64,000 nt of DNA from assembly GCA_963716195.1 (NCBI GenBank), contig OY970293.1, positions 408,462 through 472,461 on the forward strand. The letters run 5' to 3'. Made by a program: the position numbers and the translations under genes. The stretch's first letter is position 1; each line of letters starts with the position of its first letter. Origin of the DNA: an uncultured Solirubrobacterales bacterium. GTDB taxonomy: Bacteria > Actinomycetota > Thermoleophilia > Solirubrobacterales > JBBDJG01. Shown piece after piece: positions 1 to 64,000 of this stretch. A model generated the notes under the pieces. It saw nothing but the letters and a program-made list of their open reading frames with translations, had not been told where the DNA came from and did no database searches.

Positions 1-1269
1 ATTCACTTCGCGGTGATCGGAAGCCTCGGTCCCGAGCTCTTCAACGCCGACATGGATGCTTCCCACATGCGGGAGCGAGTGCTGGCGGACATCAAGAGCC
101 AGCTCGACGCAGAGGCGGGGATCGCTCGTGAGGACCGCGAGCGCCTGGTGGGCGAGATCGCCGACGACATCCTCGGCCATGGGCCGCTCGAGCGCCCGCT
201 GGCGGACGACAGCGTGACCGAGATCATGATCAACGGGCCGTTCGACGTCTGGGTCGAGCGTGAGGGCCGCCTTTCACAGACGGCCGTGCGCTTCACCGAC
301 GAATCGCACCTGCGACGCGTGATCAACAAGATCGTGGCGCAGGTCGGCCGCCGGATCGACGAATCGTCGCCGATGGTGGACGCCCGGCTGCCGGACGGAA
401 GCCGCGTGAACGCGGTGCTGCCGCCGCTGTCGCTCTCGGGTCCGCTTGTGACGATCCGCAAGTTCAGCAAGCGGCGGCTCGACGCTCGACGACATGATCA
501 AGCTCGGCACGCTGAGCCCCGAGACGATCGACTTCCTCGATCGCTGCGTTCAGGCGCGAGCTGAACATCCTGATCTCGGGCGGGACCGGATCCGGAAAGA
601 CGACGCTCCTGAACGCGGCCTCGACCACGATCCCCGACGAGGACCGGATCGTCACGATCGAGGACGCGGCCGAGCTGCGGCTGAACCAGCGGCACGTGCT
701 GCGGCTCGAGGCGCGGCCGAAGAACATCGAGGGTGAGGGCGAGGTCCCGATCCGCGCAGCTGGTTCGCAACTCGCTGCGCATGCGCCCGGACCGGATCAT
801 CGTCGGCGAGGTTCGCGGCGCGGAGGCGCTCGACATGCTCCAGGCGATGAACACGGGCCACGACGGCTCGCTCTGCACGGTGCACGCGAACAGCCCGCGC
901 GACGCGCTCTCCCGGATCGAGACGATGGTGCTGATGTCCGGCTACGACCTGCCGGTGAGGGCGATCCGGCAGCAGGTCGCCTCGGCGCTCGACATGATCG
1001 TCCACCTCGAGCGGCTTCAGGACGGCTCGCGGAAGGTGACGGCGATCACGGAGGTCCAGCGGATGGAGTCGGACGTGATCACGCTCCAGAACATCTTCGA
1101 ATTCCAGATGGAGAGCATCGGCTCCGACGGGAAGGTGATCGGAAGCTTCCGTCCGACCGGCCTGCGCCCGACGTTCTTCCACAAGTTCGAGAAGCGCGGG
1201 GTCGAGGTGCCGGCGAGTATGGCGCCCGAGGCCCAGGCCGTCGACTTCACCAGGCTGGGGGCGCGGTGA
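1..1269 (+). pseudogene. cpaF: CpaF/TadA-family Tad pilus secretion ATPase, 5' end outside the window, split over frames 1,2,0,1
   Basis: Collinear segments give a continuous CpaF-like protein: ..DDSVTEIMINGPFDVWVEREGRL..IRKFSKRRL | [24 protein letters not shown] | [19 protein letters not shown] (Walker A)..[12 protein letters not shown] | [46 protein letters not shown]. Frame changes occur near 485, 559 and 756, all +1. Confidence 0.85.
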
Positions 1270-2162
1270 GGCGGCTCGCGTCGGCACTTGCGCTGAGCGT
1301 CCTCGCCGCCATGCTGGCGGCCGCGCCGGCACTCGCCGAGAATGGTGAGACCCGGCTGACACGCGTGAGGAGCGTGGAATTCCCAGAGCGGTCGTTCGTG
1401 CTCACGCTGCCGGCGCAGCGCACCCTGCTGCCTGCACACGTCGAAGTTAGAGAGAACGGCCGTTCCGTCTCGCAGCCGTCCGTCGTCCCGGCCGACGTCG
1501 CCGGAAAGAACGCCTTCGGCACCGTGCTGGCGATCGACGCCACGGAGACGATGCGCGGCCGCCCGATCGCGGACGCCGTTGCCGCGGCGCAAGGCATTCG
1601 TTCGCAAGCGCAACCCGCAGCAGCAGATCGGCATCGTCACGTTCAACCGCGTGTCGCGCGTGACGCTTCCGATGACAAGCGACGGGTCGGCGATCGCGAA
1701 CGCGCTGTCCGAGGTCCCGCCGGTCGTCGACGACGGGACCCACCTCTACGACGCGGTCTCGACCGCGATCGGAATGCTCCAGCAGGCGCGGATCAAGGCG
1801 GGGTCGGTGGTCGTGCTGTCCGACGGTGCGGACACCGGGAGCCGTTTGAGCGCCGACCGCAGTCGCGGACCGGGCGCAGGCGGCGGGCGTTCGGATCTTC
1901 ACGCGTCGGGCTTCGTTCGAAGTGGTTCGATCGACAGGCCCTGGAGACAGCTTGCCTCCTCCGGTGGCGGTGAGTACTCCGAGGCGCGCTCGTCTGCCGG
2001 GCTCCAGCCGATCTACGCAGCGCTCGGATCGCGCCTCGCCAACGAGTACGTGATCCGTTACCGCTCGCGGTCGCGGCTCGGCGACAGGGTGCACGTCAAG
2101 GTCGACGGCGCCCGGGCTGGTGGCGACCAGCCAATACGCGGCGCCCGCAGCGCCCGTCCGCG
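1266..2162 (+). pseudogene. Secreted von Willebrand factor A (vWA) domain protein of the tad locus, multiply frame-shifted; 3' end uncertain
   Basis: GTG 1266 overlaps the cpaF stop (GTGA). Leader [23 protein letters not shown]. vWA-type segments lie in successive frames: [14 protein letters not shown] | [39 protein letters not shown] | [14 protein letters not shown] | [15 protein letters not shown] | [19 protein letters not shown]. Shifts near 1590, 1861, 1904 and 1950 (+1 each) and at least one more before 2163. Confidence 0.7.
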
Positions 2163-3155
2163 GTGGCGGGCGAGAAGACGGCTTCGGCGAAGGGGTTCTG
2201 GGGCTCGTCGGCGGCGCTCGTGGTGGTCTGCATCTTCTGCGCCCTCCTGTTCGGCTTCATCGTCGCGGTCCTGTTCGCGCTCAGGCCCCGCGGACAATCC
2301 GTGCGGCAACGGATCGGCGGCTTCGCGCCGATCGCGGACGAGGAGGACGGCGAGCAGGACGGGAAGAAGAAGTCGATGCTGGTAGGGGCGGAGAAGTCAC
2401 TCGAGCAGACCCAATGGTGGGCGGATTTCAAGGAAGAGCTCGAGATCGCGCGCATCGAGATGCCGGCGATTCGCGTGCTCGCGTTCACGGCGGTCGGCAC
2501 GGTCTTCGCGATGTGGATCCTCGTGGCTGCCATCGGAAGCCCGCTCGCGGCGCTGCTCGCGCTCGGAGTTCCGGCTCTGGTCTGGAACCGCATCAACCAC
2601 AAGGCCAAGCAACAGCGGACGCAGTTCGCTGACCAGCTCGCGGAGAACCTTCAGGTGATCGCTTCCGCGATGCGCGCCGGACACAGCTTCGTCGGCGCGC
2701 TCGCAGTGGCCGTCGAGGACGCGCCGGAGCCCGCTCAGAGCGAGTTTCGCCGCGCCGTTTCCGACGAGAAGCTCGGCGTCCCGCTCGACGAGACCTTAGG
2801 CGTGGTCGCTCGCAGGATGCGAAGCCGCGACCTCGAGCAGGTTGTGCTGGTGGCGCTGCTTCAGCGCGAGACCGGTGGTAACACGGCCGAGGTCATCGAC
2901 CGGGTGTCCGAGACGATCCGCCACCGCTCGGAACTGCGGCGCACCGTGATGACGCTCACAACCCAGGGCCGGATGGCGCGGTGGATCATCTCGCTGCTGC
3001 CGCCTTTCCTCCTGGCCGCGATCTCGGTGATCAACCCCGGCTATCTGGAGCCGCTCTTCACCGAGACGATGGGGACCGTGCTGCTCGTGATCGGGTCGGT
3101 GATGGTGATCACGGGGTCGCTCGTCATCAAGCGAATCGTGGACATCGAGGTCTAG
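2163..3155 (+). CDS. tadB: TadB-like type II secretion system F-domain inner-membrane protein
   Basis: 330-aa intact ORF with a T2SSF-type core (..QFADQLAENLQVIASAMRAGHSFVGAL..LLQRETGGN..) and N- and C-terminal TM segments. Sits between the vWA gene and tadC. Confidence 0.8.
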   Translation: MAGEKTASAKGFWGSSAALVVVCIFCALLFGFIVAVLFALRPRGQSVRQRIGGFAPIADEEDGEQDGKKKSMLVGAEKSLEQTQWWADFKEELEIARIEMPAIRVLAFTAVGTVFAMWILVAAIGSPLAALLALGVPALVWNRINHKAKQQRTQFADQLAENLQVIASAMRAGHSFVGALAVAVEDAPEPAQSEFRRAVSDEKLGVPLDETLGVVARRMRSRDLEQVVLVALLQRETGGNTAEVIDRVSETIRHRSELRRTVMTLTTQGRMARWIISLLPPFLLAAISVINPGYLEPLFTETMGTVLLVIGSVMVITGSLVIKRIVDIEV

Positions 3156-3163
3156 GGGCAGCC

Positions 3164-4078
3164 GTGTTCCTGTTCGTGCTCGGAGTGCTCTTGCTCGGCG
3201 CCGCCACCGCGCTCGCGGTGCGGGCGCTGACCATGCCGGATGTGCAGGCGGCGGAGCGCCTCTCGCAGATCGGCTCGTACGGGTTCGGCGCCGACGGGGC
3301 GTCCGACAGCCTGCTCGCTGGTGGCCTGCGAGGGTCATTGGACGCGATCGCCGACCGGATCGGGCGGGCACTGGCGCCGCGGCTGGGGAACGCGGAGAGC
3401 GAGGCGCGCAAGATGCTGCTTGCGGCCGGTCGCTACACGACCGCGCCGACGATGTTCGTCGGCTACCGCGTGCTGGCGTGTGCCGCCGGCGGCGTGCTGC
3501 TGCTGTGGCTGTTCGCCGGCGGCGGCTCCGGGGGCCCGATGGTGCTGTTCGCGCCGCTTTTCGGCGCGTTTGCGGGATGGGTACTTCCGCAAACGGTGCT
3601 TCGCAAGCGAGCCGAGCGCCGGCTCGCGCAGATCGAGACGACGCTCCCCGAGCTGATCGACCTCCTCGTCGTGACGGTCGAGGCGGGCCTCGGGTTCAGC
3701 GGCTCGTTGCAGGTGGCGGCCAGCAGGTTGAGAGGGCCGCTCGGCGAGGAGGTCCGGCTCGGGCTCCAAGAGCAGAAGATGGGTCTCTCCACGATCGAGG
3801 CACTGTCGAACATGCTCGATCGCTGCGACACACCCTCGATGCGTTCGTTTGTCCGCTCGGTGATTCAGGGTGAGACGCTCGGCGTCTCGATCGGAAACAT
3901 CATGCGGAACCTCGCGACCGAGATGCGGAAGCGCCGGCAGGCGGCGGCGGAGGAGCGGGCCCAGAAGGCCCCGATCAAGATGCTCTTCCCCTTGATCCTG
4001 CTGATCTTCCCGCCGATCTTCATCGTCCTGCTCTATCCGGCGATCCACGACTTCGGCAAGTCCTTCGGCGGTGGATGA
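3164..4078 (+). CDS. tadC: TadC-like type II secretion system F-domain inner-membrane protein
   Basis: GTG 3164 lies 8 nt after the tadB stop. Motifs ..LPELIDLLVVTVEAGLGFSGSLQ..IQGETLGVSIGNIMRNLA..LLIFPPIFIVLLYPA. The upstream part of ORF 2981-4078 overlaps tadB and was discarded. Confidence 0.8.
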   Translation: MFLFVLGVLLLGAATALAVRALTMPDVQAAERLSQIGSYGFGADGASDSLLAGGLRGSLDAIADRIGRALAPRLGNAESEARKMLLAAGRYTTAPTMFVGYRVLACAAGGVLLLWLFAGGGSGGPMVLFAPLFGAFAGWVLPQTVLRKRAERRLAQIETTLPELIDLLVVTVEAGLGFSGSLQVAASRLRGPLGEEVRLGLQEQKMGLSTIEALSNMLDRCDTPSMRSFVRSVIQGETLGVSIGNIMRNLATEMRKRRQAAAEERAQKAPIKMLFPLILLIFPPIFIVLLYPAIHDFGKSFGGG

Positions 4079-4081
4079 GCC

Positions 4082-4480
4082 GTGCGTCACTTGTCCAGGC
4101 AGTTGAAGAGCGCACGGCGCGCGGGCGGCGTGTTGGGGCTCGTGGTCGAGGGCGACGGCGAGCGAGTCGTCTGCGAACGCTGCATCGTCGCGGATACGCC
4201 GCTCATGCGCCTCAAAGGACTGCTCGGGAAGCGCGAGCTCGCGGCAGGCGAGGGGCTTCTGATCTATCCGTCATCGGCGGTCCACACCTGGTTCATGCGG
4301 TTCCCGATCGATGCCGTGTTCCTCGACCGCGAGTTGCGCGTGCTCGATCTGGCGACCGAGCTGAAGCCATGGCGAGCGGCCGCCGGACGCCACGCGAAGG
4401 CAGTGCTCGAGCTGGCGGCGGGCGAGTGCCGACGGCAGGGGATCGAGACCGGCAGCACTCTCAAGATCCGGCATGCCTGA
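4082..4480 (+). CDS. DUF192 domain protein
   Basis: 132 aa with ..GLLIYPSSAVHTWFMRFPIDAVFLD..AKAVLELAAGE.. as in DUF192. Starts 3 nt after the tadC stop. Confidence 0.7.
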   Translation: MRHLSRQLKSARRAGGVLGLVVEGDGERVVCERCIVADTPLMRLKGLLGKRELAAGEGLLIYPSSAVHTWFMRFPIDAVFLDRELRVLDLATELKPWRAAAGRHAKAVLELAAGECRRQGIETGSTLKIRHA

Positions 4481-5216
4481 TCGCCGAGACAAGCGCTCGT
4501 CCGTGGCGGGCCTCGGAAAGCCGCGTGGCAGGGACGCAGTCGTGGCCGTGTTCGCCACGCTCGTCGCGGCGACCGCCGCGGAAGCGGTCCACGCCGGCCG
4601 GGAAGCGATCGCCGGCGCCGATCTGGACGGGTGGCTGTCGGCGGCCTACTCGCTGCTCAAGCTGACGGTCGTCGTCGCGCTCGCCTTCTTCGTCGCGGGC
4701 AGGGAGCCCGCGCGCCGCCGCTGCCGCCAGCCGGTGGCATTCGTCGCCTGCTTTGCGGCAATCGCCGCAGTGGTGGCACTGAAGCGGCCGACCGACGCGG
4801 CGACCACCTCACTGCTGATATCTGGCGAGGCGGTCGTGCTGGTCTCGATCGTGTGGATGCTCGCGGCGGTGCTCACGCTCGGCAAGTGCTTCGGCGTGCT
4901 GCCCGAGGCCCGCGGCCTCGTTACGCGAGGCCCGTACAGCCTCGTTCGTCATCCCATTTACCTCGGCGAGCTCGGGATGTGCGCAGGCCTCGTGATCGCC
5001 TCTCCCTCGTCCTGGAATCTGGTCGTTGCCGCTGTCTTCGCCGCCGCTCAGACGGTTCGCATGCGGCTCGAGGAACGGGCACTGACGAAGGAGTTCCCGG
5101 AATACGCTGACTATGCGCGGCGAACGGCCAGGCTGATCCCGCGACTCGACGTCCTGCGCGGCGCAGGGTCCGCAGGATCCGGCCCCGTCGCCGAGGCCAC
5201 TGCCAGAACCCGCTAG
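4473..5216 (+). CDS. Membrane methyltransferase of the isoprenylcysteine carboxyl / phospholipid methyltransferase type
   Basis: Multi-TM N-terminal half. C-terminal ..GPYSLVRHPIYLGELGMCAGLVIASPS..RMRLEERALTKEFPEYADYARRT. 8-nt overlap with the DUF192 gene. Confidence 0.7.
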   Translation: MPDRRDKRSSVAGLGKPRGRDAVVAVFATLVAATAAEAVHAGREAIAGADLDGWLSAAYSLLKLTVVVALAFFVAGREPARRRCRQPVAFVACFAAIAAVVALKRPTDAATTSLLISGEAVVLVSIVWMLAAVLTLGKCFGVLPEARGLVTRGPYSLVRHPIYLGELGMCAGLVIASPSSWNLVVAAVFAAAQTVRMRLEERALTKEFPEYADYARRTARLIPRLDVLRGAGSAGSGPVAEATARTR

Positions 5217-5217
5217 T

Positions 5218-5293
5218 AGGTGCGCTGAGCCAGTCGCGGCCCAGCGTGCACAGTCTCCAAAACAGAAGTCGGGTTCGAGTCCTCCCTGCCCCG
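5218..5293 (+). other. 76-nt degenerate tRNA-Trp(CCA)-like sequence (not foldable as a functional tRNA)
   Basis: ..cacaGTCTCCAAAACagaagtcGGGTTCGAGTCCtccctGCCCCg resembles the anticodon loop (CUCCAAA), T-loop and 3' acceptor of tRNA-Trp, and the length is right. However the acceptor, anticodon and T stems do not pair. Confidence 0.3.
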
Positions 5294-5311
5294 TTGCTGA
5301 CGGAGACCCGC

Positions 5312-5984
5312 TCAAGTGGGACACTCCCAAGCCGCGCGCGCGGATCGGGCAGCGTGGCGCGCCCGACGCAGCGGTTCGGGAGTGCGGGCGCGGGCCGTGA
5401 CGGCGAATACGACCTCGAGCGCGGTCGCGAGATCCGTGCGCCATGCGGGGGTCACCGCCAGGGGGCGGCGGCCTGGAAGTGTGCGAACCCAAGCCCCAAC
5501 GACATCACCTTCGAGCATGAGCGGTGCACTCGCGCCGCGCCGGTCGTCAGGCCAACCACCTTCGGCACACAGTGGACGATGTGTGACGCCAACGCTCGCT
5601 ACGCCCAGCGCCGCACCGAGATGCAGTGCAAGCCCCGCACGACGGGGATGATCGCGGCCAGTCGCGTTTACCAGCAACACGTCGGGGAGGCGCGGCAGCG
5701 CGCGCACGGCCGCTTCGAGCACCGGTCCCTCGCGCAGGGCAAGCAGCGCGATCCGGTATGGGGGCCGCGGCGCGCCCAATGCGCACGGCGATCACTTCGC
5801 CTAGCGCCGCTGCGGCCCAGGCCCGATCGCCGGCAGCGCCGGGTCCCGACAACCCACGCGGGAAGCAGACGAAGCAGCCGCCGACCGCGTCGCCACTGTG
5901 GAGGCGCCAGGGTGTCGGGTCGTCCACGGCGAGCTGCTGCTGCTCTTCTAATAGAGCTCTCGCCGAAGTTGGCCAGCGTCCCAT
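5312..5984 (-). pseudogene. nfi: Endonuclease V with one +1 frameshift
   Basis: N-terminal frame (from ATG 5984): MGRWPTSARALLEEQQQLA..AVGGCFVCFPRG..GEVIAVRIGRAAAP. Second frame: YRIALLALREGPVLEAAVRALPRLPDVLLVNATGRDHPRRAGLALHLGAALGVASVGVTH. Junction is at a C5 run near 5775. Confidence 0.75.
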
Positions 5985-6088
5985 CTCCCTACATATTCGC
6001 CTCTGCCCGGAACAGGCCACCGCGAGCGCTAGCGAAGCTTGCTCCTGCGGCGCACGAGGCGTAACGTCCCGTGGGAAAGGAGGACGCC

Positions 6089-6526
6089 ATGAACCGAGCT
6101 GAGATGAAGGAGCTCATCGAGCGGCTCGTCGGTTCCTGGAACGCCCATGACCCCGAGGCGGTTGCGCGTTGTTACTCGCCCGACGCCGTCTCGCTTGACG
6201 TCACGTTGATGGAACCTCTGCACGGACGCGATGCGATCCGCAACGCTGCGGCTATGTACATGAAGGCTTTCCCGGACATCCATTTCGAGGTCCGCCGAAT
6301 TGCATGCGACGGTGACGTGATGCTGGAGGAGTGGCAGGCGACCGGCACCCACGAGGGAGACTTGATGGGGCTACCCCCAACACACAGAAGGGGCACGACA
6401 CGTGGTTGTAACGTGATTCAGATCGGTCGCGACGGGCTGATTCATACCGAGACGACATACTGGGACGCAGCCGGGCTCTACCGTCAGCTCGGCGCGCTGC
6501 CCGACCTTGCTCGCGCGGCCGGTTAA
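6089..6526 (+). CDS. SnoaL-like / ester-cyclase (NTF2-fold) protein
   Basis: SD ggaaaggagg upstream of ATG 6089. ..ERLVGSWNAHDPEAVARCYSPDAV..AFPDIHFEVRRIACDGDVMLEEWQATGTHEGDLMGLPPT.. Confidence 0.7.
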   Translation: MNRAEMKELIERLVGSWNAHDPEAVARCYSPDAVSLDVTLMEPLHGRDAIRNAAAMYMKAFPDIHFEVRRIACDGDVMLEEWQATGTHEGDLMGLPPTHRRGTTRGCNVIQIGRDGLIHTETTYWDAAGLYRQLGALPDLARAAG

Positions 6527-6860
6527 CAAGCGAATCGAATGGAGGGATCGCGCCAGTGAAGTTTCAGGCAATGGTGACGTTCGAGTTCCAGGCAAGCTCG
6601 CTTGTAGACGCGGGCCACAAGGTGAACGACGCCGTCGTGCATGCGAGGGAGAGTGACGAGATGGATGCTAAGTCGATTGAGATTCGTACGCCTCCCGGCG
6701 GTCCACCGGTGACGCTTCCGCTCGTCGCGGGCCAGTCTCACCCCGCGCTCACGTCAAGCAACTCGCGCGCCTGATCGCAATTGCAAACGACCATGGGCCC
6801 GCCTGCGCGCGGGCCCATAGTTCCGTGATGCCTACGCACTGGCTCTGGCACGGTAGGCCC

Positions 6861-7307
6861 ATGTCCATCGCCGAAGCCGTAATCATCGTGATGGCCGCCG
6901 CGGCCAACACCTTTGCGGCCGCCGTCGACTTCGCCCGGGTCCAGTGGATCCTCGACAACATGGCCAGGTACGGCGTGCCGCGGCGGTGGCTGCCGTCCTC
7001 GGCGCTCTCAAGGCCGCGAGTGCCGTCGGGCTGCTGGCGGGCTTCGGGGTGCCGGCGCTCGGGCTCGCGGCCTCCGCTGGACTCGTGCTCTACTTCGTCG
7101 GCGCCATCGTCACGTGATCAGGTCCGGCTGGTACTCGCACATTCCCTACCCCGCGGTGTTCCTCCTGCGGGCCAGTTGGCTCACCGATAACGATGCTCGG
7201 GTCGTCGTGAACACGGATCACGCCTGCCGATCGCCGTTGCCTTACTGCTTGTGCTGCTCGCAACGGCGTTGGTCTCCCATCGGACATGGGCGGCTCGTTC
7301 GGATTGA
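6861..7307 (+). pseudogene. DoxX-like small membrane protein, frame-disrupted
   Basis: MSIAEAVIIVMAAAANTFAAAVDFARVQWILDNMARYGVPRRWL (frame 0) | AAVLGALKAASAVGLLAGFGVPALGLAASAGLVLYFVGAIVT (frame 2) | HVIRSGWYSHIPYPAVFLL (frame 1). A further TM-like LPIAVALLLVLLATALV ends at 7307. Shifts lie near 6990 and 7113. Confidence 0.55.
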
Positions 7308-7379
7308 CAGGGGGGCTGCTGCCTTGCGCGACATGCAGCAGCGTCGACCGTCCGTAGCGCCACCTAGCTTTGCTTCTCG

Positions 7380-7576
7380 ATGCCAACGAAGTACCGCGAG
7401 ATCCGCGCTGCGCTAAAGGAGGCCGGCTGGGTGTTTTGAGGCAACGCGGTTCTCACGGGGTTTGGGCAAGCCTGGAGGACCGTGCGTATCGTGGTGGCCG
7501 GTAAAGACAGCGACACCGTCCCGGTGGGCACACTCTCTAGCCTCGTAAGGCAATCGGTTTGGACCACCTTCGATGA
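7380..7576 (+). pseudogene. hicA: HicA-like toxin remnant with three frame changes
   Basis: MPTKYREIRAALKEAGWV | LRQRGSHGVWA | VRIVVAGKDSDTVPVGTLSSLVRQ | IGLDHLR*. The final TGA overlaps the ATG of ORF 7573-7806 (ATGA), but that ORF shows no HicB similarity. Confidence 0.45.
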
Positions 7577-7631
7577 GCGAATACGTAGGACGTGCTGTCG
7601 CCTTCATGCGAAGCAGAAGCGAGCGCAAAAG

Positions 7632-8000
7632 CTACGCGCCGTTGCGAACTAGCCCGCCCTCGCGTGCCAGGTCACGAACGATCGTGGCAGCCGGCTGGAC
7701 ATCGTCGACGTGCTCAGCCACGCTACCCGTGGCGAAAGCCATCTCCTCGAGATCGCCGCGCGTGTCGGGGGTCGGCAGCATTGCGCTGAAACTCGGCATC
7801 GGGTAACGGAGACCGGCGAACCTCGTACGGCCGATCAGGAGCGGTCGCGGCGGCGGAAGGGGAATCTGGTCCTCGCGGCCCGCCCATTCGTTGACAACCC
7901 GGTTTCGCAGCACCCGCACGGGTGCGTGCGGCCATTCCGGACCGAACAGCGTGGTCTTCACCGCGTCGGGCGTTATGAAGCGTGTCTCCAATCGTCCCAT
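7632..8000 (-). CDS. Hypothetical protein (122 aa)
   Basis: Only non-shadow ORF in this interval. Composition is not Arg/Ala-biased. No family recognised. Confidence 0.35.
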
Positions 8001-8053
8001 GCGATGCCTGGATCAAAAGGTTGCCGGGCGGCAGAGAGGGTAGAAGGTTAGTG

Positions 8054-9271
8054 ATGGCCGCAGTGGCCTTCGATCGTGTGACCAAGATCTACCCGGATGG
8101 GACGCGCGCCGTTTCCGGGATGGATCTCGCCAGCGAGGACGGTGAGTTCATCGTGCTCGTGGGTCCGTCGGGCTGCGGGAAGACAACCGCGCTGCGCATG
8201 GTCGCCGGGCTCGAGGAGATCACCGAAGGTGAGATCCGGATCGGCGAGCGGGTGGTAAACCGCGTCCCTGCCCGCGATCGCGACATCGCCATGGTCTTCC
8301 AGACCTATGCGCTCTATCCGCATATGACAGTCAGGGAGAACATGGCGTTCGGCCTCAGGGTCAGAAAAGTCGACAAGCAGGAGGTCGAGCGGCGAGTACA
8401 GCGGGCGGCCGAAATCTTGGGCCTCGATCAGTTGCTCGACAAGAAACCGCGCGAGCTGTCGGGCGGGCAGCGCCAGCGGGTAGCGATGGGCCGGGCGATC
8501 GTACGCGAGCCGCAGGCTTTTCTCATGGACGAGCCGCTGTCCAACCTCGACGCGAAGCTGCGCGTGCAAGTGCGCGCCGAGATCAGCGCGATTCAGAGAA
8601 ACCTGGGAGTGACCACTATCTACGTCACCCACGACCAGGTCGAGGCGATGACGATGGGCGACCGCGTCGCGGTGATGCGCAAGGGCGAGCTCCAGCAGGT
8701 GGCCGGTCCGCAAGAGCTCTACGACCGGCCGGTGAACGTGTTCGTCGCGGGCTTCATCGGCAGTCCCGCGATGAACCTGCTCGAGGCGCGGCTCGAGCGT
8801 CGCGACGGCGCGCTCGACGCCGCCGTCGGCGACCAGCGCATCGCGCTCGACCCGGAGCTGCTGTCGGACCGGCCGGCCTTGCGCTCGTTCGAGGGACGCG
8901 ACGTGATCCTCGGCATCCGCCCCGAGGAGCTCGAGGACGCTGCGCTCGTCCCCGACGCTCCGGCGGACCGGCGGTTGAAGGGCCAGCTCGAGCTGCGCGA
9001 AGCGCTCGGCTCCGAGGTCGTGGCGCACGTGGTGGTCGAGGCGAGGCAAGCGGTAACCGAGGACGTCCGCGAGCTCGCTGCCGACATCGGAGAGGAGGCC
9101 GCGACCGGCGCGAGGACGATCGCCACCGAGGAGCACGAGGCCACGGTCGTCGCCCGCTTCGACCCGCGGTCGGGCGCACGCGTGGGCGCCCCGGTGGAGA
9201 TGGTGGTCGACACCAGAGGCCTGCACTTCTTTGATCCGGAGACGAGTTTGGGCATCTACGACGGCGGCTGA
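8054..9271 (+). CDS. Carbohydrate ABC transporter ATP-binding protein (MalK/UgpC/MsiK type)
   Basis: [10 protein letters not shown] (Walker A), [30 protein letters not shown], and a TOBE-like C-terminal domain. Confidence 0.9.
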
Positions 9272-9294
9272 GGCCGCCGAGAGGAGAGGAAGCA

Positions 9295-10593
9295 ATGAGG
9301 AGATTCAGTCTCTATTTTCTTGCGGTCGTCGTGGCCACACTTGGCCTCGGCGTCGCGGGTTGCGGCGACGACGATGGCGGTGGAGGAGGGGACGGAAACG
9401 TCTCGGGCAATCTGTCGATGAGCGGCGTCTGGACCGGCCAGGAGGCACGGTCGTTCAATGCCGTGCTCGACGGCTTCAAGCAGGAAAACCCGGACGTGAC
9501 CATCAAGTACAGACCGGTCGGTGACGAGATCCCGACGGTCCTGTCCACGTCCGTCCAGGGCGGCAACCCACCCGATCTCGCGGCGGTCCCGCAGCCCGGC
9601 CTCGTGCGCGACTTCGTGGACAGGAACGCGTTGAAGCCGATCGACTTCGCGAAGAGCACGATCGAGGACAACTTCAACGAGGGAGCGGTCAAGGTCGGCA
9701 CCGTCGAGGGCAAGCTCTATGGCCTGCTCTTCAAGGCGGCCAACAAGTCGACAGTCTGGTTCAACGTCCCGCTCTTCGAGCAGGCGGGCGTCAAGGCGCC
9801 GCAGGACTTCGATGCATTCCTTCGGAACGCCAAGACGCTGAGGGCGTCGGGCACCCGCGCGTACTCGATCGGCGCGTCGGACGGGTGGACGCTGACTGAC
9901 ATGTTCGAGAACATCTACCTGCGCCAGGCCGGCGCCGACAAGTACGACCAGCTCGCCGAGCACCAGATCCCCTGGACCGACCAGTCCGTCAAGGATGCGC
10001 TCAAGACGATGGCGCAGATAGTCGGCGACTCGAACAACATCGCGGGAGGAACCTCGGGCGCGCTCGAGACCGACTTCCCGCAGTCCGTCACCAACGCTTT
10101 CAAGGAGAGCCCGGATGCGGCGCAGGTGATCGAGGCCGACTTCGTGGAGAGCGTGATCACGGACTCGACACCGGCGAAGCCGGAGACGGACTTCAACGTC
10201 TTCGACTTCCCGTCGATCGATGATTCCCCGCCATCCGTGGTCGGAGGCGGCGACTCGATCATCATGTTCAAGGACACGCCTGCTGCGCAGGCCCTGATCG
10301 AGTACCTCGCCACTCCGGAGGCGGCTGAGATCTGGGCGAAGCGCGGCGGCTACTCGAGCGCCAACAAGAACGTCCCGGACAGCGCGTACGAGGATCCGCT
10401 GCTGCGGAGGACCGCGACAGCGATCGGCGACGCGGAGACGTTCCGGTTCGATCTCTCCGACCTCCAGCCGGCGAGGTTCGGCGCGACCGTCGGACAGGGT
10501 TTGTGGAAGGAGTTCCAGGACTTCCTCCGCAACCCCGACGACGTGGACGGCGCCGCGGAGGCGATGGAGCGCTCGGCGGCGAAAGCGTTCTGA
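9295..10593 (+). CDS. Extracellular solute-binding lipoprotein (carbohydrate ABC family 1)
   Basis: SD ggagaggaag. Lipobox LGVAGCGDDDGGGG. ..YRPVGDEIPTVLSTSVQGGNPPDLA..WFNVPLFEQAGV.. Confidence 0.85.
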   Translation: MRRFSLYFLAVVVATLGLGVAGCGDDDGGGGGDGNVSGNLSMSGVWTGQEARSFNAVLDGFKQENPDVTIKYRPVGDEIPTVLSTSVQGGNPPDLAAVPQPGLVRDFVDRNALKPIDFAKSTIEDNFNEGAVKVGTVEGKLYGLLFKAANKSTVWFNVPLFEQAGVKAPQDFDAFLRNAKTLRASGTRAYSIGASDGWTLTDMFENIYLRQAGADKYDQLAEHQIPWTDQSVKDALKTMAQIVGDSNNIAGGTSGALETDFPQSVTNAFKESPDAAQVIEADFVESVITDSTPAKPETDFNVFDFPSIDDSPPSVVGGGDSIIMFKDTPAAQALIEYLATPEAAEIWAKRGGYSSANKNVPDSAYEDPLLRRTATAIGDAETFRFDLSDLQPARFGATVGQGLWKEFQDFLRNPDDVDGAAEAMERSAAKAF

Positions 10594-10611
10594 CGTGGAC
10601 GCGCCGGTCCG

Positions 10612-11952
10612 ATGAGTGGAGGAGGAGCCGCGACGGCTGGGCCGGTCGCGGCTCCGCCCCCGGGCGCGGAACCCGGTTGGTGGCGTAGGAACCGCGTCGC
10701 GATCGCGTTCCTCGCCCCTGCCGCGATCCTGCTCGTTGTCTGGATCGTCTATCCGACGATCTACACGATCGTGCGCAGCTTCTTCGACCGCGACGGCTCG
10801 ACATTCATCGGGTTCGACAACTACCAGGAGCTGTTCTCCCAGGACACCCTCACGAGGGCGATCAAGAACAACGTGCTGTGGCTTGCGATCGTGCCTGCGT
10901 TCGTGACGGCGATCGGGCTGGTGTTCGCCGTCCTCCTCGAGCGCGTCCGCTGGTCCGTGGCGTTCAAGACTGTCGTCTTCATGCCGATGGCGATCTCGCT
11001 GTTCGCCGCAGGAGTGATCTGGCGCGTGATGGACGAGAAGGACCCGGACATCGGCGCGGTCAACGCCGCGATCGCCGTCATCGCCGATGAGGTCAACCCT
11101 CCGGGTGCCCTGTCGGAAGCGCAGCCCTCGAGCGACGATCTCACGGGCAGCGCGAAACAAGGACTGACATTGCGGCGACCGGTAGAGGCCGGCGATGTCG
11201 CCCACCTCGGACTCACCGGGATCCCGCCCGCGGAGGTACCAAAAGGCGCGGTCCAGGCTCGAGCACCCCCGGCTGAATCGGGCGCGATCGACGGGGTGGT
11301 CTGGCGCGACTTCAAGCCGGGCGGCGGCAAGCCCGGCGTCGTGGAGCAGGGTGAGCTCGGGCTGCCCGGCGTCACGGTCGAGCTGCACGATCGCGGCGGG
11401 GCCACCGTCGCGAAGACGGAGACGCGCGACGACGGAAGCTTCGCCTTCAACGAGGTCGAGGCCGGACCGCACCAGCTCGCGATCGGGAAGGAGACGTTCG
11501 AGGAACCCTTCGCCGGGGTGGCGTGGCTGGGAGCGAGCCTGATCACGCCCGCGATCATGCTCGCCTACATCTGGGTCTGGGCGGGCTTCGCGATGGTGGT
11601 GATCGGCGCCGGGCTGGCTGCGATTCCGCGCGACTTGCTCGAGGCGGCGCGCACCGACGGCGCGACTGAGGGACAGGTCTTTCGCCGGGTGACGGTGCCG
11701 CTCCTGCGGCCGGTGCTCGTCGTCGTCTTCGTGACGATGCTGATCAACGTGCTCAAGATCTTCGACATCGTGCTGTCGGTGGCGCCGGCGTCGAGCCAGG
11801 ACGAGGCCAACGTGATCGCGCTTGCGATGTGGCGCACCTCGTTCGGCGGCGTCAACGACTTCGGCCTCGGATCTGCGATCGCCGTGTTCCTGTTTCTGCT
11901 CGTGATCCCGATCCTGCTCCTCAACATCAGGAACTTCAGGAGGGAGGCCTGA
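10612..11952 (+). CDS. ABC sugar permease (MalF/UgpA type) with a ~140-aa insert containing an SdrD-B/CarboxypepD_reg-like beta-sandwich
   Basis: Permease core with EAARTDGATEGQVFRRVTVPLLRP (EAA loop). Insert ..GVVWRDFKPGGGKPGVVEQGELGLPGVTVELHDRGGATVAKTETRDDGSFAFNEVEAGPHQLAI.. lies at ~11080-11520. Confidence 0.85.
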   Translation: MSGGGAATAGPVAAPPPGAEPGWWRRNRVAIAFLAPAAILLVVWIVYPTIYTIVRSFFDRDGSTFIGFDNYQELFSQDTLTRAIKNNVLWLAIVPAFVTAIGLVFAVLLERVRWSVAFKTVVFMPMAISLFAAGVIWRVMDEKDPDIGAVNAAIAVIADEVNPPGALSEAQPSSDDLTGSAKQGLTLRRPVEAGDVAHLGLTGIPPAEVPKGAVQARAPPAESGAIDGVVWRDFKPGGGKPGVVEQGELGLPGVTVELHDRGGATVAKTETRDDGSFAFNEVEAGPHQLAIGKETFEEPFAGVAWLGASLITPAIMLAYIWVWAGFAMVVIGAGLAAIPRDLLEAARTDGATEGQVFRRVTVPLLRPVLVVVFVTMLINVLKIFDIVLSVAPASSQDEANVIALAMWRTSFGGVNDFGLGSAIAVFLFLLVIPILLLNIRNFRREA

Positions 11953-12791
11953 TGGCAGGTGCCGTCTCCCGAGCGCTCACCCGGGCCCCGCTCAACCTGC
12001 TGCTCGCCTTCATCGGGGTGTTGTGGCTGATACCGACGCTCGGCCTTTTCCTCGACTCCTTGCTTGCTCCGGACCAGATCGGCTCGATCGGCTGGTGGAA
12101 GATCTTCACCGAGCCGAGCATGGCCACGTTCGAGAACTACGGCAACGTGCTCGACAACGACTCGATCACGGGCGCGCTCGGAACGACCCTTCTGGTTGCC
12201 TCCTTCGGCACGGCGATCCCGATCTTCGTCGGCGCGCTTGCCGGCTACGCGTTCGCCTGGCTCGAGTTCCCGGGCCGGGACTGGCTGTTCCTGCTGGTCG
12301 TGGGACTGCTGGTGGTTCCGCTACAGATGGCGCTGATCCCGATGTTCTCTCTCTACAACGACCTTGGAATCTTCGACACCGCGCTCGCGCTGATCCTCTT
12401 CCACAGCGCGTTCGGGCTGCCGTTCGCGATCTTCCTGCTGCGGAACTTCTTCGTCGGAATCCCCAGAGACATCTTGGAGTCGGCGCGCATCGACGGCGCC
12501 TCGGAGCTGACGATCTTCCTGCGGCTGATCCTTCCCCTCGGCCTGCCGGCGATAGCGTCGCTCGCCATTTTCCAGTTCCTGTGGACCTGGAACGACTTTC
12601 TCGTGGCGCTCACGTTCGGACGCGACACGCAGGTGATCACCGTCGCGATCTTCTCCGAGTTCCGTCAGTTCGGCGCGAACCTCGAGCTGATCGCACCCGC
12701 CGCCTTCATCTCGCTGATCCTGCCGCTTGCCCTCTTCTTCGCCTTCCAGCGCTACTTCGTCGAGGGCCTCCTCGCGGGGTCGGTCAAGTGA
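11952..12791 (+). CDS. ABC sugar permease (MalG/UgpE type)
   Basis: TGATG overlap with the previous gene. ..ILESARIDGASELTIFLRLILPLGLPA.. (EAA loop), six TM segments. Confidence 0.85.
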   Translation: MAGAVSRALTRAPLNLLLAFIGVLWLIPTLGLFLDSLLAPDQIGSIGWWKIFTEPSMATFENYGNVLDNDSITGALGTTLLVASFGTAIPIFVGALAGYAFAWLEFPGRDWLFLLVVGLLVVPLQMALIPMFSLYNDLGIFDTALALILFHSAFGLPFAIFLLRNFFVGIPRDILESARIDGASELTIFLRLILPLGLPAIASLAIFQFLWTWNDFLVALTFGRDTQVITVAIFSEFRQFGANLELIAPAAFISLILPLALFFAFQRYFVEGLLAGSVK

Positions 12792-13051
12792 GGTGGAGTG
12801 CCGGAGGACTGCTTGAGGGTGGAGTGGTTCGTCTGGACACATGTTGCAGGCGTGCAACGGGGAACCCGATGCATACTCGCGGCCGGATCTGACCAGGCGA
12901 ACTCGTCGCAAGGCGGGGGCGCAAAGCCAGAGGTCTTGCTGTAGCGCAAGACGGCTCGGCCGCCGGTGGATCCTTGATCCATCGTAGGCAGGGGAGTCGC
13001 GGACCTCGTTTCGCTGGGCCCCTTGACACGGATGACCAAGGAGGTCAGTCA

Positions 13052-13555
13052 ATGTTCAGCAGCAAGTTCACCAAGAAGCGGGTGCTCACCGCGCTCGGCG
13101 TTCTCGGCGTCCTGGCGATCGCGTCCGTCGCGTTCGCATTCTGGACGACCTCGGGCTCCGGCTCGGGCTCCGCAACCGCCGGCACGGACGCCGGCGTGAG
13201 TGTTTCCGGCGATCCCTCCGACGGGATCTACCCGGGCTCGAGCGTCGCGGTGACGACCACCGTCACGAACGACAGCTCGACGCAGAGCCAGTACGTCACC
13301 AACCTGCACGTGGCGATCTCGATCGACGAGGCGCACGCAACGGCGGGCTGTGAGGCGAGCTGGTTCACCTACAAGGCCGACAGCGAGGCTTCGGGCGCGG
13401 ACTCGAACCCGCACACGGTCGCTCTGGACACCGAGCTCGCGGCCAGCGACAGCACCACGGTCGACGGACACGTGTTCATGGCCAACCCGGACACGAACCA
13501 GGACGCCTGCAAGGGCGCGACCATCGACCTCGCGTACACGGTCGACAACTCGTAG
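13052..13555 (+). CDS. Small secreted TasA/camelysin-like protein (putative major fibre subunit), gene A
   Basis: Strong SD aaggagg. Leader MFSSKFTKKRVLTALGVLGVLAIASVAFAFWTTSGSGSGSATAG. C-terminus ..NPDTNQDACKGATIDLAYTVDNS. Confidence 0.6.
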   Translation: MFSSKFTKKRVLTALGVLGVLAIASVAFAFWTTSGSGSGSATAGTDAGVSVSGDPSDGIYPGSSVAVTTTVTNDSSTQSQYVTNLHVAISIDEAHATAGCEASWFTYKADSEASGADSNPHTVALDTELAASDSTTVDGHVFMANPDTNQDACKGATIDLAYTVDNS

Positions 13556-13569
13556 CAACCCCGAGTACC

Positions 13570-13601
13570 GGAAGGGTGGCGGCTCCGGCTGCCGCCCTTC
13601 C
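13570..13601 (+). terminator. Hairpin (13-bp stem incl. 2 G-U, loop ctccgg) followed by a C/T-rich tract, after gene A
   Basis: ggaagggtggcgg-ctccgg-ctgccgcccttcc then tctccttcc. There is no clean U-run, so it is an attenuator or weak terminator at best. Confidence 0.45.
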
Positions 13602-13639
13602 TCTCCTTCCTAACCAACGACAACCCACTCACATTCGAG

Positions 13640-14764
13640 ATGAAGAGACTCCGGAAAACGACAGCGAGGAGTGCCAAGCGCAAGCTTGCGGTGGCCCTGC
13701 TCGGTGTTGCCGCCCTGTCGGGCGCCGGCGCCGTCTTCGCAGCCGGCGGAAAGCCTGATTTCTCCATCGCCGCGTCGCCCGGGTCCCAGACGGTCAGCCA
13801 GGGTGCAGCGACGACGTACACCGTGACCGTGACGAGACAGAACGGATTTTCTGGATCGGTCAGCCTCGCGATCAGCAATCTTCCAACCGGGGCGAGCGCG
13901 AGCTGGAAGCTCAGTGACGGAACGAGCTCGAGCGTCGTGCCGCCGAGCCTGAACAGCGCCACGCTGAAGATCCAGACGAGCTCGACCACCCCGAACGCGA
14001 CGTCACAGCCGGTCATCACCGCCACAAGCGGAAAGCTGTCTCACTCGATAGCGATCACGCTGGTCGTACAGCCCACCGCGCAGCCGAACTTCGCTGTCAC
14101 GGGGTCTCCGGCAAGCCAGCCGGTACCGCAGGGCGCCGACGCCTCCTACACGGTGCGGGTGAATCGCACGGGTGGTTTCAGCGAGTCGGTCGACCTGAGC
14201 GTCAGCGGACTGCCGAAGGGAGCGACCGCCTCCTGGATTCCGGGCAGCACCGTTCCCGGGACCAGCTCGGAGACGGCGCTGCAGATTCAGACCGCGAGCA
14301 ACACGCAGACGGGCACCTATGCGCTTGCGATCACCGGGACCGGCACGATCGGCGGAAGCGCCGCGTCCAGATCCTCGGCGGTGGTGTTGGACGTGCAGCG
14401 GAGCCAGAGCTTCCAGATCGAGGGCAACCTCGGCGCTCAGCTGGCCCCTGGACGGAGAGCCCCGCTCAACCTGTCGCTGACCAATCCGTACAACTTCGCT
14501 TTGACGATCACGGGACTTGCGGTCGCGGTCGAGGAGGAGACGAGCAAGACCGGCTGTAGCGGTACTCAGAACTTCGAGATCACGCAGGTGCCATCCGCGC
14601 GCTACCCGATCTCGCTGCCGGCCGGGCAGACGCGGACGCTTGCCGACCTCGGTGTGGCCGATGCCGACATGCCCCAGGTGGAGATGGTCAATCGACCCTG
14701 GAACCAGGACGCCTGCAAGGGCGCGACCATCAGCCTCGACTACAGCGGGAGCGCGGGCAAGTGA
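13640..14764 (+). CDS. Secreted multi-domain protein, gene B: two beta-sandwich domains plus a C-terminal domain paralogous to gene A
   Basis: Sec leader ..LLGVAALSGAGAVFAAGG. Duplicated ..TYTVTVTRQNGFSGSVSLAISNLPTGASASW.. / ..SYTVRVNRTGGFSESVDLSVSGLPKGATASW... C-terminus ..NRPWNQDACKGATISLDYSGSAGK. Confidence 0.6.
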   Translation: MKRLRKTTARSAKRKLAVALLGVAALSGAGAVFAAGGKPDFSIAASPGSQTVSQGAATTYTVTVTRQNGFSGSVSLAISNLPTGASASWKLSDGTSSSVVPPSLNSATLKIQTSSTTPNATSQPVITATSGKLSHSIAITLVVQPTAQPNFAVTGSPASQPVPQGADASYTVRVNRTGGFSESVDLSVSGLPKGATASWIPGSTVPGTSSETALQIQTASNTQTGTYALAITGTGTIGGSAASRSSAVVLDVQRSQSFQIEGNLGAQLAPGRRAPLNLSLTNPYNFALTITGLAVAVEEETSKTGCSGTQNFEITQVPSARYPISLPAGQTRTLADLGVADADMPQVEMVNRPWNQDACKGATISLDYSGSAGK

Positions 14765-16476
14765 CCGCGCGTCGCCTCGTCCAGATCGCTTTGCCCGTCG
14801 TAGTGATGCTGATGGTCGCCGCAAGTGCCTCGGCGCACTGGACTACCCAGGGCGCCGGGAACGCGTCCGCGAGCGTCGGCAGCTTGAACGCGCCGACCAA
14901 CGTCTCCGTACCGGCCAGCACGTCAGGCACCGTGCACGTCACCTGGAACAGCGCGACGCTCGACGACGGGCTGACGCCCGCGAGCGGCTATTACGTGACC
15001 CGGGTGAAGACAAGTGACGCGTCGACCGCGAACGCGTGCGGTACGAGCCCGTCGTCCCTGACGTCGTCCACGGCGACCTCCTGCGATGACACGACCGTTC
15101 CGGATGGGACCTATCACTACACGGTCACGGCCGTCTTTCGCTCCTGGACAGCAACGAGCGCGCCGAGCGGCAGCGTCGCAGTCGCTGCTCAGGCAACGCT
15201 CGATCATTTCGCCGTAACCACACCGGTGAGCGCCACGGCCGGCGCACCGTTCAGCGTGACGGTCACGGCCAAGGATGCGTCCAACAACACGTTCACCGGC
15301 TACACGGGAACGGTCCACTTCGAGACCGCCGATTCAGCGTCTCCCGTCCTGCCGTCGAACTACACGTTCGCGGCAGGCGACGGCGGCTCGCACACCTTTA
15401 CCAACGGCGTCACGCTCAAGACAGCCGGGAACCAGACCATTACCGTCAACGATACGGCTGAGACGTCGAAGACCGGCCAGGCCACGATCGACGTCAGCGC
15501 AGCCACGGCTCACCACTTCACGGTGACGGCCCCTGCCACGGCGACGGCGGGCACCGCGTTCAGCACGGTGACGCTGACCGCCAAGGATGCCTACAACAAC
15601 ACGGCCACCGGCTACACGGGCAACCGCACGATCAGCTGGAGCGGCGCCTCCACGAGCCCAGGCGGCAACGCCCCGAGCTATCCGACCGGCACCGTGGCGT
15701 TCGCGAACGGCGTCAGTACGACGACGCTGACGGCGACATTGTTCGCCGCAGGCTCCAACAGCCTCACCGCGACCGCGAGCTCGCCGAGCGTGACCGGCAC
15801 GGCCGCGATCAGCGTCAGCGCAGCCGCGGCCGACCACTTCACGGTGACGGCCCCGGCCACGGCGACGGCGGGCACCGCGTTTAGCACGGTGACGCTGACC
15901 GCCAAGGATGCCTACAACAACACGGCCACCGGCTACACGGGCAACCGCACGATCAGCTGGAGCGGCGCCTCCACGAGCCCAGGCGGCAACGCCCCGAGCT
16001 ATCCGACCGGGACCGTGGCGTTCGCGAACGGCGTCAGTACGACGACGCTGACGGCGACATTGTTCGCCGCAGGCTCCAACAGCCTCACCGCGACCGCGAG
16101 CTCGCCGAGCGTGACCGGCACGGCCGCGATCAGCGTCAACTCGGCCGGCGTCGTGCTCTCTTACAACCGCACCTGCCCGGTGGCGGTTCCGAAGAATTCC
16201 TCGACAGCATTCACGATCGTCGTCCCGAACGACGCCTACGGCAACTCGTTCCGGAACGCTTCGGGGATCGGGATCGGTCTCACCTTGAGCAACGGAACCA
16301 ATTTCGGCTTCGGCGCGGTCGGGACGACCACGACCACGGTCACCATCACGACCGGCCCGGCAACCAACACCTTCACCGTGGCTGAGAGCGGGGCTAACAA
16401 GACGACGAGCCTCACCGCGACCGCTCCGGCCGGCTTCACGGCGCCCGGGTCCTGCACGATCAGCGCCGGGAACTAG
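14761..16476 (+). CDS. Secreted FN3 plus Ig-like-repeat protein, gene C, with a gene-A-like leader
   Basis: GTGA overlap with gene B. Leader ..VVVMLMVAASASAHWTTQGAGNASASVG. FN3-like ..GTVHVTWNSATLDDG..GYYVTRV..YHYTVTAVFRSW. Repeated HFxVTxPxxATAGxxFxVTxTAKDxxNN..YTG.. Ig-like domains. Confidence 0.65.
   Translation: MTARRLVQIALPVVVMLMVAASASAHWTTQGAGNASASVGSLNAPTNVSVPASTSGTVHVTWNSATLDDGLTPASGYYVTRVKTSDASTANACGTSPSSLTSSTATSCDDTTVPDGTYHYTVTAVFRSWTATSAPSGSVAVAAQATLDHFAVTTPVSATAGAPFSVTVTAKDASNNTFTGYTGTVHFETADSASPVLPSNYTFAAGDGGSHTFTNGVTLKTAGNQTITVNDTAETSKTGQATIDVSAATAHHFTVTAPATATAGTAFSTVTLTAKDAYNNTATGYTGNRTISWSGASTSPGGNAPSYPTGTVAFANGVSTTTLTATLFAAGSNSLTATASSPSVTGTAAISVSAAAADHFTVTAPATATAGTAFSTVTLTAKDAYNNTATGYTGNRTISWSGASTSPGGNAPSYPTGTVAFANGVSTTTLTATLFAAGSNSLTATASSPSVTGTAAISVNSAGVVLSYNRTCPVAVPKNSSTAFTIVVPNDAYGNSFRNASGIGIGLTLSNGTNFGFGAVGTTTTTVTITTGPATNTFTVAESGANKTTSLTATAPAGFTAPGSCTISAGN
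15492..16134 (+). repeat. Near-perfect 321-bp (107-aa) tandem duplication inside gene C
   Basis: 15492-15812 vs 15813-16133: only a handful of substitutions (e.g. SAATAHHF vs SAAAADHF). Both copies encode the same Ig-like domain. Confidence 0.9.
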
Positions 16477-16499
16477 CCAAGCCTCCGCCGCCGCGCCCT

Positions 16500-16650
16500 G
16501 CCGACGCAGGTCCGCCCGAAAATCCGAGGTTTGGCTTTCGCAGTTCGGGGTGGTCTCAAGAACCACCCGAAATCCGCTGGGTCTCCGCCCACCCAGGCGG
16601 CACGTCATCTCGTAATGAAGGGGTCCCCGGTTCGAATCCGGGCGTCGGCT
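16500..16650 (+). ncRNA. 151-nt tRNA-like element (perfect 7-bp acceptor plus canonical T-arm, tRNA-Thr(CGU)-like 3' half, ~75 nt of extra helices)
   Basis: gccgacg (16500-06) is complementary to cgtcggc (16643-49). T-arm cccgg-TTCGAAT-ccggg (16626-42). Loop ctCGTaa at 16609-15. Internal perfect hairpin gggtggt-CUCAAGA-accaccc (16548-68). Confidence 0.4.
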
Positions 16651-16698
16651 TCCCTTCATCTGCGTTCCTGAAACCGAGCGGAATCGGTTTCTAAGGTC

Positions 16699-16728
16699 TT
16701 GACTTTCTCCGCATTTTGCGGATACGTT
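16699..16728 (+). promoter_or_regulatory. Candidate sigma70-type promoter for the adhesin gene
   Basis: TTGACT-N18-TACGTT in the only lower-GC stretch of the region, ~75 nt upstream of ATG 16805 (SD ggagg). An 8-bp hairpin gaaaccga/tcggtttc at 16670-16691 lies just upstream. Confidence 0.3.
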
Positions 16729-16804
16729 TGGTCAAGTAGGGATTCGTACGCAGGGGATTCGCAGGCAGGGACGTCGAAGGACGGACCCGACAACGGAGGC
16801 ACGA

Positions 16805-19800
16805 ATGCTCTCAGGGGATCTGCGCGCGACGGCGCGCTCACGTAGTTCTGTCGCACCAACCGCCGGGCACGGCGCAGCCACAGGCCACCGGAGGAACCGA
16901 GCGGGGCGCGGCGGGTCAGCCCGCCGCAGGCCATTGGCTCTGGTCGCTCTCCTCGCCCTTCTCGTCGCTTCGGCGGCGCTCATGGTCGGCACCGCCTCTG
17001 CCTCCGCCGCGGTCATCCTCAACCCGGACTCGGGCGGCCAGAACGACATCGATCCCAGCTCGCTCAACAACCAGAGCGATCTGAGCGCGTACGGGATCAG
17101 CGGCACCGGCGCCGCCAACACGACGACGCAATACGGCTGGAAGTGGGACGAGCCCTTCCTGTCGGGCAACAACAGCCTCGACGTGTGCGTCTACCTGAGC
17201 TCGACCACGAGCGGCAGCTCTGATCCGAATGCCGCCGAGTATGCCGTCTGCTTCGACGTCACCACCGACTCCCAAGGGAATCCCACTACTACGGACATCA
17301 CCTACTGGTACTGCCCGACCTACAGCACCGCGGACGCCTCCAGCGGTGGTCAGAAATGCTTCGGCAACAGCAGCGAGCTCCCCGCGGGGCCGGACAGCGC
17401 GGTCATCAGCGCAACCGCTGCCCTCACGACGAACGTTGCACCCCAGTTCGCAAGCGACCCCGACAGGGACACCCAGGTCGTCCTGGACGTGACGCCGAAC
17501 CTGAATCTGACCCTGGTCAACATCTGCAGCAAGAAGAGCGCTTCTCCGTCATCGGATTCCTCCGACTGCGGTCTCGAGCGCGCACCAGCGTTCCTGAAGC
17601 TCGTCAAGACAGTTCAGGATGGAGACGCGGTTCCCGCCGACTGGACACTGTCCTGGGACGGCCCTGGCACGAACGACGGATCGGTGGCCGGTGACAACAC
17701 GCAGTTCGTCCCGGTGCCCGATGGCACGTACAACCTTTCGGAGTCCGGTCCGAGCACCTACGAGCAGGTCTCGCTCGTTTGCTCGCCGACGGCGAACACG
17801 GGTAACTCGGTCACTCTGGGTCAGGGCGTTCAGGAGACCTGCACGTTCACCAACAAGCTCAAATTCATCCCCGACCCGCACCTGGCGATCACCAAGACGG
17901 CGACCGAGGCCAACTACGACGCGGTCGGCGACGTCATCCACTACACGATCGTGGCCACCAACGACGGCAACACGACGCTCACCGGCGTGACCGTCACCGA
18001 CCCCAAGGTCTCAGGCCTCGACTGCACGCCGGCCAACGGCTCGGACCTGGCGCCCGGCGCCTCGATCAGCTGCACCGCCAGCCACACGGTCACCCAGGCC
18101 GACATCGACGCCGGCAACTACGCCAACCAGGCCTGCGTTAACGACGGCGACGGCGGCGCGGCCGCGGTCTGCGCGGACGAGGACGTCCCCGCGGTCCAAA
18201 GCCCGCACCTGGCGATCACCAAGACGGCGACCGAGGCCAACTACGACGCGGTCGGCGACGTCATCCACTACACGATCGTGGCCACCAACGACGGCAACAC
18301 GACGCTCACCGGCGTGACCGTCACCGACCCCAAGGTCTCAGGCCTCGACTGCACGCCGGCCAACGGCTCGGACCTGGCGCCCGGCGCCTCGATCAGCTGC
18401 ACCGCCAGCCACACGGTCACCCAGGCCGACATCGACGCCGGCAACTACGCCAACCAGGCCTGCGTTAACGACGGCGACGGCGGCGCGGCCGCGGTCTGCG
18501 CGGACGAGGACGTCCCCGCGGTCCAAAGCCCGCACCTGGCGATCACCAAGACGGCGACCGAGGCCAACTACGACGCGGTCGGCGACGTCATCCACTACAC
18601 GATCGTGGCCACCAACGACGGCAACACGACGCTCACCGGCGTGACCGTCACCGACCCCAAGGTCTCAGGCCTCGACTGCACGCCGGCCAACGGCTCGGAC
18701 CTGGCGCCCGGCGCCTCGATCAGCTGCACCGCCAGCCACACGGTCACCCAGGCCGACATCGACGCCGGCAACTACGCCAACCAGGCCTGCGTTAACGACG
18801 GCGACGGCGGCGCGGCCGCGGTCTGCGCGGACGAGGACGTCCCCGCGGTCCAAAGCCCGCACCTGGCGATCACCAAGACGGCGACCGAGGCCAACTACGA
18901 CGCGGTCGGCGACGTCATCCACTACACGATCGTGGCCACCAACGACGGCAACACGACGCTCACCGGCGTGACCGTCACCGACCCCAAGGTCTCAGGCCTC
19001 GACTGCACGCCGGCCAACGGCTCGGACCTGGCGCCCGGCGCCTCGATCAGCTGCACCGCCAGCCACACGGTCACCCAGGCCGACATCGACGCCGGCAACT
19101 ACGCCAACCAGGCCTGCGTTAACGACGGCGACGGCGGCGCGGCCGCGGTCTGCGCGGACGAGGACGTCCCCGCGGTCCAAAGCCCGCACCTGGCGATCAC
19201 CAAGACGGCGACCGAGGCCAACTACGACGCGGTCGGCGACGTCATCCACTACACGATCGTGGCCACCAACGACGGCAACACGACGCTCACCGGCGTGACC
19301 GTCACCGACCCCAAGGTCTCAGGCCTCGACTGCACGCCGGCCAACGGCTCGGACCTGGCGCCCGGCGCCTCGATCAGCTGCACCGCCAGCCACACGGTCA
19401 CCCAGGCCGACATCGACGCCGGCAACTACGCCAACCAGGCCTGCGTTAACGACGGCGACGGCGGCGCGGCCGCGGTCTGCGCGGACGAGGACGTCCCCGC
19501 GGTCCAAAGCCCGCACCTGGCGATCACCAAGACGGCGACCGAGGCCAACTACGACGCGGTCGGCGACGTCATCCACTACACGATCGTGGCCACCAACGAC
19601 GGCAACACGACGCTCACCGGCGTGACCGTCACCGACCCCAAGGTCTCAGGCCTCGACTGCACGCCGGCCAACGGCTCGGACCTGGCGCCCGGCGCCTCGA
19701 TCAGCTGCACCGCCAGCCACACGGTCACCCAGGCCGACATCGACGCCGGCAACTACGCCAACCAGGCCTGCGTTAACGACGGCGACGGCGGCGCGGCCGC

Positions 19801-21967
19801 GGTCTGCGCGGACGAGGACGTCCCCGCGGTCCAAAGCCCGCACCTGGCGATCACCAAGACGGCGACCGAGGCCAACTACGACGCGGTCGGCGACGTCATC
19901 CACTACACGATCGTGGCCACCAACGACGGCAACACGACGCTCACCGGCGTGACCGTCACCGACCCCAAGGTCTCAGGCCTCGACTGCACGCCGGCCAACG
20001 GCTCGGACCTGGCGCCCGGCGCCTCGATCAGCTGCACCGCCAGCCACACGGTCACCCAGGCCGACATCGACGCCGGCAACTACGCCAACCAGGCCTGCGT
20101 TAACGACGGCGACGGCGGCGCGGCCGCGGTCTGCGCGGACGAGGACGTCCCCGCGGTCCAAAGCCCGCACCTGGCGATCACCAAGACGGCGACCGAGGCC
20201 AACTACGACGCGGTCGGCGACGTCATCCACTACACGATCGTGGCCACCAACGACGGCAACACGACGCTCACCGGCGTGACCGTCACCGACCCCAAGGTCT
20301 CAGGCCTCGACTGCACGCCGGCCAACGGCTCGGACCTGGCGCCCGGCGCCTCGATCAGCTGCACCGCCAGCCACACGGTCACCCAGGCCGACATCGACGC
20401 CGGCAACTACGCCAACCAGGCCTGCGTTAACGACGGCGACGGCGGCGCGGCCGCGGTCTGCGCGGACGAGGACGTCCCCGCGGTCCAAAGCCCGCACCTG
20501 GCGATCACCAAGACGGCGACCGAGGCCAACTACGACGCGGTCGGCGACGTCATCCACTACACGATCGTGGCCACCAACGACGGCAACACGACGCTCACCG
20601 GCGTGACCGTCACCGACCCCAAGGTCTCAGGCCTCGACTGCACGCCGGCCAACGGCTCGGACCTGGCGCCCGGCGCCTCGATCAGCTGCACCGCCAGCCA
20701 CACGGTCACCCAGGCCGACATCGACGCCGGCAACTACGCCAACCAGGCCTGCGTTAACGACGGCGACGGCGGCGCGGCCGCGGTCTGCGCGGACGAGGAC
20801 GTCCCCGCGGTCCAAAGCCCGCACCTGGCGATCACCAAGACGGCGACCGAGGCCAACTACGACGCGGTCGGCGACGTCATCCACTACACGATCGTGGCCA
20901 CCAACGACGGCAACACGACGCTCACCGGCGTGACCGTCACCGACCCCAAGGTCTCAGGCCTCGACTGCACGCCGGCCAACGGCTCGGACCTGGCGCCCGG
21001 CGCCTCGATCAGCTGCACCGCCAGCCACACGGTCACCCAGGCCGACATCGACGCCGGCAACTACGCCAACCAGGCCTGCGTTAACGACGGCGACGGCGGC
21101 GCGGCCGCGGTCTGCGCGGACGAGGACGTCCCCGCGGTCCAAAGCCCGAGGATAGGGTTGACCAAGACGCCCAACCCGACGACCTACAGCGCCGCCGGCC
21201 AGATCATCAACTACACGATCGTTGCGGCCAACACCGGCAACGTGACGCTGCACGACGTGACGGTCACCGACTCGAAGCTGGGCCCGCTGACCTGCACGCC
21301 CACCCAGCCGTCGACGCTCCTCCCCGGCGCTTCGATGAGCTGCACCGGCAGCTACACGATCCAGCCGGGTGACGTCAAGGCCGACAACACCGGCACGGTG
21401 GTGAACACGGCGAACACTGCCGGCAAGGGCCCGCAGGACCAGCCGGTCTCGAACACCGCGACCGCCACCGTCCGCCAGGTGCCGGCGACCGGCAAGATCA
21501 CGCCCACGGCCACCACCTGTCAGCAGTTCGCCAACGGCACCAACGGCGAGCTGACGGACGAGCTGTACACCGTCAAGGGCCAGAAAATCAACAGCATCGC
21601 CCCCGGCGTGTTCTTCTACTACAGCAAGATCACGGCGCCGGCGAGCGCCTTCACGATCGAGGTGAAGCAGTCGAACACCCTCAACTGGAGGCTGATCGGA
21701 ACGCAACAGCTGATCCTGTGGGATGCGAACTGCGTCAAGACCTTCGTGTCCGGGTCTTACAACTCGATCACAGGGACGGTGACGTTCAACGCGTCAGGCT
21801 TGACGTCTGGTACGACCTACTACATCAGCATCAAGTACGACCCGGGCTCGCTCTCGGGGCAGACGGTCGGCAACACGAAGCCGACGAGCGTGTACACGTT
21901 CAAGACGTACATCAACGGCGGCGTGGTTCTGACCAGCCAGGACAGCGTGAACGTGAAGGCGAAGTAA
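16805..21967 (+). CDS. 1720-aa secreted repeat adhesin: leader, N-terminal domain, SpaA/prealbumin-like domain, 10+1 DUF11-type repeats, ~270-aa C-terminal domain; no LPXTG
   Basis: Leader ..RRRPLALVALLALLVASAALMVGTASASA. ..LKLVKTVQDGDAVPADWTLSW..TCTFTNK. Repeat unit LAITKTATEANYDAVGDVIHYTIVATNDGNTTLTGVTVTDPKVSGLDCTP..SCTASHTVTQADIDAGNYANQACV... Ends ..VLTSQDSVNVKAK. Confidence 0.9.
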   Translation: MLSGDLRATARSRSSVAPTAGHGAATGHRRNRAGRGGSARRRPLALVALLALLVASAALMVGTASASAAVILNPDSGGQNDIDPSSLNNQSDLSAYGISGTGAANTTTQYGWKWDEPFLSGNNSLDVCVYLSSTTSGSSDPNAAEYAVCFDVTTDSQGNPTTTDITYWYCPTYSTADASSGGQKCFGNSSELPAGPDSAVISATAALTTNVAPQFASDPDRDTQVVLDVTPNLNLTLVNICSKKSASPSSDSSDCGLERAPAFLKLVKTVQDGDAVPADWTLSWDGPGTNDGSVAGDNTQFVPVPDGTYNLSESGPSTYEQVSLVCSPTANTGNSVTLGQGVQETCTFTNKLKFIPDPHLAITKTATEANYDAVGDVIHYTIVATNDGNTTLTGVTVTDPKVSGLDCTPANGSDLAPGASISCTASHTVTQADIDAGNYANQACVNDGDGGAAAVCADEDVPAVQSPHLAITKTATEANYDAVGDVIHYTIVATNDGNTTLTGVTVTDPKVSGLDCTPANGSDLAPGASISCTASHTVTQADIDAGNYANQACVNDGDGGAAAVCADEDVPAVQSPHLAITKTATEANYDAVGDVIHYTIVATNDGNTTLTGVTVTDPKVSGLDCTPANGSDLAPGASISCTASHTVTQADIDAGNYANQACVNDGDGGAAAVCADEDVPAVQSPHLAITKTATEANYDAVGDVIHYTIVATNDGNTTLTGVTVTDPKVSGLDCTPANGSDLAPGASISCTASHTVTQADIDAGNYANQACVNDGDGGAAAVCADEDVPAVQSPHLAITKTATEANYDAVGDVIHYTIVATNDGNTTLTGVTVTDPKVSGLDCTPANGSDLAPGASISCTASHTVTQADIDAGNYANQACVNDGDGGAAAVCADEDVPAVQSPHLAITKTATEANYDAVGDVIHYTIVATNDGNTTLTGVTVTDPKVSGLDCTPANGSDLAPGASISCTASHTVTQADIDAGNYANQACVNDGDGGAAAVCADEDVPAVQSPHLAITKTATEANYDAVGDVIHYTIVATNDGNTTLTGVTVTDPKVSGLDCTPANGSDLAPGASISCTASHTVTQADIDAGNYANQACVNDGDGGAAAVCADEDVPAVQSPHLAITKTATEANYDAVGDVIHYTIVATNDGNTTLTGVTVTDPKVSGLDCTPANGSDLAPGASISCTASHTVTQADIDAGNYANQACVNDGDGGAAAVCADEDVPAVQSPHLAITKTATEANYDAVGDVIHYTIVATNDGNTTLTGVTVTDPKVSGLDCTPANGSDLAPGASISCTASHTVTQADIDAGNYANQACVNDGDGGAAAVCADEDVPAVQSPHLAITKTATEANYDAVGDVIHYTIVATNDGNTTLTGVTVTDPKVSGLDCTPANGSDLAPGASISCTASHTVTQADIDAGNYANQACVNDGDGGAAAVCADEDVPAVQSPRIGLTKTPNPTTYSAAGQIINYTIVAANTGNVTLHDVTVTDSKLGPLTCTPTQPSTLLPGASMSCTGSYTIQPGDVKADNTGTVVNTANTAGKGPQDQPVSNTATATVRQVPATGKITPTATTCQQFANGTNGELTDELYTVKGQKINSIAPGVFFYYSKITAPASAFTIEVKQSNTLNWRLIGTQQLILWDANCVKTFVSGSYNSITGTVTFNASGLTSGTTYYISIKYDPGSLSGQTVGNTKPTSVYTFKTYINGGVVLTSQDSVNVKAK
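17876..21148 (+). repeat. Ten tandem, apparently nucleotide-identical 327-bp (109-aa) repeats, followed by one diverged 11th unit (to ~21480)
   Basis: Period 327 (e.g. ccgcacctggcgatc at 17876, 18203, ...). Identical protein units, and nine identical antisense ORFs spaced 327 bp apart in the ORF track. Confidence 0.95.
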
Positions 21968-22168
21968 CGCGCGATCCGTCGGGCTTGTACCGACTGAGAC
22001 CAGATGAAGCGGAGGGGGTCCACCTCGAAGCGGGCCTCCTCCTCAACTTCTCTCGCGCGGCAGGCACGTGACCTTCTACAGTGACGAGGCGGTTCAGCGG
22101 GAGTCCTGGAGGGGCGACGAGCCCGCGGTCCAGTCGCCAGTCACCGCCAACGACACGGAAGAGCACGC

Positions 22169-22642
22169 ATGAAGAACGCACTCGCGATCGTCCTGGCACT
22201 CGTAGTTGCCGCAGTAGCGGCTCCTACCCTCGCCGGCGCGGCCGGGGCGGCCGCCACGACCTACAGGCTCAGCGCGAAGATGAACCCGCGCCAGGTGGTG
22301 ACGCCCAAGAACAAGCCGTGGAAGGCGCCCGCCAAGGTCGCCGACGCCAAGGGCACTTTCACCGGCACTTTCAACAGGAAGACCCGCAAGCTCAAGTGGC
22401 GCATCACGTACTCGGGAATCGGCAGCCGGCGCCTCACCCTCGCCGACGTCCACCGCGGCCCGCGGGGCAAGTTCGGCGCGATCATCGTTCGCCTCTGCCG
22501 AGACTGCAAGTCTGGTCAGAAGGGCGTCAGAAAGATCAAGCGCTCCTTCGTCAACGCCGTTACATCGGGCAACAGCTGGGTCACGGTGATCACCGACAAG
22601 TACCCAAACGGCGTAATCCGCGGACAGATCAAGGTCAGATAG
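22169..22642 (+). CDS. Secreted CHRD domain protein
   Basis: Leader MKNALAIVLALVVAAVAAPTLAGA. ..LSAKMNPRQVV..AKGTFTGTF..LKWRITYSGI..ADVHRGPRG..WVTVITDKYPNGVIRGQI. Confidence 0.7.
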   Translation: MKNALAIVLALVVAAVAAPTLAGAAGAAATTYRLSAKMNPRQVVTPKNKPWKAPAKVADAKGTFTGTFNRKTRKLKWRITYSGIGSRRLTLADVHRGPRGKFGAIIVRLCRDCKSGQKGVRKIKRSFVNAVTSGNSWVTVITDKYPNGVIRGQIKVR

Positions 22643-22769
22643 CACGGGACGGAGTCCGGCGCGCTGCGGCCGCTGTGGCGCCGTCATCCAGGGTTGCGCT
22701 CGAGCAGCCGTACGCATAGACGGGGCACCTCCTCGCTAGCCGGAGGCTCGGCCGGGAGAATGTGCGACC

Positions 22770-23804
22770 GTGGCCCAGGCTCCGGTACGTACTCAGCATC
22801 GGCCCATCACCCGTGGCACGGTGCTGAAGCGCGTGCTGGCGGTGATGGTGGCCGGGGCGGCGCTGTATGGACTTGCGCCCCAGCTCGGTCAGGTGCTCGG
22901 GGACTGGCCGCGCCTGCGTGAAATTGAACCCGGCTGGTTCGCGGTGATGGCCGCGACCGAGAGCGCGAGCCTCGTCTGCATGTGCACGGTGCAGCGAATC
23001 GCCGCCCGGGGGCGCCGCCTGCCGCCGTTCCTGCGCTCGTACCTCGTCGGCAATTCAGTGAGCTCGCTCGTGCCGGGAGGTGCGGCAACGTCTGCGGCGC
23101 TGCAGTACGAGATGCTGGTGCAGGAAGGAGTCTCTTCTGCCCGCGCCGCGTCCGGCATGGCCGCCGCCTCGGTGGTCGTATTCGGGACGCTGTTGCTCTT
23201 GAACGCGCTGTCGCTGCCGCTGGTGGTGCTGGGCGTGAGCGTACCCACGGACCTGCTGACGGTGGGGTGGATCTCGGCGGCGCTGCTGCTGGGCGTCCTG
23301 CTGATCGGCTGGCTCGCGCTCAGGGACGACGGTTTCCTGACCGCAGTTGGCCGAGCGGCTCAGTGGACCATCAACAAGCTGAGGCGGCACTCTCATCCGG
23401 TGCAGGATCTGCCCGAGCGGCTGCTTGCCCAGCGCACCGCCGTCGCGGAGGTCGTGGGCGATCGCTGGTGGCAGGCGCTGCTGGCCGCAGCCGGCAAGTG
23501 GGTGTTCGACTACCTCACGCTCGTCTTCGCTCTCGCCGCCGTGGGCGCGCGTCCCAACGTCGCGCTGGTGCTCGTCGCCTACTCGGCGGCAGCGCTTCTC
23601 GGGCAGATCCCACTCACTCCCGGCGGGCTCGGCGTGGTCGAGGCGGGCCTCACGGCGACACTCGCACTGATCGGCGTGGGCGGTGGGCAGGCCGTGCTCG
23701 CCACGCTCGCGTACCGGCTGTTCAACTACTGGCTCTACCTGCCGGCCGGCCTCGTCGGCCTGATCCTGCACAGGCGCGCCGTCCACTCGTCACAGCTCGC
23801 CTAA
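22770..23804 (+). CDS. Flippase-like / lysylphosphatidylglycerol-synthase-TM-domain (UPF0104) membrane protein
   Basis: 8 TM segments. ..YLVGNSVSSLVPGGAATSAALQYEML.. and ..LLGQIPLTPGGLGVVEAGLTATL... The start could be a downstream GTG. Confidence 0.7.
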   Translation: MAQAPVRTQHRPITRGTVLKRVLAVMVAGAALYGLAPQLGQVLGDWPRLREIEPGWFAVMAATESASLVCMCTVQRIAARGRRLPPFLRSYLVGNSVSSLVPGGAATSAALQYEMLVQEGVSSARAASGMAAASVVVFGTLLLLNALSLPLVVLGVSVPTDLLTVGWISAALLLGVLLIGWLALRDDGFLTAVGRAAQWTINKLRRHSHPVQDLPERLLAQRTAVAEVVGDRWWQALLAAAGKWVFDYLTLVFALAAVGARPNVALVLVAYSAAALLGQIPLTPGGLGVVEAGLTATLALIGVGGGQAVLATLAYRLFNYWLYLPAGLVGLILHRRAVHSSQLA

Positions 23805-25408
23805 CGAGTCTTCAGCTTCGGCGAGACCTTCTTCGTAACGGTGCGGGTGTGGCCCTCGGGGTCTTTGACCCTGGCCTTGAGACGGAGAGAGAGCTTGGCC
23901 TTGCGCTTGAGAAGGCGGACCAGCTTCTTCGGCAGCTTCAGACCGATGCGCTTCTTTGCTTTCGCTCTGAGGGTAAAGGCCTTACCTCTGATCGCGACGC
24001 GTCGCTTGCGCATAACGGACACCTTGCCGGAGACCGCGAAGCTGTTTCCGTTCGCGACGACGACCTTGAGCCGGCCGCTGGCCGGAATCCGCCCGGCTGC
24101 GAGCCTCAGCGTGACGAGTGTCTTGGCGCCGAAGTGCGGCCGCCGCGCCGAGCCAGCCGCCGTGACGGTGTGGGCCGTGCTCGTCTGCGAGGCGCTGCCC
24201 GCCGGGTTTGAGGCGGTGACCGTGCAGCGGTAGTCCCCGGCCGCGGAGGCCCTGTGCACGTTCGTGCCGGCACCGGCGATCGCTTGGCCGTTCAGCGTCC
24301 AGGAATATGCAAATCCCTGGGGCACGCGGTACAGAAAGGAGGCGAGTAGGTCCGGCGCCCAGGAACCTTGCGAGCACGTCAGCACGGAACCCGCTCCGGA
24401 GCCGCCCGCAATCGTGGGCGCCCCGGCACCACTCGGGGCCTGGAGCAGCGCGACATACATCGACCCGTTGACCGTCGCGCCCGTCGTGCTCAGGTTGCCG
24501 CCGCGACTCCCGTCCAGATTGGCGAACGAGATCTTGTTGCCGGTTCGGTTCGCCCAGTAGATCTTCCTCGCCGACGGGTCAATCGCCACGCCGGCGGGAT
24601 AGTTCACCGTCGCCCCACTGGTGTTCAGGTTGCCGCCGCCTGTGCCATTCAGGTTGGCGTAGGAGATCTTCTGACCCCATAGGTTGGCCCAGTAGATCCG
24701 GCCGCCAACCGGGTCGAGCGCCACGCCGTGCGGGTTGTCCACCGTCGCGGCACCGGTATTGAGGTCATCACCGCCGCTGCCGTCGAGGCTGGCGAAGGAG
24801 ATCTTGTTGCCGGGGTTGCCGTTGCCCCAGTAGATCCTTCCCGTCCCGGGGTCGAGCGCAGGACCGATCGGGACGTCAACCGTCGCGCCCAGCGTACTCA
24901 GGTTGCCGCCACCGCCGCTGCCGTCGAGGCTGGCGAAGGAGATCCTGTCGCCTAACTCATTTGCCCAGTAGACCCTGCCGGCTTGAGGGTAAGCGGCCGC
25001 GACGTTCGGACGGTCCACCGCCGCACCCGCGGTGTTGAGGTCCCCGCTGCCGCCGCTTCCGTCCAGGTTGGTGAAGGAGATCGCGTCGTTGTCCGGGTTC
25101 GTCCAGTAGATCCTTCCCGCCGCTACGTCGATCGACACTCCACGTGGACCGCCGCTTGTCGCACCGGTGGTGCTGAGATCGCCGGCGCCGCTTCCATCGA
25201 GGTTGGCGAACGAGATCCTGCCGTTGCTGGTTTCAAGGTAGTTGGCCCAGTACACCCGCGCGCTCGCGCTTGCCGAAGACGGCACGCAGGCCCAGGCGAA
25301 CAGGGACGCGAAGAAGAGGCAGATGAGCAGCCTAAGGCGCAGCGAACGCCCAAGACTACGCTGCTCGTCAGACGCCGGGGGCGAGACGAATTTCGCGGCC
25401 GCGGTCAT
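23801..25408 (-). CDS. Secreted six-bladed YWTD (LDL-receptor class B-like) beta-propeller, Ig-like domain and basic C-terminal domain
   Basis: Six repeats of (R/K)(I/V)YW(A/T/G)N..ISFANLDGSGG..L.T.GATV. Then ..VLTCSQGSWAP..YRCTVTASNPAGS. Tail ..RLKVVVANGNSFAVSGKVSV..LSLRLKARVKDPEGHTRTVTKKVSPKLKTR. Confidence 0.8.
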   Translation of the reverse strand: MTAAAKFVSPPASDEQRSLGRSLRLRLLICLFFASLFAWACVPSSASASARVYWANYLETSNGRISFANLDGSGAGDLSTTGATSGGPRGVSIDVAAGRIYWTNPDNDAISFTNLDGSGGSGDLNTAGAAVDRPNVAAAYPQAGRVYWANELGDRISFASLDGSGGGGNLSTLGATVDVPIGPALDPGTGRIYWGNGNPGNKISFASLDGSGGDDLNTGAATVDNPHGVALDPVGGRIYWANLWGQKISYANLNGTGGGNLNTSGATVNYPAGVAIDPSARKIYWANRTGNKISFANLDGSRGGNLSTTGATVNGSMYVALLQAPSGAGAPTIAGGSGAGSVLTCSQGSWAPDLLASFLYRVPQGFAYSWTLNGQAIAGAGTNVHRASAAGDYRCTVTASNPAGSASQTSTAHTVTAAGSARRPHFGAKTLVTLRLAAGRIPASGRLKVVVANGNSFAVSGKVSVMRKRRVAIRGKAFTLRAKAKKRIGLKLPKKLVRLLKRKAKLSLRLKARVKDPEGHTRTVTKKVSPKLKTR

Positions 25409-27770
25409 CGGTCATCGCGAGCTTGCGCGTCGATCCAGGCCAGCTCGTCAGGACCAGATCGGGCGAGCCGTCCGCGCCCCACTCGAGGCTCAGCCGCGCA
25501 AGCGGGGCCTGCTTGGTTGCCCGCTGACCCGCCTCCTCGAGGGCGGCCTCGAGCCGCGCCCGCCGCTTCTCGTCGAGGAAGTGGATGAACAGCGAGTGGA
25601 AGACCACTGTGGCGACGCCGGGGACAGGTTCAGCCAGCCTCGCCTCGAGCCAGTCGTTCGCGTCGGCCTCCTCTACGGCGAGAGGGACGCGTTGGGCGAC
25701 GTCCAGCGCGGCCTTGAGACGCTCGAATCGCCTCGCCTCGTCCGCCCACACGAATGACATCAGCGTGAGCCGATCGTCCGTCGAGCTCGGGTCGAGCGGC
25801 GCGGCGTCGCAGCCGCGACGCTCGGCGACGGTGGCGGCAACTTCGAAAGGCGGGCGACCGTTGGCGTAGGCGCCCTCGAGGTGGACCGGCGAGCGCGGGT
25901 CTCCCCAGGTCAGATCGCCTTCGACGTAGTGGTACTCGGGCCAGCGAAGCAGCAAGCCCGCACTGGACCCAAGCTCCAGCAGACGCAGGGGGAGCCCGGT
26001 TTCGCGCGCCACCAGCAGGAAGCCGCTCAAGAGCGCGGAGCAGCGGGCGACCTCGTTCGTCTGCACGGGGCGGTCGAGCAGGTCGAGGATGCGCTCGCCG
26101 TGCGCCTCGACCGTGTCAACGAAAGCAGGCCACGGGTCGCCGTCATCGGTTCCTCCCACCGAGGGGTAGTGGCGGGCCAGCTCGGGCGCGTCACCCTCGA
26201 GCACGAGCCGGTGCATCGCGCCCATCAGCCGCACCGCCAGAGGATCGCTCTGACCGAGCCGCGACGGCGGGCGGTCCGCCAGCAGGCGCCAGCACGGACC
26301 CTCAGCCTCGACGTCGTCGGCCACCCGATCGAGCAGCGTGCCATAGAGAGGAGATCCCAGGTCCCGGCTCCCTGCTGCTTGGGCGTGTAGCCGGTCGGCA
26401 AGCAGCGCGCGCCGCCCCCGGGCTCCCAGGGCGCGGTGGTAGTAGCGCTTTGCGGCGGGACGCAACGACGCGGGGACAAGCGTTTTCAGGGCAGACTTGT
26501 TGGGCATGCGTTTCGCGTCGGCAGCTGCTCCATCCTTACTCGAGCGGCGGACGGCGCGAGCGGCTCTCGATGCGAGATCGCCTACAAAAGTGGCTAGCGG
26601 GGCGGGGTCCCTCAGGCTCAGTCCGCTCACGTTGCGCACGCGTCGGTACGAAGAAAGGAGCCCGCGCAGCGACAGGTCTCCCTGTCGCACGTAAGTGACC
26701 GCGGCCCGTGCCTCGAGGCTCGGGACGACCACGCGCACTCCGTCGCGTTGTGGCCGCTGCGGCGGGAGCGGGATGCCCGCGAGCGTCGCGTAGATGCGCC
26801 ATGCCGCCTCGACGCCGGCCGCCTCACCGAGACCGATGTTCTGCGGGATCCGGACGTTGATCTCCATCAGGACGTGCTCGCCGGTCTCCTCGTGCCGCTT
26901 TGCCTCCAGGCTGCAGACTCCGACGAAGCCGGCGGCTTCGATCAGCCTTCGGGTGATCGCCGTCACCTCCGGCGCCGCCACCGTCTCCAGCACCGAGCCG
27001 GCGCCGAAGTAGGGGGGATGCTGTCGCAGCTTACGCCGCGTGTAGCTAAGCGTGAACGAGCCGTTGGAAAGCCGCACCATCACCGCGCCTTCCAGGTTGG
27101 TCTCCGGCCCGGGGACGAACTCCGTCACGAGCCATTCGAGGCCGGCGTCGAGCGCCGGGCCGGCGGCGGCCCGCAGCTCGTCGGGGTCGTGGACGAGGAT
27201 GTTGCGCCGGTCTCCGAACAGCTCGCGGTAGACGTGCGAGAGAACAGGTTTCAGGAGCGATGGATAGACGGCCCGTGCCGCGATCGCATCGATCTCGGCC
27301 CGGCTGCGGAGCAGCTGCACCACGGGCGCTCGCACGCCGGCCTCTTCGGCGAGCGAATAGAGGGACGCCTTGTCCATGAGCTTCAGGTGCGCGCTGCTTG
27401 GACCCTCGAAGGAGTGCAGAGCCGGTGGAATCAGGTCCCGTTGCTTCGATACGAACTCGACGGCGCGATCGGAGGCCGGGATCAGCACCCCCTGTCCCTG
27501 CGAGCCGAGCTCGTTGAGCGCGTCGACCCACTCGTCGGTTGTCGTCGCCAGCCGCCCATCGACGCGGCGGGCGCGCGTCACCCAGCGGTTGGCCGGAATC
27601 GCGATGACTGTCACCGGGACGCCCCGCCGCACAAGCGGGCGCGCGAACGCGAGCCCGCCGTCGGCGGCATCGAGGATGATGGCGCGCGCCGGCGGCGCCG
27701 CAGCGCGGCCCTCTCCTACACTCCGTTTCATCATTGGCGGGCTTCCATCGGGTGGTTTCATCCTTGACAC
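25368..27770 (-). CDS. ATP-grasp enzyme fused to a DUF2332 (methyltransferase-like) domain
   Basis: N-terminal half ..YPSLLKPVLSH..WLVTEFVPGPETNLEGAV..HVLMEINVRIPQNIGLG.. (ATP-grasp). C-terminal half ..SPLYGTLLDRVADDV..VQTNEVARCSALLSGFLL..LRLLELGSSAGLLL..ERRGCDAAPLDP..VVFHSLFIHFL.. (DUF2332). Confidence 0.75.
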   Translation of the reverse strand: MSRMKPPDGSPPMMKRSVGEGRAAAPPARAIILDAADGGLAFARPLVRRGVPVTVIAIPANRWVTRARRVDGRLATTTDEWVDALNELGSQGQGVLIPASDRAVEFVSKQRDLIPPALHSFEGPSSAHLKLMDKASLYSLAEEAGVRAPVVQLLRSRAEIDAIAARAVYPSLLKPVLSHVYRELFGDRRNILVHDPDELRAAAGPALDAGLEWLVTEFVPGPETNLEGAVMVRLSNGSFTLSYTRRKLRQHPPYFGAGSVLETVAAPEVTAITRRLIEAAGFVGVCSLEAKRHEETGEHVLMEINVRIPQNIGLGEAAGVEAAWRIYATLAGIPLPPQRPQRDGVRVVVPSLEARAAVTYVRQGDLSLRGLLSSYRRVRNVSGLSLRDPAPLATFVGDLASRAARAVRRSSKDGAAADAKRMPNKSALKTLVPASLRPAAKRYYHRALGARGRRALLADRLHAQAAGSRDLGSPLYGTLLDRVADDVEAEGPCWRLLADRPPSRLGQSDPLAVRLMGAMHRLVLEGDAPELARHYPSVGGTDDGDPWPAFVDTVEAHGERILDLLDRPVQTNEVARCSALLSGFLLVARETGLPLRLLELGSSAGLLLRWPEYHYVEGDLTWGDPRSPVHLEGAYANGRPPFEVAATVAERRGCDAAPLDPSSTDDRLTLMSFVWADEARRFERLKAALDVAQRVPLAVEEADANDWLEARLAEPVPGVATVVFHSLFIHFLDEKRRARLEAALEEAGQRATKQAPLARLSLEWGADGSPDLVLTSWPGSTRKLAMTDDRGREIRLAPGV

Positions 27771-27936
27771 GACCCTTGCTCGGTGGTCCCGAAACGGGGG
27801 CCCTCGAGCTCAGCTGCACGGTAGGTTGGGCCCGGGGACATGTCAAGAAAAACCTGTCCAGCCCGGTGTCCAACCCGGTGTCCAGGTCTATATATGGTGG
27901 CGATGAGGGCCAACTGCATCTACCTTGGAGTGCGCA

Positions 27937-29103
27937 ATGCTCGTGGCAGGGAAGCCTAGCGTGGCCGACTTCCGTCGCACGAAATCGCCGACCGTCGAAT
28001 GGATCACAGACGAGGCTCGCTTCGCCGAGCTCGCCTCTGCGTGGGACGCGCTGCTCCCGGACGACGCCCGCCCGTTCGACCTGCACTGCTGGTACTGGGC
28101 CTGGTGGAGGGCATTCGCCGGCTCAGGCGAGCTCGCCATCTGCACCACGTGGCGCGGCGACGAGCTCGAGGGCATCTGCCCGCTGATCCGGCGCGGCAAC
28201 CACCTCAGCGCGCTCGCGAACTCACACTCGCCGGTGTTTCGCCCGCTTGCCTCAAACCCGGCGGCGATGGACGAGCTCGTGGCCGCCGTCACGCAGGCCG
28301 CCCGCGCCAGCCTCGTGCTGCACTCGTTGCCGAGCGAGGATCCGTCGGTGAAGGCGCTCGGCGAGGCAACCGCGCGCGCCTCGATGCTGCGCTGCCTCGA
28401 GCCGGTGCACACCTCGCCGATCGTCGAAACAGACGGCGACTTCGACGCCTGGCGGGCCGCAAGCAAGCCTCGTTGGGGAGCACCGCTCGAGCGCTTCAGG
28501 CGAAAGATGGGACGCGATCACGAGGCGCGCTTCGAGGTCCTCGAGCAGCCCCGCGACCTCGAGGCGGAGCTGGACATCGGTTTTGCCGTAGAGGCGAGCG
28601 GCTGGAAGGGCCGCGCCGGCACGGCGATCCTGTCGACGCCCGAGACCGAGCAGTTCTACCGCGGTCTGGCGCGTGCCTTTCACGAGCGCGGAGCGCTTCT
28701 GCTCACTCGCATCGTGCTGGACGATACGGTCGCGGCGTTTGATCTCTGCGTGCTCCGCAACAACCGGCTCTACCTGCTGAAGACCGGCTACGACGAGCGC
28801 TTCTCCAAGCTCGCGCCCGGACTGGTGTTGCGGCTCTGCACGATCGAGCGCTGCTTCGAGCTCGGATACGAGGCGCACGAGCTGCTCGGCGAGGACAGTG
28901 AGTGGAAGCTCAAGTTCGCGACCACCGAGCGGCGCCATCTGGATCTGCGCGCCTACCGTCGCACGCCCCTGGGTGGCGGCCGCTACGCGTACCGAGCCAT
29001 GGTCAGGCCGCGGCTCAAGCGCGCCTATCAGTCGGTGCACCGAATGGCTCTCGCTTCGCGTCGCGCGACGCAGCGGCGGCTCGCGCGGCGGCGAGCGGCC
29101 TAG
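27937..29103 (+). CDS. CelD/BcsL-type (FemAB-fold GNAT) acyltransferase
   Basis: ..WDALLPDDARPFDLHCWYWAWWRAFAG..ICPLIRRG..FAVEASGWKGRAGTAI..LLKTGYDERFSKLAPGLVL... Divergent from the ATP-grasp gene (166-nt spacer). Confidence 0.65.
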   Translation: MLVAGKPSVADFRRTKSPTVEWITDEARFAELASAWDALLPDDARPFDLHCWYWAWWRAFAGSGELAICTTWRGDELEGICPLIRRGNHLSALANSHSPVFRPLASNPAAMDELVAAVTQAARASLVLHSLPSEDPSVKALGEATARASMLRCLEPVHTSPIVETDGDFDAWRAASKPRWGAPLERFRRKMGRDHEARFEVLEQPRDLEAELDIGFAVEASGWKGRAGTAILSTPETEQFYRGLARAFHERGALLLTRIVLDDTVAAFDLCVLRNNRLYLLKTGYDERFSKLAPGLVLRLCTIERCFELGYEAHELLGEDSEWKLKFATTERRHLDLRAYRRTPLGGGRYAYRAMVRPRLKRAYQSVHRMALASRRATQRRLARRRAA

Positions 29104-29108
29104 ACCGG

Positions 29109-29936
29109 ATGCGGTTCGTTGCCCGAAGGTACGTGCTTGCGCTGGCCGCCTTCCTCGCAGGGCTCGCGCTCGCCGCCGTCCCCACGCTTGGAGCGAACGT
29201 GAATGTCACGTCCGGCGGCGGTTCCAATACCTTCAGCCCGAAAACGGTGACCGTAACCCAGGGCGACTCCGTCACCTGGACCAACGCGAGTGGCAACCAC
29301 AACGTCAAGTTCGACGACGGCTCCTTCGAGCAGCCCTCCTCTCCCTCCTCGAGCAACTGGACGAGGTCGAGGACCTTCACCGCCGCGGGAACCTTCCGCT
29401 ATTACTGCGAGGTGCACGGCAGCTCCGGCGGCTCCGGCATGTCCGGCACGGTCGTCGTCAACGCGCCCTCCGGCACGACGACCTCTCCACCCCCGCCAGG
29501 AGGCGGCGGCGGAAGTAGCAACCCCGGTGGAGGAGGTAGCAGCCCCGGCGGAGGAGGAGCCGGGTCGCCAACCGGTCAGCCACTGGCCGGCGATACGCTC
29601 GCGCCCAAGGTCCGGCTGTCCGCGAGCGCCGGACAGCGGATCCTCAAAAACCGTGGCCTGGTGATCAAAGTCGCCGCCGACGAGGAGGGGACGGTCACCG
29701 CAAGCGCAAAGATCACCCTGCCCGGCGCAAGCAAGGTGCTCGTGCTGCGGAAGGTCACGCGCCACCTCCGAGCGAACGTCCCCGCAAAGCTGAAGCTACG
29801 CACTTCGCGCACGACCGCATCCCTCGCGTCGGCGCTACGCCGCCGCTCGCGCTTGAAGACGAAGGTGACGGTTCGCGTGCAGGACGCCGCCGGCAACTCG
29901 CGCTCGATCAGCCGCTCGGTCACGATCAAGCGCTAG
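29109..29936 (+). CDS. Secreted cupredoxin (plastocyanin/azurin-type) with Pro/Gly linker and basic C-terminal domain
   Basis: Leader MRFVARRYVLALAAFLAGLALAAVPTLGA. ..VTVTQGDSVTWTNASGNHNVKF..GTFRYYCEVHG..MSGTVVV (Cu ligands H, C, H, M). Linker PPPPGGGGGSSNPGGGGSSPGGGGAGSP. Tail ..KTKVTVRVQDAAGNSRSISRSVTIKR. Confidence 0.8.
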   Translation: MRFVARRYVLALAAFLAGLALAAVPTLGANVNVTSGGGSNTFSPKTVTVTQGDSVTWTNASGNHNVKFDDGSFEQPSSPSSSNWTRSRTFTAAGTFRYYCEVHGSSGGSGMSGTVVVNAPSGTTTSPPPPGGGGGSSNPGGGGSSPGGGGAGSPTGQPLAGDTLAPKVRLSASAGQRILKNRGLVIKVAADEEGTVTASAKITLPGASKVLVLRKVTRHLRANVPAKLKLRTSRTTASLASALRRRSRLKTKVTVRVQDAAGNSRSISRSVTIKR

Positions 29937-29967
29937 GGACCCCTTCTCGAGTCGGACCCTGCATGCC

Positions 29968-29994
29968 GAGCGGCCGCCCGTACGGCGGCCGCTC
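29968..29994. terminator. 11-bp GC hairpin between convergent genes
   Basis: gagcggccgcc-cgtac-ggcggccgctc, located between the stops at 29936 (+) and 30018 (-). Confidence 0.5.
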
Positions 29995-30017
29995 GTTCAG
30001 GCGTATCCGTCGGTCAG

Positions 30018-30569
30018 TCAGTCCGCGTCGTGGATGACGACCTTGCGGACGTTGACGTCGCCGTAGCGCTCGTCGAGGCTCGTGCCGGCCGGGGCGCACT
30101 TCGCCTTGGTCCTGGCAACCTTGCCGATGATCTTCACCGAGTCACCCGCCGCGGGCAGCTCGCCCGGCTCGTAGTCCACGAGCTTGACCTTGAAGGGGTC
30201 GGCGGCCCCGGTGACGCTGTAGGGACCTCCCTGGACCTGCGTCCCAGGCGTGGCCGGGTCCGTGTCCACGAGCTCACCGGAGTTACGGGCGTGGCGGTTT
30301 GCGCCGGTGACGGTGATGCTCACGCTCGCCTCATTGGTGGGCGTCCCCTCGATGTCCGCCGTAAAGCTCGTCAGCGTACCCCTGACGACGAAGCCGACGT
30401 TCTTGGGTGACTTCTTGCAACGCTTGGAGTGCGCCTGCCCGTTGTTCTGATGCTCGCTCTTCGGGCCCTTGCTGTGGCTCGGCTTGTGATGGGCCTGGCC
30501 GACCGCAGGCGCCACGAGCAGAGCGCAGGCGGCTACCAGCATTGCCAGCAATCGAATGGTCTTGTTCAT
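30018..30569 (-). CDS. Secreted hypothetical protein (183 aa)
   Basis: ATG 30569 preceded by SD aaggagga. Leader MNKTIRLLAMLVAACALLVAPAVGQA. His/Lys-rich segment followed by a beta-rich domain. The upstream part of ORF 30018-30746 was discarded. Confidence 0.6.
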   Translation of the reverse strand: MNKTIRLLAMLVAACALLVAPAVGQAHHKPSHSKGPKSEHQNNGQAHSKRCKKSPKNVGFVVRGTLTSFTADIEGTPTNEASVSITVTGANRHARNSGELVDTDPATPGTQVQGGPYSVTGAADPFKVKLVDYEPGELPAAGDSVKIIGKVARTKAKCAPAGTSLDERYGDVNVRKVVIHDAD

Positions 30570-30762
30570 CGTGATCCTCCTTGATGCGTGATTCACGATC
30601 GTTTTTCGGGTTGGTACCGGCTGAAACGCGGGGTGCCCGCGAAAGTTGGCCGGTTTCGGCGAACTTTTCCGACCCGCCGGCGTTCCAACATTTGATGTGG
30701 CTATACGCACCGACGCTTGACCTACCATCTCCCTGGGCCGATTCATTGATCGGAGCTTCCCA

Positions 30763-32151
30763 GTGGGAACGGCAACTGCTCAGATCCGAGGGCCGAAGGG
30801 CTTCCGGGCTTCGAAGCGTCTGCTCGCGCTGGCCGGGGACGACCGGCTGGTGGCGGAGATCCGGCGCGGTAACGAGGCCGCGTTCGAAGTCGCCTACGAG
30901 CGCCACTACCGCGCCCTGCTGTCGTTCTGCCGGCACATGCTCGGCTCCCGCGAAAGCGGCGAGGAGGCGCTCCAGCACACCTTTGCGGCGGCCTGGGCAG
31001 ACCTCCAGCGCAGCGATCGCCCGGTCAAGCTCAAGCCTTGGCTCTACACGATCGCCCGCAACCGCTGCTTGTCGCTGCTGCGGGCGCAACGCCTCGAGAC
31101 CACAGAGCTCGAAGACCCACCTGCGACGGACGGACTCGCCGAAGAGGTGTCGAGGAGGGCGGATCTTCGCGCCCTGCTGGCCGACCTCCGCGAGCTCTCC
31201 GAGGATCAGCGGGCGGCGCTCGTGCTCTCGGAGCTCGATGGTTTCTCTCATGCGGACATTGCCGAGGTCATCGGGCGCCAGGAGAGCGACGTGAAGGCGC
31301 TTGTGTTCAGAGCAAGGAGCACTCTCGCCGACTGGCGCGCCGCGCGCGAGACCCCGTGCGAGGAGATCCGCGAGCAGCTCGCGGTCCTCACCCGAGGCGC
31401 GCTTCGCCGGCGTCCAATCCGGCGTCACCTTGAGAGCTGTCCTGGCTGTCGCGCGTTCCGCGACGAGATGAGAGCGCAGCGCAGGATGATGGCCGCCATC
31501 CTGCCCGTCGTACCGACGGTCGGTCTCAAGCAGGGTGCGTTGGCGGCGGTCGGTTTCGGCGGCGCCTCCGCTGGGGGCGCTGCCTCGGCCGGTGGCGCCG
31601 CGGCCGGTGGCGCCGCGGCGGCAGGTGCAGGGGCGGCCACGGCTGGTTCCATTGGCACGGCCACGATCGCGAAGATCGCCATCGTGGTCGTGGCGGTCGG
31701 CAGCGCTGGGGCGGGGGGCGAGAGGCTGTTGCACCGCGACGAGCCGCGAGCCGTCCCAGCGCCCGCCGCGGCGCCCAATTCGAGCGCTGGCCCTGGGCGT
31801 GCAGTCGCGCCCGCAGCGTCAGGGAGTCGAGCGTCGCAGGGCGCCGGGCACCCACGCGCCCGCAAGACGAAGAGGGAGGCCAAGGGGAAGGCAGGCCAGC
31901 CTGTGCGCTCCCACGGCAGCGAACGCCTGGGCAGTCCGTCGAAGCGCGCCTCCGCCCCCGGCCGCGTGAAGCAGGACAAGTCCCCACCACGGGCAGGGCT
32001 GAAGCGCAACCACCGCGGCGCACGGGCCAAACCGAAGAAGCTCGCGAGCGCGCCCGCGAAACCGGCGAAGCCCAAGCTGCCAAAAGCGAGAAACGATGCG
32101 GGACGCCCCTTGCTGCGCGAACCGAAGCCAGTCGAGCTCCAGAATCCCTAG
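30763..32151 (+). CDS. ECF sigma factor fused to zf-HC2 anti-sigma motif, one TM and an Ala/Pro/Lys-rich tail
   Basis: Sigma region 2 ..FEVAYERHYRALLSFCRHMLG..PWLYTIARNRCLSLLR. Region 4 ..LSEDQRAALVLSELDGFSHADIAEVIGRQESDVKALVFRAR. Then ..CEEIREQLA..HLESCPGCRAF... TM IAKIAIVVVAVGSAGAGG. Tail with KPKKLASAPAKPAKPKLPK. Confidence 0.75.
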   Translation: MGTATAQIRGPKGFRASKRLLALAGDDRLVAEIRRGNEAAFEVAYERHYRALLSFCRHMLGSRESGEEALQHTFAAAWADLQRSDRPVKLKPWLYTIARNRCLSLLRAQRLETTELEDPPATDGLAEEVSRRADLRALLADLRELSEDQRAALVLSELDGFSHADIAEVIGRQESDVKALVFRARSTLADWRAARETPCEEIREQLAVLTRGALRRRPIRRHLESCPGCRAFRDEMRAQRRMMAAILPVVPTVGLKQGALAAVGFGGASAGGAASAGGAAAGGAAAAGAGAATAGSIGTATIAKIAIVVVAVGSAGAGGERLLHRDEPRAVPAPAAAPNSSAGPGRAVAPAASGSRASQGAGHPRARKTKREAKGKAGQPVRSHGSERLGSPSKRASAPGRVKQDKSPPRAGLKRNHRGARAKPKKLASAPAKPAKPKLPKARNDAGRPLLREPKPVELQNP

Positions 32152-32179
32152 AGGCTAGTCACCCCGCGCCGGACAGGCC

Positions 32180-34357
32180 TCAACCAACGCTCTGTTCTCG
32201 CCCTTCGACTCGGACTTTCGGCAGCCACCGCAGCCATGCAGGGAGGTACCAGTTGCGGTCCCCAAGTAGTTGCATCGTCACGGGCAGAAGGACGAGACGG
32301 ACGATCGTCGCATCGATCAGGAGCGCAACGGCGACACCGAATCCCATCTGCTGGAACATGACCAGATCGCCGCGGGCGAAGCCGCTGAAGACGGCGATGA
32401 TGATCAAAGCCGCACCGGTGATCACCCGGGCGGTCGTGCTCACGCCATAGACGATTGCGTCGGAGTTGTCATGGGTTTGCCGGAAGCGCTCTTGGATCCG
32501 GCTCAGCAAGAAGACCTCGTAATCCATCGACAGTCCAAACAGGACCGCAAAGAGAAACAGCGGCACCCACGATTCGACCGCGTCGACCTGCTGGAATCCA
32601 AACAGTTCGTTCCCGACACCCTTTTGGAAGACGAGCACGACGAGGCCGTAGGCCGCACCGACGGACAGGAGGTTGAGGACGACCGCCTTGATCGCCACGA
32701 CGATCGAGCGAAAGGCGATGGTCAGCAAGACGAAGCTCACGGTCAGCACGAACGCGATTACGACGGGCAGCCAGTCCTCCATGGTGTCGGACTCGTCGAC
32801 GATCCGGGCGCTCTCGCCGGCGACCAATACCTCCGTATCCGTGACTCCGCCGAAAGCCCGGGGGATGTAATCGCTGCGAAGCTGGCGCACGGCGTCCATC
32901 GCCTCTTTGCCGAGCGCGTCACCGCCAACCGGCACCGTCAGCACAGCGAGATCCCCACCGGGGCTCTCATCCAAGTCCGCGCGGCCGAGGATGCTGCTTT
33001 CGGCAAGCAGGTTCTCGAGGCGCTCGATCCCGCTACGCACCGCCGCAGACTCGGTCGGCCCGTCCACCACGATCTCCACGGGGTCGGCGGTCTCGCTGGG
33101 GAACTCCTGATTGAGGGCGACGAATCCCTGCTTCGACTGAAGCCGATCGGGGAGGGTGCTGACTCCGGCCTCGCCGGTCTGGAGGTCGAGGACGGGGACG
33201 GTCGCGGCCAAGAGCAATGCGACGACCGCGATCAGCGCGACCCATGGGCGCCGCATCACACCTCGCACCGCTCCCGACCAGAAGCGACTTCCTTCGCGTG
33301 TGGCCGCCCTCCCGAAGAACGGCATGCGAAGCCCATTCACCCTGTCCCCCAGCAGAGTCAGCAGCGCGGGCAGGAGCGTCAAGGCGACAAAGACGGACGC
33401 GACTGCGGCGAAGATTGCGCCGGCGGCGAGGCTCCGCATCAAGGTGTGCGGCACCAGCAACAGCCCAAGCATCGCGACGATGAACGCGCTGCCGCTGAAG
33501 AGCACGGCGCGACCGGCGCGCGCGCTCGCCGTCATGGCTGCGTCCCCTTCGTGCAGTCCGTGGAGTCGCTCCTCGCGGTACCGAAAGATGATCAACAGCG
33601 AGTAGTCGATCCCGAGTGCGAGCCCCATCCCCGTCAGCATGTTTGGCGTGAAGTCCGAAAGCAGGAACACCTGACCGGTGACCGCCGTCATGGCAAGCGC
33701 GATCAAGATCGCGACGATCGCGAGCAGGAGGGGCAGGAGGCCTGCAACGACTGCACCGAACACGAGCAGCAGAACGAGGATCGCCGCCGGAAGGCCGAAA
33801 TACAGCTCGCCCGTCTTGAGGTCGTCTAGCGCAAGCTCCGAGAAGTCGGCGTCGCTCGTCCACTCGCCCGTTATGTAAGCGTCGAAGCGATCGTTGTTAC
33901 TGGCTTCCACGGCGTGGACGAGGCGTTCGGTCGTGTCCTCCTCGTCCCAGCCTGGCGCCACGAGCAGGGCCGTCGAGTCGCGATCTGTGGATACGAGGCG
34001 ATCGTCGCGGCCTTCGTAATAGGTGACCACCTCGGAAGCACCGGCCCGGCGCAGATCCTGGGTAAGCGCGACGACGTGACTCTCAAAGGCTTGATCGTCC
34101 ACCATCGCGTGTCGCGAGCGGACGATGATGACTTCGCTCGTATCCGTGTTTACATCCGACCGGTCCTGCGGGAAGCGCTCGGACATGAGGGTTTCGGCGC
34201 GTCGTGACTCCGTCTCGTTGGTGAGGTCGTCGTCCGAGGTGAGCGCGTCGCCGAGGAAGACGCCGACGAGCACGGCGGCGATCACGACGATCGATGCCCA
34301 GATCGCGACCGCACGCCACGGCCGTCGAGCGCTCCAGGATGTAAGTCGCTCAGCCAT
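32180..34357 (-). CDS. MMPL-family (RND superfamily) membrane transporter
   Basis: 725 aa with two 5-6 TM bundles. ..GIDYSLLIIFRYREE.. and ..GLSMDYEVFLLSRIQERF... Confidence 0.85.
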   Translation of the reverse strand: MAERLTSWSARRPWRAVAIWASIVVIAAVLVGVFLGDALTSDDDLTNETESRRAETLMSERFPQDRSDVNTDTSEVIIVRSRHAMVDDQAFESHVVALTQDLRRAGASEVVTYYEGRDDRLVSTDRDSTALLVAPGWDEEDTTERLVHAVEASNNDRFDAYITGEWTSDADFSELALDDLKTGELYFGLPAAILVLLLVFGAVVAGLLPLLLAIVAILIALAMTAVTGQVFLLSDFTPNMLTGMGLALGIDYSLLIIFRYREERLHGLHEGDAAMTASARAGRAVLFSGSAFIVAMLGLLLVPHTLMRSLAAGAIFAAVASVFVALTLLPALLTLLGDRVNGLRMPFFGRAATREGSRFWSGAVRGVMRRPWVALIAVVALLLAATVPVLDLQTGEAGVSTLPDRLQSKQGFVALNQEFPSETADPVEIVVDGPTESAAVRSGIERLENLLAESSILGRADLDESPGGDLAVLTVPVGGDALGKEAMDAVRQLRSDYIPRAFGGVTDTEVLVAGESARIVDESDTMEDWLPVVIAFVLTVSFVLLTIAFRSIVVAIKAVVLNLLSVGAAYGLVVLVFQKGVGNELFGFQQVDAVESWVPLFLFAVLFGLSMDYEVFLLSRIQERFRQTHDNSDAIVYGVSTTARVITGAALIIIAVFSGFARGDLVMFQQMGFGVAVALLIDATIVRLVLLPVTMQLLGDRNWYLPAWLRWLPKVRVEGREQSVG

Positions 34358-35003
34358 CCGCAGCGATGGTAAGGATCGCGCCGATGTCGCCTGCCTCGAG
34401 CGCGTCCGCTAGTTGCTCGACGAAGTCTCGGCTACGAGCGTCCCCGAGTGAGCGCACCACGGCTTGCTTGCTTTGCTCGGGTAGCGGCTCGTCGAACGTC
34501 GCGCGAGCACGCTGCAGCACGCTGTTTGTTGCTGCGACTGTCGTCTGGAGAATCAGGGCGACTTCCTTGGCGGAGAAGCCGAGGACATCTCGCAGGATCA
34601 GCACGGCGCGCTGCCGTGGGGACAGATGCTCGAGCGTTGCGATGAGCGCAAGCTCGAGCGCCTCGCGCTGCTCGTAGTGGGTGGCGGGCTCTGCCGCTAC
34701 GTCCTGAATTTGCCGGCTGACGTAAACCTCCGTCGCCGGGCCACGATCGATTGGCAGGACACCCTTGGGACGCCGCGCGATCGCGTCGAAGCAGACGTTG
34801 GTCGCGATCCGGTGAATCCAGGCTCCCAATGGGCTGCGTCCCTCGTAGCCGGGGAGGAAGCGCCACGCCCTCAGCAACGTCTCCTGGAAAGCATCCTCGG
34901 CATCGTGAGGAGTCCCGAGCATCCGGCGGCAGTGCGACTCCAGCGTCGAAGCCTGACCCTCGACCAAGCGCCGGAAGGACTCCTCCTTTGCCCGATTGGA
35001 CAC
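34350..35003 (-). CDS. ECF sigma factor (SigJ/ECF41-like) lacking most of the C-terminal SnoaL-like extension
   Basis: ..DAEDAFQETLLRAWRFL..AWIHRIATNVCFDAIAR..LSPRQRAVLILRDVLGFSAKEVALILQTTVAATNSVLQRAR... Ends ..FVEQLADALEAGDIGAILTIAADG*. 8-nt overlap with the MMPL start. Confidence 0.7.
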   Translation of the reverse strand: MSNRAKEESFRRLVEGQASTLESHCRRMLGTPHDAEDAFQETLLRAWRFLPGYEGRSPLGAWIHRIATNVCFDAIARRPKGVLPIDRGPATEVYVSRQIQDVAAEPATHYEQREALELALIATLEHLSPRQRAVLILRDVLGFSAKEVALILQTTVAATNSVLQRARATFDEPLPEQSKQAVVRSLGDARSRDFVEQLADALEAGDIGAILTIAADG

Positions 35004-35099
35004 ACCTCGTGAGGCTAGGTCGAGGCAGCAGGCTGCGCATGGGCCCGCGGGAGGTTTTTGACATCCGACCGTGGTCGGATTCCCACGGTTCGGCGGCTG

Positions 35100-35759
35100 T
35101 CACGTCGAGCCGGGACTAACCACGCCGTGGTCGTACGCAAACACGATCGCCGCCGCCCGATCGCGAACGTCGAGCTTCATAAAGATGCTGCCGACGTGGC
35201 TCTTGACGGTCGCCTCGGCGACGAACAGCGTTGCAGCGATCTCCGAGTTGGTCGCGCCCCGCGCAATCAGCCTCAGGACGTCGTGCTCGCGATCGGTGAG
35301 CAAGTCCAGCCGGGCCGCGTCACGCACGGCCGGCGCCACCACCCGGCGATAACGCTCTAGAACGCGCGGTGCGACGGCGGGATGGAACCAGGCGCCGCCC
35401 CCCGCAACCGCCCGCACAGCGGCGATCAAATCCTCGGCAGAGCTGTCCTTGAGAACGAACCCGTCAGCGCCGGCCTCGATGGCGCCCCACAACACTTCGT
35501 CCTCTCCGAACGTCGTGAGCACGAGGACGGGAACAGGGTGCTCGGTATCGCGCAACTTCGCGGTCGCGGCGATGCCGTCGAGCCTCGGCATGCGGATGTC
35601 CATGAGGATCACATCAGGGCGCAAGGTTGGAAGCTCCTCCACGGCCTGCTGTCCGTCGACGCATTCGGCGATCACCTCGAACCCGTCGGCAGGGGAGAGG
35701 ATCCGCGCCAGGCCGGCGCGGACGATGGCCTGGTCATCGACGAGGGCAACCCGGATCAT
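35100..35759 (-). CDS. NarL/LuxR-family response regulator
   Basis: MIRVALVDDQ..DVILMDIRMPRLDG.. receiver domain. ..LTDREHDVLRLIARGATNSEIAATLFVAEATVKSHVGSIFMKL HTH. Confidence 0.9.
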   Translation of the reverse strand: MIRVALVDDQAIVRAGLARILSPADGFEVIAECVDGQQAVEELPTLRPDVILMDIRMPRLDGIAATAKLRDTEHPVPVLVLTTFGEDEVLWGAIEAGADGFVLKDSSAEDLIAAVRAVAGGGAWFHPAVAPRVLERYRRVVAPAVRDAARLDLLTDREHDVLRLIARGATNSEIAATLFVAEATVKSHVGSIFMKLDVRDRAAAIVFAYDHGVVSPGST

Positions 35760-36919
35760 TACGTACGCTCGTCCCCGTCGGGTGGTGCGTCCGGCGCGTC
35801 GAGCGGAAGGTGGCAGTTCACTCGCCAGCCCTCCGGTGTCGGCCCGGCAGCGAACTCGCCGCCGAGCGCGGTCGCACGCTCCCGCATCCCAACCAGACCG
35901 TACCGTCGTCGCTCGGGCTCGGTGGAAGGTGCGGTGACGGTTGGCCCGGTCGTGTCGGCGACGAGACGTGCCCGGTTGTCGGCCACCTCCATTTCCAGAA
36001 CAGTCCGGGCGCGTGGAGCGTGCTGTGCCGCATTGGCAAGCGCCTCCTGGGAAATCCGGTAGAGCGCGACTCCGACGCTTGGTGAGACGCGGGCGAGGTC
36101 CCCGCGCGTGTGCAGCTGGACCGCGAGGCCACCGGCTCTCGCATGGTCGACGAGCGCGGGGATGTCCCTCGCCGACGGCAGTGGCGGCGCCACCGCCCCC
36201 TCCTCGGGGCTGCGCAGCAGCGCGACGGTGCGTCGTAGTTCCTGCATGCTGCGCCGGCCTACATCCTCCGCCGACAGCAGCGCCTGCTCGGCGGCGGCCG
36301 GGTCTCGGCGCAGCACATGACGGGCGCTGGTGATCTGAAGCATTACGGCAGCTAGTCCGTGTCCGACGAAGTCGTGCACGTCGCGCGCGATGCGACGCCG
36401 CTCGGCCAGCACGGCCTGTTGCGCGAGCTCGCGTCGGGTGGCGTCGAGGTGGGCCGCAAGTTGTCTTTGGCGAGCAGCCGCGCGGGCAATGAGCCAGGGG
36501 AAGACGATTCCCATGATCCAGATGCCGACGAAAATCTCGGACGGGTCCTGGATCAGGCTCGCCAGCACCGGCGCGGCTGTCGCGAGCAGACCGAGCACGA
36601 TCGCCACCCGGAGCGATGGGGCCCAAAAGCCGACGACGAAGGCGAGCAGCGAGACCTCGAACAAGAGGGGCTCGAGCTGCCCGGTCCGCTGCGCCGCGAC
36701 AACCGGGGCGAGCACCGCGAGCGATAGCGCGAATAGGGGCAGGTTGGGAACGTAGGCCCACACAGCGAAAGCGCCGACCGCCAGGGCAGCAAGCAAGAGG
36801 TCGGCCGCTGACGACGGGTCGGTGATCGCGGCGACGATGGCAACCGTGAGCGCGAAGACCGGGACAAGCGCGCGCACCGGGTCCTTTTGAGGCGACACCG
36901 AAACTGGCCCTCCAGACAT
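35759..36919 (-). CDS. HisKA_3-type sensor histidine kinase
   Basis: Five N-terminal TM segments. ..ERRRIARDVHDFVGHGLAAVMLQ.. (H-box). ..YRISQEALANAAQHA..GLVGMRERATALGGEF... TAATG overlap with the regulator. Start taken at ATG 36919. Confidence 0.85.
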   Translation of the reverse strand: MSGGPVSVSPQKDPVRALVPVFALTVAIVAAITDPSSAADLLLAALAVGAFAVWAYVPNLPLFALSLAVLAPVVAAQRTGQLEPLLFEVSLLAFVVGFWAPSLRVAIVLGLLATAAPVLASLIQDPSEIFVGIWIMGIVFPWLIARAAARQRQLAAHLDATRRELAQQAVLAERRRIARDVHDFVGHGLAAVMLQITSARHVLRRDPAAAEQALLSAEDVGRRSMQELRRTVALLRSPEEGAVAPPLPSARDIPALVDHARAGGLAVQLHTRGDLARVSPSVGVALYRISQEALANAAQHAPRARTVLEMEVADNRARLVADTTGPTVTAPSTEPERRRYGLVGMRERATALGGEFAAGPTPEGWRVNCHLPLDAPDAPPDGDERT

Positions 36920-37036
36920 CCCCTTCACGGTACTGCTGCGCAGCGCGCGCGAAAATCCCCCTACGGTCTGAGACGGCCGGCCGACCGAGGGCGAATCAGA
37001 TCTGATCGCCGGCATCGCACTCGGTATTACTGTGGA

Positions 37037-37567
37037 GTGGCCGACGCGGGTCAGATCGTTCAACTCCGGGACGGGACGAAGGCTTTGATTCGACCGATTG
37101 AGCCCGGGGACCGGCAACGCCTGAAGGAGGGATTCGACAGCTCCAGCGAGGAGTCCCGTTTCCAGCGTTTCCTCTCTCCACAGCCCCGGCTCTCGAGCCG
37201 TCAGCTCGACTTCCTGACCGCGGTCGATCACGTTCACCACGAGGCGTTGATCGCCGTCGATCCCAATACCGGTGAAAGCTTCGGTACCGCCCGCTACGTT
37301 CGCGACGACGGTAATCCCGAAACCGCGGAGTTCGCGATTGGAGTGGGGGATAGGTGGATGCGAATTGGCCTGGGGACGGCGCTTCTCGGCGCTCTGGTTC
37401 TTCGTGCGCGCAAGGCGGGAATCACCCGCATCACCGGTCTCATACACGGAGAGAACACCGCCATCAAGCGCTTGGTGGCCAAGGTCGTGGGTCCCTACGA
37501 GATCAGCTCCGCCAATCAGATAGTGATCGATCTCACTTCAAAACAGGAAGGCCCGTCGAGCGGCTAG
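37037..37567 (+). CDS. GNAT-family acetyltransferase
   Basis: ..IRPIEPGDRQRLKEGFDSSSEESRFQRF..EFAIGVGDRWMRIGLGTALLGALVLRARKAGITRI... GTG start assumed. Confidence 0.65.
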   Translation: MADAGQIVQLRDGTKALIRPIEPGDRQRLKEGFDSSSEESRFQRFLSPQPRLSSRQLDFLTAVDHVHHEALIAVDPNTGESFGTARYVRDDGNPETAEFAIGVGDRWMRIGLGTALLGALVLRARKAGITRITGLIHGENTAIKRLVAKVVGPYEISSANQIVIDLTSKQEGPSSG

Positions 37568-37631
37568 CCCTGCCGTCATGCGGCGTGGCTGCCGCGCGGC
37601 TCTATTTGTCCCGCGCCTGCCTCAGCGAGGT

Positions 37632-38093
37632 CTACGGCAGCTCGCGTCCGAGCCAGCCGCGATAGAACCCCTCGATGTCGGGGAGGAAGTCGTGGACGAC
37701 CGGGTATCCCCTGGTGACCGCTTCGACCTCGAGCAGGCGGCCGGACCGCGGGCAGTAGAACTCGCGCAGCTCCATCCACTCCGGATCGCAGTGCGCCAGC
37801 TTCGGGTAGACCTCGCCGAGCAGCTCGTCGCTGTCGCGGACGAAGACGGCGGCGTGCATCTTCCAGTTCTCGTCGAAGCGGCAAAAGTCGTGGCCGGCCT
37901 CGCTGCGAATCACGAGCTCGCCGTCCGACAGCCGCCGCACTACATACAGCGCCTCGCCCAGCGGCAGCACGATCGGGTCGCTCCACGCCACCCGTTCCTG
38001 CAGGATCGAGATCCACTTGTCGAACCGATCCGGGTCCTTGTAGCCGGACTGGATGTCCTTCACCTCTCGTCGCGAGAGCTTCTCGTCGAGCAA
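37632..38093 (-). CDS. acxC: Acetone carboxylase gamma-subunit-like protein
   Basis: ..FDKWISILQERVAWSDPIVLPLG..AGHDFCRFDENWKMHAAVFVRD..EWMELREFYCPRSGRLLEVEAVTRGYPVVHDFLPDIEGFYRGWLG. Confidence 0.7.
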   Translation of the reverse strand: MLDEKLSRREVKDIQSGYKDPDRFDKWISILQERVAWSDPIVLPLGEALYVVRRLSDGELVIRSEAGHDFCRFDENWKMHAAVFVRDSDELLGEVYPKLAHCDPEWMELREFYCPRSGRLLEVEAVTRGYPVVHDFLPDIEGFYRGWLGRELP

Positions 38094-38121
38094 TGCCTCG
38101 AGTGTCTCGCGCTCGAGTGTC

Positions 38122-40425
38122 TTACCAACGGCTTTCGGCGGCTCGACGCGTCGCGACCTCCGAGGAGGCCAGGAACTCCGCTGCCGACTCGGCAGGCGTC
38201 ACCTTTCCGGGCTGCATCGCCAGGTCCGCCGGCAGCGTCGGCGTCGCCACTCCGAAGCTGAAGTCCTCGGCCAGATCCCAGAAACCGCGGAACTCGGCTG
38301 CCCAGCGCGGCGAGAGCTTCATCGACTCCTCGTAGCCGACCTTGACGGGTTCGATCAACTCGCCGGCAAGCAGCCGCTCGCGCTCGGAGGCCCACCACTT
38401 GCGCGCCGGGCAGGGCGCGCTCAAGCCGCCGCGCGCGAGCTGCCATCGCGGTCGGAGAGCGCGTAGACGGATTCGGCGAACCCGGCCTCGATGTGGCCCT
38501 CGGCGACATCGCGCTCGACAGCCTCGACCGGTCGCTCGAGCGGGTCGCCGAGACCGGCGGCGCCCTTCATCACGGAGTGGTACAGGTCACCGGACGCGAA
38601 CGGCTGCAGCAGGGTGAAGTTGTCCAGCTTCAGCTCGCGCTCGCCACTGATCGCCTTGAGCGCGAGCTCGGAGAACGCTCCGTCGGCGACCGGATACGCC
38701 GCTCCAGCCTCGGCCAGCTCACGCAGGTTGTTGTTGCGGACGTTGTGGATGTAGGCGACCGATCCGGGGTAGCCGCCGAAGAGCCCCTGCGATGTGAAGA
38801 GGCGCGTGGTGCCGAGGTTCTGTAGCTCCCAGAACGGCGTGTTCCAGATCATGTGCAGCGATTCGAACGACGAGCCGCCGCGATGGCGGCCGGGGCCGGC
38901 GGTGTTCGGCTTGATTCGCCGCGAGAGATAGATCATCGGGCAGATCAGCTCCCACATCTCGATGTCGCCGGCATCGCCCTCCGGGTTGAACATGGCCGCG
39001 CAGGTGTCCGTGCCATCGAGGACGTACTTGGCTCCCATGCCCTGCGCGGCGATCTCGAAGTTCATGATCGCCGAGGAGTTCCCGTACTGGTCGACGCCGC
39101 CGCCCTGGATGACGTTGCCCGATACCGAATAGGCGCCGATCACCTCCTCGATGAAGCCGCGTGCCTGGAGCGCGCGCGAGAGCGTCCGCGGGTACCCCGT
39201 GAAGGCCGGCTGCAGGAACGCCCAGGCGATCCCGGTCGATCCCTCGGCGTCGCCTAGGTTCGCGACCGAGCCCTCTGGGAAGTTGGTCTCGACCGCGAGG
39301 TAGGCGCCGTCGTTGACCTTGTCGTTGCAGATCAGGGTCTGGGTGAACATGACCCAGATCGCGCCCTGCATCCCCGACGGCGTGCAGTTCATCGAGTGCC
39401 AGCCCCAGGCCGATGCGCCGTCGAGGTCGAGCGCGTAGTCGCCGTCGCCGCCGATCCGGACCTCGAACGGCGCGTGCATGACGAAGTCACGCCGGGCCCG
39501 CGCCGGCAGCTGCACCTTGTCGGCGTAGGTGACGTCCTGGAACGACGCAGCGCGGTAACGCCCCGGCACCGTCATCTCGACGATCCGGCTCTTGAACGAG
39601 CGCCGGCCTTCCTCGATCACCTCACGGCTGAACTGCTTGAAGCGGTCGATCCCCTCTTCGAGGATCACCCGCTCCACCGCTTCGCGGATCATGTGGCAGC
39701 CGGCCAGCCGGGTGCGCTCGTCGAGCAGGTAGTACATCGGCGCGCGCGTCTGCTTCTGGCAGCGGATCAGGTGCCACTGTGCGAGCTCGTCGCCCTCGCC
39801 GATCTTCATGCAGGGAAGGTCGATGCCGTCGTCGAGCCGGTTCGTCGGCCCGACCGGGACGCCGCCGGGAGTCGAGGCGCCGATGTCGAGCACATGTGTC
39901 ACGCCGCCTGCCCAGGCGACCAGCTCGCCCTCCCAGAAGATCGGCACGAATGTCTGCACGTCGGCGTTGTGGACGTCGCCGATCACCGGGTCGTCGTTGG
40001 CGAAGATGTCGCCGGGGCGGATCTTCGGGTTGTCCTCCCAGCGGTTCCGCACCATGTACTTGATCGCGTCCGACATCGTGTGGACGTGGACGATGATCCC
40101 GGTCGAGAGCGCGATCGAGTCGCCCTCGGGCGTGTAGAGCGCGAAGCAGAGCTCGCCAAGCTCGCGCACGATCGGCGAGGCGGAGATGTTGAGCGCGGTC
40201 TCGCGCGCCGAGACCAGGCCGCCGCGCAGGCGGCTGAAGAGCTTCTCGTACTCGATCGGCTCGGAGTCCTTGAGCGCAAGCTCGCCGGCGAGGCCGTAGT
40301 AGGAGCCGGTCTCGGCGAACAGCCGCTCCGATTCGGCGAGCATCGCGTCGAGGCGCTTGCCGTCCCATCCGATTCCAGCCTGCTTCGCGCGGCTCGAGCT
40401 CGCGTGTCGCGTCGACGATCGCCAT
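38122..40425 (-). pseudogene. acxB: Acetone carboxylase alpha / hydantoinase B-like subunit, three +1 frame changes
   Basis: MAIVDATRELEPREAG | ..WDGKRLDAMLAESERLFAETGSYYG..GDIEMWELICPMIYLSRRIKPNTAGPGRHRGGSSFESL..SDRDGSSRAAA | RLERALPGA | KWWASERERLLAGELIEPVKV..FRGFWDL... Shifts near 40370, 38422 and 38401. Confidence 0.7.
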
Positions 40426-40433
40426 TAAGGGTT

Positions 40434-42579
40434 CTAGCCTCCTCCGCTGCTGGTCAGATGGAATATGCCGTGGGCGTCGAGCCGCGCCTCGCGCCCTGGC
40501 GGGATCGCGAACGTCGTCGCCGAGTGCTCGACGATCGCCGGCCCTGTGATCTGGTGGCCGGCCTCGACGTCCTCGAGCCGGACGATCGAGGTCTCGGCCT
40601 CGCCGTCGCGCCAGCGCACTGTCCGTGTCGAGGTCACCGCCGGCTCGCCGGTAGCTTCGTCGAGCTCGGGCAGCGCCGGCTTCTCGACCTCGACCGAGCC
40701 GTGGACGATCGCCTGCGTGATCAGGTAGCCAAGCTCGGGTGACCGGGCCGAGCGGGCGTAGACCTTCGAGTACGCGTCCTCGAAGGCGTCGATGAGCGCA
40801 TCCACATGCTCGCTCTCCTCCATTTCCGGATGCGGAGAGACGATCTCGATGTCGTTGAGCTGGCCGTAGTACTGCATTCGCACCGCGTGCGAGAAGGTGA
40901 TCCGGTCGCGCTCGATCCCCGACTTCGCGAACTCCGCCGCGACGCGCTCCTCGAGTCCCTGCCAAGCGCCGGTGACCATCACCCCGATCCCCGCCTTCTG
41001 CATCTCGTCGACGGGCGGCAGGATCGGCATGTCGATCGTCTGGTCGTAGCGGTACTCGAAGTCGGCGCACGCGCATCCGTAGGCGGAGAAGCCGGCCGCC
41101 CAGGCGGGGACGAGGACGTCGCGGTAGGCGACTCCCTCCGTATAGCCGGCGACGTGGAGCGGCCCGCCGCCGCCGTAACAAAGCAGCGCGTAGTCGGGCG
41201 GGCGAGTAACCCTTGCCGAGGATGCGCCCGACAGCCTCGTTGCGCAGGGTCTGCTCGAACAACTCGATCACGCCGGCAGCCGCATCGGCCGCCTCGAGCC
41301 CGAGCGGTTGGGCGACCTGGCGCTCGACCTCGGCGAGCGCGCGCTCGGGGTCGAGCTGGATGTCGCCGCCGAGGAAGTAGTCGGGATTGACGCGCCCGAG
41401 GACGACGTTGAGGTCGGTGATCGAGACGGTCTCGAGGCCGCCCTCGGGCCAGCACACACCGATCCGCGCGCCGGCAGAGTCGGGCCCGAGCTCGGGCCGG
41501 TTCGAGTTCGGGTTGACGCGCACGAACGAGCCGGTCCCGGCGCCGATCGAGTCGATGCGGACGAGCGGCATGTTGAGCATGAAGCGGGCGATGTCCGGGG
41601 TCGGAGTGATGTCGAACCGCCCGTCGGTGATCAGCGCGATGTCGAAGGAGGTGCCGCCGATGTCGGTGCACAGGACGTTCGGGAGCTCCAACCGCTCGGC
41701 CAGCGCCTGGCCGCCGACGACGCCGCCGATCGGACCGGAGACGAGAGTCGTCGCCAGCTCCTTCGCCTCCATCGAGATCGTGCCCCCGTGCGAGGCCATC
41801 ACCCGCAGCTCGAAGGCGGCGTTAGCCTTCTTCGTCTCCTCGCGGACCTTCTGCATCGCTGCGCGGGAGGGCTCGGCGGCGTAGGCCTCGATCAGCGTCG
41901 AGTTGAGCCGCGGGAGATCGCGGCGCAGTGGGTACAGCTCCGAAGCAAGGTAAACGGGGACCGCGCCGTCCACGCCGCGCTCGGCCTTGACCTCGGCGAC
42001 GATCTCCGCCGCCCGCCGCTCGTGCGCGGCGTTGCGGTAACCGAACAAGAGGCAGATGCAGATTCCCTCGACGCCGGCGTCGAGGAGCTCGGCCGCGGCT
42101 TCGTGGACGTCCTGCTCGCGCAGCGGCAGGACCTCGGCGCCCATGACGTCGATTCGCCCACGGACTCCCTTCATCTGCTCGCGCGGGACGATCGGCTCGT
42201 TGTGGTAGTGGGTCGCGATGTGGAGACGGTCGGAATACGAGAAGCCGAGGTAGGTCTGAATCCCGCGCTCGATCCGCAGGTAGTCCTCGTTGCCGGCCGT
42301 GACGATCGCGCCGATGTTGCGCCCGGTCCGCGAGAGCAAGCGGTTGAGCATCGCCGTGCCCGAGTAGATCCCGGAGGCGATCCCCGGGAACGCCTCCTCG
42401 GGGCTCGAGTGCCACTGCTCGAGCGCGTCGTGTGCCGACTCCATGAAGCCGATCGACTCGTCCTCGGGCGTCGTCTGGGCCTTGCCGACGACGAAGCTGC
42501 CGGCGCTGTCGACGATGAACGTGTCGGTCATCGTCCCGCCGGCGTCGATGGCAAGCACGCGCGGGTCTCGGTCAGCCAT
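40434..42579 (-). pseudogene. acxA: Acetone carboxylase beta / hydantoinase A-like subunit, one +1 frameshift
   Basis: MADRDPRVLAIDAGGTMTDTF..TDIGGTSFDIALI..RILGKGYSP | DYALLCYGGGGPLHVAGY..FSAYGCACADFEYRYDQTIDMPILPP..GPAIVEHSATTFAIPPG. Junction at gggcgggc 41197-41204. The 985-aa ORF in the track is an out-of-frame run-on. Confidence 0.75.
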
Positions 42580-42796
42580 TTCTCCCTCTGCGGCGAGCCT
42601 AGAGGAATCGGTTCGCGATCGTCGAGCAACATGGAGGAAGCCGCGTACTGCGATCGGCTGTCATCCGATCGGATTAACGATGTTCGCCCAATCGAATGAC
42701 TGGCAGCGTTGCCGGCCGTTGCCATTTTTTGTCTTCCCCCTGCGGGCAGCTACGATCAGGGCCAATTGGGGGGATACTGGTGAGCTGGAAGCTCGG

Positions 42797-43306
42797 ATGA
42801 CCTCCGTCGAGACAGTCACGATCCTGGTAACCGACCTCGTGGGATCCACGGGGCTCGAGTCACGGATCGGGCCGGGCGCGGCCGACGAGCTGCGCGATGA
42901 GCACTTCACGCTGCTTCGGGGTGCGTTCGAGGCAGCGCGCGGGCGCGAGGTGAAGAACACCGGCGACGGCCTGATCGCGGCCTTCGAGAGCGCCTCCTCC
43001 GCAGTCGACTGCGCGGTCTCGATCCAGCAGCGCATGGAGCGGCGAAACCGCTCCGCGGGCGAGCAGCTGCTGATCAAGATCGGGATCAGCCTCGGCGATG
43101 CGACCGCAGCCGACGGCGACTACTTCGGCATGCCGGTGATCGAGGCGGCGCGGCTTTGCGATCGCGCCACCGGAGGTCAGATCCTGGTCAAGGAAACGGT
43201 CGCCCACCTCGCGGCCGGACGCGTCGGCGACGCCCTGAAGGCGGTCGGCGCGCTGGAGCTGAAGGGACTGCCGGAGCCGCTGGCGACGGTGGAGGTGAGC
43301 TGGGAG
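42797..43306 (+). repeat. 510-bp block ~99% identical to 46528-47037 (cyclase domains of the two paralogs)
   Basis: 170 aa identical. Only about four nucleotide differences noticed (e.g. cacgctg/cacactg, gatcgc/gaccgc). Identity drops abruptly after ..ATVEVSWEP. Confidence 0.9.
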
Positions 43307-46084
43307 CCGCTGGGTGCGGAAGAAGGCGCGCTCCCCGTCCCGGCTCTCCTTCAGGAGGTGCCGCCGGTCGGCTTCGTCGGCCGCGCTCGCGAGCACGACC
43401 GCCTCCTTTCCCTCGTCGACGAGGCAAGAGGGGGACGCCTTCGCCTTGCTCTCGTTCCCGGCGAGCCCGGGATCGGCAAGACCCGGCTGTCCACCCACGC
43501 TGCCCTCGAAGCCCGTGGTCAGGGGGCGACGCTCCTCTACGGACGCGCCGACCAGGACCTCAGCGTCCCCTACGGACCTTGGGTTGGGGCGCTCTCCCAC
43601 TTCGTCGAGCACGCGCCCGAGCCGGTTCTGCGCGCGCACATAGAGCGCCACGGCGGCGAGCTCGCGCGCGTGGTTCCCGCTCTCCGCGACCGCCTCACCG
43701 ACATGCCGGCCCCGCGCGAGACCGATCCGGACACCGAGCGCTACATGCTGTGGGGCGCCGTCGCGGGCCTGCTGCGCGAAGCATCGAGCGACCAACCGAT
43801 CGTGCTCGTCCTCGACGACCTCCACTGGGCCGACAAGCCGACCCTCTCGCTCATGGAGCACATGGTCAGCCACGGCGGCGATATTCACGCGCTCCTGATC
43901 GCCACGTACCGCGAGTCGGAGCTCGACCGCGGGCACCCGCTCACATCAGTGCTCGCCCATCTTCACCGGGAGCAGGGAGTCGAGCGCTTGGCGCTCAAGG
44001 GACTCGAGGAGAACGACATCGTCCACATCATGGAGCGGGCCGCCGGCCACGAGATGGACGAGGTCGGCTTGGCGCTTGCGCGGGAGCTCTTCAGGGAGGC
44101 GGACGGCAACCCCTTCTATACCGGCGAGATCCTTCGCCATCTCCTGGAGTCCGGCGCAATCCATCAGCAGGAAGACGGGCGCTGGACGGTGCGAGGCTCC
44201 CTCTCCGAGCTCACGCTGCCGCAGAGCGTGCGCGAGGTGGTGGACCACCGCGTCGAGCGGCTCGGCGAGGAGGCACAGAAGGCGCTTCAGGTGGCGGCAG
44301 TGATCGGTCGAGAATTCGATACGGAGCTCCTTCTTGGCCTGACAGATTGCTCCGATGAAGAGGAACTGCTCGACATCCTCGACGAGGCGGTCGAGGCCTC
44401 GGTCCTGACCGAGTCGGCGAAGGTCCCTGGACGCTTTTCATTCGCGCACGCCCTCATAAACCACACCCTCTATGCCGGGCTCGGCACGACGCGTCGAGCT
44501 CGCCTTCACCATTCGGTCGCCGAGGCCCTCGAAGAGCTGTGCGGTGGCGACCCGGGGGCGCGCGTCTCCGAGCTCGCTTATCACTGGGCCAGCGCCACCA
44601 CCGCCGTGGACGTACTGAAGGCGACGGCCTATGCTCGCATGGCCGGCGAGCGCGCCCTCTCGGAGCTCGCCCCCGACGAAGCTTTGCGGTGGTTCACGCA
44701 GGCGCTCGAGTTGCTCGACCAGTCGGGCGCAGAGCGGAACAGTGACCGCTGCGAGCTGCTGATCGGGCTCGGCGAGGCGCAGCGCCAGATCGGCGAGGCC
44801 GACTTCCGCGAAACGCTGCTCGCGGCCGCCGTCCTTGCGCGCGAGCTGGGCGATGATGGCCGGCTGGCGCGGGCGGCGCTGGCGAACACGCGCGGCTTCA
44901 CGTCTGAGATCGGTCGCGTCGACGAAGAGCGCGTCGAGATGCTGGAGGCGGCCGCTGCGCGGTTAGGGGAAAATGCCTCCAGCCGCGCCGACGTCCTCGC
45001 CCTGCTTGCGATGGAGCTCAGCTTCAGCGAGGACGCGGACCGCCGCGTCGCGCTCGCCAGGGAGGCATTGAAGCTCGCGCGAGCGCGGGCTGATGACGAA
45101 GCGCTGACGCGGGTGATCGACCGCTACCTGTTCGCCACTTGGGTTCCGGAGACGCTCTCGGAACGCCTCGAGCTTTCTGAGGAGCTGCTCGAGCGCGCCG
45201 ATCACACGGAGGATCCGTATCGCAGGCTGCTCGCCTACAACCGCCGCATCTACTACGTGCTCGAGAACGGGGACGCCGAGGAGGCCGATGAATGCGTGCG
45301 GCGGATGCGCGACATCGCAGATAGGGTCCCTCAGCCATTCCTGCGCTGGGTAGCGCTCTATCAGGACGGGATGATGGCCCAGCTGCACGGACGGCTCGAG
45401 GAAGCCGAAGCGCTGATCGAGGAAGCTGTAGCTGTCGGCACGGAAGGGGACCAGCCCGACGCTGTGCTCCTTTATGCCGGCCAGCAGTTCTGGCTGCGCA
45501 ACGACCAGGGACGCGTCCCCGAGATCATCGACGTTGTCGCGCAGTCGATTGAGGACTACCCCGGCATGCCCGCCTGGCGCGCCGGCTATGCATACCTGCT
45601 GTGTGAGGCCGGGCGCGGCGAAGAGGTGTACGCGATGCTTGCCGGCGAGGACTTTGACGCGCTCCCACGCGACTTCTTGCGCCTTTCGAGCCTCGCGTAC
45701 TGGACAGAGGCCTGCGCAAGCATCGCGGCGGTGGAGTTCGCAGACGACCTGTACGCTCGGCTCGAGCCCTTCCGCGACCAGGTCGCCGGCAACGGCGTCA
45801 ACATGGTCGGCTCCGTGAGTTATTTCCTTGGCCGGTTGTCGGCGGTAGCCGGCGAGCACGATCGCGCAAGCGGCGAGTTCGAGGCGGCCGCGGCCGTGCA
45901 CCGCCGCATGGACGCTCCCTTGATGTTGGCCCGCAACGAGGAGGCCTGGGCGCGGTCACTCCTAGAGAGGGGCCGGGCGGGAGATCACGAGCGGGCTTCC
46001 ACGCTCCTCCAATCCGCGCTTTCGCGCGCCCGTGCGCACGGCGCGGAGGGGATAGCTCGCCGCGTCGAGGCGGCCGTCGCATGA
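42797..46084 (+). CDS. Class III adenylate/guanylate cyclase domain, STAND-type AAA ATPase and TPR-like protein (paralog 1)
   Basis: ..ILVTDLVGSTGL..VKNTGDGLIAAF..GDYFGMPVIEAARL.. then ..LVPGEPGIGKTRLS..IVLVLDDLHWADKPTL..ADGNPFYTGEI.. then helical repeats. ATG 42797; the upstream part of ORF 42443 was discarded. Confidence 0.8.
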   Translation: MTSVETVTILVTDLVGSTGLESRIGPGAADELRDEHFTLLRGAFEAARGREVKNTGDGLIAAFESASSAVDCAVSIQQRMERRNRSAGEQLLIKIGISLGDATAADGDYFGMPVIEAARLCDRATGGQILVKETVAHLAAGRVGDALKAVGALELKGLPEPLATVEVSWEPLGAEEGALPVPALLQEVPPVGFVGRAREHDRLLSLVDEARGGRLRLALVPGEPGIGKTRLSTHAALEARGQGATLLYGRADQDLSVPYGPWVGALSHFVEHAPEPVLRAHIERHGGELARVVPALRDRLTDMPAPRETDPDTERYMLWGAVAGLLREASSDQPIVLVLDDLHWADKPTLSLMEHMVSHGGDIHALLIATYRESELDRGHPLTSVLAHLHREQGVERLALKGLEENDIVHIMERAAGHEMDEVGLALARELFREADGNPFYTGEILRHLLESGAIHQQEDGRWTVRGSLSELTLPQSVREVVDHRVERLGEEAQKALQVAAVIGREFDTELLLGLTDCSDEEELLDILDEAVEASVLTESAKVPGRFSFAHALINHTLYAGLGTTRRARLHHSVAEALEELCGGDPGARVSELAYHWASATTAVDVLKATAYARMAGERALSELAPDEALRWFTQALELLDQSGAERNSDRCELLIGLGEAQRQIGEADFRETLLAAAVLARELGDDGRLARAALANTRGFTSEIGRVDEERVEMLEAAAARLGENASSRADVLALLAMELSFSEDADRRVALAREALKLARARADDEALTRVIDRYLFATWVPETLSERLELSEELLERADHTEDPYRRLLAYNRRIYYVLENGDAEEADECVRRMRDIADRVPQPFLRWVALYQDGMMAQLHGRLEEAEALIEEAVAVGTEGDQPDAVLLYAGQQFWLRNDQGRVPEIIDVVAQSIEDYPGMPAWRAGYAYLLCEAGRGEEVYAMLAGEDFDALPRDFLRLSSLAYWTEACASIAAVEFADDLYARLEPFRDQVAGNGVNMVGSVSYFLGRLSAVAGEHDRASGEFEAAAAVHRRMDAPLMLARNEEAWARSLLERGRAGDHERASTLLQSALSRARAHGAEGIARRVEAAVA

Positions 46085-46509
46085 GCGGTTTCCAGTCGGC
46101 CGAGGAGTTTCGCGAAGTGATGGACCGCGTGTTCGCGATGATGAGCACCGATCCCGACATGGGGCCAAAGCTGCGCGACGCGGACGCGCCGCAGCGGTTC
46201 GAGTTCCCCGACCTGAACATGGTCGTCAACATCGGCTCGGCGGCCGAGGACCGCGACGACGGTCATTGCCTCGTGTGGGAGTGGTCTGACGACTGCGACT
46301 GGGATCCCGAGGTGCGGATGACGATGAACTCCGAAATCGCCAACCGCTACTTCCAGGGCAAGGAGAATGTTCCGATGGCGATCGCTCGGCGGCGCATCAA
46401 GACGTCGGGCAACGTTATGAAGGCGCTCGCGCTGGTGCCCGTGACGAAACCCGTGTTCGCGCAGTACCGCGCGATGCTCGAGGCTGAGTATCCCCATCTG
46501 CTCGAGTAG
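46081..46509 (+). CDS. SCP2 sterol-binding-domain protein
   Basis: ATGA overlap with paralog 1. ..FEFPDLNMVVNI..MTMNSEIANRYFQGKENVPMAIARRRIKTSGNVMKALALVP... Confidence 0.7.
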   Translation: MSGFQSAEEFREVMDRVFAMMSTDPDMGPKLRDADAPQRFEFPDLNMVVNIGSAAEDRDDGHCLVWEWSDDCDWDPEVRMTMNSEIANRYFQGKENVPMAIARRRIKTSGNVMKALALVPVTKPVFAQYRAMLEAEYPHLLE

Positions 46510-46527
46510 GGACGCGCTCGAGCTCCC

Positions 46528-47037
46528 GTGACCTCCGTCGAGACAGTCACGATCCTGGTAACCGACCTCGTGGGATCCACGGGGCTCGAGTCACGGATCG
46601 GGCCGGGCGCGGCCGACGAGCTGCGCGATGAGCACTTCACACTGCTTCGGGGTGCGTTCGAGGCAGCGCGCGGGCGCGAGGTGAAGAACACCGGCGACGG
46701 CCTGATCGCGGCCTTCGAGAGCGCCTCCTCCGCAGTCGACTGCGCGGTCTCGATCCAGCAGCGCATGGAGCGGCGAAACCGCTCCGCGGGCGAGCAGCTG
46801 CTGATCAAGATCGGGATCAGCCTCGGCGATGCGACCGCAGCCGACGGCGACTACTTCGGCATGCCGGTGATCGAGGCGGCGCGGCTTTGCGACCGCGCCA
46901 CCGGAGGTCAGATCCTGGTCAAGGAAACGGTCGCCCACCTCGCCGCCGGACGCGTCGGCGATGCCCTGAAGGCGGTCGGCGCGCTGGAGCTGAAGGGACT
47001 GCCGGAGCCGCTGGCGACGGTGGAGGTGAGCTGGGAG
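46528..47037 (+). repeat. Second copy of the ~99%-identical 510-bp cyclase-domain block
   Basis: See 42797-43306. Confidence 0.9.
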
Positions 47038-49833
47038 CCCGCCGGAGAGGAGGCGCCCGCGGTTCCGCTTCCGCCCAGGCTTCAGGGCGTCCCACCGGTC
47101 GGTTTCGTCGGTCGCGCGAGCGAGAGCGAGCGGCTCCGAGCGCTTTTCGCCGAGGCCACGGAGGGAAAGCGGCGGCTGGTGTTCCTGTCCGGCGAGCCCG
47201 GCATCGGCAAGAGCCGTCTCTCCACCCATGCCGCGCTGGAGGCCCGGGCCCACGGCGCACTCGTTCTCTACGGTGGTTCGGAGCGAGAGCTCGGAGTGCC
47301 GTACGGGCCCTGGGTGGAGGCGCTCTCCCACTACGTCGAGCACGCGCCGGAGCCGACTCTGCGCGCGCACGTGGAGCGCCACGGCGGCGAGCTTGCCCGC
47401 CTCGTTCCCGTCCTGCGGGACCGACTCCCGGACATGCCGGCTCCGCGCGAGACCGATCCCGACACCGAGCGCTACATGCTGTGGGGCGCCGTCGCGGGCC
47501 TGCTCGGCGAAGCGTCGAGGGAGCAGCCGATCGTGCTCCTCCTCGATGACCTCCACTGGGCGGACAAGCCGACGCTCCTGTTGCTGAAGCACGTCGTCGC
47601 CCACGGCGCGGATGCTCGCGCGCTGTTGATAGCGACCTATCGCGAGTCGGATCTCGACCGCGGACACCCGCTCGCATCCTTGCTCGCCAACCTTCACCGG
47701 GAGCAGGGTGTCGAGCGGATAGCGCTCAAGGGCCTCGACGAGACGGACATGGTCCAGATCATGGAGCGGGCCGCCGGGCACGAGATGGACGAAGCCGGAC
47801 TCGAGCTCTCCCGGCAGCTCTCTTCGGAAACCGACGGCAACCCCTTCTACGCGGGCGAGCTCCTGCGCCACATGCGCGAGTCGGGCGCGATCGTCGTGCG
47901 GGACGATGGAAGCTGGATAGTCCGCGACACCGTGGACCGGCTCGGCATTCCTCAGAGCGTGCGCGAGGTGGTGGGTCACCGCATCGAACGGCTCGGCGAG
48001 GAGGCGCAAAAGGTGCTTCAGGTGGCCGCAGTGATCGGACCGGAGTTCGACCAAGCTCTCATCCAGCAGATCACCGGGCACTCGGACGATGCCCTTCTCG
48101 ATCTGCTCGAGGAGGCTGTCGAAGCCTCGGTGCTCGTGGAGTCCGCGACCGTGGCGGGGCGCTTCTCTTTCGCCCACGCCCTCATAAACCACACCCTTTA
48201 CGAGGACCTGGGGACGACCCGGCGCGCGCGAGTTCATCGCCGCGTCGCCGAAGCGCTCGAGGAGCTGGCCGGCCCGGACCCGCAAGCGCGCGCGTCGGAG
48301 CTCGCTCACCACTGGATCAAGGCGACCACCGCGGTCGATCTCTCAAAGGCGATCGTCTACGCGCGCCTGGCCGGCGGGCGTGCGCTCTCGGAGCTCGCGC
48401 CCGATGAGGCACTGCGCTGGTTCTCACAGGCGCTCGAGCTCCAGAACCAGCATGGCGGCGAGGTCGACGCTTCAGAGCACGCAGACCTGCTGATCGGTCT
48501 CGGCGAGGCGCAGCGCCAAGTCGGCGAGCCCTCTTATCGCGAGACGCTGCTCGAAGCAACCGCGCTCGCTCTCGAGCTCGAGGACGCCGATCGCGCCGCT
48601 CGTGCAGCCCTGGCCAACAGCCGCGGGCAGGTCAGCGTCTACGGCGAGGTGGACAGGGATCGCCTCCTGGCGCTGGAAGGCGCGCTTCAGCTCGACAACC
48701 TCTCAAACCCCGCCCGCTGCGCGCGGCTGATGTCACTCCGTGCGATGGAGCTCATGTTCGATCTCGACCATGAGCATCGGCGTGCGCTTGCGGGCGAGGC
48801 GCTTTCGCTCGCGCGCGCTGCCGGGGACCCGCGCACGCTCGCGCACGTTCTAAGGGATTGCCTGGCGGCTGTCTATTCGTGCGACACACTCGAGCTGCGG
48901 CAGGGCCTCGTCGTGGAGTTCATCGAGGCGGCGGCTCGGGCACGCGACCCGGCCCTGGAAGGATGGGCGGCGGTCGAGGACGTCAACGTGGCCGTGGAGA
49001 GCGCGGAGATCGGGCGGGCAGCAGTCGCAGCGGAGCGGCTGCGGGAAATCGCAGAGGAGCTCGGCGAGCCGGCGCTGCGCTGGTTCGCCACCTTCTACGG
49101 CGCCTGCATGGCATTGCTGCACGGCGACCTCATGGAAGCCGAGCGGCTCGCGGAGGAGGCGCTCGAGATCGGAAGCGACGCCGGCCAGCCGGACGCGCTC
49201 ATGGTCTACGGCGCCCAGCTCGCGGTGATTCGGCCCATTCAGGGCCGCGCCGAGAAGGTCCTCGAGCTGGTGAAGGCGACTTCGGTGGCCAAACTCAGAA
49301 TCCCCGGCTGGCGTGCCGGCGTCGCGCAAATATGTTGCTCGGTCGGCAGGGTGGAGGAGGCGGCGGCAATCCTCGAGCAAGGCGCCGAGGATCGGTTCGC
49401 CCACCTCCCGCACGACGAGGAGCGCTTGATCGCCCTCGGCCTCTACGCCGAGGTCGCATCGCACCTGGGTGCGAGGGATGCGGCCGCGGCGCTCTACGAG
49501 CTGATCGACCCATGGGCCGACCAAATCCTCTGGAATGGTGGCGTCACATACGGTCACGCTCGCATCTATCTGGGGCTGCTCGCGGCGACCCTAGGACGCG
49601 ACGAGCTCGCAGACGAGCATTTCGCCGCGGCGTGCGAGTTTCAGGAGCGCGAGCGGATGCTGCTCTGGGCAGCGCGCGGCCGGCTCGGCTGGGCGGAGGC
49701 GCTCGCCCGGCGGGGCGAAAGCGAACGGGCGACCGCGGAGGCGTTTCGTGCGCTGGCGCTCGCGCGCGAGCACGGTTACCGAGCGATCGAAAGTCGTGCA
49801 GAAGCGGTGTTGGCTGTCAGCTCGCCGACCTAA
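46528..49833 (+). CDS. Class III cyclase, STAND AAA ATPase and TPR-like protein (paralog 2)
   Basis: Same architecture as paralog 1. ..LSGEPGIGKSRLS..IVLLLDDLHWADKPTL..TDGNPFYAGEL... GTG start. Confidence 0.8.
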   Translation: MTSVETVTILVTDLVGSTGLESRIGPGAADELRDEHFTLLRGAFEAARGREVKNTGDGLIAAFESASSAVDCAVSIQQRMERRNRSAGEQLLIKIGISLGDATAADGDYFGMPVIEAARLCDRATGGQILVKETVAHLAAGRVGDALKAVGALELKGLPEPLATVEVSWEPAGEEAPAVPLPPRLQGVPPVGFVGRASESERLRALFAEATEGKRRLVFLSGEPGIGKSRLSTHAALEARAHGALVLYGGSERELGVPYGPWVEALSHYVEHAPEPTLRAHVERHGGELARLVPVLRDRLPDMPAPRETDPDTERYMLWGAVAGLLGEASREQPIVLLLDDLHWADKPTLLLLKHVVAHGADARALLIATYRESDLDRGHPLASLLANLHREQGVERIALKGLDETDMVQIMERAAGHEMDEAGLELSRQLSSETDGNPFYAGELLRHMRESGAIVVRDDGSWIVRDTVDRLGIPQSVREVVGHRIERLGEEAQKVLQVAAVIGPEFDQALIQQITGHSDDALLDLLEEAVEASVLVESATVAGRFSFAHALINHTLYEDLGTTRRARVHRRVAEALEELAGPDPQARASELAHHWIKATTAVDLSKAIVYARLAGGRALSELAPDEALRWFSQALELQNQHGGEVDASEHADLLIGLGEAQRQVGEPSYRETLLEATALALELEDADRAARAALANSRGQVSVYGEVDRDRLLALEGALQLDNLSNPARCARLMSLRAMELMFDLDHEHRRALAGEALSLARAAGDPRTLAHVLRDCLAAVYSCDTLELRQGLVVEFIEAAARARDPALEGWAAVEDVNVAVESAEIGRAAVAAERLREIAEELGEPALRWFATFYGACMALLHGDLMEAERLAEEALEIGSDAGQPDALMVYGAQLAVIRPIQGRAEKVLELVKATSVAKLRIPGWRAGVAQICCSVGRVEEAAAILEQGAEDRFAHLPHDEERLIALGLYAEVASHLGARDAAAALYELIDPWADQILWNGGVTYGHARIYLGLLAATLGRDELADEHFAAACEFQERERMLLWAARGRLGWAEALARRGESERATAEAFRALALAREHGYRAIESRAEAVLAVSSPT

Positions 49834-51221
49834 TCCGGCGGCTCTGAAGTCGCTCTTCGCCGTCGTCGGCGCTCTGCGGCCGCAGAGCGCCGAGCCGCCT
49901 CGGCGGCCCGCAGCCGCGGCAGCCAGACGAGGACGTACAAGGCTGACAGGAGACCGAAGCCCAGGATCAGGCCGAGCGGCGCAAAGTTGGTCGCCTCGTC
50001 GACGGTGGTTGCCGCGGCGAGCGCGAGCAACGCGAACACGATGCTTCCGACGAGCGGCACGGCCCGGCCGCCGCGCACGCGAAACGGGCGCTCCGCATCG
50101 GGAAGCCTCGTGCGCAGCCGGTAGACGCAGTACCCGGCCACGGAGTAGACCATCGCCTCCAGCGCGGCGCCCGCAGAAATGACGAACTTCCACTCGTCGG
50201 TGAGGGAGATAGCGAGCGCTCCTGCCAGGCTGAGTGCGCCGAGCGCGACAACGGGAACCCACGGGACCGCATGCTCGTTGAGCCGGGCAAAGATCGTCGG
50301 AAGGCTGCCCTCGCGGGCGGTGGCATAAGCGAACCGCGAGGACGTGACGAAGCCCCCGTTGAAGGTGTTGAGAGCGGTGAGGGCGGTGATCGCCATCATC
50401 AGGATCTCGCCTGTACGCCCGAACGCAGCCTCGCCGAGGAAGATCTGGGGATGGGGACTGTCCAGCTCGCTGTCGGTCAGGAAGTGACTCATCCCGAGCG
50501 CGATCAACGAGCAGGCGACGAAGAGCACCCCGATCGAGATCAACATTCCGCGTGGAATGAGCACGGCCGGATCGCGAACCTCCTCGGCGTTGGTCGTCAC
50601 CCATTCGAACGCTGCGTACAGAAAGATGCCGAGTGCGACTGCCTGCACGAAGTCGACGCCCGAATGGCCCTCCAGCGGGTTGAGCGGAGTCTGGAGATCG
50701 AAGCCTTCCTTGGCGAGCGCGACGAGGATGATCGCGCTCGTGCCCACGACGACCAGACAGGTCACCCCTGTCTGAACCGCGCCGGCAACACGGATCCCCC
50801 TCAGGTTGGTGTAGGTCGCGAGCGCGAGAACGGCCGTGATATAGAGCGGCGGCGCCCAGCTCGCCTGCCCGAACGTGTGCGCGATCGCGCTGCCGATGAT
50901 GTAGGCGTCGACGCCGATCACCAGGATGATCGTGGACAGGTAAGTGAACGTGATGGCAAGCGCCACCCGGTCGTCCATCGACTTGCCCATCCAGAGCCGA
51001 ATCGCCGCCGCAGTCGGGAACAGACCGTTGAGCTCGCCGAAGAACCCGCGGACGACCACCATTAATAGGCCGGCTACGCCGATGGCGATCCAGGCCGAGT
51101 CTCCTGCCACGTACACCACGAGACTTGCCGCGACCAGGTACTCGAGCGCCGCGAACGCAAGGCCAGTCGAGTTGGCAACGACGACGGGGAGCCCGATCGC
51201 GCGGCGAAGGCCCGAGGCCAT
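49830..51221 (-). CDS. APC-superfamily amino acid/polyamine permease
   Basis: 463 aa, 12 TM segments, ..FAALEYLVAASLVVYVAG..AAFEWVTTNAEEVRDP... Confidence 0.8.
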   Translation of the reverse strand: MASGLRRAIGLPVVVANSTGLAFAALEYLVAASLVVYVAGDSAWIAIGVAGLLMVVVRGFFGELNGLFPTAAAIRLWMGKSMDDRVALAITFTYLSTIILVIGVDAYIIGSAIAHTFGQASWAPPLYITAVLALATYTNLRGIRVAGAVQTGVTCLVVVGTSAIILVALAKEGFDLQTPLNPLEGHSGVDFVQAVALGIFLYAAFEWVTTNAEEVRDPAVLIPRGMLISIGVLFVACSLIALGMSHFLTDSELDSPHPQIFLGEAAFGRTGEILMMAITALTALNTFNGGFVTSSRFAYATAREGSLPTIFARLNEHAVPWVPVVALGALSLAGALAISLTDEWKFVISAGAALEAMVYSVAGYCVYRLRTRLPDAERPFRVRGGRAVPLVGSIVFALLALAAATTVDEATNFAPLGLILGFGLLSALYVLVWLPRLRAAEAARRSAAAERRRRRRATSEPPD

Positions 51222-51224
51222 CGA

Positions 51225-51587
51225 TCAGCTGTCGAGATAGACGAGCATCGTCATGGCGTCCAGACGCATGATGTGCTCTTGGGACCCGCGCACCTTCACA
51301 TGGCCTCCGTTGTAGCGCTCCGCGGGATTCGCTTCCCCCCAGAAGATCTCGATCATGTCCTGGCCCGTGGCTTGAACGATCAGATCGGCCTCGCCATGCA
51401 ACCCGTCCTCGGCGGAGGCGATCTCCCCATGATCGACGCGAACAGTGAAGGTCGCGCCGGAATCGAGCGCGTCGAAGTGCACCGTACAACGCCAGTTGCG
51501 CAACGTGCGGAGCACGCGCTCGTTCGCGTTCACCTGCTCGACGTAATCGTCCAGAGCCTGCTTGATCTGCTCACGAGTGGCTGGCAT
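51225..51587 (-). CDS. SCP2 sterol-binding-domain protein
   Basis: ..WRCTVHFDALDSGATFTVRVDHGE..ADLIVQATGQDMIEIFWGEANPAERYNGGHVKVRGSQEHIMRLDAM... Confidence 0.65.
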   Translation of the reverse strand: MPATREQIKQALDDYVEQVNANERVLRTLRNWRCTVHFDALDSGATFTVRVDHGEIASAEDGLHGEADLIVQATGQDMIEIFWGEANPAERYNGGHVKVRGSQEHIMRLDAMTMLVYLDS

Positions 51588-51689
51588 TCGTCCCGCGTTC
51601 GCGGTGTAGACACCTCCCCGGGAACCTCCGAGTATCGCTGAAACGCCGGTTCGCGATCATCTCCGGCAACCCCGGCTAACCTGGCCCGT

Positions 51690-53597
51690 ATGCGCTTCGA
51701 GCCATTTCGCATGGCGGCGGCCGGCGCATTCGCCTGGCTGCTGGTGCTCGGTGCCGCCTCAGCACCAGCAGCGTCGGCTGCGACGCTGCCCGCGGGTTTT
51801 CAGGACACGCTCGTCGCGAGCGTCGATCGCCCCACCGGACTCGCCTTTACGCCGGACGGGCGCCTGCTGATCGCGACCGAAGCAGGGCAGGTCCGGGTCG
51901 TGCGAGACGGCGCGCTCCTGCCGGCGGCGGCGCTCGATATCTCGAGCAAGGTCTGCTCCGACGGCGAGCGGGGAATGATGGCGGTCGCGGTCGACCCGTC
52001 CTACGCGACGAACCACTTCATCTACGTCTATTACACGTGGAAGAAGTTCGGCACGTGTCCGGTCGCGCCGAGCTCCCAGCTTCCGGTCAACCGCGTCTCG
52101 CGCTTCGTGCTGGGCGATAACGACGTCGCCGATCCCGCGACCGAGACCGTGCTGATCGACAACATCCCCGCGCCGCAGACGTACCACATCGGCGCGGATC
52201 TCCACTTCGGCAAGGACGGCTACCTGTATGTCAGCACGGGCGACGGGGGCTGTGACTACGCCGACCCCGATTTCTGCGATCAGTGGAACGACGCCTCGCG
52301 CGACCAGCACGTCTTGCTCGGTAAGGTGCTGCGGGTGACGCGCGACGGGGCTATCCCGCCGACGAACCCCTACCAGGGGGCGGACAGCGCGCGCTGCAAC
52401 GCGACTGGCATCACCGCCCCGGGCAGGAAGTGCCAGGAGACGTTCGCTTGGGGTCTTCGCAACCCGTTCCGGATGGGGTTCGACCCGAACAACGCGGGGA
52501 CGCGCTTCTTCATCAACGACGTCGGCGAGGTCACGTGGGAAGAGATCGACCTCGGCCAATCTGCCGTGGACTATGGGTGGAACGTCCGCGAGGGCTTTTG
52601 CGCGACCGGCTCGACGACGGACTGCGGGACGCCGCCGGCCGGCATGACGAACCCCGTCCATGCCTACTACCACTACGACGAGGATTGCATGTCGATCACA
52701 GGGGGCGCGTTCGTGCCGAACGGAGTGTGGGCGCCCCAGTACGACGGCTCCTACCTGTTCGGCGACCTCACCTGCGGCAAGATGTTCAAGCTCGCTCCCG
52801 CGCCGGGCGGCGGCTACACGCGCAGCGACTTCGCGTCCGGGTTCGGCGCCTACAGCCTGATCACGATGATCTTCGGGCCGCCCGCGAGCAACCTGTATCT
52901 CTACTACGTGACCTGGAACGGGCCGGGTCACCAGGTTCGGCGCATCACGCAGCCGGGCCAGGAGCGCTACGCGCGACCCGGCAGTGGCTCCCCGCTGCGC
53001 GTGCCGCTCGTGCCGGCCTATGCGCGGTGCGTCACGCCAAACTCGACGCACGTGCCCCCGCTTGCGCTTCAATCGTGCTCGCCCCCCGCACAGGAGTCGG
53101 CGCTCCTGACCACCTCGACGACGGGCGTCGCCTCGGGGTTCGCACGCTTCGCGGTCATCCCCGGCGACCCCGCGACGGGCGCTGACGAGGCGGACGTCGG
53201 GATCGTGGCCGCTGCGACCGACGTGCGGCGAAGGAGCGATGGCGCCGACTACGTGGGCAAGGTGCTGCTCGAGGCGACGATCCGCATCACGGACCGGGCC
53301 AACGGCTTCGCCGGCACCGAGTCCGCGACGACGGTCGACAAGAAGATCTCCTTTCCCGTCGACTGCGTCGCCACCCCCGTCACAACGAAGGGCGGAACCT
53401 GCAACCTCGCTACGACCACGGACACGGTCGTCCCCGGCTTCGCACGTGAAGGCAAGCGGTCGGTGATGTCGGCCCTCACCATCCAGTTCCTGGACGCAGG
53501 AACGGATGGCAGCATCGGTCCCCCGGCCGGCTGTCCGCCAACGTGTGGCTCGGGTGACGAGGCGGTGTTCCTGCGCGAGGGCGTCTTCGCGCCCTGA
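51690..53597 (+). CDS. Secreted PQQ-dependent sugar (glucose/sorbosone) dehydrogenase-like beta-propeller with a Cys-rich C-terminal domain
   Basis: ..LPAGFQDTLVASVDRPTGLAFTPDGRLLIATEAGQVRVV..HIGADLHFGKDGYLYVSTGDGG..WGLRNPFRMGFD..FINDVGEVTWEEID... Confidence 0.8.
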   Translation: MRFEPFRMAAAGAFAWLLVLGAASAPAASAATLPAGFQDTLVASVDRPTGLAFTPDGRLLIATEAGQVRVVRDGALLPAAALDISSKVCSDGERGMMAVAVDPSYATNHFIYVYYTWKKFGTCPVAPSSQLPVNRVSRFVLGDNDVADPATETVLIDNIPAPQTYHIGADLHFGKDGYLYVSTGDGGCDYADPDFCDQWNDASRDQHVLLGKVLRVTRDGAIPPTNPYQGADSARCNATGITAPGRKCQETFAWGLRNPFRMGFDPNNAGTRFFINDVGEVTWEEIDLGQSAVDYGWNVREGFCATGSTTDCGTPPAGMTNPVHAYYHYDEDCMSITGGAFVPNGVWAPQYDGSYLFGDLTCGKMFKLAPAPGGGYTRSDFASGFGAYSLITMIFGPPASNLYLYYVTWNGPGHQVRRITQPGQERYARPGSGSPLRVPLVPAYARCVTPNSTHVPPLALQSCSPPAQESALLTTSTTGVASGFARFAVIPGDPATGADEADVGIVAAATDVRRRSDGADYVGKVLLEATIRITDRANGFAGTESATTVDKKISFPVDCVATPVTTKGGTCNLATTTDTVVPGFAREGKRSVMSALTIQFLDAGTDGSIGPPAGCPPTCGSGDEAVFLREGVFAP

Positions 53598-53688
53598 ATC
53601 GACAAGCTTGGATCGTTCAGGCCGGCGGGGCGCGAGGTGATGTAGAGGCGGCGTCCCTCCGATCGTTGTCGGCGGATACGCTCGCGGG

Positions 53689-54516
53689 GTGAGCGATGCC
53701 GAGGAGCCGAGCTCCGGATTCGGGCCGCCCAGCGCCGGGCCCCGGGGGTCGAGCCGCTGGGAGAGGTTTTTCGCCGGCGTTCGGCGAGTGAACAGCAATC
53801 CGAGGATGGTCGAGACCGCGGCGCACTTGCGTCAGCGACTGCCGGGTGACGACCGGGTCGGCGATCGCCTGTCCACCGCACGCGGTCGCCCCACCGACCT
53901 GGCCGTTCGCCATCTCGTCGGGCTCAGAAGCGAATCTCAAGGCGTGATGGGCGAGCTGGGCCTTGGCGCGGTCCAGCTCTGGCAGGCGCTCGCCGAGTCA
54001 CAGGGCCGCGGTCGAGGCGAGGTCGACGTCGCGGTGATGTTCACCGACCTGGCCGGCTTCTCGAACTGGGCGCTCGAGGCGGGGGATGAGCAGGCAATCG
54101 GCCTGCTGCGCGAGGTGAGCGAGGTGATCGAGCCCACGGTCCTCGAGCACCGCGGCGAGATCGTGAAGCGGCTCGGTGACGGCCTGATGGCGGCTTTCCC
54201 GGATGGGCGGAGCGCCGTCGCGGCGGCCCTCGACGCGCACGAGCGGGCGGCCCCGATCGAGGTCGGCGGATATCGACCGCGGCTTCGGACGGGCATCCAC
54301 CTCGGTCGCCCGCGCAAGCTCGGCGGCGACTACTTTGGGGTCGACGTCAACATCGCGGCCCGCCTCGCCGAGGCCGCCAGGCCGGACGAGATCCTGGTCT
54401 CCGAGAGCACACTCCCGGGGCTCGACACAGACGGGGTGAAGACGAGGAGGCGCCGCTTTCAGGCCAAGGGCGCGCCGAAGGACCTCGCCGCGCATTCGGT
54501 AGAGCGCGCAGCGTAA
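53689..54516 (+). CDS. Class III adenylate/guanylate cyclase domain protein
   Basis: ..VAVMFTDLAGFSNWAL..IVKRLGDGLMAAF..GIHLGRPRKLGGDYFGVDVNIAARLAEAA... The start could instead be ATG 53946. Confidence 0.75.
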   Translation: MSDAEEPSSGFGPPSAGPRGSSRWERFFAGVRRVNSNPRMVETAAHLRQRLPGDDRVGDRLSTARGRPTDLAVRHLVGLRSESQGVMGELGLGAVQLWQALAESQGRGRGEVDVAVMFTDLAGFSNWALEAGDEQAIGLLREVSEVIEPTVLEHRGEIVKRLGDGLMAAFPDGRSAVAAALDAHERAAPIEVGGYRPRLRTGIHLGRPRKLGGDYFGVDVNIAARLAEAARPDEILVSESTLPGLDTDGVKTRRRRFQAKGAPKDLAAHSVERAA

Positions 54517-54566
54517 GCACCCGCACAAGGCCTCGGCTGACCGAATCCCGTCGTCAACCTTTACTT

Positions 54567-55040
54567 GTGTGTTCGGCATCTGACGACGAGTTGAAGGAGC
54601 GACTTGCTGCGGAGCAACGCGCCGTTCCCTTCCTGATCTACCACGACGCGAGCGGAAAGCAGAACATCTACACGCTCGACGGCACTATCTCGCGCAGCGT
54701 CCTCATCGGTCGTGAGTCGACGACGGGCCTCCTGCTCGATTGGGATCCGGAGGTCTCGCGCATTCACGCCGAGCTCGAGCGTATCGGCGAGGGCTGGGCA
54801 CTCGTTGACGACGGCCTATCCAGCAACGGCTCCTACGTGAACGGAGAACTCGTGAATGGCCGCCATCGCCTGCAAGATGGCGACAATCTGCAGTTCGGTG
54901 ACACCACTGTGCTCTACCGCGCTCCTGTCGATCACAAGTCGAGACTAAGTGCGATCTCCGACTCCCGTCCGCGGGCCGGAGTCTTAAACGAGAAGCGGAC
55001 TATTGGACCATCACTTACGAGGGACAGGTCCTTCGGCTGA
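54567..55040 (+). CDS. FHA domain protein
   Basis: ..VLIGRESTTGLLLDWDPEVSRIHAELERIGEGWALVDDGLSSNGSYVNGELV..LQDGDNLQFGDTTVLY... Confidence 0.75.
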   Translation: MCSASDDELKERLAAEQRAVPFLIYHDASGKQNIYTLDGTISRSVLIGRESTTGLLLDWDPEVSRIHAELERIGEGWALVDDGLSSNGSYVNGELVNGRHRLQDGDNLQFGDTTVLYRAPVDHKSRLSAISDSRPRAGVLNEKRTIGPSLTRDRSFG

Positions 55041-55525
55041 AGGACAGCAAGGGCCTGCGCTACCTCGCCGAGTTGCTTCATCGCCCCGGCATCGAGTTTC
55101 ACGTCCTCGATCTGGTAGGCGCCGGGGCAGCCAGCCGCGGACTGGGCGACGCCGGCGAGGTCCTCGACTCGAAGGCGAGGGCGCAGTACAAGGAGCGGCT
55201 CGAGGACCTACAGGAAAAGCTTCGGGAGGCAGAGTCCTTCAACGACGTTGAGAGTGCTTCAAGCGCACGACAGGAAATCGAGTTCCTAACGCAGGAGCTC
55301 GCCCGCGCGGTCGGCCTCGAGGGCCGAGATCGCAGGGCAGCCTCTCCCGCCGAGCGTGCGCGGGTGAGCGTGACCAAAGCAATCAGGCAGGCCGAGCGAA
55401 GGATTGCGGAGAGTCACTCCGACCTGGGTAATTACTTGAGCGCCACGATCCGTACGGGTGCGTTTTGCTCCTACCTTCCCGAACTAGGGGCTCCAATCTT
55501 GTGGGAGGTATCAACGACGCGTTAG
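54989..55525 (+). CDS. Conserved actinobacterial domain protein (YWTITYEG..LKDSKGLRYLA.. type); 5' end unresolved, possibly once fused to the FHA gene
   Basis: In the frame of ORF 55073-55525 the conserved sequence starts earlier: READYWTITYEGQVLRLKDSKGLRYLAELLHRPGIEFHVLDLVG..AESFND..QEIEFLTQELARAVGLEGRDRRAASPAERARVSVTKAI..TGAFCSY. There is no ATG/GTG/TTG upstream of 55073 in that frame. Confidence 0.5.
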   Translation, partial: READYWTITYEGQVLRLKDSKGLRYLAELLHRPGIEFHVLDLVGAGAASRGLGDAGEVLDSKARAQYKERLEDLQEKLREAESFNDVESASSARQEIEFLTQELARAVGLEGRDRRAASPAERARVSVTKAIRQAERRIAESHSDLGNYLSATIRTGAFCSYLPELGAPILWEVSTTR

Positions 55526-55584
55526 GTCGGATACGTGGCTCAGATCTCGATTGGCTCACATGGCGCCAGTGCTGCGTGACGCGG

Positions 55585-55995
55585 TTACTTAGTGCATATC
55601 GCTCCAGGCCGCCACTTCGCTTCGGTGCTGCCCAGGTTCTTTACCCCGATGCCCCAGGAAGTCGAAGAGGTACTAACCGTTGTGATCAGAGCGAGATCGT
55701 TCGAAGCGGTGTCGTATTGGCCTCCAAGCGGGCGTGGATGACTGTTCGGGCACGTGACCTTGACGTTCGAAAATTGACCCGCTGCCACCGGCCTCTCGGG
55801 GAGAAAGCCATAGAGGATCTTGATCGTGCCGCTCCTGCCCTTCGGCGACTTTATCTTCCCACCCGCCAGCTTCTGTTTGCTTTTCGGCTCCGACGCGCTC
55901 TGCCCGAGACCCGTCGCGGATACCGCAGCAAAGGTTGCCCCAGCAACGATCAATGCGATGAAAACCGGAAACCGAAGCCTCTTGTAAACACTCAC
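55585..55995 (-). CDS. Small secreted hypothetical protein
   Basis: Leader MSVYKRLRFPVFIALIVAGATFAAVSA. No family recognised. Confidence 0.4.
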   Translation of the reverse strand: MSVYKRLRFPVFIALIVAGATFAAVSATGLGQSASEPKSKQKLAGGKIKSPKGRSGTIKILYGFLPERPVAAGQFSNVKVTCPNSHPRPLGGQYDTASNDLALITTVSTSSTSWGIGVKNLGSTEAKWRPGAICTK

Positions 55996-56189
55996 TGCAA
56001 CTCCCCTCCTCGATGGACGGGCGCGAGCCTAGCCGCGATGATCCGGCAAAGCAACCGCGCGAATGACTCCGCTCGACCCGTTGCCGAGGAGCGGGCGCAT
56101 GGACTGCACCGACAGGCTTCGGATGCAGCGCACGATCTCGGACTCGACGCGATCTCACAAACGGTCGCTGCAGCCGGTTCTGCGTAGTC

Positions 56190-57128
56190 GTGGGATTGGA
56201 GGAGAACAAGAACCTGGAAGCAGAACCTCGACGCGCTGGACGATGTGGCGGACGACGACGTCGCGCGCGCCGCGAAGGGGTGGGTGGGCCCGTTCAGGCG
56301 TTCGTTTCCGGACTTCGACATGGAGATCGTTGACCTGATTGCCGAGGGCGACAAGGTCGTGGCTTACTTCAAGTGCTCGGGAACACACCGGGGAGAATGG
56401 CTCGGCGTCGAACCGACCGGGAAACGCTTCGAGGGCGTGGACGAGATCTACATATTCCGGATCATCAACGGCAAGCTTGCGTCCGCCGTTGCGGTGGAGG
56501 ACAACCTGATGGACGTCATCCGCGTGATCGACGAGTTCTGCATGAACCGCAGCGTGATGGTCAACGTGGGCGACGAGAAGGGCGAGATCCTCGACCGTGC
56601 CGTCCGCCGGGCATCGCCAAAGCTTCTGCTCGAGCTGGGCACCTACTGTGGGTACAGCGCACTGCGCATGGCCTGCGTGATGCCTCCCGACGCTCGACTG
56701 TGCTCGAATCGAGTTCAGCGAGGACAACGCTGCGATCGCACGCCGTATCTGGGACCACGCCGGAATCGGAGACGAGCTGACCGTGGTCGTGGGAACGCTC
56801 GGTGACGGCGGATCGACAATCGACCGTCTTCGGGACGAGCACGGGTTCGGCGAGGGAACCGTGGACTTCGTCTTCGTCGATCACGACAAGGCCGCGGTAC
56901 CTCCCCGACCTCGAGCGCATCCTCGCCGAGCGCTGGCTCCATCCCGGGTCGATCGTGGTGGCCGACAACGTGAGGTTCCCGGGCGCGCCCGACTATCGCG
57001 CCTACCTCGACGCGCGAAAGGGCACGAGCTGGGACACGATCGAGGACCAAACCCATGTCGAGTACCAGTCGCTGATCAAGGATCTGGTGCTCGAGTCGGA
57101 GTACCTCGGCGAAGGGGTGCCTATGTAA
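56190..57128 (+). pseudogene. SnoaL/ester-cyclase-like domain followed by catechol-O-methyltransferase-like domain, three +1 frame changes
   Basis: VGLEENKNLEA | NLDALDDV..FPDFDMEIVDLIAEGDKVVAYFKCSGTHRGEWLGVEPTGKRF..GKLASAVAVEDNLMDVIRVIDEFCMNRSVMVNVGDEKGEILD..LLLELGTYCGYSALRMA..ARL | SIEFSEDNAAIARRIWDHAGIGDELTVVVGTLGDG..VDFVFVDHDKAA | YLPDLERILAERWLHPGSIVVADNV..PDYRAYL... Shifts near 56225, 56700 and 56895. Confidence 0.6.
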
Positions 57129-57398
57129 AGCTCTAGCGAGCGAACGCTGTGCGCGACGTGACAACTCCGCCCGCGGCGCGTTCAGGGAGCGTAGTGCGCG
57201 TGCGCATCGGACCACAGACGCTGCGCGTCCGCGCCGGGTCTCGCGGGCAACTCACCCTGACAGTGCCGCTTGGCCCGGCCAATCCCGGTCAGCAATTCAG
57301 CCCGGGAGTGACCACCCGAGTACAAACAACCGGGGTCTCCTGGCGCGCCGTATCCGGGCCGTAGTCCAGTCGGCGTAGCTTGCGCGGGGTTGAAACGG

Positions 57399-58448
57399 TC
57401 AACACTCAATCGGCTCGGGTGACTCCTTAAACAAGCAGAGCCCCTTTTCCATGTACGACAATTCCTGCGCGATCCAACCCCGCAACTTGGTTCCTGCGGC
57501 CCAGGCGTAGACACCGGGCAACTGCCTGCCGCATCCCAGGCCAAAGCTCGTTGCTCCCAGGAGCGCCCACTCTCCGGACAACTCCCGTGCCATCAACGGT
57601 CCCCCGCTGTCGCCTTGGCAGGTGTCTTTACCGATATCGCCACCGGCGCAGAGCATCGTCTCTCGCTTGATTCGGTAGCCGCTCAGTCGATAGGCATTTG
57701 CGCATTCGGGCGTCGTCGACCACAAGGGCAGGCTGATCATCAAGAGCTCTGCCGAGGACTCACCATTCTCCGAGGTCAGTCCCCATCCAATCGCCCAGGC
57801 CTGGGGCGGATGCTGCCTGAGCGCATGACTTAGCAAGTCGGTGGAGGCCACCGCTGGGAAAGCTATCCCGGGAGCATCCTTGACGAGGTAGAGCAGACCC
57901 ACGTCGTTTCCGGTTTCGACACCACGGTACTCCGGGTGGGGCACCACCCTCTTTACGCCGATTTCCTGACCGGTCGAGAGGTCGTTGAGATTTTGCCGCC
58001 CGACGAGCACGCGGACGTCGTCGCCTTCCAGTTGTGCTCCGCCTGTGAACAGGCAGTGACTGGCGGTCACCACGACACGCCGAGAGACGAGCGTGCCGCC
58101 GCAAAACTGCCGTTCCCGGTTGTCCGTCGCGAGCGACTTGGCGCGCATGAGAGCCACGGTCCAGGGCCAGTCGAGGTTCGGTGCCTCCTCGCCGCCGATG
58201 ATCCTTGGCTCGATGCCTCCTGCCAGCGGGTGGTTGCCGCCGCCGGCGCAGCCCGAATTCGGAATCCCGATCGGGTCCGTGAGGTCACAGGGCTTGTCCC
58301 TGCCGAACGGAACCGTGTCGGCAAGCTCTTCGTCCTTCTCGGTCGTGGCGGCGCCCAAAACGCCCAGCGCGGTTCCTGCGCCCAGGGCGCAGCAGAGGGT
58401 GGCGACCCCCAAAACCACCAGAGCCGAACGACGGATTCCAGTGAACAT
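57399..58448 (-). CDS. Secreted trypsin-like (S1) serine protease
   Basis: ..RIIGGEEAPNLDWPWTVAL..VVTASHC..NDVGLLYL..DTCQGDSGGPLM.. (His, Asp, Ser triad). N-terminal signal peptide. Confidence 0.9.
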   Translation of the reverse strand: MFTGIRRSALVVLGVATLCCALGAGTALGVLGAATTEKDEELADTVPFGRDKPCDLTDPIGIPNSGCAGGGNHPLAGGIEPRIIGGEEAPNLDWPWTVALMRAKSLATDNRERQFCGGTLVSRRVVVTASHCLFTGGAQLEGDDVRVLVGRQNLNDLSTGQEIGVKRVVPHPEYRGVETGNDVGLLYLVKDAPGIAFPAVASTDLLSHALRQHPPQAWAIGWGLTSENGESSAELLMISLPLWSTTPECANAYRLSGYRIKRETMLCAGGDIGKDTCQGDSGGPLMARELSGEWALLGATSFGLGCGRQLPGVYAWAAGTKLRGWIAQELSYMEKGLCLFKESPEPIEC

Positions 58449-58458
58449 CGCCAGGCCT

Positions 58459-59091
58459 TTATTTCGGGAGATGCCCGAGCAGCTCGTTCAGGCGATTCCA
58501 GGTCTCGTCCGTCTGCTTCTTCTCTCCCGTCGACGGGGCCCATTGGAGCACCACGTTCTCGAACGGCTTCAGTGCCAGCCAGTATCGCTGGACCGAGCCA
58601 TCCTCAAGGTGCTCTTCGTGGAACTCCCAGTAGACGCCTGCGGCGTCCGGTTTAATCTTGTTGCCGGCGTCATCCGTCAGCAGAGAGTCCAGAAACGGGC
58701 GCTCATAGGCAACGGCGATCGTGAAGATGCCGTACCGTCCGATTAGCTGCTCGATCCGCTTAGCAGCTTTCTTCCTGTCGAGAAGTACCAGGCTGCTGAG
58801 GTCGTCCTCGTACACTTTCAGCAGCGGCACGTCTGCCCGCGCGAAGATCCGTATCACATCTCGTGGGGTGTGCGGGAACTCACCCGTCTCCCTTTGTTCG
58901 CCCGTGGTACCGCTTCCTTCAGCCGCGCCCCCAACGCTGCGCAGAGCCTGTTCTGTGACGAGCAGCGAACGCGAAGGGAGCTGATCGCTCCCGGAATTTC
59001 CGTCCCCACCGCAGGCTCCTACCGCTGGCGGCATCGCAAGCAGGAAGGCAAGAAGGCTCGCCAGCGAGAGCGATGTCGGCCGCTTACCCAA
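58459..59091 (-). CDS. Lipoprotein, unknown function
   Basis: Lipobox LLAMPPAVGAC. Ends ..ETWNRLNELLGHLPK. Lies between the M14 and S1 peptidase genes on the same strand. Confidence 0.6.
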   Translation of the reverse strand: MGKRPTSLSLASLLAFLLAMPPAVGACGGDGNSGSDQLPSRSLLVTEQALRSVGGAAEGSGTTGEQRETGEFPHTPRDVIRIFARADVPLLKVYEDDLSSLVLLDRKKAAKRIEQLIGRYGIFTIAVAYERPFLDSLLTDDAGNKIKPDAAGVYWEFHEEHLEDGSVQRYWLALKPFENVVLQWAPSTGEKKQTDETWNRLNELLGHLPK

Positions 59092-59120
59092 CGTCCGTTG
59101 CCCTTGCGGCGCTATGCCTC

Positions 59121-59275
59121 GCGACCTACTCCGGGAGCTGTCCGAGCAGAGTGTTCAGACGATCCCAACAGCGCAAGCGCGAGAAGGCTCCGTCCCCAAA
59201 AAGATGTTGACCGCATGCGTCGTCTCCTCAGTAGTTGCCCGACGGGTGACCCTAGTCGCTACGAACCAGCCGCAT
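59121..59275 (-). pseudogene. Short decayed ORF translationally coupled to the M14 gene
   Basis: ATG 59275 overlaps the M14 stop (TGATG). Reading frame: MRLVRSD*GHPSGNY*GDDACGQHLFGDGAFSRLRCWDRLNTLLGQLPE*. Two in-frame stops, and a C-terminal motif like that of the 58459-59091 lipoprotein. Confidence 0.35.
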
Positions 59276-61665
59276 CAAGGGTTGGGGGCACACGGCCGGT
59301 CGACCACGAGCCGCCGGCCATGTGTGATCTCGATCTTCTGCCTGGCAGTCGTGCTAGTCGAGTTCCTGCAGCTGAAGGTCCAGTACTCCTTGGAGTCGGG
59401 GGTCACCTTCTTCCCGCCACTCCGAAACAGCTGCGCTTTCATCGTCCAGCGCGAGCCGGACGCGGCGAAATTGCTGACTCGCAGGAGGTACTGCCCTGCA
59501 GGCGGGTCATCGACGTAGGCGACCTCCGTTTTTCCCGGCGGCGCGGCCGAGTGAGCGACCCTCTCCAGGCGGTCTCCATTCCGGTAATAGACATCGAGGT
59601 CGTAGTCGTCTGGCGTTGGCGCGTCCAGCCTCACTGCGAGCAACTTGGCGCCGTCGTTCTGCGATATCTCGAACGTGCGGTCGAAGCGATCTTGCGGCGA
59701 CGAGGACTTCGTGTTGTCCCAGGATTGAGCACGGCTCGGGCTGTCGGAGACCGTCGGGAGTTTCTGCGTCACCACGATCGGGCGTGTCGACGGATTCACG
59801 TGCCAGGCGAACTGTCCCGAGCTCGGGACGACCATCCTGCTCTGCAGCCTGTCCTCGAAGCGGCTCTTCGTACCCTCAATGCCCAAGGGCGAGGTCTCCG
59901 TGACGAACGTCTTCTCGATCTGAAGAATCGAACCGGACGCCGCGCTGCCCGTGAGCACGGCGTGCCTGGTTGCATCGGCCGTGTTCTCCAACGCGACCAG
60001 GTACGCGCCGCGGTTGCCCTTGCCGGCATAGGTTCCGTGGCCGATGTACTCCTCGACGGCCTCCTCAAACGGAGGATGAAAACGCTCGAGCTCGTCGGGC
60101 CCGGGCCCGATTTCGAACGTGTAACCGAGCCCTCCGGTCGCCCAGTACGTCCAGTCCTCGGTGGTGCCGGTGGTGTCGTACAGCTCGTACCCAGGCTGGT
60201 TGTCGTAGCCGTTCTGAGCCGCCATCCGCTCGGCGAGGTCGTTGGAGACCAGCTCATCCGGAGGCGGCCCCTGCGAGCGCAGCCCCGGTGCCCGCAGCAC
60301 CAGGTTGCCATACGTGTGGTTCGTGATCAGAGTGACGGCCTGGTGCTTCGAAACGAGATCGCGGACGTTGAGCGTTTCGGGCTCCGAGAACGGGCTAGGC
60401 CCGCGGTAGGTTTCTTGCTCGCTCGATACGCTTGCCCCTGGGCCGCCCCAGAAGCCCCCGTAGTTGCGGTTCGGATCGACACCGGCGGACCACGACGCCG
60501 GCAGACTACAGATTCCGCCGCGAGCGCCCTGGCCGTCGACCACGCGACAGTTCTTCCGTTTGTAGGCCAGCTTGCCGAGCGGTGCTTCGCGCGAGAGGTT
60601 GAATCCGTCCGGGTTCACCACCGGGACAACGATCGTCCGGACCGAGTTCATCAGCTCAGTCATGCGCGCGTCTTTGCCATAGCCGTTGACCAGGTCGAAG
60701 GCGAACTCGAGCGCATGCTCGCCGGAGGGCCATTCGCGTGCGTGATGGAGGCCGAGCTGGACGAATACCGGCTTGCCGTCGGACACGTTCGGCTGCTTCG
60801 TGATCTCGAGCCCGTGCACCTCACGGCCCTCATTCGTCGTGTATCGAAGCGTGATCGCCTTCACGAGGTTCGGATTGCGGCGCGCGAGCATCTTCATGTC
60901 TGTCTCGTAGTCCCACAGGTGCCGGTAGCCCGTGTTGCCGCTTGGCAGCTGTGAGCGCTCAATGGAGCGGCGGAAGGCGAGATCAGCACGCGCGTTCGCG
61001 CGGTCCGAGGCTGCGAGATCGTCGATCAGGACCTCGTATTCGAGGCCGGCGTTGGCGAGCTTCTGAGCGTCCTCACTCATATGAATTGAAGGCGGAGTCA
61101 GCCGTGTGAGAGGCGCCGGCGTGGGCGCTATGACGACATCAACGAAGTCAGGCCCTCCGTGCTCGGTGAGGTCCAGCTCGAGGGTGGTCAGGAGATCCTT
61201 CGCGGATTGGGTCGGAGTCCTCACGCGGACGAGCTGGCCCTTCCCGCTGAGATCAGTCGCCGCCGGCTCGAAGTCGACGTTGAGCGCCGCAGTCCGGCTG
61301 GATCCGGAGAGTCGGCAGGCTTGCACGCTCAGCGCCCCCTTGCCCGCCACGAATCCTTCGGCCACTTCCGTGTCTCCGAAGCCCGATGCCGCCGCGACCG
61401 AGCTTCCCGTCTTGCCGTCGAAGAGCGCCAGGTCCCAGTCGCCGCCCGCCGCCTCGAGCCGGGCCTGCACGAGGCCGCGCGCCGGGGGGTCCACTTGCCT
61501 CACGGCGTAGCCGGCCCCAGACGACAACCGTTTCTCGAAACAGTCACGCTCGACGGCAGTGGCGGACGAGACCGTCGCCGACAGCAGTGAGGCGCCGTCC
61601 GCCGGGGCGGGGGGGAACATCAGCAAACCGCCGAGGACGAGCAGCAAGAATCGTCCGGGTTTCAT
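59275..61665 (-). CDS. Secreted M14-family zinc carboxypeptidase with N- and C-terminal extra domains
   Basis: ..VQLGLHHAREWPSGEHALEF..VPVVNPDGFNLSRE..GVDPNRNYGGFWGG..TNHTYGNLVLRAP... PPC-like C-terminal domain ..PDDYDLDVYYRNGD..GQYLLRVSNF... Confidence 0.85.
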   Translation of the reverse strand: MKPGRFLLLVLGGLLMFPPAPADGASLLSATVSSATAVERDCFEKRLSSGAGYAVRQVDPPARGLVQARLEAAGGDWDLALFDGKTGSSVAAASGFGDTEVAEGFVAGKGALSVQACRLSGSSRTAALNVDFEPAATDLSGKGQLVRVRTPTQSAKDLLTTLELDLTEHGGPDFVDVVIAPTPAPLTRLTPPSIHMSEDAQKLANAGLEYEVLIDDLAASDRANARADLAFRRSIERSQLPSGNTGYRHLWDYETDMKMLARRNPNLVKAITLRYTTNEGREVHGLEITKQPNVSDGKPVFVQLGLHHAREWPSGEHALEFAFDLVNGYGKDARMTELMNSVRTIVVPVVNPDGFNLSREAPLGKLAYKRKNCRVVDGQGARGGICSLPASWSAGVDPNRNYGGFWGGPGASVSSEQETYRGPSPFSEPETLNVRDLVSKHQAVTLITNHTYGNLVLRAPGLRSQGPPPDELVSNDLAERMAAQNGYDNQPGYELYDTTGTTEDWTYWATGGLGYTFEIGPGPDELERFHPPFEEAVEEYIGHGTYAGKGNRGAYLVALENTADATRHAVLTGSAASGSILQIEKTFVTETSPLGIEGTKSRFEDRLQSRMVVPSSGQFAWHVNPSTRPIVVTQKLPTVSDSPSRAQSWDNTKSSSPQDRFDRTFEISQNDGAKLLAVRLDAPTPDDYDLDVYYRNGDRLERVAHSAAPPGKTEVAYVDDPPAGQYLLRVSNFAASGSRWTMKAQLFRSGGKKVTPDSKEYWTFSCRNSTSTTARQKIEITHGRRLVVDRPCAPNP

Positions 61666-61762
61666 CGACCGTAGTTGGTCAGTTGAACGCGGTCGCGGTC
61701 GAAGACCACACAGGCAGAGGTGGTTCGGCGCCGGACACGAGCCGTTGTCTATCTCCTCCCCG

Positions 61763-61780
61763 AGCCATTCGGCAACGCTA
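61763..61780 (+). repeat. 18-nt exact copy of an intergenic motif (agccattcggcaacgcta), copy 1
   Basis: Identical to 62957-62974. Flanks are also similar: ttgtct..ctcc upstream, and gtcaa exactly 19 nt downstream in both copies. Confidence 0.8.
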
Positions 61781-61835
61781 AATGACGCGGTGTTCCCGGG
61801 TCAACTACGCGGGAGAATCGCCTGCAGCGACTCCG

Positions 61836-62468
61836 ATGGCCCTCGCCATCAGCGATGGTAGTTTTTGGCCCGCCGTGGTGGATAAGGGAGCACGGTCTGC
61901 GGCGGGGACCCTTGCCGTCGCCTTCGCGATGGCGACCGGCCTCGGGAGCACGGCCTTTGGTGCGAGCCTCGGAGGCCTGGATTCCAGCCCAAGCTCCTAC
62001 CTAGCGATGCAGACGGGCCCCGCGGACTATCCCAAGAGGAAGGGCGGCTTCGGCACGCCCTTCATCGGGATCGGGCTCACGGCGAAACTCAACCCGGCCA
62101 GATCCGGCATTCCCGTGTACCTAGGTTATCCCTACGGAACTGCAAGCTGCATCGGATTCAACCTGCTCGGCCGCCGCCAGCTAGCACTGAGCGTCTCCAA
62201 TGCCCACTTCGACTTGCCGTTTGGAACGTCGTTTCAGTGGAGGTCCAGGGTCCAGGTTTATGGCCAACGGTGGCAGGTCCACCCAGCCGGTTTCTTCTGG
62301 CACCAAACCTATACCCCTGAGTCCGGCGCACAGACATGGCTGCTGGCTCCTAACACCTGGGTCCGCTTCCGCATCAAAGTCAAGGGACGCGGCCTCTATA
62401 GACCGGAGATCATCACGTTTTGGGATACAGGCACCAACACTTCGGGAGAGTGGTGCTATTTCGCCTAG
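61836..62468 (+). CDS. Secreted hypothetical protein
   Basis: Leader-like ..AAGTLAVAFAMATGLGSTAFGASL. No family recognised. Start uncertain (61782, 61836 or an internal GTG). Confidence 0.45.
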   Translation: MALAISDGSFWPAVVDKGARSAAGTLAVAFAMATGLGSTAFGASLGGLDSSPSSYLAMQTGPADYPKRKGGFGTPFIGIGLTAKLNPARSGIPVYLGYPYGTASCIGFNLLGRRQLALSVSNAHFDLPFGTSFQWRSRVQVYGQRWQVHPAGFFWHQTYTPESGAQTWLLAPNTWVRFRIKVKGRGLYRPEIITFWDTGTNTSGEWCYFA

Positions 62469-62494
62469 GTGGTGTCTCGATGTTGTGTGGGGCG

Positions 62495-62893
62495 TTAGAA
62501 CAGCCGCTGTCTTTCTCGACTGAGCTCGAAACCGTGACCGCTCGGACTTCTGCAAGTAAGTCCAGTCCGCCGTGAGCGGCACCTGAAGGAGCCGAATCGC
62601 CGCGATGTCCCGTAAGGAAGGACGCGCGCCCTGGGGTTTTGGACCGTATCCGTGATCTTGACACGCCTCGCCCTGTCACGGCGGTACAGAAAGAAGCCCG
62701 TGTCACCCAGGGACAGCAGTTCGCAGCGGATGTATGCACCCGGGCCTCCGGACGAAAAGTAAGAGCACACGATGTTCCGGGAGGGAGTCTGAAAGCTCAC
62801 GGCCTTCGCAACTGCCGGGATGGATCCGGAGATGGCGAGCACCCCAATGACGAGGAGCGCGATCGCGGTCCGGCTAGGTCCTAGACGGTCAAC
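62495..62893 (-). CDS. Small secreted Cys-containing hypothetical protein
   Basis: ..TAIALLVIGVLAISGSIPAVAKA then ..FQTPSRNIVCSYF..YIRCELL..FRCRSRRTGLTCRSPSGHGFELS. GTG 62893 assumed as the start. Confidence 0.4.
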   Translation of the reverse strand, partial: VDRLGPSRTAIALLVIGVLAISGSIPAVAKAVSFQTPSRNIVCSYFSSGGPGAYIRCELLSLGDTGFFLYRRDRARRVKITDTVQNPRARVLPYGTSRRFGSFRCRSRRTGLTCRSPSGHGFELSRERQRLF

Positions 62894-62956
62894 GTCCTTA
62901 CGTAGGCAGAGGCGGCTTGGCGGCGACCATCGAGCCGTGGCTTGTCTCACTCCGCC

Positions 62957-62974
62957 AGCCATTCGGCAACGCTA
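62957..62974 (+). repeat. 18-nt intergenic motif, copy 2
   Basis: See 61763-61780. Confidence 0.8.
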
Positions 62975-63068
62975 GTAGAAGCCGCGCCTGCGCGTCAAGA
63001 GACAGCAGAACCGGACCGCCCCGGCGGCGGAAACCGGCGGCGACTATTGTGGGCGACGAAGTTGCTCA

Positions 63069-64000
63069 ATGTCGGTTGAGGTCAACGAAAAATCTTGGGA
63101 TCACGTCCCGCTTCCCGCGGGCGCCACGGTTCGGATCGGACGCGACCCAGCCAACGACATCGTGCTCGAACGCCCGACGGTGTCGCGGTTCCATGCCGAA
63201 GTCATCCGACGACCGAGCGGAGTGACGATACGCGACCTCGGCTCGCGCAATGGGACGAGTTTGGGGGGCAGGCCGGTCAGCAGTGCAGCGCTGAAGGAAG
63301 GCGCCGAGATCCGGATCGGGCCTTATCGAACTCGCTTCGATGGTCAATCGCTTGCCCTGGCGCACGAAGGAGCGATTCGGCGCCTCTCCGCAGAGGCGGT
63401 GTCAGTGACGGTGAGGAAGAAACGGATCCTCGCGCCAACGTCGGTGTCGCTCGAATCCGGTGAGCTCGTGGTGGTCATCGGCGAGAGCGGGTCGGGCAAG
63501 AGCACGCTGCTGAAGTCGATGGCGGGCGTCACGGTTCCGACGGACGGCTTCGTGACAGTCGATGGGGAGTCCGTCAGAGCCGTGATCTCGGAGTTCGGCT
63601 ACCTGCCGCAGGACGAGATCGTCAACGTGCGTTTGACGGTGCGCGAGGCGCTTCGCTACGCGGCACGCCTGCGACTGCCGGACGACACGGACGGCGAGGA
63701 GGTCGACGCGTCGATCGACGGCGTACTTGCGCAACTGGCGCTCAACGAGCACGCGAACACCCTGATCGGCTCCCTTTCAGGCGGTCAGCGCCAGCGAGCG
63801 GGGCTGGCCCCCGAGCTGCTCAATCAGCCGAGCTTCTTGTTCTTGGACGAGCCGACGACTGGACTCGACCCCGGTCTCGAGACCCGCATGATGAGGCTCT
63901 TGCGCGAGTTGGCCGACGGAGGACTGGGCGTGCTAGTCGTCACCCATGCGACCAAGAACCTCGAGCTCGGCGATCGCCTCTTCGTGATGGGCAGGGGCGG
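63069..64000 (+). CDS. FHA-domain ABC transporter ATP-binding protein (Rv1747-like architecture), 3' end outside the window
   Basis: ..VRIGRDPANDIVLERPTVSRFHAEVIRRPSGVTIRDLGSRNGTSLGG.. (FHA). GESGSGKST (Walker A), [23 protein letters not shown]. Not in the ORF track because it has no stop inside the window. Confidence 0.85.
   Translation, partial: MSVEVNEKSWDHVPLPAGATVRIGRDPANDIVLERPTVSRFHAEVIRRPSGVTIRDLGSRNGTSLGGRPVSSAALKEGAEIRIGPYRTRFDGQSLALAHEGAIRRLSAEAVSVTVRKKRILAPTSVSLESGELVVVIGESGSGKSTLLKSMAGVTVPTDGFVTVDGESVRAVISEFGYLPQDEIVNVRLTVREALRYAARLRLPDDTDGEEVDASIDGVLAQLALNEHANTLIGSLSGGQRQRAGLAPELLNQPSFLFLDEPTTGLDPGLETRMMRLLRELADGGLGVLVVTHATKNLELGDRLFVMGRG

Follow-up and report, generated by a model that had tools for sequence, protein, structure and literature searches.

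A probable displaced 3' fragment of a tRNA-Thr(CGU) gene, rather than a 151-nt tRNA-like RNA, in a Solirubrobacterales contig

Introduction

Does a 151-nt stretch in which a T-arm and a 7-bp acceptor pairing enclose additional helices encode a tRNA-like RNA, or does it mark a site where a mobile element once met a tRNA gene? This question is raised by positions 16500-16650 (+ strand) of the window, i.e., the whole 64-kb stretch of DNA from an uncultured Solirubrobacterales bacterium that was analysed. The sequence-only reading of this locus had put forward a 151-nt tRNA-like element, either an interrupted tRNA gene or a tRNA-derived RNA, and had offered an att relic with a chance 7-mer complement as a third reading.

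Displaced tRNA gene fragments are a known and common kind of feature. The attP site of an element with a tyrosine integrase includes a duplicate of the 3' portion of a tRNA gene; with a crossover in the anticodon loop, this duplicate completes an intact tRNA at one island end, and the original 3' fragment is displaced to the other (PMC4383910). In the Islander survey, a 3' tDNA fragment was present in 3760 of 3919 islands, with 2083 belonging to the anticodon-centred class (PMC4383910).

Results and Discussion

The 3' block matches part of a tRNA-Thr(CGU) gene

The features of the locus and its immediate surroundings are as follows.

Positions 14761-16476 (+): 571-aa gene, the last of a 3-gene cassette, with its stop codon 23 nt before 16500.
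Positions 16500-16514 (+): GCCGACGcAGgTCcG, comprising a 7-mer complementary to the 3' acceptor strand and, as a 15-mer, matching a tRNA 5' end at 12 of 15 positions.
Positions 16515-16608 (+): intergenic filler holding hairpins and a direct repeat, without homologs in the fetched loci and with a fold z-score of -0.3.
Positions 16609-16650 (+): very probably a displaced 3' tRNA-Thr(CGU) gene fragment, identical to nt 32-73 at 42/42 positions and thus an anticodon-loop-class att core.
Positions 16652-16659 (+): CCCTTCAT, which pairs with ATGAAGGG at 16615-16622 and encloses the T-arm (P 0.8-1.0 in flanked folds).
Positions 16670-16691 (+): 8-bp hairpin GAAACCGA-gcggaa-TCGGTTTC, 20 nt past the tRNA fragment, from a hairpin scan; it has no T-run and was not called by the terminator scan.

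All 42 nucleotides of the block at 16609-16650 are identical (BLAST E 2e-19) to nt 32-73 of the tRNA-Thr(CGU) of Solirubrobacterales and Thermoleophilia relatives, a sequence that is assumed for the window's own genome, which lies outside the set of fetched loci. The block comprises the anticodon loop, the 3' strand of the anticodon stem, the variable loop, the T-arm (cccgg-TTCGAAT-ccggg, 16626-16642), the 3' acceptor strand (cgtcggc, 16643-16649, complementary to gccgacg at 16500-16506) and the discriminator, which is T; CCA is not encoded. Identity begins at C32, where the anticodon loop opens, and extends to the discriminator, thereby reaching the 3' end of the gene. Known crossover sublocations are the anticodon loop, the T-loop and the T/acceptor junction; the block begins at the first of these, and its boundary at C32 is common to at least 15 other orphan fragments. 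The previously suggested resemblance of the 3' ~45 nt to half of a tRNA-Thr(CGU) thus holds for these 42 nt, and the T-arm, the 7-mer complement, the discriminator T, the missing CCA and three inner helices were all found where the sequence-only reading had placed them.

Among the listed features of 16500-16650, only the 3' part exceeds chance. Its perfect identity implies a recent event or some constraint. The block is like the class A (anticodon-centred) 3' tDNA fragments of Islander (PMC4383910), which likewise run from the anticodon loop to the discriminator and are identical to a real tRNA of the lineage.

tRNA-Thr(CGU) is an integration hotspot in related genomes

A search for the T-arm and acceptor strand, with each species represented by one genome, returned at least 118 loci, overwhelmingly from metagenome-assembled genomes (MAGs) of Solirubrobacterales and Thermoleophilia. 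Among the 125 matches listed, about 80 are intact tRNA-Thr(CGU) genes with the sequence GCCGACGTAGCTCAGCTGGTAGAGCACTTCACTCGTAATGAAGGGGTCCCCGGTTCGAATCCGGGCGTCGGCT, and about 35 are orphan 3' fragments with unrelated upstream sequence. The exact 42-nt block of the window recurs in at least 15 other orphans. A sample of the intact genes was called tRNA-Thr by both ARAGORN and Rfam (71.8 bits); the tRNA model (RF00005) that gives 71.8 bits on intact genes skipped the orphans in L016 and L072.

Contigs carrying both an intact tRNA-Thr(CGU) and a fragment have a uniform configuration: in 13 of 13 among the matches listed, the fragment lies downstream on the same strand, 1.4-48 kb from the tRNA (48 kb on an IMG/VR provirus contig), and several of these contigs are tandem arrays. 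Genes for PF00589 tyrosine integrases directly adjoin the intact tRNA at both loci tested (L072 and L016), and integrase homologs are present in at least 14 loci. At the provirus locus (L122), the ORF beside the tRNA has a sub-threshold match to the PF22022 integrase domain (24.5 bits vs. a cut-off of 27). An orphan fragment downstream of an intact tRNA, accompanied by an integrase, is what the integration of an island into a tRNA gene classically leaves, and these data show tRNA-Thr(CGU) to be a much-used integration hotspot throughout Solirubrobacterales. Therefore, the same 3' half does occur at bona fide tRNA-Thr genes that flank integrated elements, an observation that the sequence-only reading had itself named as one that would reduce its element to an att relic.

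The survey also turned up several local arrangements. The hotspot is illustrated by L072, L062, L068, L101 and nine further contigs, among which there are tandem arrays of two displaced fragments behind one intact gene, and the shortest islands measure 1.4-2.5 kb (L096, L016). In L101, ARAGORN called a 76-nt 'tRNA-Thr(cgt)' at 2875-2950 that consists of an orphan fragment plus fortuitous upstream sequence, and which exemplifies the false tRNA calls generated by att scars. In L100, an orphan at 284 (-) is inverted relative to an intact tRNA-Thr at 5571-5644 (+), 5.3 kb apart, an arrangement that could reflect an inversion between att cores. Identical tRNA-Thr loci of the Solirubrobacterales type were found in MAGs labelled Bifidobacterium breve, Pyrinomonadaceae and Gemmatimonadaceae (L014/L094, L029, L049, L073), and the upstream flank of L014 is identical to those of L023, L061, L070 and L071; these loci are likely the result of binning contamination.

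A dead scar is favoured over a live island boundary

Combined, the identity of the block and its recurrence at island boundaries in relatives make it very probable that 16609-16650 is a displaced 3' tRNA-Thr(CGU) gene fragment, i.e., an att core, preceded by unrelated sequence that holds a chance 7-mer. A past tyrosine-integrase integration into tRNA-Thr(CGU) would have put the 42-nt fragment at the far end of an island, and the later loss of that island would have left the fragment behind as a dead scar. The sequence at 16500-16608 would then be unrelated intergenic DNA, with its 7-nt complement and hairpins being coincidences of GC-rich sequence, and no discrete 151-nt tRNA-like RNA would be made. 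The 42/42 identity, the orphans downstream of intact tRNAs and the chance-rate occurrence of the 7-mer (see below) all back the att-relic reading that had originally been listed third.

Several observations count against the att scar: the window holds no intact tRNA-Thr(CGU) and no integrase, the upstream genes (an ABC transporter and a riboswitch-associated cassette) are not island-like, 16500-16514 matches a tRNA 5' end at a level of about 1% chance, and the 42/42 identity requires either a recent event or some constraint. In the relatives with the same 42-nt fragment, Islander-type islands have an intact tRNA upstream on the same strand with an integrase beside it (two loci tested); unlike such a demonstrable island boundary, the window fragment is an orphan whose cognate intact tRNA and integrase are both missing from the window. 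No integrase or phage-like gene was detected in the window by Pfam on about 40 ORFs, by PHROGs on the upstream genes or by tblastn with three integrases from relatives (best E 0.1), and there is no tyrosine integrase between a tRNA and the fragment. Nor does the 64-kb window contain another att core by which an island could be delimited.

The geometry of such events places the island on the 5' side of the 3' fragment, so that the island either exceeds 16.6 kb, with its tRNA beyond the start of the window, or has been lost. Because neither an integrase nor an intact tRNA is found in the 64-kb window, the block is most likely the dead scar of a past integration rather than the distal boundary of an island exceeding 16.6 kb, and we infer that integration occurred in this genome's own lineage and was followed by loss of the island. 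An island that is still in place would be a sub-case of the same att-fragment explanation, differing only in that the island is intact: 16609-16650 would be the functional right end (attR) of an island of more than 16.6 kb, and both its integrase and its restored tRNA-Thr(CGU) would precede the start of the window. This arrangement would fit the fully kept core (42/42), the islands of up to 48 kb in relatives and the published size range of 2 to 200 kb (PMC4383910), but the 16.6 kb upstream of the fragment contain housekeeping-like genes (T2SS-F-like genes, an ABC sugar transporter) and the riboswitch cassette at host-like GC, and the directly upstream cassette is chromosomal and without a tRNA fragment in four relatives. 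An intact island is therefore considered unlikely.

Downstream of the fragment, a regulator may bind to a tandem 15-nt direct repeat (GGGATTCGTACGCAG / GGGATTCGCAGGCAG) at 16739-16768, which precedes the adhesin start codon by about 40 nt. The adhesin gene itself (16805-21967) encodes a 1720-aa DUF7507/DUF11 repeat protein and contains, at 17875-21148, ten tandem 327-bp copies with 100% identity and no indels, which points to a very recent expansion, concerted evolution or an assembly artefact. Proteins with adenylate/guanylate-cyclase domains are encoded at 42443-46084 and 53689-54516, one of them fused to an AAA_16 ATPase; with these two cyclase-domain proteins and the c-di-GMP riboswitch, the region is rich in nucleotide signalling.

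The upstream 109 nt show little beyond background

The 7-mer GCCGACG, on which the acceptor pairing depends, occurs in 59 copies on both strands of the 67% GC window, and the chance of at least one copy is 6.7% within 150 nt and 8.8% within 200 nt. Of the approximately 27 other orphan fragments whose upstream sequence is long enough, 2 are likewise preceded by the 7-mer (by 142 and 79 nt), which equals the chance rate. In L100, the 7-mer lies 79 nt upstream of the 3' end of the orphan fragment.

The longer resemblance of this region to a tRNA 5' end calls for closer weighing. The 12/15 match of 16500-16514 (13/16 when extended to 16515) has a chance of about 1% within 150-200 nt and is mildly unusual. 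When any part of the tRNA was allowed to match 16500-16608 in a local alignment, the score was equalled or beaten by 13% of random window segments. The resemblance of 16500-16514 to a tRNA 5' end is most likely fortuitous, and it is not conserved in the four relatives considered below; that these nucleotides are the remnant of a tRNA 5' end is a minority reading. The stretch at 16521-16537, 13/17 identical to the tRNA 3' end, was also considered as the decayed remains of an older tandem fragment; the local-alignment test placed it below chance level, and this reading was rejected.

The filler at 16515-16608 includes a cccgaa/ttcggg helix (16515-20 / 16544-49), a perfect 7-bp hairpin (16548-16568) and a ccgctgggt/acccaggcgg helix with one bulged G (16574-16600), as well as a short direct repeat, CC(G/A)CCCGAAA, at 16512-21 / 16563-72. 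Perfect hairpins of at least 7 bp occur at 0.15 per 100 nt in the window. Against dinucleotide shuffles, the whole 151 nt have a minimum free energy (MFE) z-score of -1.1 and the inner 102 nt one of -0.3; both the hairpins and the fold are at background, which does not bear out the proposal that the extra helices form a structure. Homologs of the inner 109 nt (16500-16608) were absent from the 118 fetched loci by blastn, exact scans of the metagenome and viral collections gave no match to the hairpin 21-mer, and a gapped pattern of the 5' piece, 81-111 nt and the 3' half had no match in the metagenome collection. The sequence at 16515-16608 is possibly the decayed distal end of the former island.

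A comparative test was provided by the 3-gene cassette directly upstream, which is present in four other assemblies (L119, L120, L123, L124) with 72-83% nucleotide identity. In all four, homology to the cassette ends at window positions 16462-16491, no tRNA fragment lies next to it, and the downstream genes differ in each. The region of 16500-16514 is not alignable and not conserved in these loci, 16515-16608 has no homolog there, and the element as a whole is not conserved.

The cassette is preceded directly by a c-di-GMP-I riboswitch (52.7 bits), the two together spanning 12886-16476. Its products (193, 374 and 571 aa), which are probably secreted, have only a weak fn3 match and no PHROG match, leaving the label 'fibre module' given to these upstream genes by the sequence-only reading unsupported. 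In the four relatives, the homologous stretch starts past the riboswitch, at window 13011, and Rfam detects no such element in them; in L123, a GGDEF gene adjoins the cassette.

An interrupted native gene is unlikely

The 5' match bears most directly on the idea that the window itself was once a native tRNA-Thr(CGU) locus into which an island integrated, after which a deletion took out the sequence between the D-arm and a point close to the island's far end. The locus would now consist of a tRNA 5' stub of 13-16 nt (16500-16515), some 94 nt from the end of the island and the displaced 3' fragment; a small insertion replacing nt 16-31 is an equivalent version. Such a history would account for ordinary chromosomal genes on both sides and the lack of an integrase, it agrees with the break in homology to relatives just before 16500, and the 12/15 (13/16) match lies in the correct orientation upstream of the fragment at about 1% chance. 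However, the 5' piece would have gathered 3 substitutions in 15 nt vs. 0 in 42 nt for the 3' piece, which is improbable under joint decay ((15/57)^3, about 0.02), and the local alignment is not significant once any tRNA part may match. Such a 5' piece is present in 0 of approximately 27 other orphans, the architecture is absent from the metagenome collection, and no relative has a tRNA-Thr beside homologs of the flanking genes. Unless a second copy exists, the loss would also have left the genome without the tRNA that reads ACG, a codon used often at 67% GC. Combined, these points make a gutted native gene unlikely.

In the search for related loci, the MMPL-family gene at 32180-34357 showed 35-38% identity to genes near tRNA-Thr in four relatives, which was judged to reflect a paralogous family and not synteny. 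The adhesin N-terminus, used as a probe for an orthologous locus, gave two weak matches only.

Folding and RNA-family searches do not support a tRNA-like RNA

When cut at exactly 16500-16650, the 151 nt have an MFE fold that contains the acceptor stem and T-arm. Once 20-100 nt of flank are added, the probability of the acceptor pairs falls to P=0 because the 8-bp pairing of 16615-22 with 16652-59 competes with them.

ARAGORN found 0 tRNA or tmRNA genes in the 64-kb window. At gathering thresholds, Rfam likewise reported no tRNA or tmRNA in the window, with the c-di-GMP-I riboswitch at 12886-12967 as its only match, and at E<=10 the 501-nt and 161-nt stretches around the element gave noise only, with RF00005 absent. 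The sole trace at the element was mascRNA at 13.5 bits (gathering score 42.5), driven by the T-arm alone, and no intron family matched 16500-16650. Therefore, the ARAGORN and Rfam checks that had been proposed for the element returned no tRNA, tmRNA or other family, and the headline claim of a 151-nt tRNA-like element has no backing from ARAGORN, Rfam, folding, relatives or the metagenome collection.

Assignment to established RNA classes was considered and rejected on the same data. tRNA genes (RF00005, including those with long variable arms or group I introns) have in common with 16500-16650 a T-arm, a 3' acceptor strand and, fortuitously here, its 5' complement; unlike them, the 151-nt stretch has neither a D-arm nor an anticodon stem, and a cloverleaf was recognised by neither ARAGORN (0 genes) nor RF00005 at E<=10. 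tmRNA (one- or two-piece), which is defined by a tRNA-like domain together with a tag ORF and pseudoknots, shares the tRNA-like acceptor and T-arm around extra helices, but 16500-16650 falls far short of its length and lacks a tag reading frame, and neither ARAGORN nor Rfam gave a tmRNA match. A conserved structured ncRNA is likewise not indicated, with no homologs, z-scores of -1.1 and -0.3, and a region that is unalignable in four relatives. Tying these results together, there is no family, conservation or covariation to support an RNA, since neither the hairpin nor the architecture has matches and the relatives are without the element.

For these reasons, it is highly improbable that the 151 nt act as a functional RNA, an acceptor/T-arm minihelix with extra helices that would be transcribed on its own or carried in the 3' UTR of the upstream operon and would be a target of RNase P, RNase Z or the CCA-adding enzyme. 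The perfect 7-bp acceptor pairing and canonical T-arm of the exactly cut 151 nt favour it, as does the location 23 nt past a same-strand stop codon, from which transcription as a 3' UTR is probable; set against this are the lack of covariance-model or ARAGORN support, the z-score of -1.1, the acceptor pairing at P=0 with flanks, the absence of both homologs and conservation, and the fact that a copy of a real tRNA gene fully explains the T-arm and acceptor strand. An acceptor/T-arm stack is possible in principle here, as in tRNA-like minihelix RNAs (the mascRNA/MALAT1 3' module, viral TLS, the tRNA-like domain of bacterial YrlA), but unlike those RNAs the stretch is not conserved, its pairing is unfavoured in context and its mascRNA score is 13.5 bits only. 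That the att scar was co-opted, with the upstream 7-mer, as a minihelix in the 3' UTR of the c-di-GMP-riboswitch-controlled operon, where recognition by RNase P, RNase Z or the CCA-adding enzyme would define or stabilise the mRNA 3' end, is a similarly long shot; if true, a mobile-element scar would have given rise to a bacterial counterpart of the MALAT1/mascRNA module.

Conclusions

This study traced a supposed 151-nt tRNA-like element to a 42-nt block that is very probably a displaced 3' tRNA-Thr(CGU) gene fragment. Its importance beyond annotation is little. Recognising the att scar averts a false call of a 'novel tRNA-like RNA', and at the whole-genome level the 42-nt fragment is a marker for delimiting an island. 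For the biology of this lineage, the att scar would mark tRNA-Thr(CGU) as the past or present attachment site of a tyrosine-integrase element.

Follow-up and report, generated by a model that had tools for sequence, protein, structure and literature searches.

The window analysed here is a stretch of 64,000 nucleotides, and the gene of interest lies on its + strand at 16805..21967. The open reading frame is preceded by a Shine-Dalgarno-like GGAGG (16795..16799, +), read in the sequence 5 nt 5' of the ATG, and has a GC3 of 0.93. It encodes a secreted fibrillar-adhesin-like protein of 1720 residues, identical to database protein P0001. No RNA family match was found directly 5' of the gene, and no promoter-like or terminator-like site was found on the + strand from 16300 to 22900. 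There is a T-arm-like sequence at approximately 16618-16650, which was discarded as a tRNA-like fragment on the grounds that it is called by neither ARAGORN nor Rfam. A c-di-GMP-I riboswitch lies 5' of a neighbouring cluster of genes for secreted proteins. A strain-specific segment of 3.7 kb has no flanking direct repeats.

The protein begins with an N-terminal leader (residues 1-68; 16805..17008, +), identified by a hydropathy scan and by eye. The leader has an Arg-rich n-region, a hydrophobic core at residues 43-62, which is the only hydrophobic segment detected in the whole protein by the hydropathy scan, and a sequence, ASASA/AV, that resembles a signal-peptidase I site. There follow an N-terminal Cys-rich β domain (residues 69-260; 17009..17584, +); a SpaA_2 prealbumin-like (CnaB-type) domain (residues 261-347; 17585..17845, +), which matches Pfam PF19403 at 52.8 bits against a cutoff of 25; ten identical CLIPPER_2 (DUF7507) domains of 109 residues (residues 358-1447; 17875..21148, +); an eleventh and divergent CLIPPER_2 unit (residues 1448-1556; 21146..21472, +), located by alignment and by Pfam; and a C-terminal domain of 164 residues (residues 1557-1720; 21473..21964, +), which is predicted to be a CnaA-like β-sandwich. 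Pfam recognises 11 stretches of DUF7507 (944.2 bits, cutoff 27) and 11 stretches of DUF11 (247 bits, cutoff 24.6), and there is a match of 262 bits to TIGR01451. The mature protein is strongly acidic, with 185 Asp and Glu against 48 Lys and Arg. We propose that the product is a Sec-exported extracellular fibre of approximately 1,650 residues, of the fibrillar-adhesin or 'Periscope Protein' type, in what is probably a Gaiellales-like actinobacterium. The rod of this fibre would consist of one CnaB-type SpaA_2 domain and eleven CnaA-type CLIPPER_2 domains.

The ten repeats form a perfect tandem array of 10 x 327 bp, with units starting at 17876 + 327k. Tandem Repeats Finder reports a period of 327, 10.0 copies, 100% matches and 0 indels for 17875-21148, and a direct comparison of unit against unit gave 0 mismatches across all ten, including the units at the two edges. 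The periodic identity extends over 3274 bp, which is 10 x 327 plus 4 nt, CCCG, with which the following unit also starts. The array is in frame within the 1720-residue reading frame and is an exact multiple of 327 bp. The ten nucleotide-identical repeats originally noted are therefore present in the sequence as assembled, and chance cannot account for 3.27 kb of perfect identity. Adjacent units in 120 related multi-unit proteins have a median identity of 63%, and 100% is attained by just two of these proteins, one of them that of the window.

The eleventh unit differs from the repeated unit at 130/327 nt (60% nucleotide identity), and the two are 44% identical in protein as aligned by MAFFT. 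It had been correctly described as divergent, although the earlier figure of 35-40% amino acid identity was slightly low. It retains K7, D42 and the Asn discussed below, and its two Cys correspond to the first Cys pair only.

The domains within the stalk have been further analysed. DUF11 (PF01345) and DUF7507 (PF24346) were renamed CLIPPER and CLIPPER_2 in 2025, when they were shown to be CnaA-like and to contain an isopeptide bond within the domain (Costa et al. 2025, PMC12617251). A DUF11/CLIPPER domain has been crystallised (9IFR), and its Lys-Asn bond raises both thermal and protease stability (PMC12617251). The original prediction had asked whether a unit might contain isopeptide bonds, a question that PMC12617251 had already settled for the CLIPPER family. 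The crystallised domain is of the DUF11 type, from an Acinetobacter adhesin, and is too distant from the window units to be retrieved by a sequence profile of 19 units; neither this profile nor the whole protein gave a meaningful PDB match. The predicted triad, K7, D42 and N84, is present in every repeated unit, and across 435 distinct related units it is conserved at 434/435 (K7), 425/435 (D42) and 434/435 (N84). K7 and N84 fall at approximately positions 8 and 88 of the domain, matching the published DUF7507 example, which has K72 and N152 in a domain starting at residue 65 (PMC12617251). Each CLIPPER_2 unit is thus probably locked by a spontaneous Lys-Asn isopeptide bond between K7 and N84, with D42 as the catalyst. 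The SpaA_2 domain has a candidate triad of its own, consisting of the K in LVK, the E in LSE and the N in FTN, with the type of triad assigned from PMC12617251. Across 14 aligned relatives both K and E are conserved, and N or D occupies the FTN position.

Each repeated unit also contains four Cys (C50, C66, C87 and C99), as expected from the paired Cys described earlier. The pairing is strengthened by covariation across the 435 units: C50 and C66 are either both present or both absent in 429 of them, and C87 and C99 in 434. This pattern suggests that each repeated unit probably has two disulfides, C50-C66 and C87-C99. Disulfides accompany the isopeptide signature in around 35% of CLIPPER_2 domains, often in Actinomycetota (PMC12617251), and their predicted presence in the window units is a further point of similarity to this family, in addition to the strong HMM match, the Lys-Asp-Asn at the expected positions, and the arrangement as a tandem stalk behind a signal peptide. 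Nucleotide-identical repeats such as those of the window gene are not discussed in the CLIPPER survey (PMC12617251). The unit is 73% identical in protein between a genome of 67% GC and one of 39% GC, and one possibility is that the 109-residue four-Cys stalk unit is a horizontally shared, amplification-prone module.

Neither of the terminal domains matches a Pfam or NCBIfam family, and profile-profile comparison found no sequence relationship between the two. The N-terminal domain is conserved directly before a SpaA-like domain in around 14 other CLIPPER_2 proteins, and a Gaiella MAG carries an N-terminal region that is 72% identical. Its AlphaFold2 model is poor (pLDDT 58), and this model gave no Foldseek match below E = 0.1. 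The AlphaFold2 model for the C-terminal domain is confident (pLDDT 95.4), and a Foldseek search against the PDB matched it to Ig-like domains of adhesins at E ~1e-5. The nearest folds are the N2 domains of Cnm and Cna, the AgI/II C-terminal domains and pilin domains, with a weak resemblance (TM 0.36-0.51, ~10% identity). The domain ends in a conserved tail, DSVNVKAK, and belongs to a family with 1,315 cluster representatives. It is the last domain of the protein in 123/147 (84%) of the members examined, and in most of the others examined it is found directly before a type IX secretion sorting domain (Por_Secre_tail). It is preceded by a CLIPPER_2 unit in the window protein and in those relatives whose upstream sequence was inspected. 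Many of its database relatives are short C-terminal fragments. Two further ideas about this domain found no support. It might have been a twelfth and degenerate unit, but profile-profile comparison gave no relationship to CLIPPER_2. It might also have contained an isopeptide triad, but although K121 is invariant, neither an Asn or Asp partner of equal invariance nor a Lys in the first strand was found.

The number of units was compared with that in related genes. The closest strain is represented by L006, a syntenic metagenome contig of 5.5 kb that is 94-95% identical in nucleotide sequence, and its gene has one unit of the repeat type followed by one of the eleventh type. The single unit differs from the window unit at 19/327 nt, and the flanks differ by 3.4-3.6%. 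At all 19 sites all ten window copies bear the window base and not that of L006, from which it follows that the amplification or homogenisation postdates the split from the L006 strain. This uniformity argues for the recent expansion or homogenisation put forward in the original prediction.

A second comparison is provided by a pair of more distant orthologues, L004 with three units and L005 with two, which differ by exactly 327 bp. The extra unit in L004 is a hybrid, its 5' part coming from unit B and its 3' part from unit A, as unequal crossing-over would yield, and the suggestion of unequal recombination gains support from it. The differences in repeat number (10 in the window against 1 in L006, and 3 in L004 against 2 in L005) come from relatives on contigs of 5-9 kb, which may be collapsed, as an assembler can pass through the repeat loop too seldom on contigs of this kind. 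A metagenome scan for further orthologues returned only the known loci and two fragments. Comparable homogenised arrays are found in three other genes, two of them on megabase contigs. L003 has 12 x 327 bp on a contig of 5.16 Mb, with ten units identical and two carrying 2 mismatches each. The 11 units of L012 fall into interleaved classes, with 100% identity inside each class, and L011 has a homogenised array resembling that of L012. The P0017 lineage showed no copy-number variation, the order of its units being constant in three samples (with Flye-style contig names). Within the P0017 cluster, proteins of 1668 and 1088 residues had looked like a copy-number difference, but this was discarded: a 1-nt insertion splits the gene and the order of units is unchanged.

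On the basis of these observations, we hypothesise that a single unit was recently amplified in frame to give the array, after the split from a strain that is ~95% identical and whose gene shows one copy. We infer that the first duplication would have occurred by slippage at the CCCG homology common to the starts of adjoining units. Later expansion would then proceed by unequal homologous recombination or by replication slippage between identical units. The same process would be expected to go on altering the copy number, and hence to change the length of the stalk in steps of one domain, each estimated at ~4-5 nm from the usual size of Ig-like domains. Such changes would alter how far a terminal domain projects. 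Taken together, a periscope-type Sec-exported fibre, a recent amplification of a single unit, and an expected continuing change of copy number and length make up the reading that we consider likely.

The same pattern could instead belong to an older array, in which concerted evolution, by way of gene conversion and unequal exchange, has continuously kept the units identical; there would then have been no single recent burst from one unit. Homogenised arrays do recur in the subfamily, the interleaved classes imply repeated exchanges of blocks, and the single unit of L006, on its 5.5-kb contig, could be a collapsed array. However, under long-term unequal exchange the units at the edges usually drift, and here the two outermost units match the inner ones at 100%. 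The homogenisation also ends abruptly at the 4-nt boundary, with the adjoining eleventh unit just 60% identical, and the closest strain, taken at face value, carries a single unit. A long history of concerted evolution therefore seems unlikely, and recent amplification is preferred.

A further question is where the protein is located. A regular-expression scan of the 1720-residue protein found no LPXTG, LAXTG, lipobox or PEP-CTERM. There is no C-terminal membrane segment (over the final 200 residues the 19-residue hydropathy peaks at 0.87), and there is no sortase among the window ORFs scanned. The original prediction that no standard anchor is present is thus corroborated by both the motif scan and the hydropathy scan. 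No Pfam adhesive domain was found in the protein, and the labels 'adhesin' and 'contingency' are inferences.

Because it has none of these anchors, the protein might be released as an extracellular component of a biofilm matrix or sheath, in which case the repeats would provide bulk, multivalency or mechanical toughness and not an adjustable reach. The very acidic mature chain would suit this reading, as would the riboswitch upstream of the neighbouring secreted-protein cluster, since c-di-GMP is a signal linked to biofilm formation, and DUF11 proteins are found also in archaeal sheath and S-layer contexts (PMC12617251). That cluster is however missing from L006, and is hence no obligatory partner. 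Nor is the lack of a recognised anchor unusual, as it is shared by around half of the training set used for fibrillar adhesins (PMC9210967), and the succession of signal peptide, head domain, Ig-like stalk and terminal β-sandwich is the layout of a fibrillar adhesin. In those relatives that use type IX secretion, moreover, the C-terminal domain adjoins Por_Secre_tail, and is thus next to the point of attachment. We regard release as improbable, and have a weak preference for non-covalent retention on the cell through the C-terminal domain. It is conceivable, if doubtful, that this domain is a new module for retention in the cell envelope, acting as a base in place of LPXTG-type anchors.

The caution about copy number in the original prediction is a valid one. 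Assemblers are well known to have trouble with identical 327-bp repeats, polishing to a consensus can remove the small differences that distinguish near-identical units, and L006, the closest relative, shows a single unit. The identical protein P0001 is on record from a single contig of 3,879,407 bp (3.88 Mb), which points to a long-read assembly without demonstrating one. It is nevertheless very unlikely that the array is an artefact of assembly or polishing, with a different true number of units or with units that are near-identical rather than identical: a contig of 3,879,407 bp would be difficult to assemble unless the reads greatly exceeded 3.3 kb; the length of the array divides exactly by 327 bp and the frame is kept through 1720 codons; collapse lowers the copy number, so that ten is more likely to be an under-count than an over-count; and independent arrays on megabase contigs retain small differences (the units with 2 mismatches in L003 and the interleaved classes in L012), from which it follows that such pipelines do not always erase variation.

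The proposed fibre can be compared with several known systems. The Periscope Proteins include SasG/Aap, Rib/alpha C, Sgo_0707, Esp and CdrA (Whelan et al. 2021, PMC8201768; review PMC9704523). Like these, the window protein is a secreted single chain of tandem folded Ig-like (E-set) domains with a distinct domain at each end, and its repeats have a very high identity at the DNA level, which in the window array reaches 100% over 10 x 327 bp. In Periscope Proteins there is homologous recombination between near-identical repeats (PMC8201768, PMC9704523); the copy number of the window gene is likewise expected to vary by this route, and appears to differ between close strains. There are also differences. 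The repeat family is CLIPPER_2, which is not mentioned in the main text of PMC8201768; the host is an environmental actinobacterium and not a host-associated pathogen; motif and hydropathy scans found no cell-wall tether; and the apparent length variation comes from metagenome contigs and not from long-read isolate genomes.

The protein also resembles the fibrillar adhesins of Firmicutes and Actinobacteria (Monzon et al. 2022, PMC9210967) in its great length, its signal peptide and its repeats of a known stalk domain. It differs from them in having no known adhesive domain, both terminal domains coming from undescribed families. With the sortase-dependent MSCRAMMs and pilins (Cna, Cnm, AgI/II and SpaA-type) it shares CnaA- and CnaB-type isopeptide domains, and it is among these proteins that the nearest folds to its C-terminal domain are found. 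Unlike sortase substrates, it has no LPXTG signal and no match to a pilin motif, and the ORFs scanned include no sortase.

We take the array to be real, and the protein fits the published concept of Periscope Proteins and fibrillar adhesins. For genes of this kind, copy numbers can be trusted only when reads span the array, and short-read metagenomes will under-report or break them. Both of the undescribed terminal families merit description; for the C-terminal one there are over 1,000 clusters, and its model is confident. If the C-terminal domain is indeed a retention module, then the gene would encode a tunable spacer separating the cell from an undescribed head domain at the N-terminus, and such a spacer would be found in non-pathogenic environmental bacteria.

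Most of the documented 'Periscope' stalks of variable length come from host-associated pathogens. With the present gene the idea reaches an environmental actinobacterium, and also CLIPPER_2, an isopeptide domain that was characterised only recently. Periscope Proteins breach the usual rule that neighbouring domains diverge in sequence, a divergence that is thought to limit misfolding between domains (PMC8201768). Identical neighbours may be tolerated where each unit is held by an isopeptide bond together with two disulfides, and for this the locus described here offers a clean natural test case.

The array occupies positions 17875–21148, where Tandem Repeats Finder reports a single array with a period of 327, 10.0 copies, 100% matches and no indels, and a unit-by-unit comparison finds no mismatch among all ten units. 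Each base is the same as the base 327 further on from 17875 to 20821, giving a periodic region of 3274 bp, that is, ten units plus 4 nt (CCCG) common to the start of the next unit. A 1720-aa ORF (16805–21967, + strand) contains the array in frame, and GGAGG can be read 5 nt upstream of its ATG. The eleventh unit differs from the repeated unit at 130 of 327 nt, with a protein identity of 44%. The original prediction, of ten mismatch-free units in frame in a 1720-aa ORF and a divergent eleventh, is essentially correct. The protein is recorded on one contig of 3,879,407 bp, which argues for the use of reads long enough to bridge 3.3 kb.

The domains within the protein were analysed using Pfam and NCBIfam. 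Pfam identifies a SpaA_2 prealbumin-like domain (residues 261–347) and eleven DUF7507 stretches (944 bits), which overlap eleven DUF11 stretches; NCBIfam finds the TIGR01451 repeat. Residues 69–260 and 1557–1720 match no family in either database, permissive thresholds included. In related loci PF01345 (DUF11) and PF24346 (DUF7507) carry the newer labels CLIPPER and CLIPPER_2, names that come from Costa et al. 2025 (PMC12617251). The protein belongs to the CLIPPER_2 and SpaA_2 families.

Its only hydrophobic segment is the N-terminal leader, consisting of an Arg-rich n-region and a core at residues 43–62, followed by ASASA|AV. The mature protein is strongly acidic. A sequence scan found no LPXTG, LAXTG, lipobox, PEP-CTERM or C-terminal hydrophobic tail, and Pfam finds no sortase among the neighbouring ORFs and most other likely genes of the window. 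The protein is not a sortase substrate. Absence of a recognised anchor is common in the fibrillar-adhesin class; only about half of the published training set has a known one (PMC9210967).

DUF11 and DUF7507 have been described as CnaA-like Ig domains with a Lys-Asp-Asn signature for an intramolecular isopeptide bond (PMC12617251). The bond is visible in 9IFR, the crystal structure of a DUF11/CLIPPER domain; it lifts the melting temperature from about 45 °C to about 80 °C and confers protection from proteinase K (PMC12617251). About 35% of CLIPPER_2 domains, often from Actinomycetota, have disulfides alongside this signature, and SpaA_2 is classed as a CnaB-type Lys/Glu/Asn domain (PMC12617251). 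An alignment of 435 distinct full-length units related to the repeated unit has K7 in 434, D42 in 425 and N84 in 434. K7 and N84, at approximately positions 8 and 88 of the domain, are in the same places as in the published DUF7507 example (PMC12617251). C50 and C66 are jointly present or absent in 429 of the 435 units, and C87 and C99 in 434, which points to two putative disulfides per unit, C50–C66 and C87–C99. The suggestion that the units might contain disulfides or isopeptide bonds can thus be answered, at the level of sequence, with probably both, the triad being conserved and the cysteines covarying. For SpaA_2, the lysine of LVK and the glutamate of LSE are kept throughout 14 aligned relatives, and the FTN position holds either N or D.

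The N-terminal domain (residues 69–260) is Cys-rich, with motifs that include D-x-GG-x-ND and W-x-WD. About 14 other CLIPPER_2 proteins have this domain immediately ahead of a SpaA-like domain, and it is also found in a protein from a Gaiella MAG, there with a different stalk. Its predicted model is poor (pLDDT 58), and no fold match was found with it. The AlphaFold2 model of the C-terminal domain (residues 1557–1720) has a pLDDT of 95.4 and a pTM of 0.89, and is a β-sandwich of about eleven strands. A Foldseek search of the PDB matches it to adhesin-type Ig-like domains with E values of 1e-5 to 5e-4, including Cnm/Cna N2, AgI/II C-terminal domains, PrgB, shaft and basal pilins and 9IFR, at TM-scores of just 0.36–0.51 and sequence identities of about 10%. 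Profile-profile comparison detected no sequence relationship between this domain and CLIPPER_2.

A profile search of 1.84 billion representatives places 1,315 proteins in the C-terminal domain family at E ≤ 0.001. Among the best 147 of these, 123 terminate within 3 residues of the end of the domain, with a conserved tail resembling DSVNVKPK, and where anything follows it, the commonest element is a type IX secretion sorting domain. The C-terminal domain is therefore not itself the type IX sorting signal, but in these relatives it adjoins the attachment point, which weakly favours a protein based at its C-terminal end, with the N-terminal domain forming the distal head. The N-terminal domain is not always the tip of the protein, since a 76% orthologue (P0022, at 50–3649 of contig locus L004) has about 210 extra residues before it, which include a separate signal peptide and a pair of Ig-like modules.

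The profile search with the C-terminal domain also recovered P0141, encoded on a 5.5-kb metagenome contig (L006) that is 94–95% identical to the window in nucleotide sequence and syntenic on both sides of the gene. The L006 gene shares the N-terminal domain, SpaA_2, the eleventh-type unit and the C-terminal domain, and has the amplified unit in single copy. This unit differs from that of the window at 19 of 327 nt (5.8%), compared with 3.4–3.6% in the gene flanks. At all 19 sites, all ten copies have the base of the window, a uniformity that bears out the proposed recent expansion or homogenisation and places the acquisition of identity after the two lineages split. The alternative, an array long kept identical by homogenisation, may apply if the L006 assembly collapsed, as its single unit may reflect. 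The edge units of the array are also perfect and identity ends sharply at the 4-nt boundary, and on this basis the preferred reading is a burst of recent amplification that started from one or a few units.

A more distant pair of orthologues comes from two strains that are 98.5–98.8% identical to each other; compared with the window's protein, their N-terminal domain is 76% identical and their C-terminal domain about 60%. There are three units in L004 and two in L005. Unit 1 is the same in both, and L004 unit 3 is the same as L005 unit 2 save for one base. The extra middle unit of L004 is of the second type over positions 5–122 and of the first type over 170–323, exactly the hybrid of its two neighbours that unequal crossing-over would produce. 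This agrees with the unequal recombination of the original prediction, with the caveat that the L004/L005 arrangement would be a loop in a short-read assembly graph, possibly traversed too few times.

Homogenised arrays are found elsewhere. In an organism of 39% GC, L003 (gene at 6001–12729 of the locus; 5.16-Mb contig) has 12 units of 327 bp, ten identical and two with two mismatches each; the unit is 73% identical in protein to that of the window. An IS605-family OrfB gene lies directly upstream. The eleven 330-bp units of L012 (gene at 5001–10721 of the locus; 1.18-Mb contig) fall into interleaved classes, with 100% identity within each class. Both come from one metagenome (ERZ25072999) and belong to the 109–110-aa, four-Cys subtype, and their units are 64–73% identical in protein to that of the window despite the 39% GC of L003. 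L011 has two interleaved unit families with 99.4–100% identity inside each. Genes of the type encoding the database protein P0017 occur in three samples (L011, L013 and L014) with one and the same unit order, A B C B C C B C C; the L013 gene (3001–8008) is divided into ORFs of 1088 and 534 aa by a 1-nt insertion, which reflects a long-read indel error or else a pseudogene. Adjacent units have a median identity of 63% across the 120 relatives that score best, with at least 90% reached in six proteins and 100% in only two. Both perfect arrays and the L012 array sit on megabase contigs, and many database relatives are short C-terminal fragments, which fits the breakage and collapse expected in short-read assemblies.

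Upstream of the gene is a c-di-GMP-I riboswitch (RF01051; 12886–12967, + strand; 52.7 bits, gathering score 35, E 1.9e-7), the only Rfam match of the window at the gathering threshold. About 85 nt downstream of it comes a run of three consecutive secreted-protein genes (13049–13555, 13640–14764 and 14761–16476, + strand), none of which matches a Pfam or NCBIfam family. Past the hydrophobic leader, similar motifs occur in the first and third proteins (AFAFWTTSGSGSG and ASAHWTTQGAGNAS), the first and second share the C-terminal motif NQDACKGATI(D/S)L(A/D)Y, and together the three may represent a fibre or pilus-like set. The third gene contains another tandem repeat, also in frame (15471–16138; 321-bp unit, 2.1 copies, 96% identity), which encodes Ig-like units of the type HFTVTAPATATAGTAF. 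The riboswitch and the three genes occupy a 3.7-kb segment (12809–16551), for which no flanking direct repeats were found; this segment is missing from the approximately 95%-identical L006, where 226 bp (2200–2425) that read as an ECF-sigma region 2 fragment take its place. The adhesin-like gene thus adjoins a strain-specific surface-protein cluster with an upstream c-di-GMP riboswitch, to which it is not obligatorily linked. Between the segment and the gene, GGGGTCCCCGGTTCGAATCCGGGCGTCGGC (about 16618–16650) resembles a tRNA T-arm and 3' half; it is conserved in L006 and is called by neither ARAGORN nor Rfam.

It is worth adding some observations on other genes of the window. Tad/type II secretion-like genes lie at 13–4078 (+), with a T2SSE ATPase fragment at the window edge and a pair of T2SSF membrane proteins; DUF192 and a PEMT/ICMT-like methyltransferase come next. 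An ABC-transporter permease (BPD_transp_1; 10612–11952, +) has an inserted SdrD_B/CarboxypepD_reg-like Ig domain, an unusual location, and is kept in L006 (3–1343). The gene at 23801–25408 (−) encodes a secreted β-propeller (LDL-receptor class B/NHL-like repeats) that also has a PKD-like domain and, at the C-terminus, a long tail rich in Lys/Arg; it may be another surface protein, with unconventional, charge-based attachment. An adenylate/guanylate cyclase domain occurs together with AAA_16 in each of two large adjacent proteins (42368–46084 and 46510–49833, +), and a smaller third protein with a cyclase domain is nearby (53641–54516, +).

The closest concept is the class of Periscope Proteins, in which the stalk of a surface protein consists of highly similar domains in tandem and homologous recombination alters the number of repeats, changing the reach of the end domain (PMC8201768, PMC9704523). 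The window's protein has such repeats, between-strain variation of its gene is suggested but not secure, and it has no known surface-attachment motif; it is therefore best described as functioning in the manner of a Periscope Protein, on a stalk of CLIPPER_2, or, more loosely, as fibrillar-adhesin-like. Current knowledge is not contradicted, and the novelty is in the detail: an environmental actinobacterium with a CLIPPER_2 array of ten perfect copies, a comparative dating that puts its amplification later than a strain split of about 5%, the signature of a recombinant unit among orthologues, and two terminal domain families so far undescribed. For the specialist, it is a neat example that holds little surprise.
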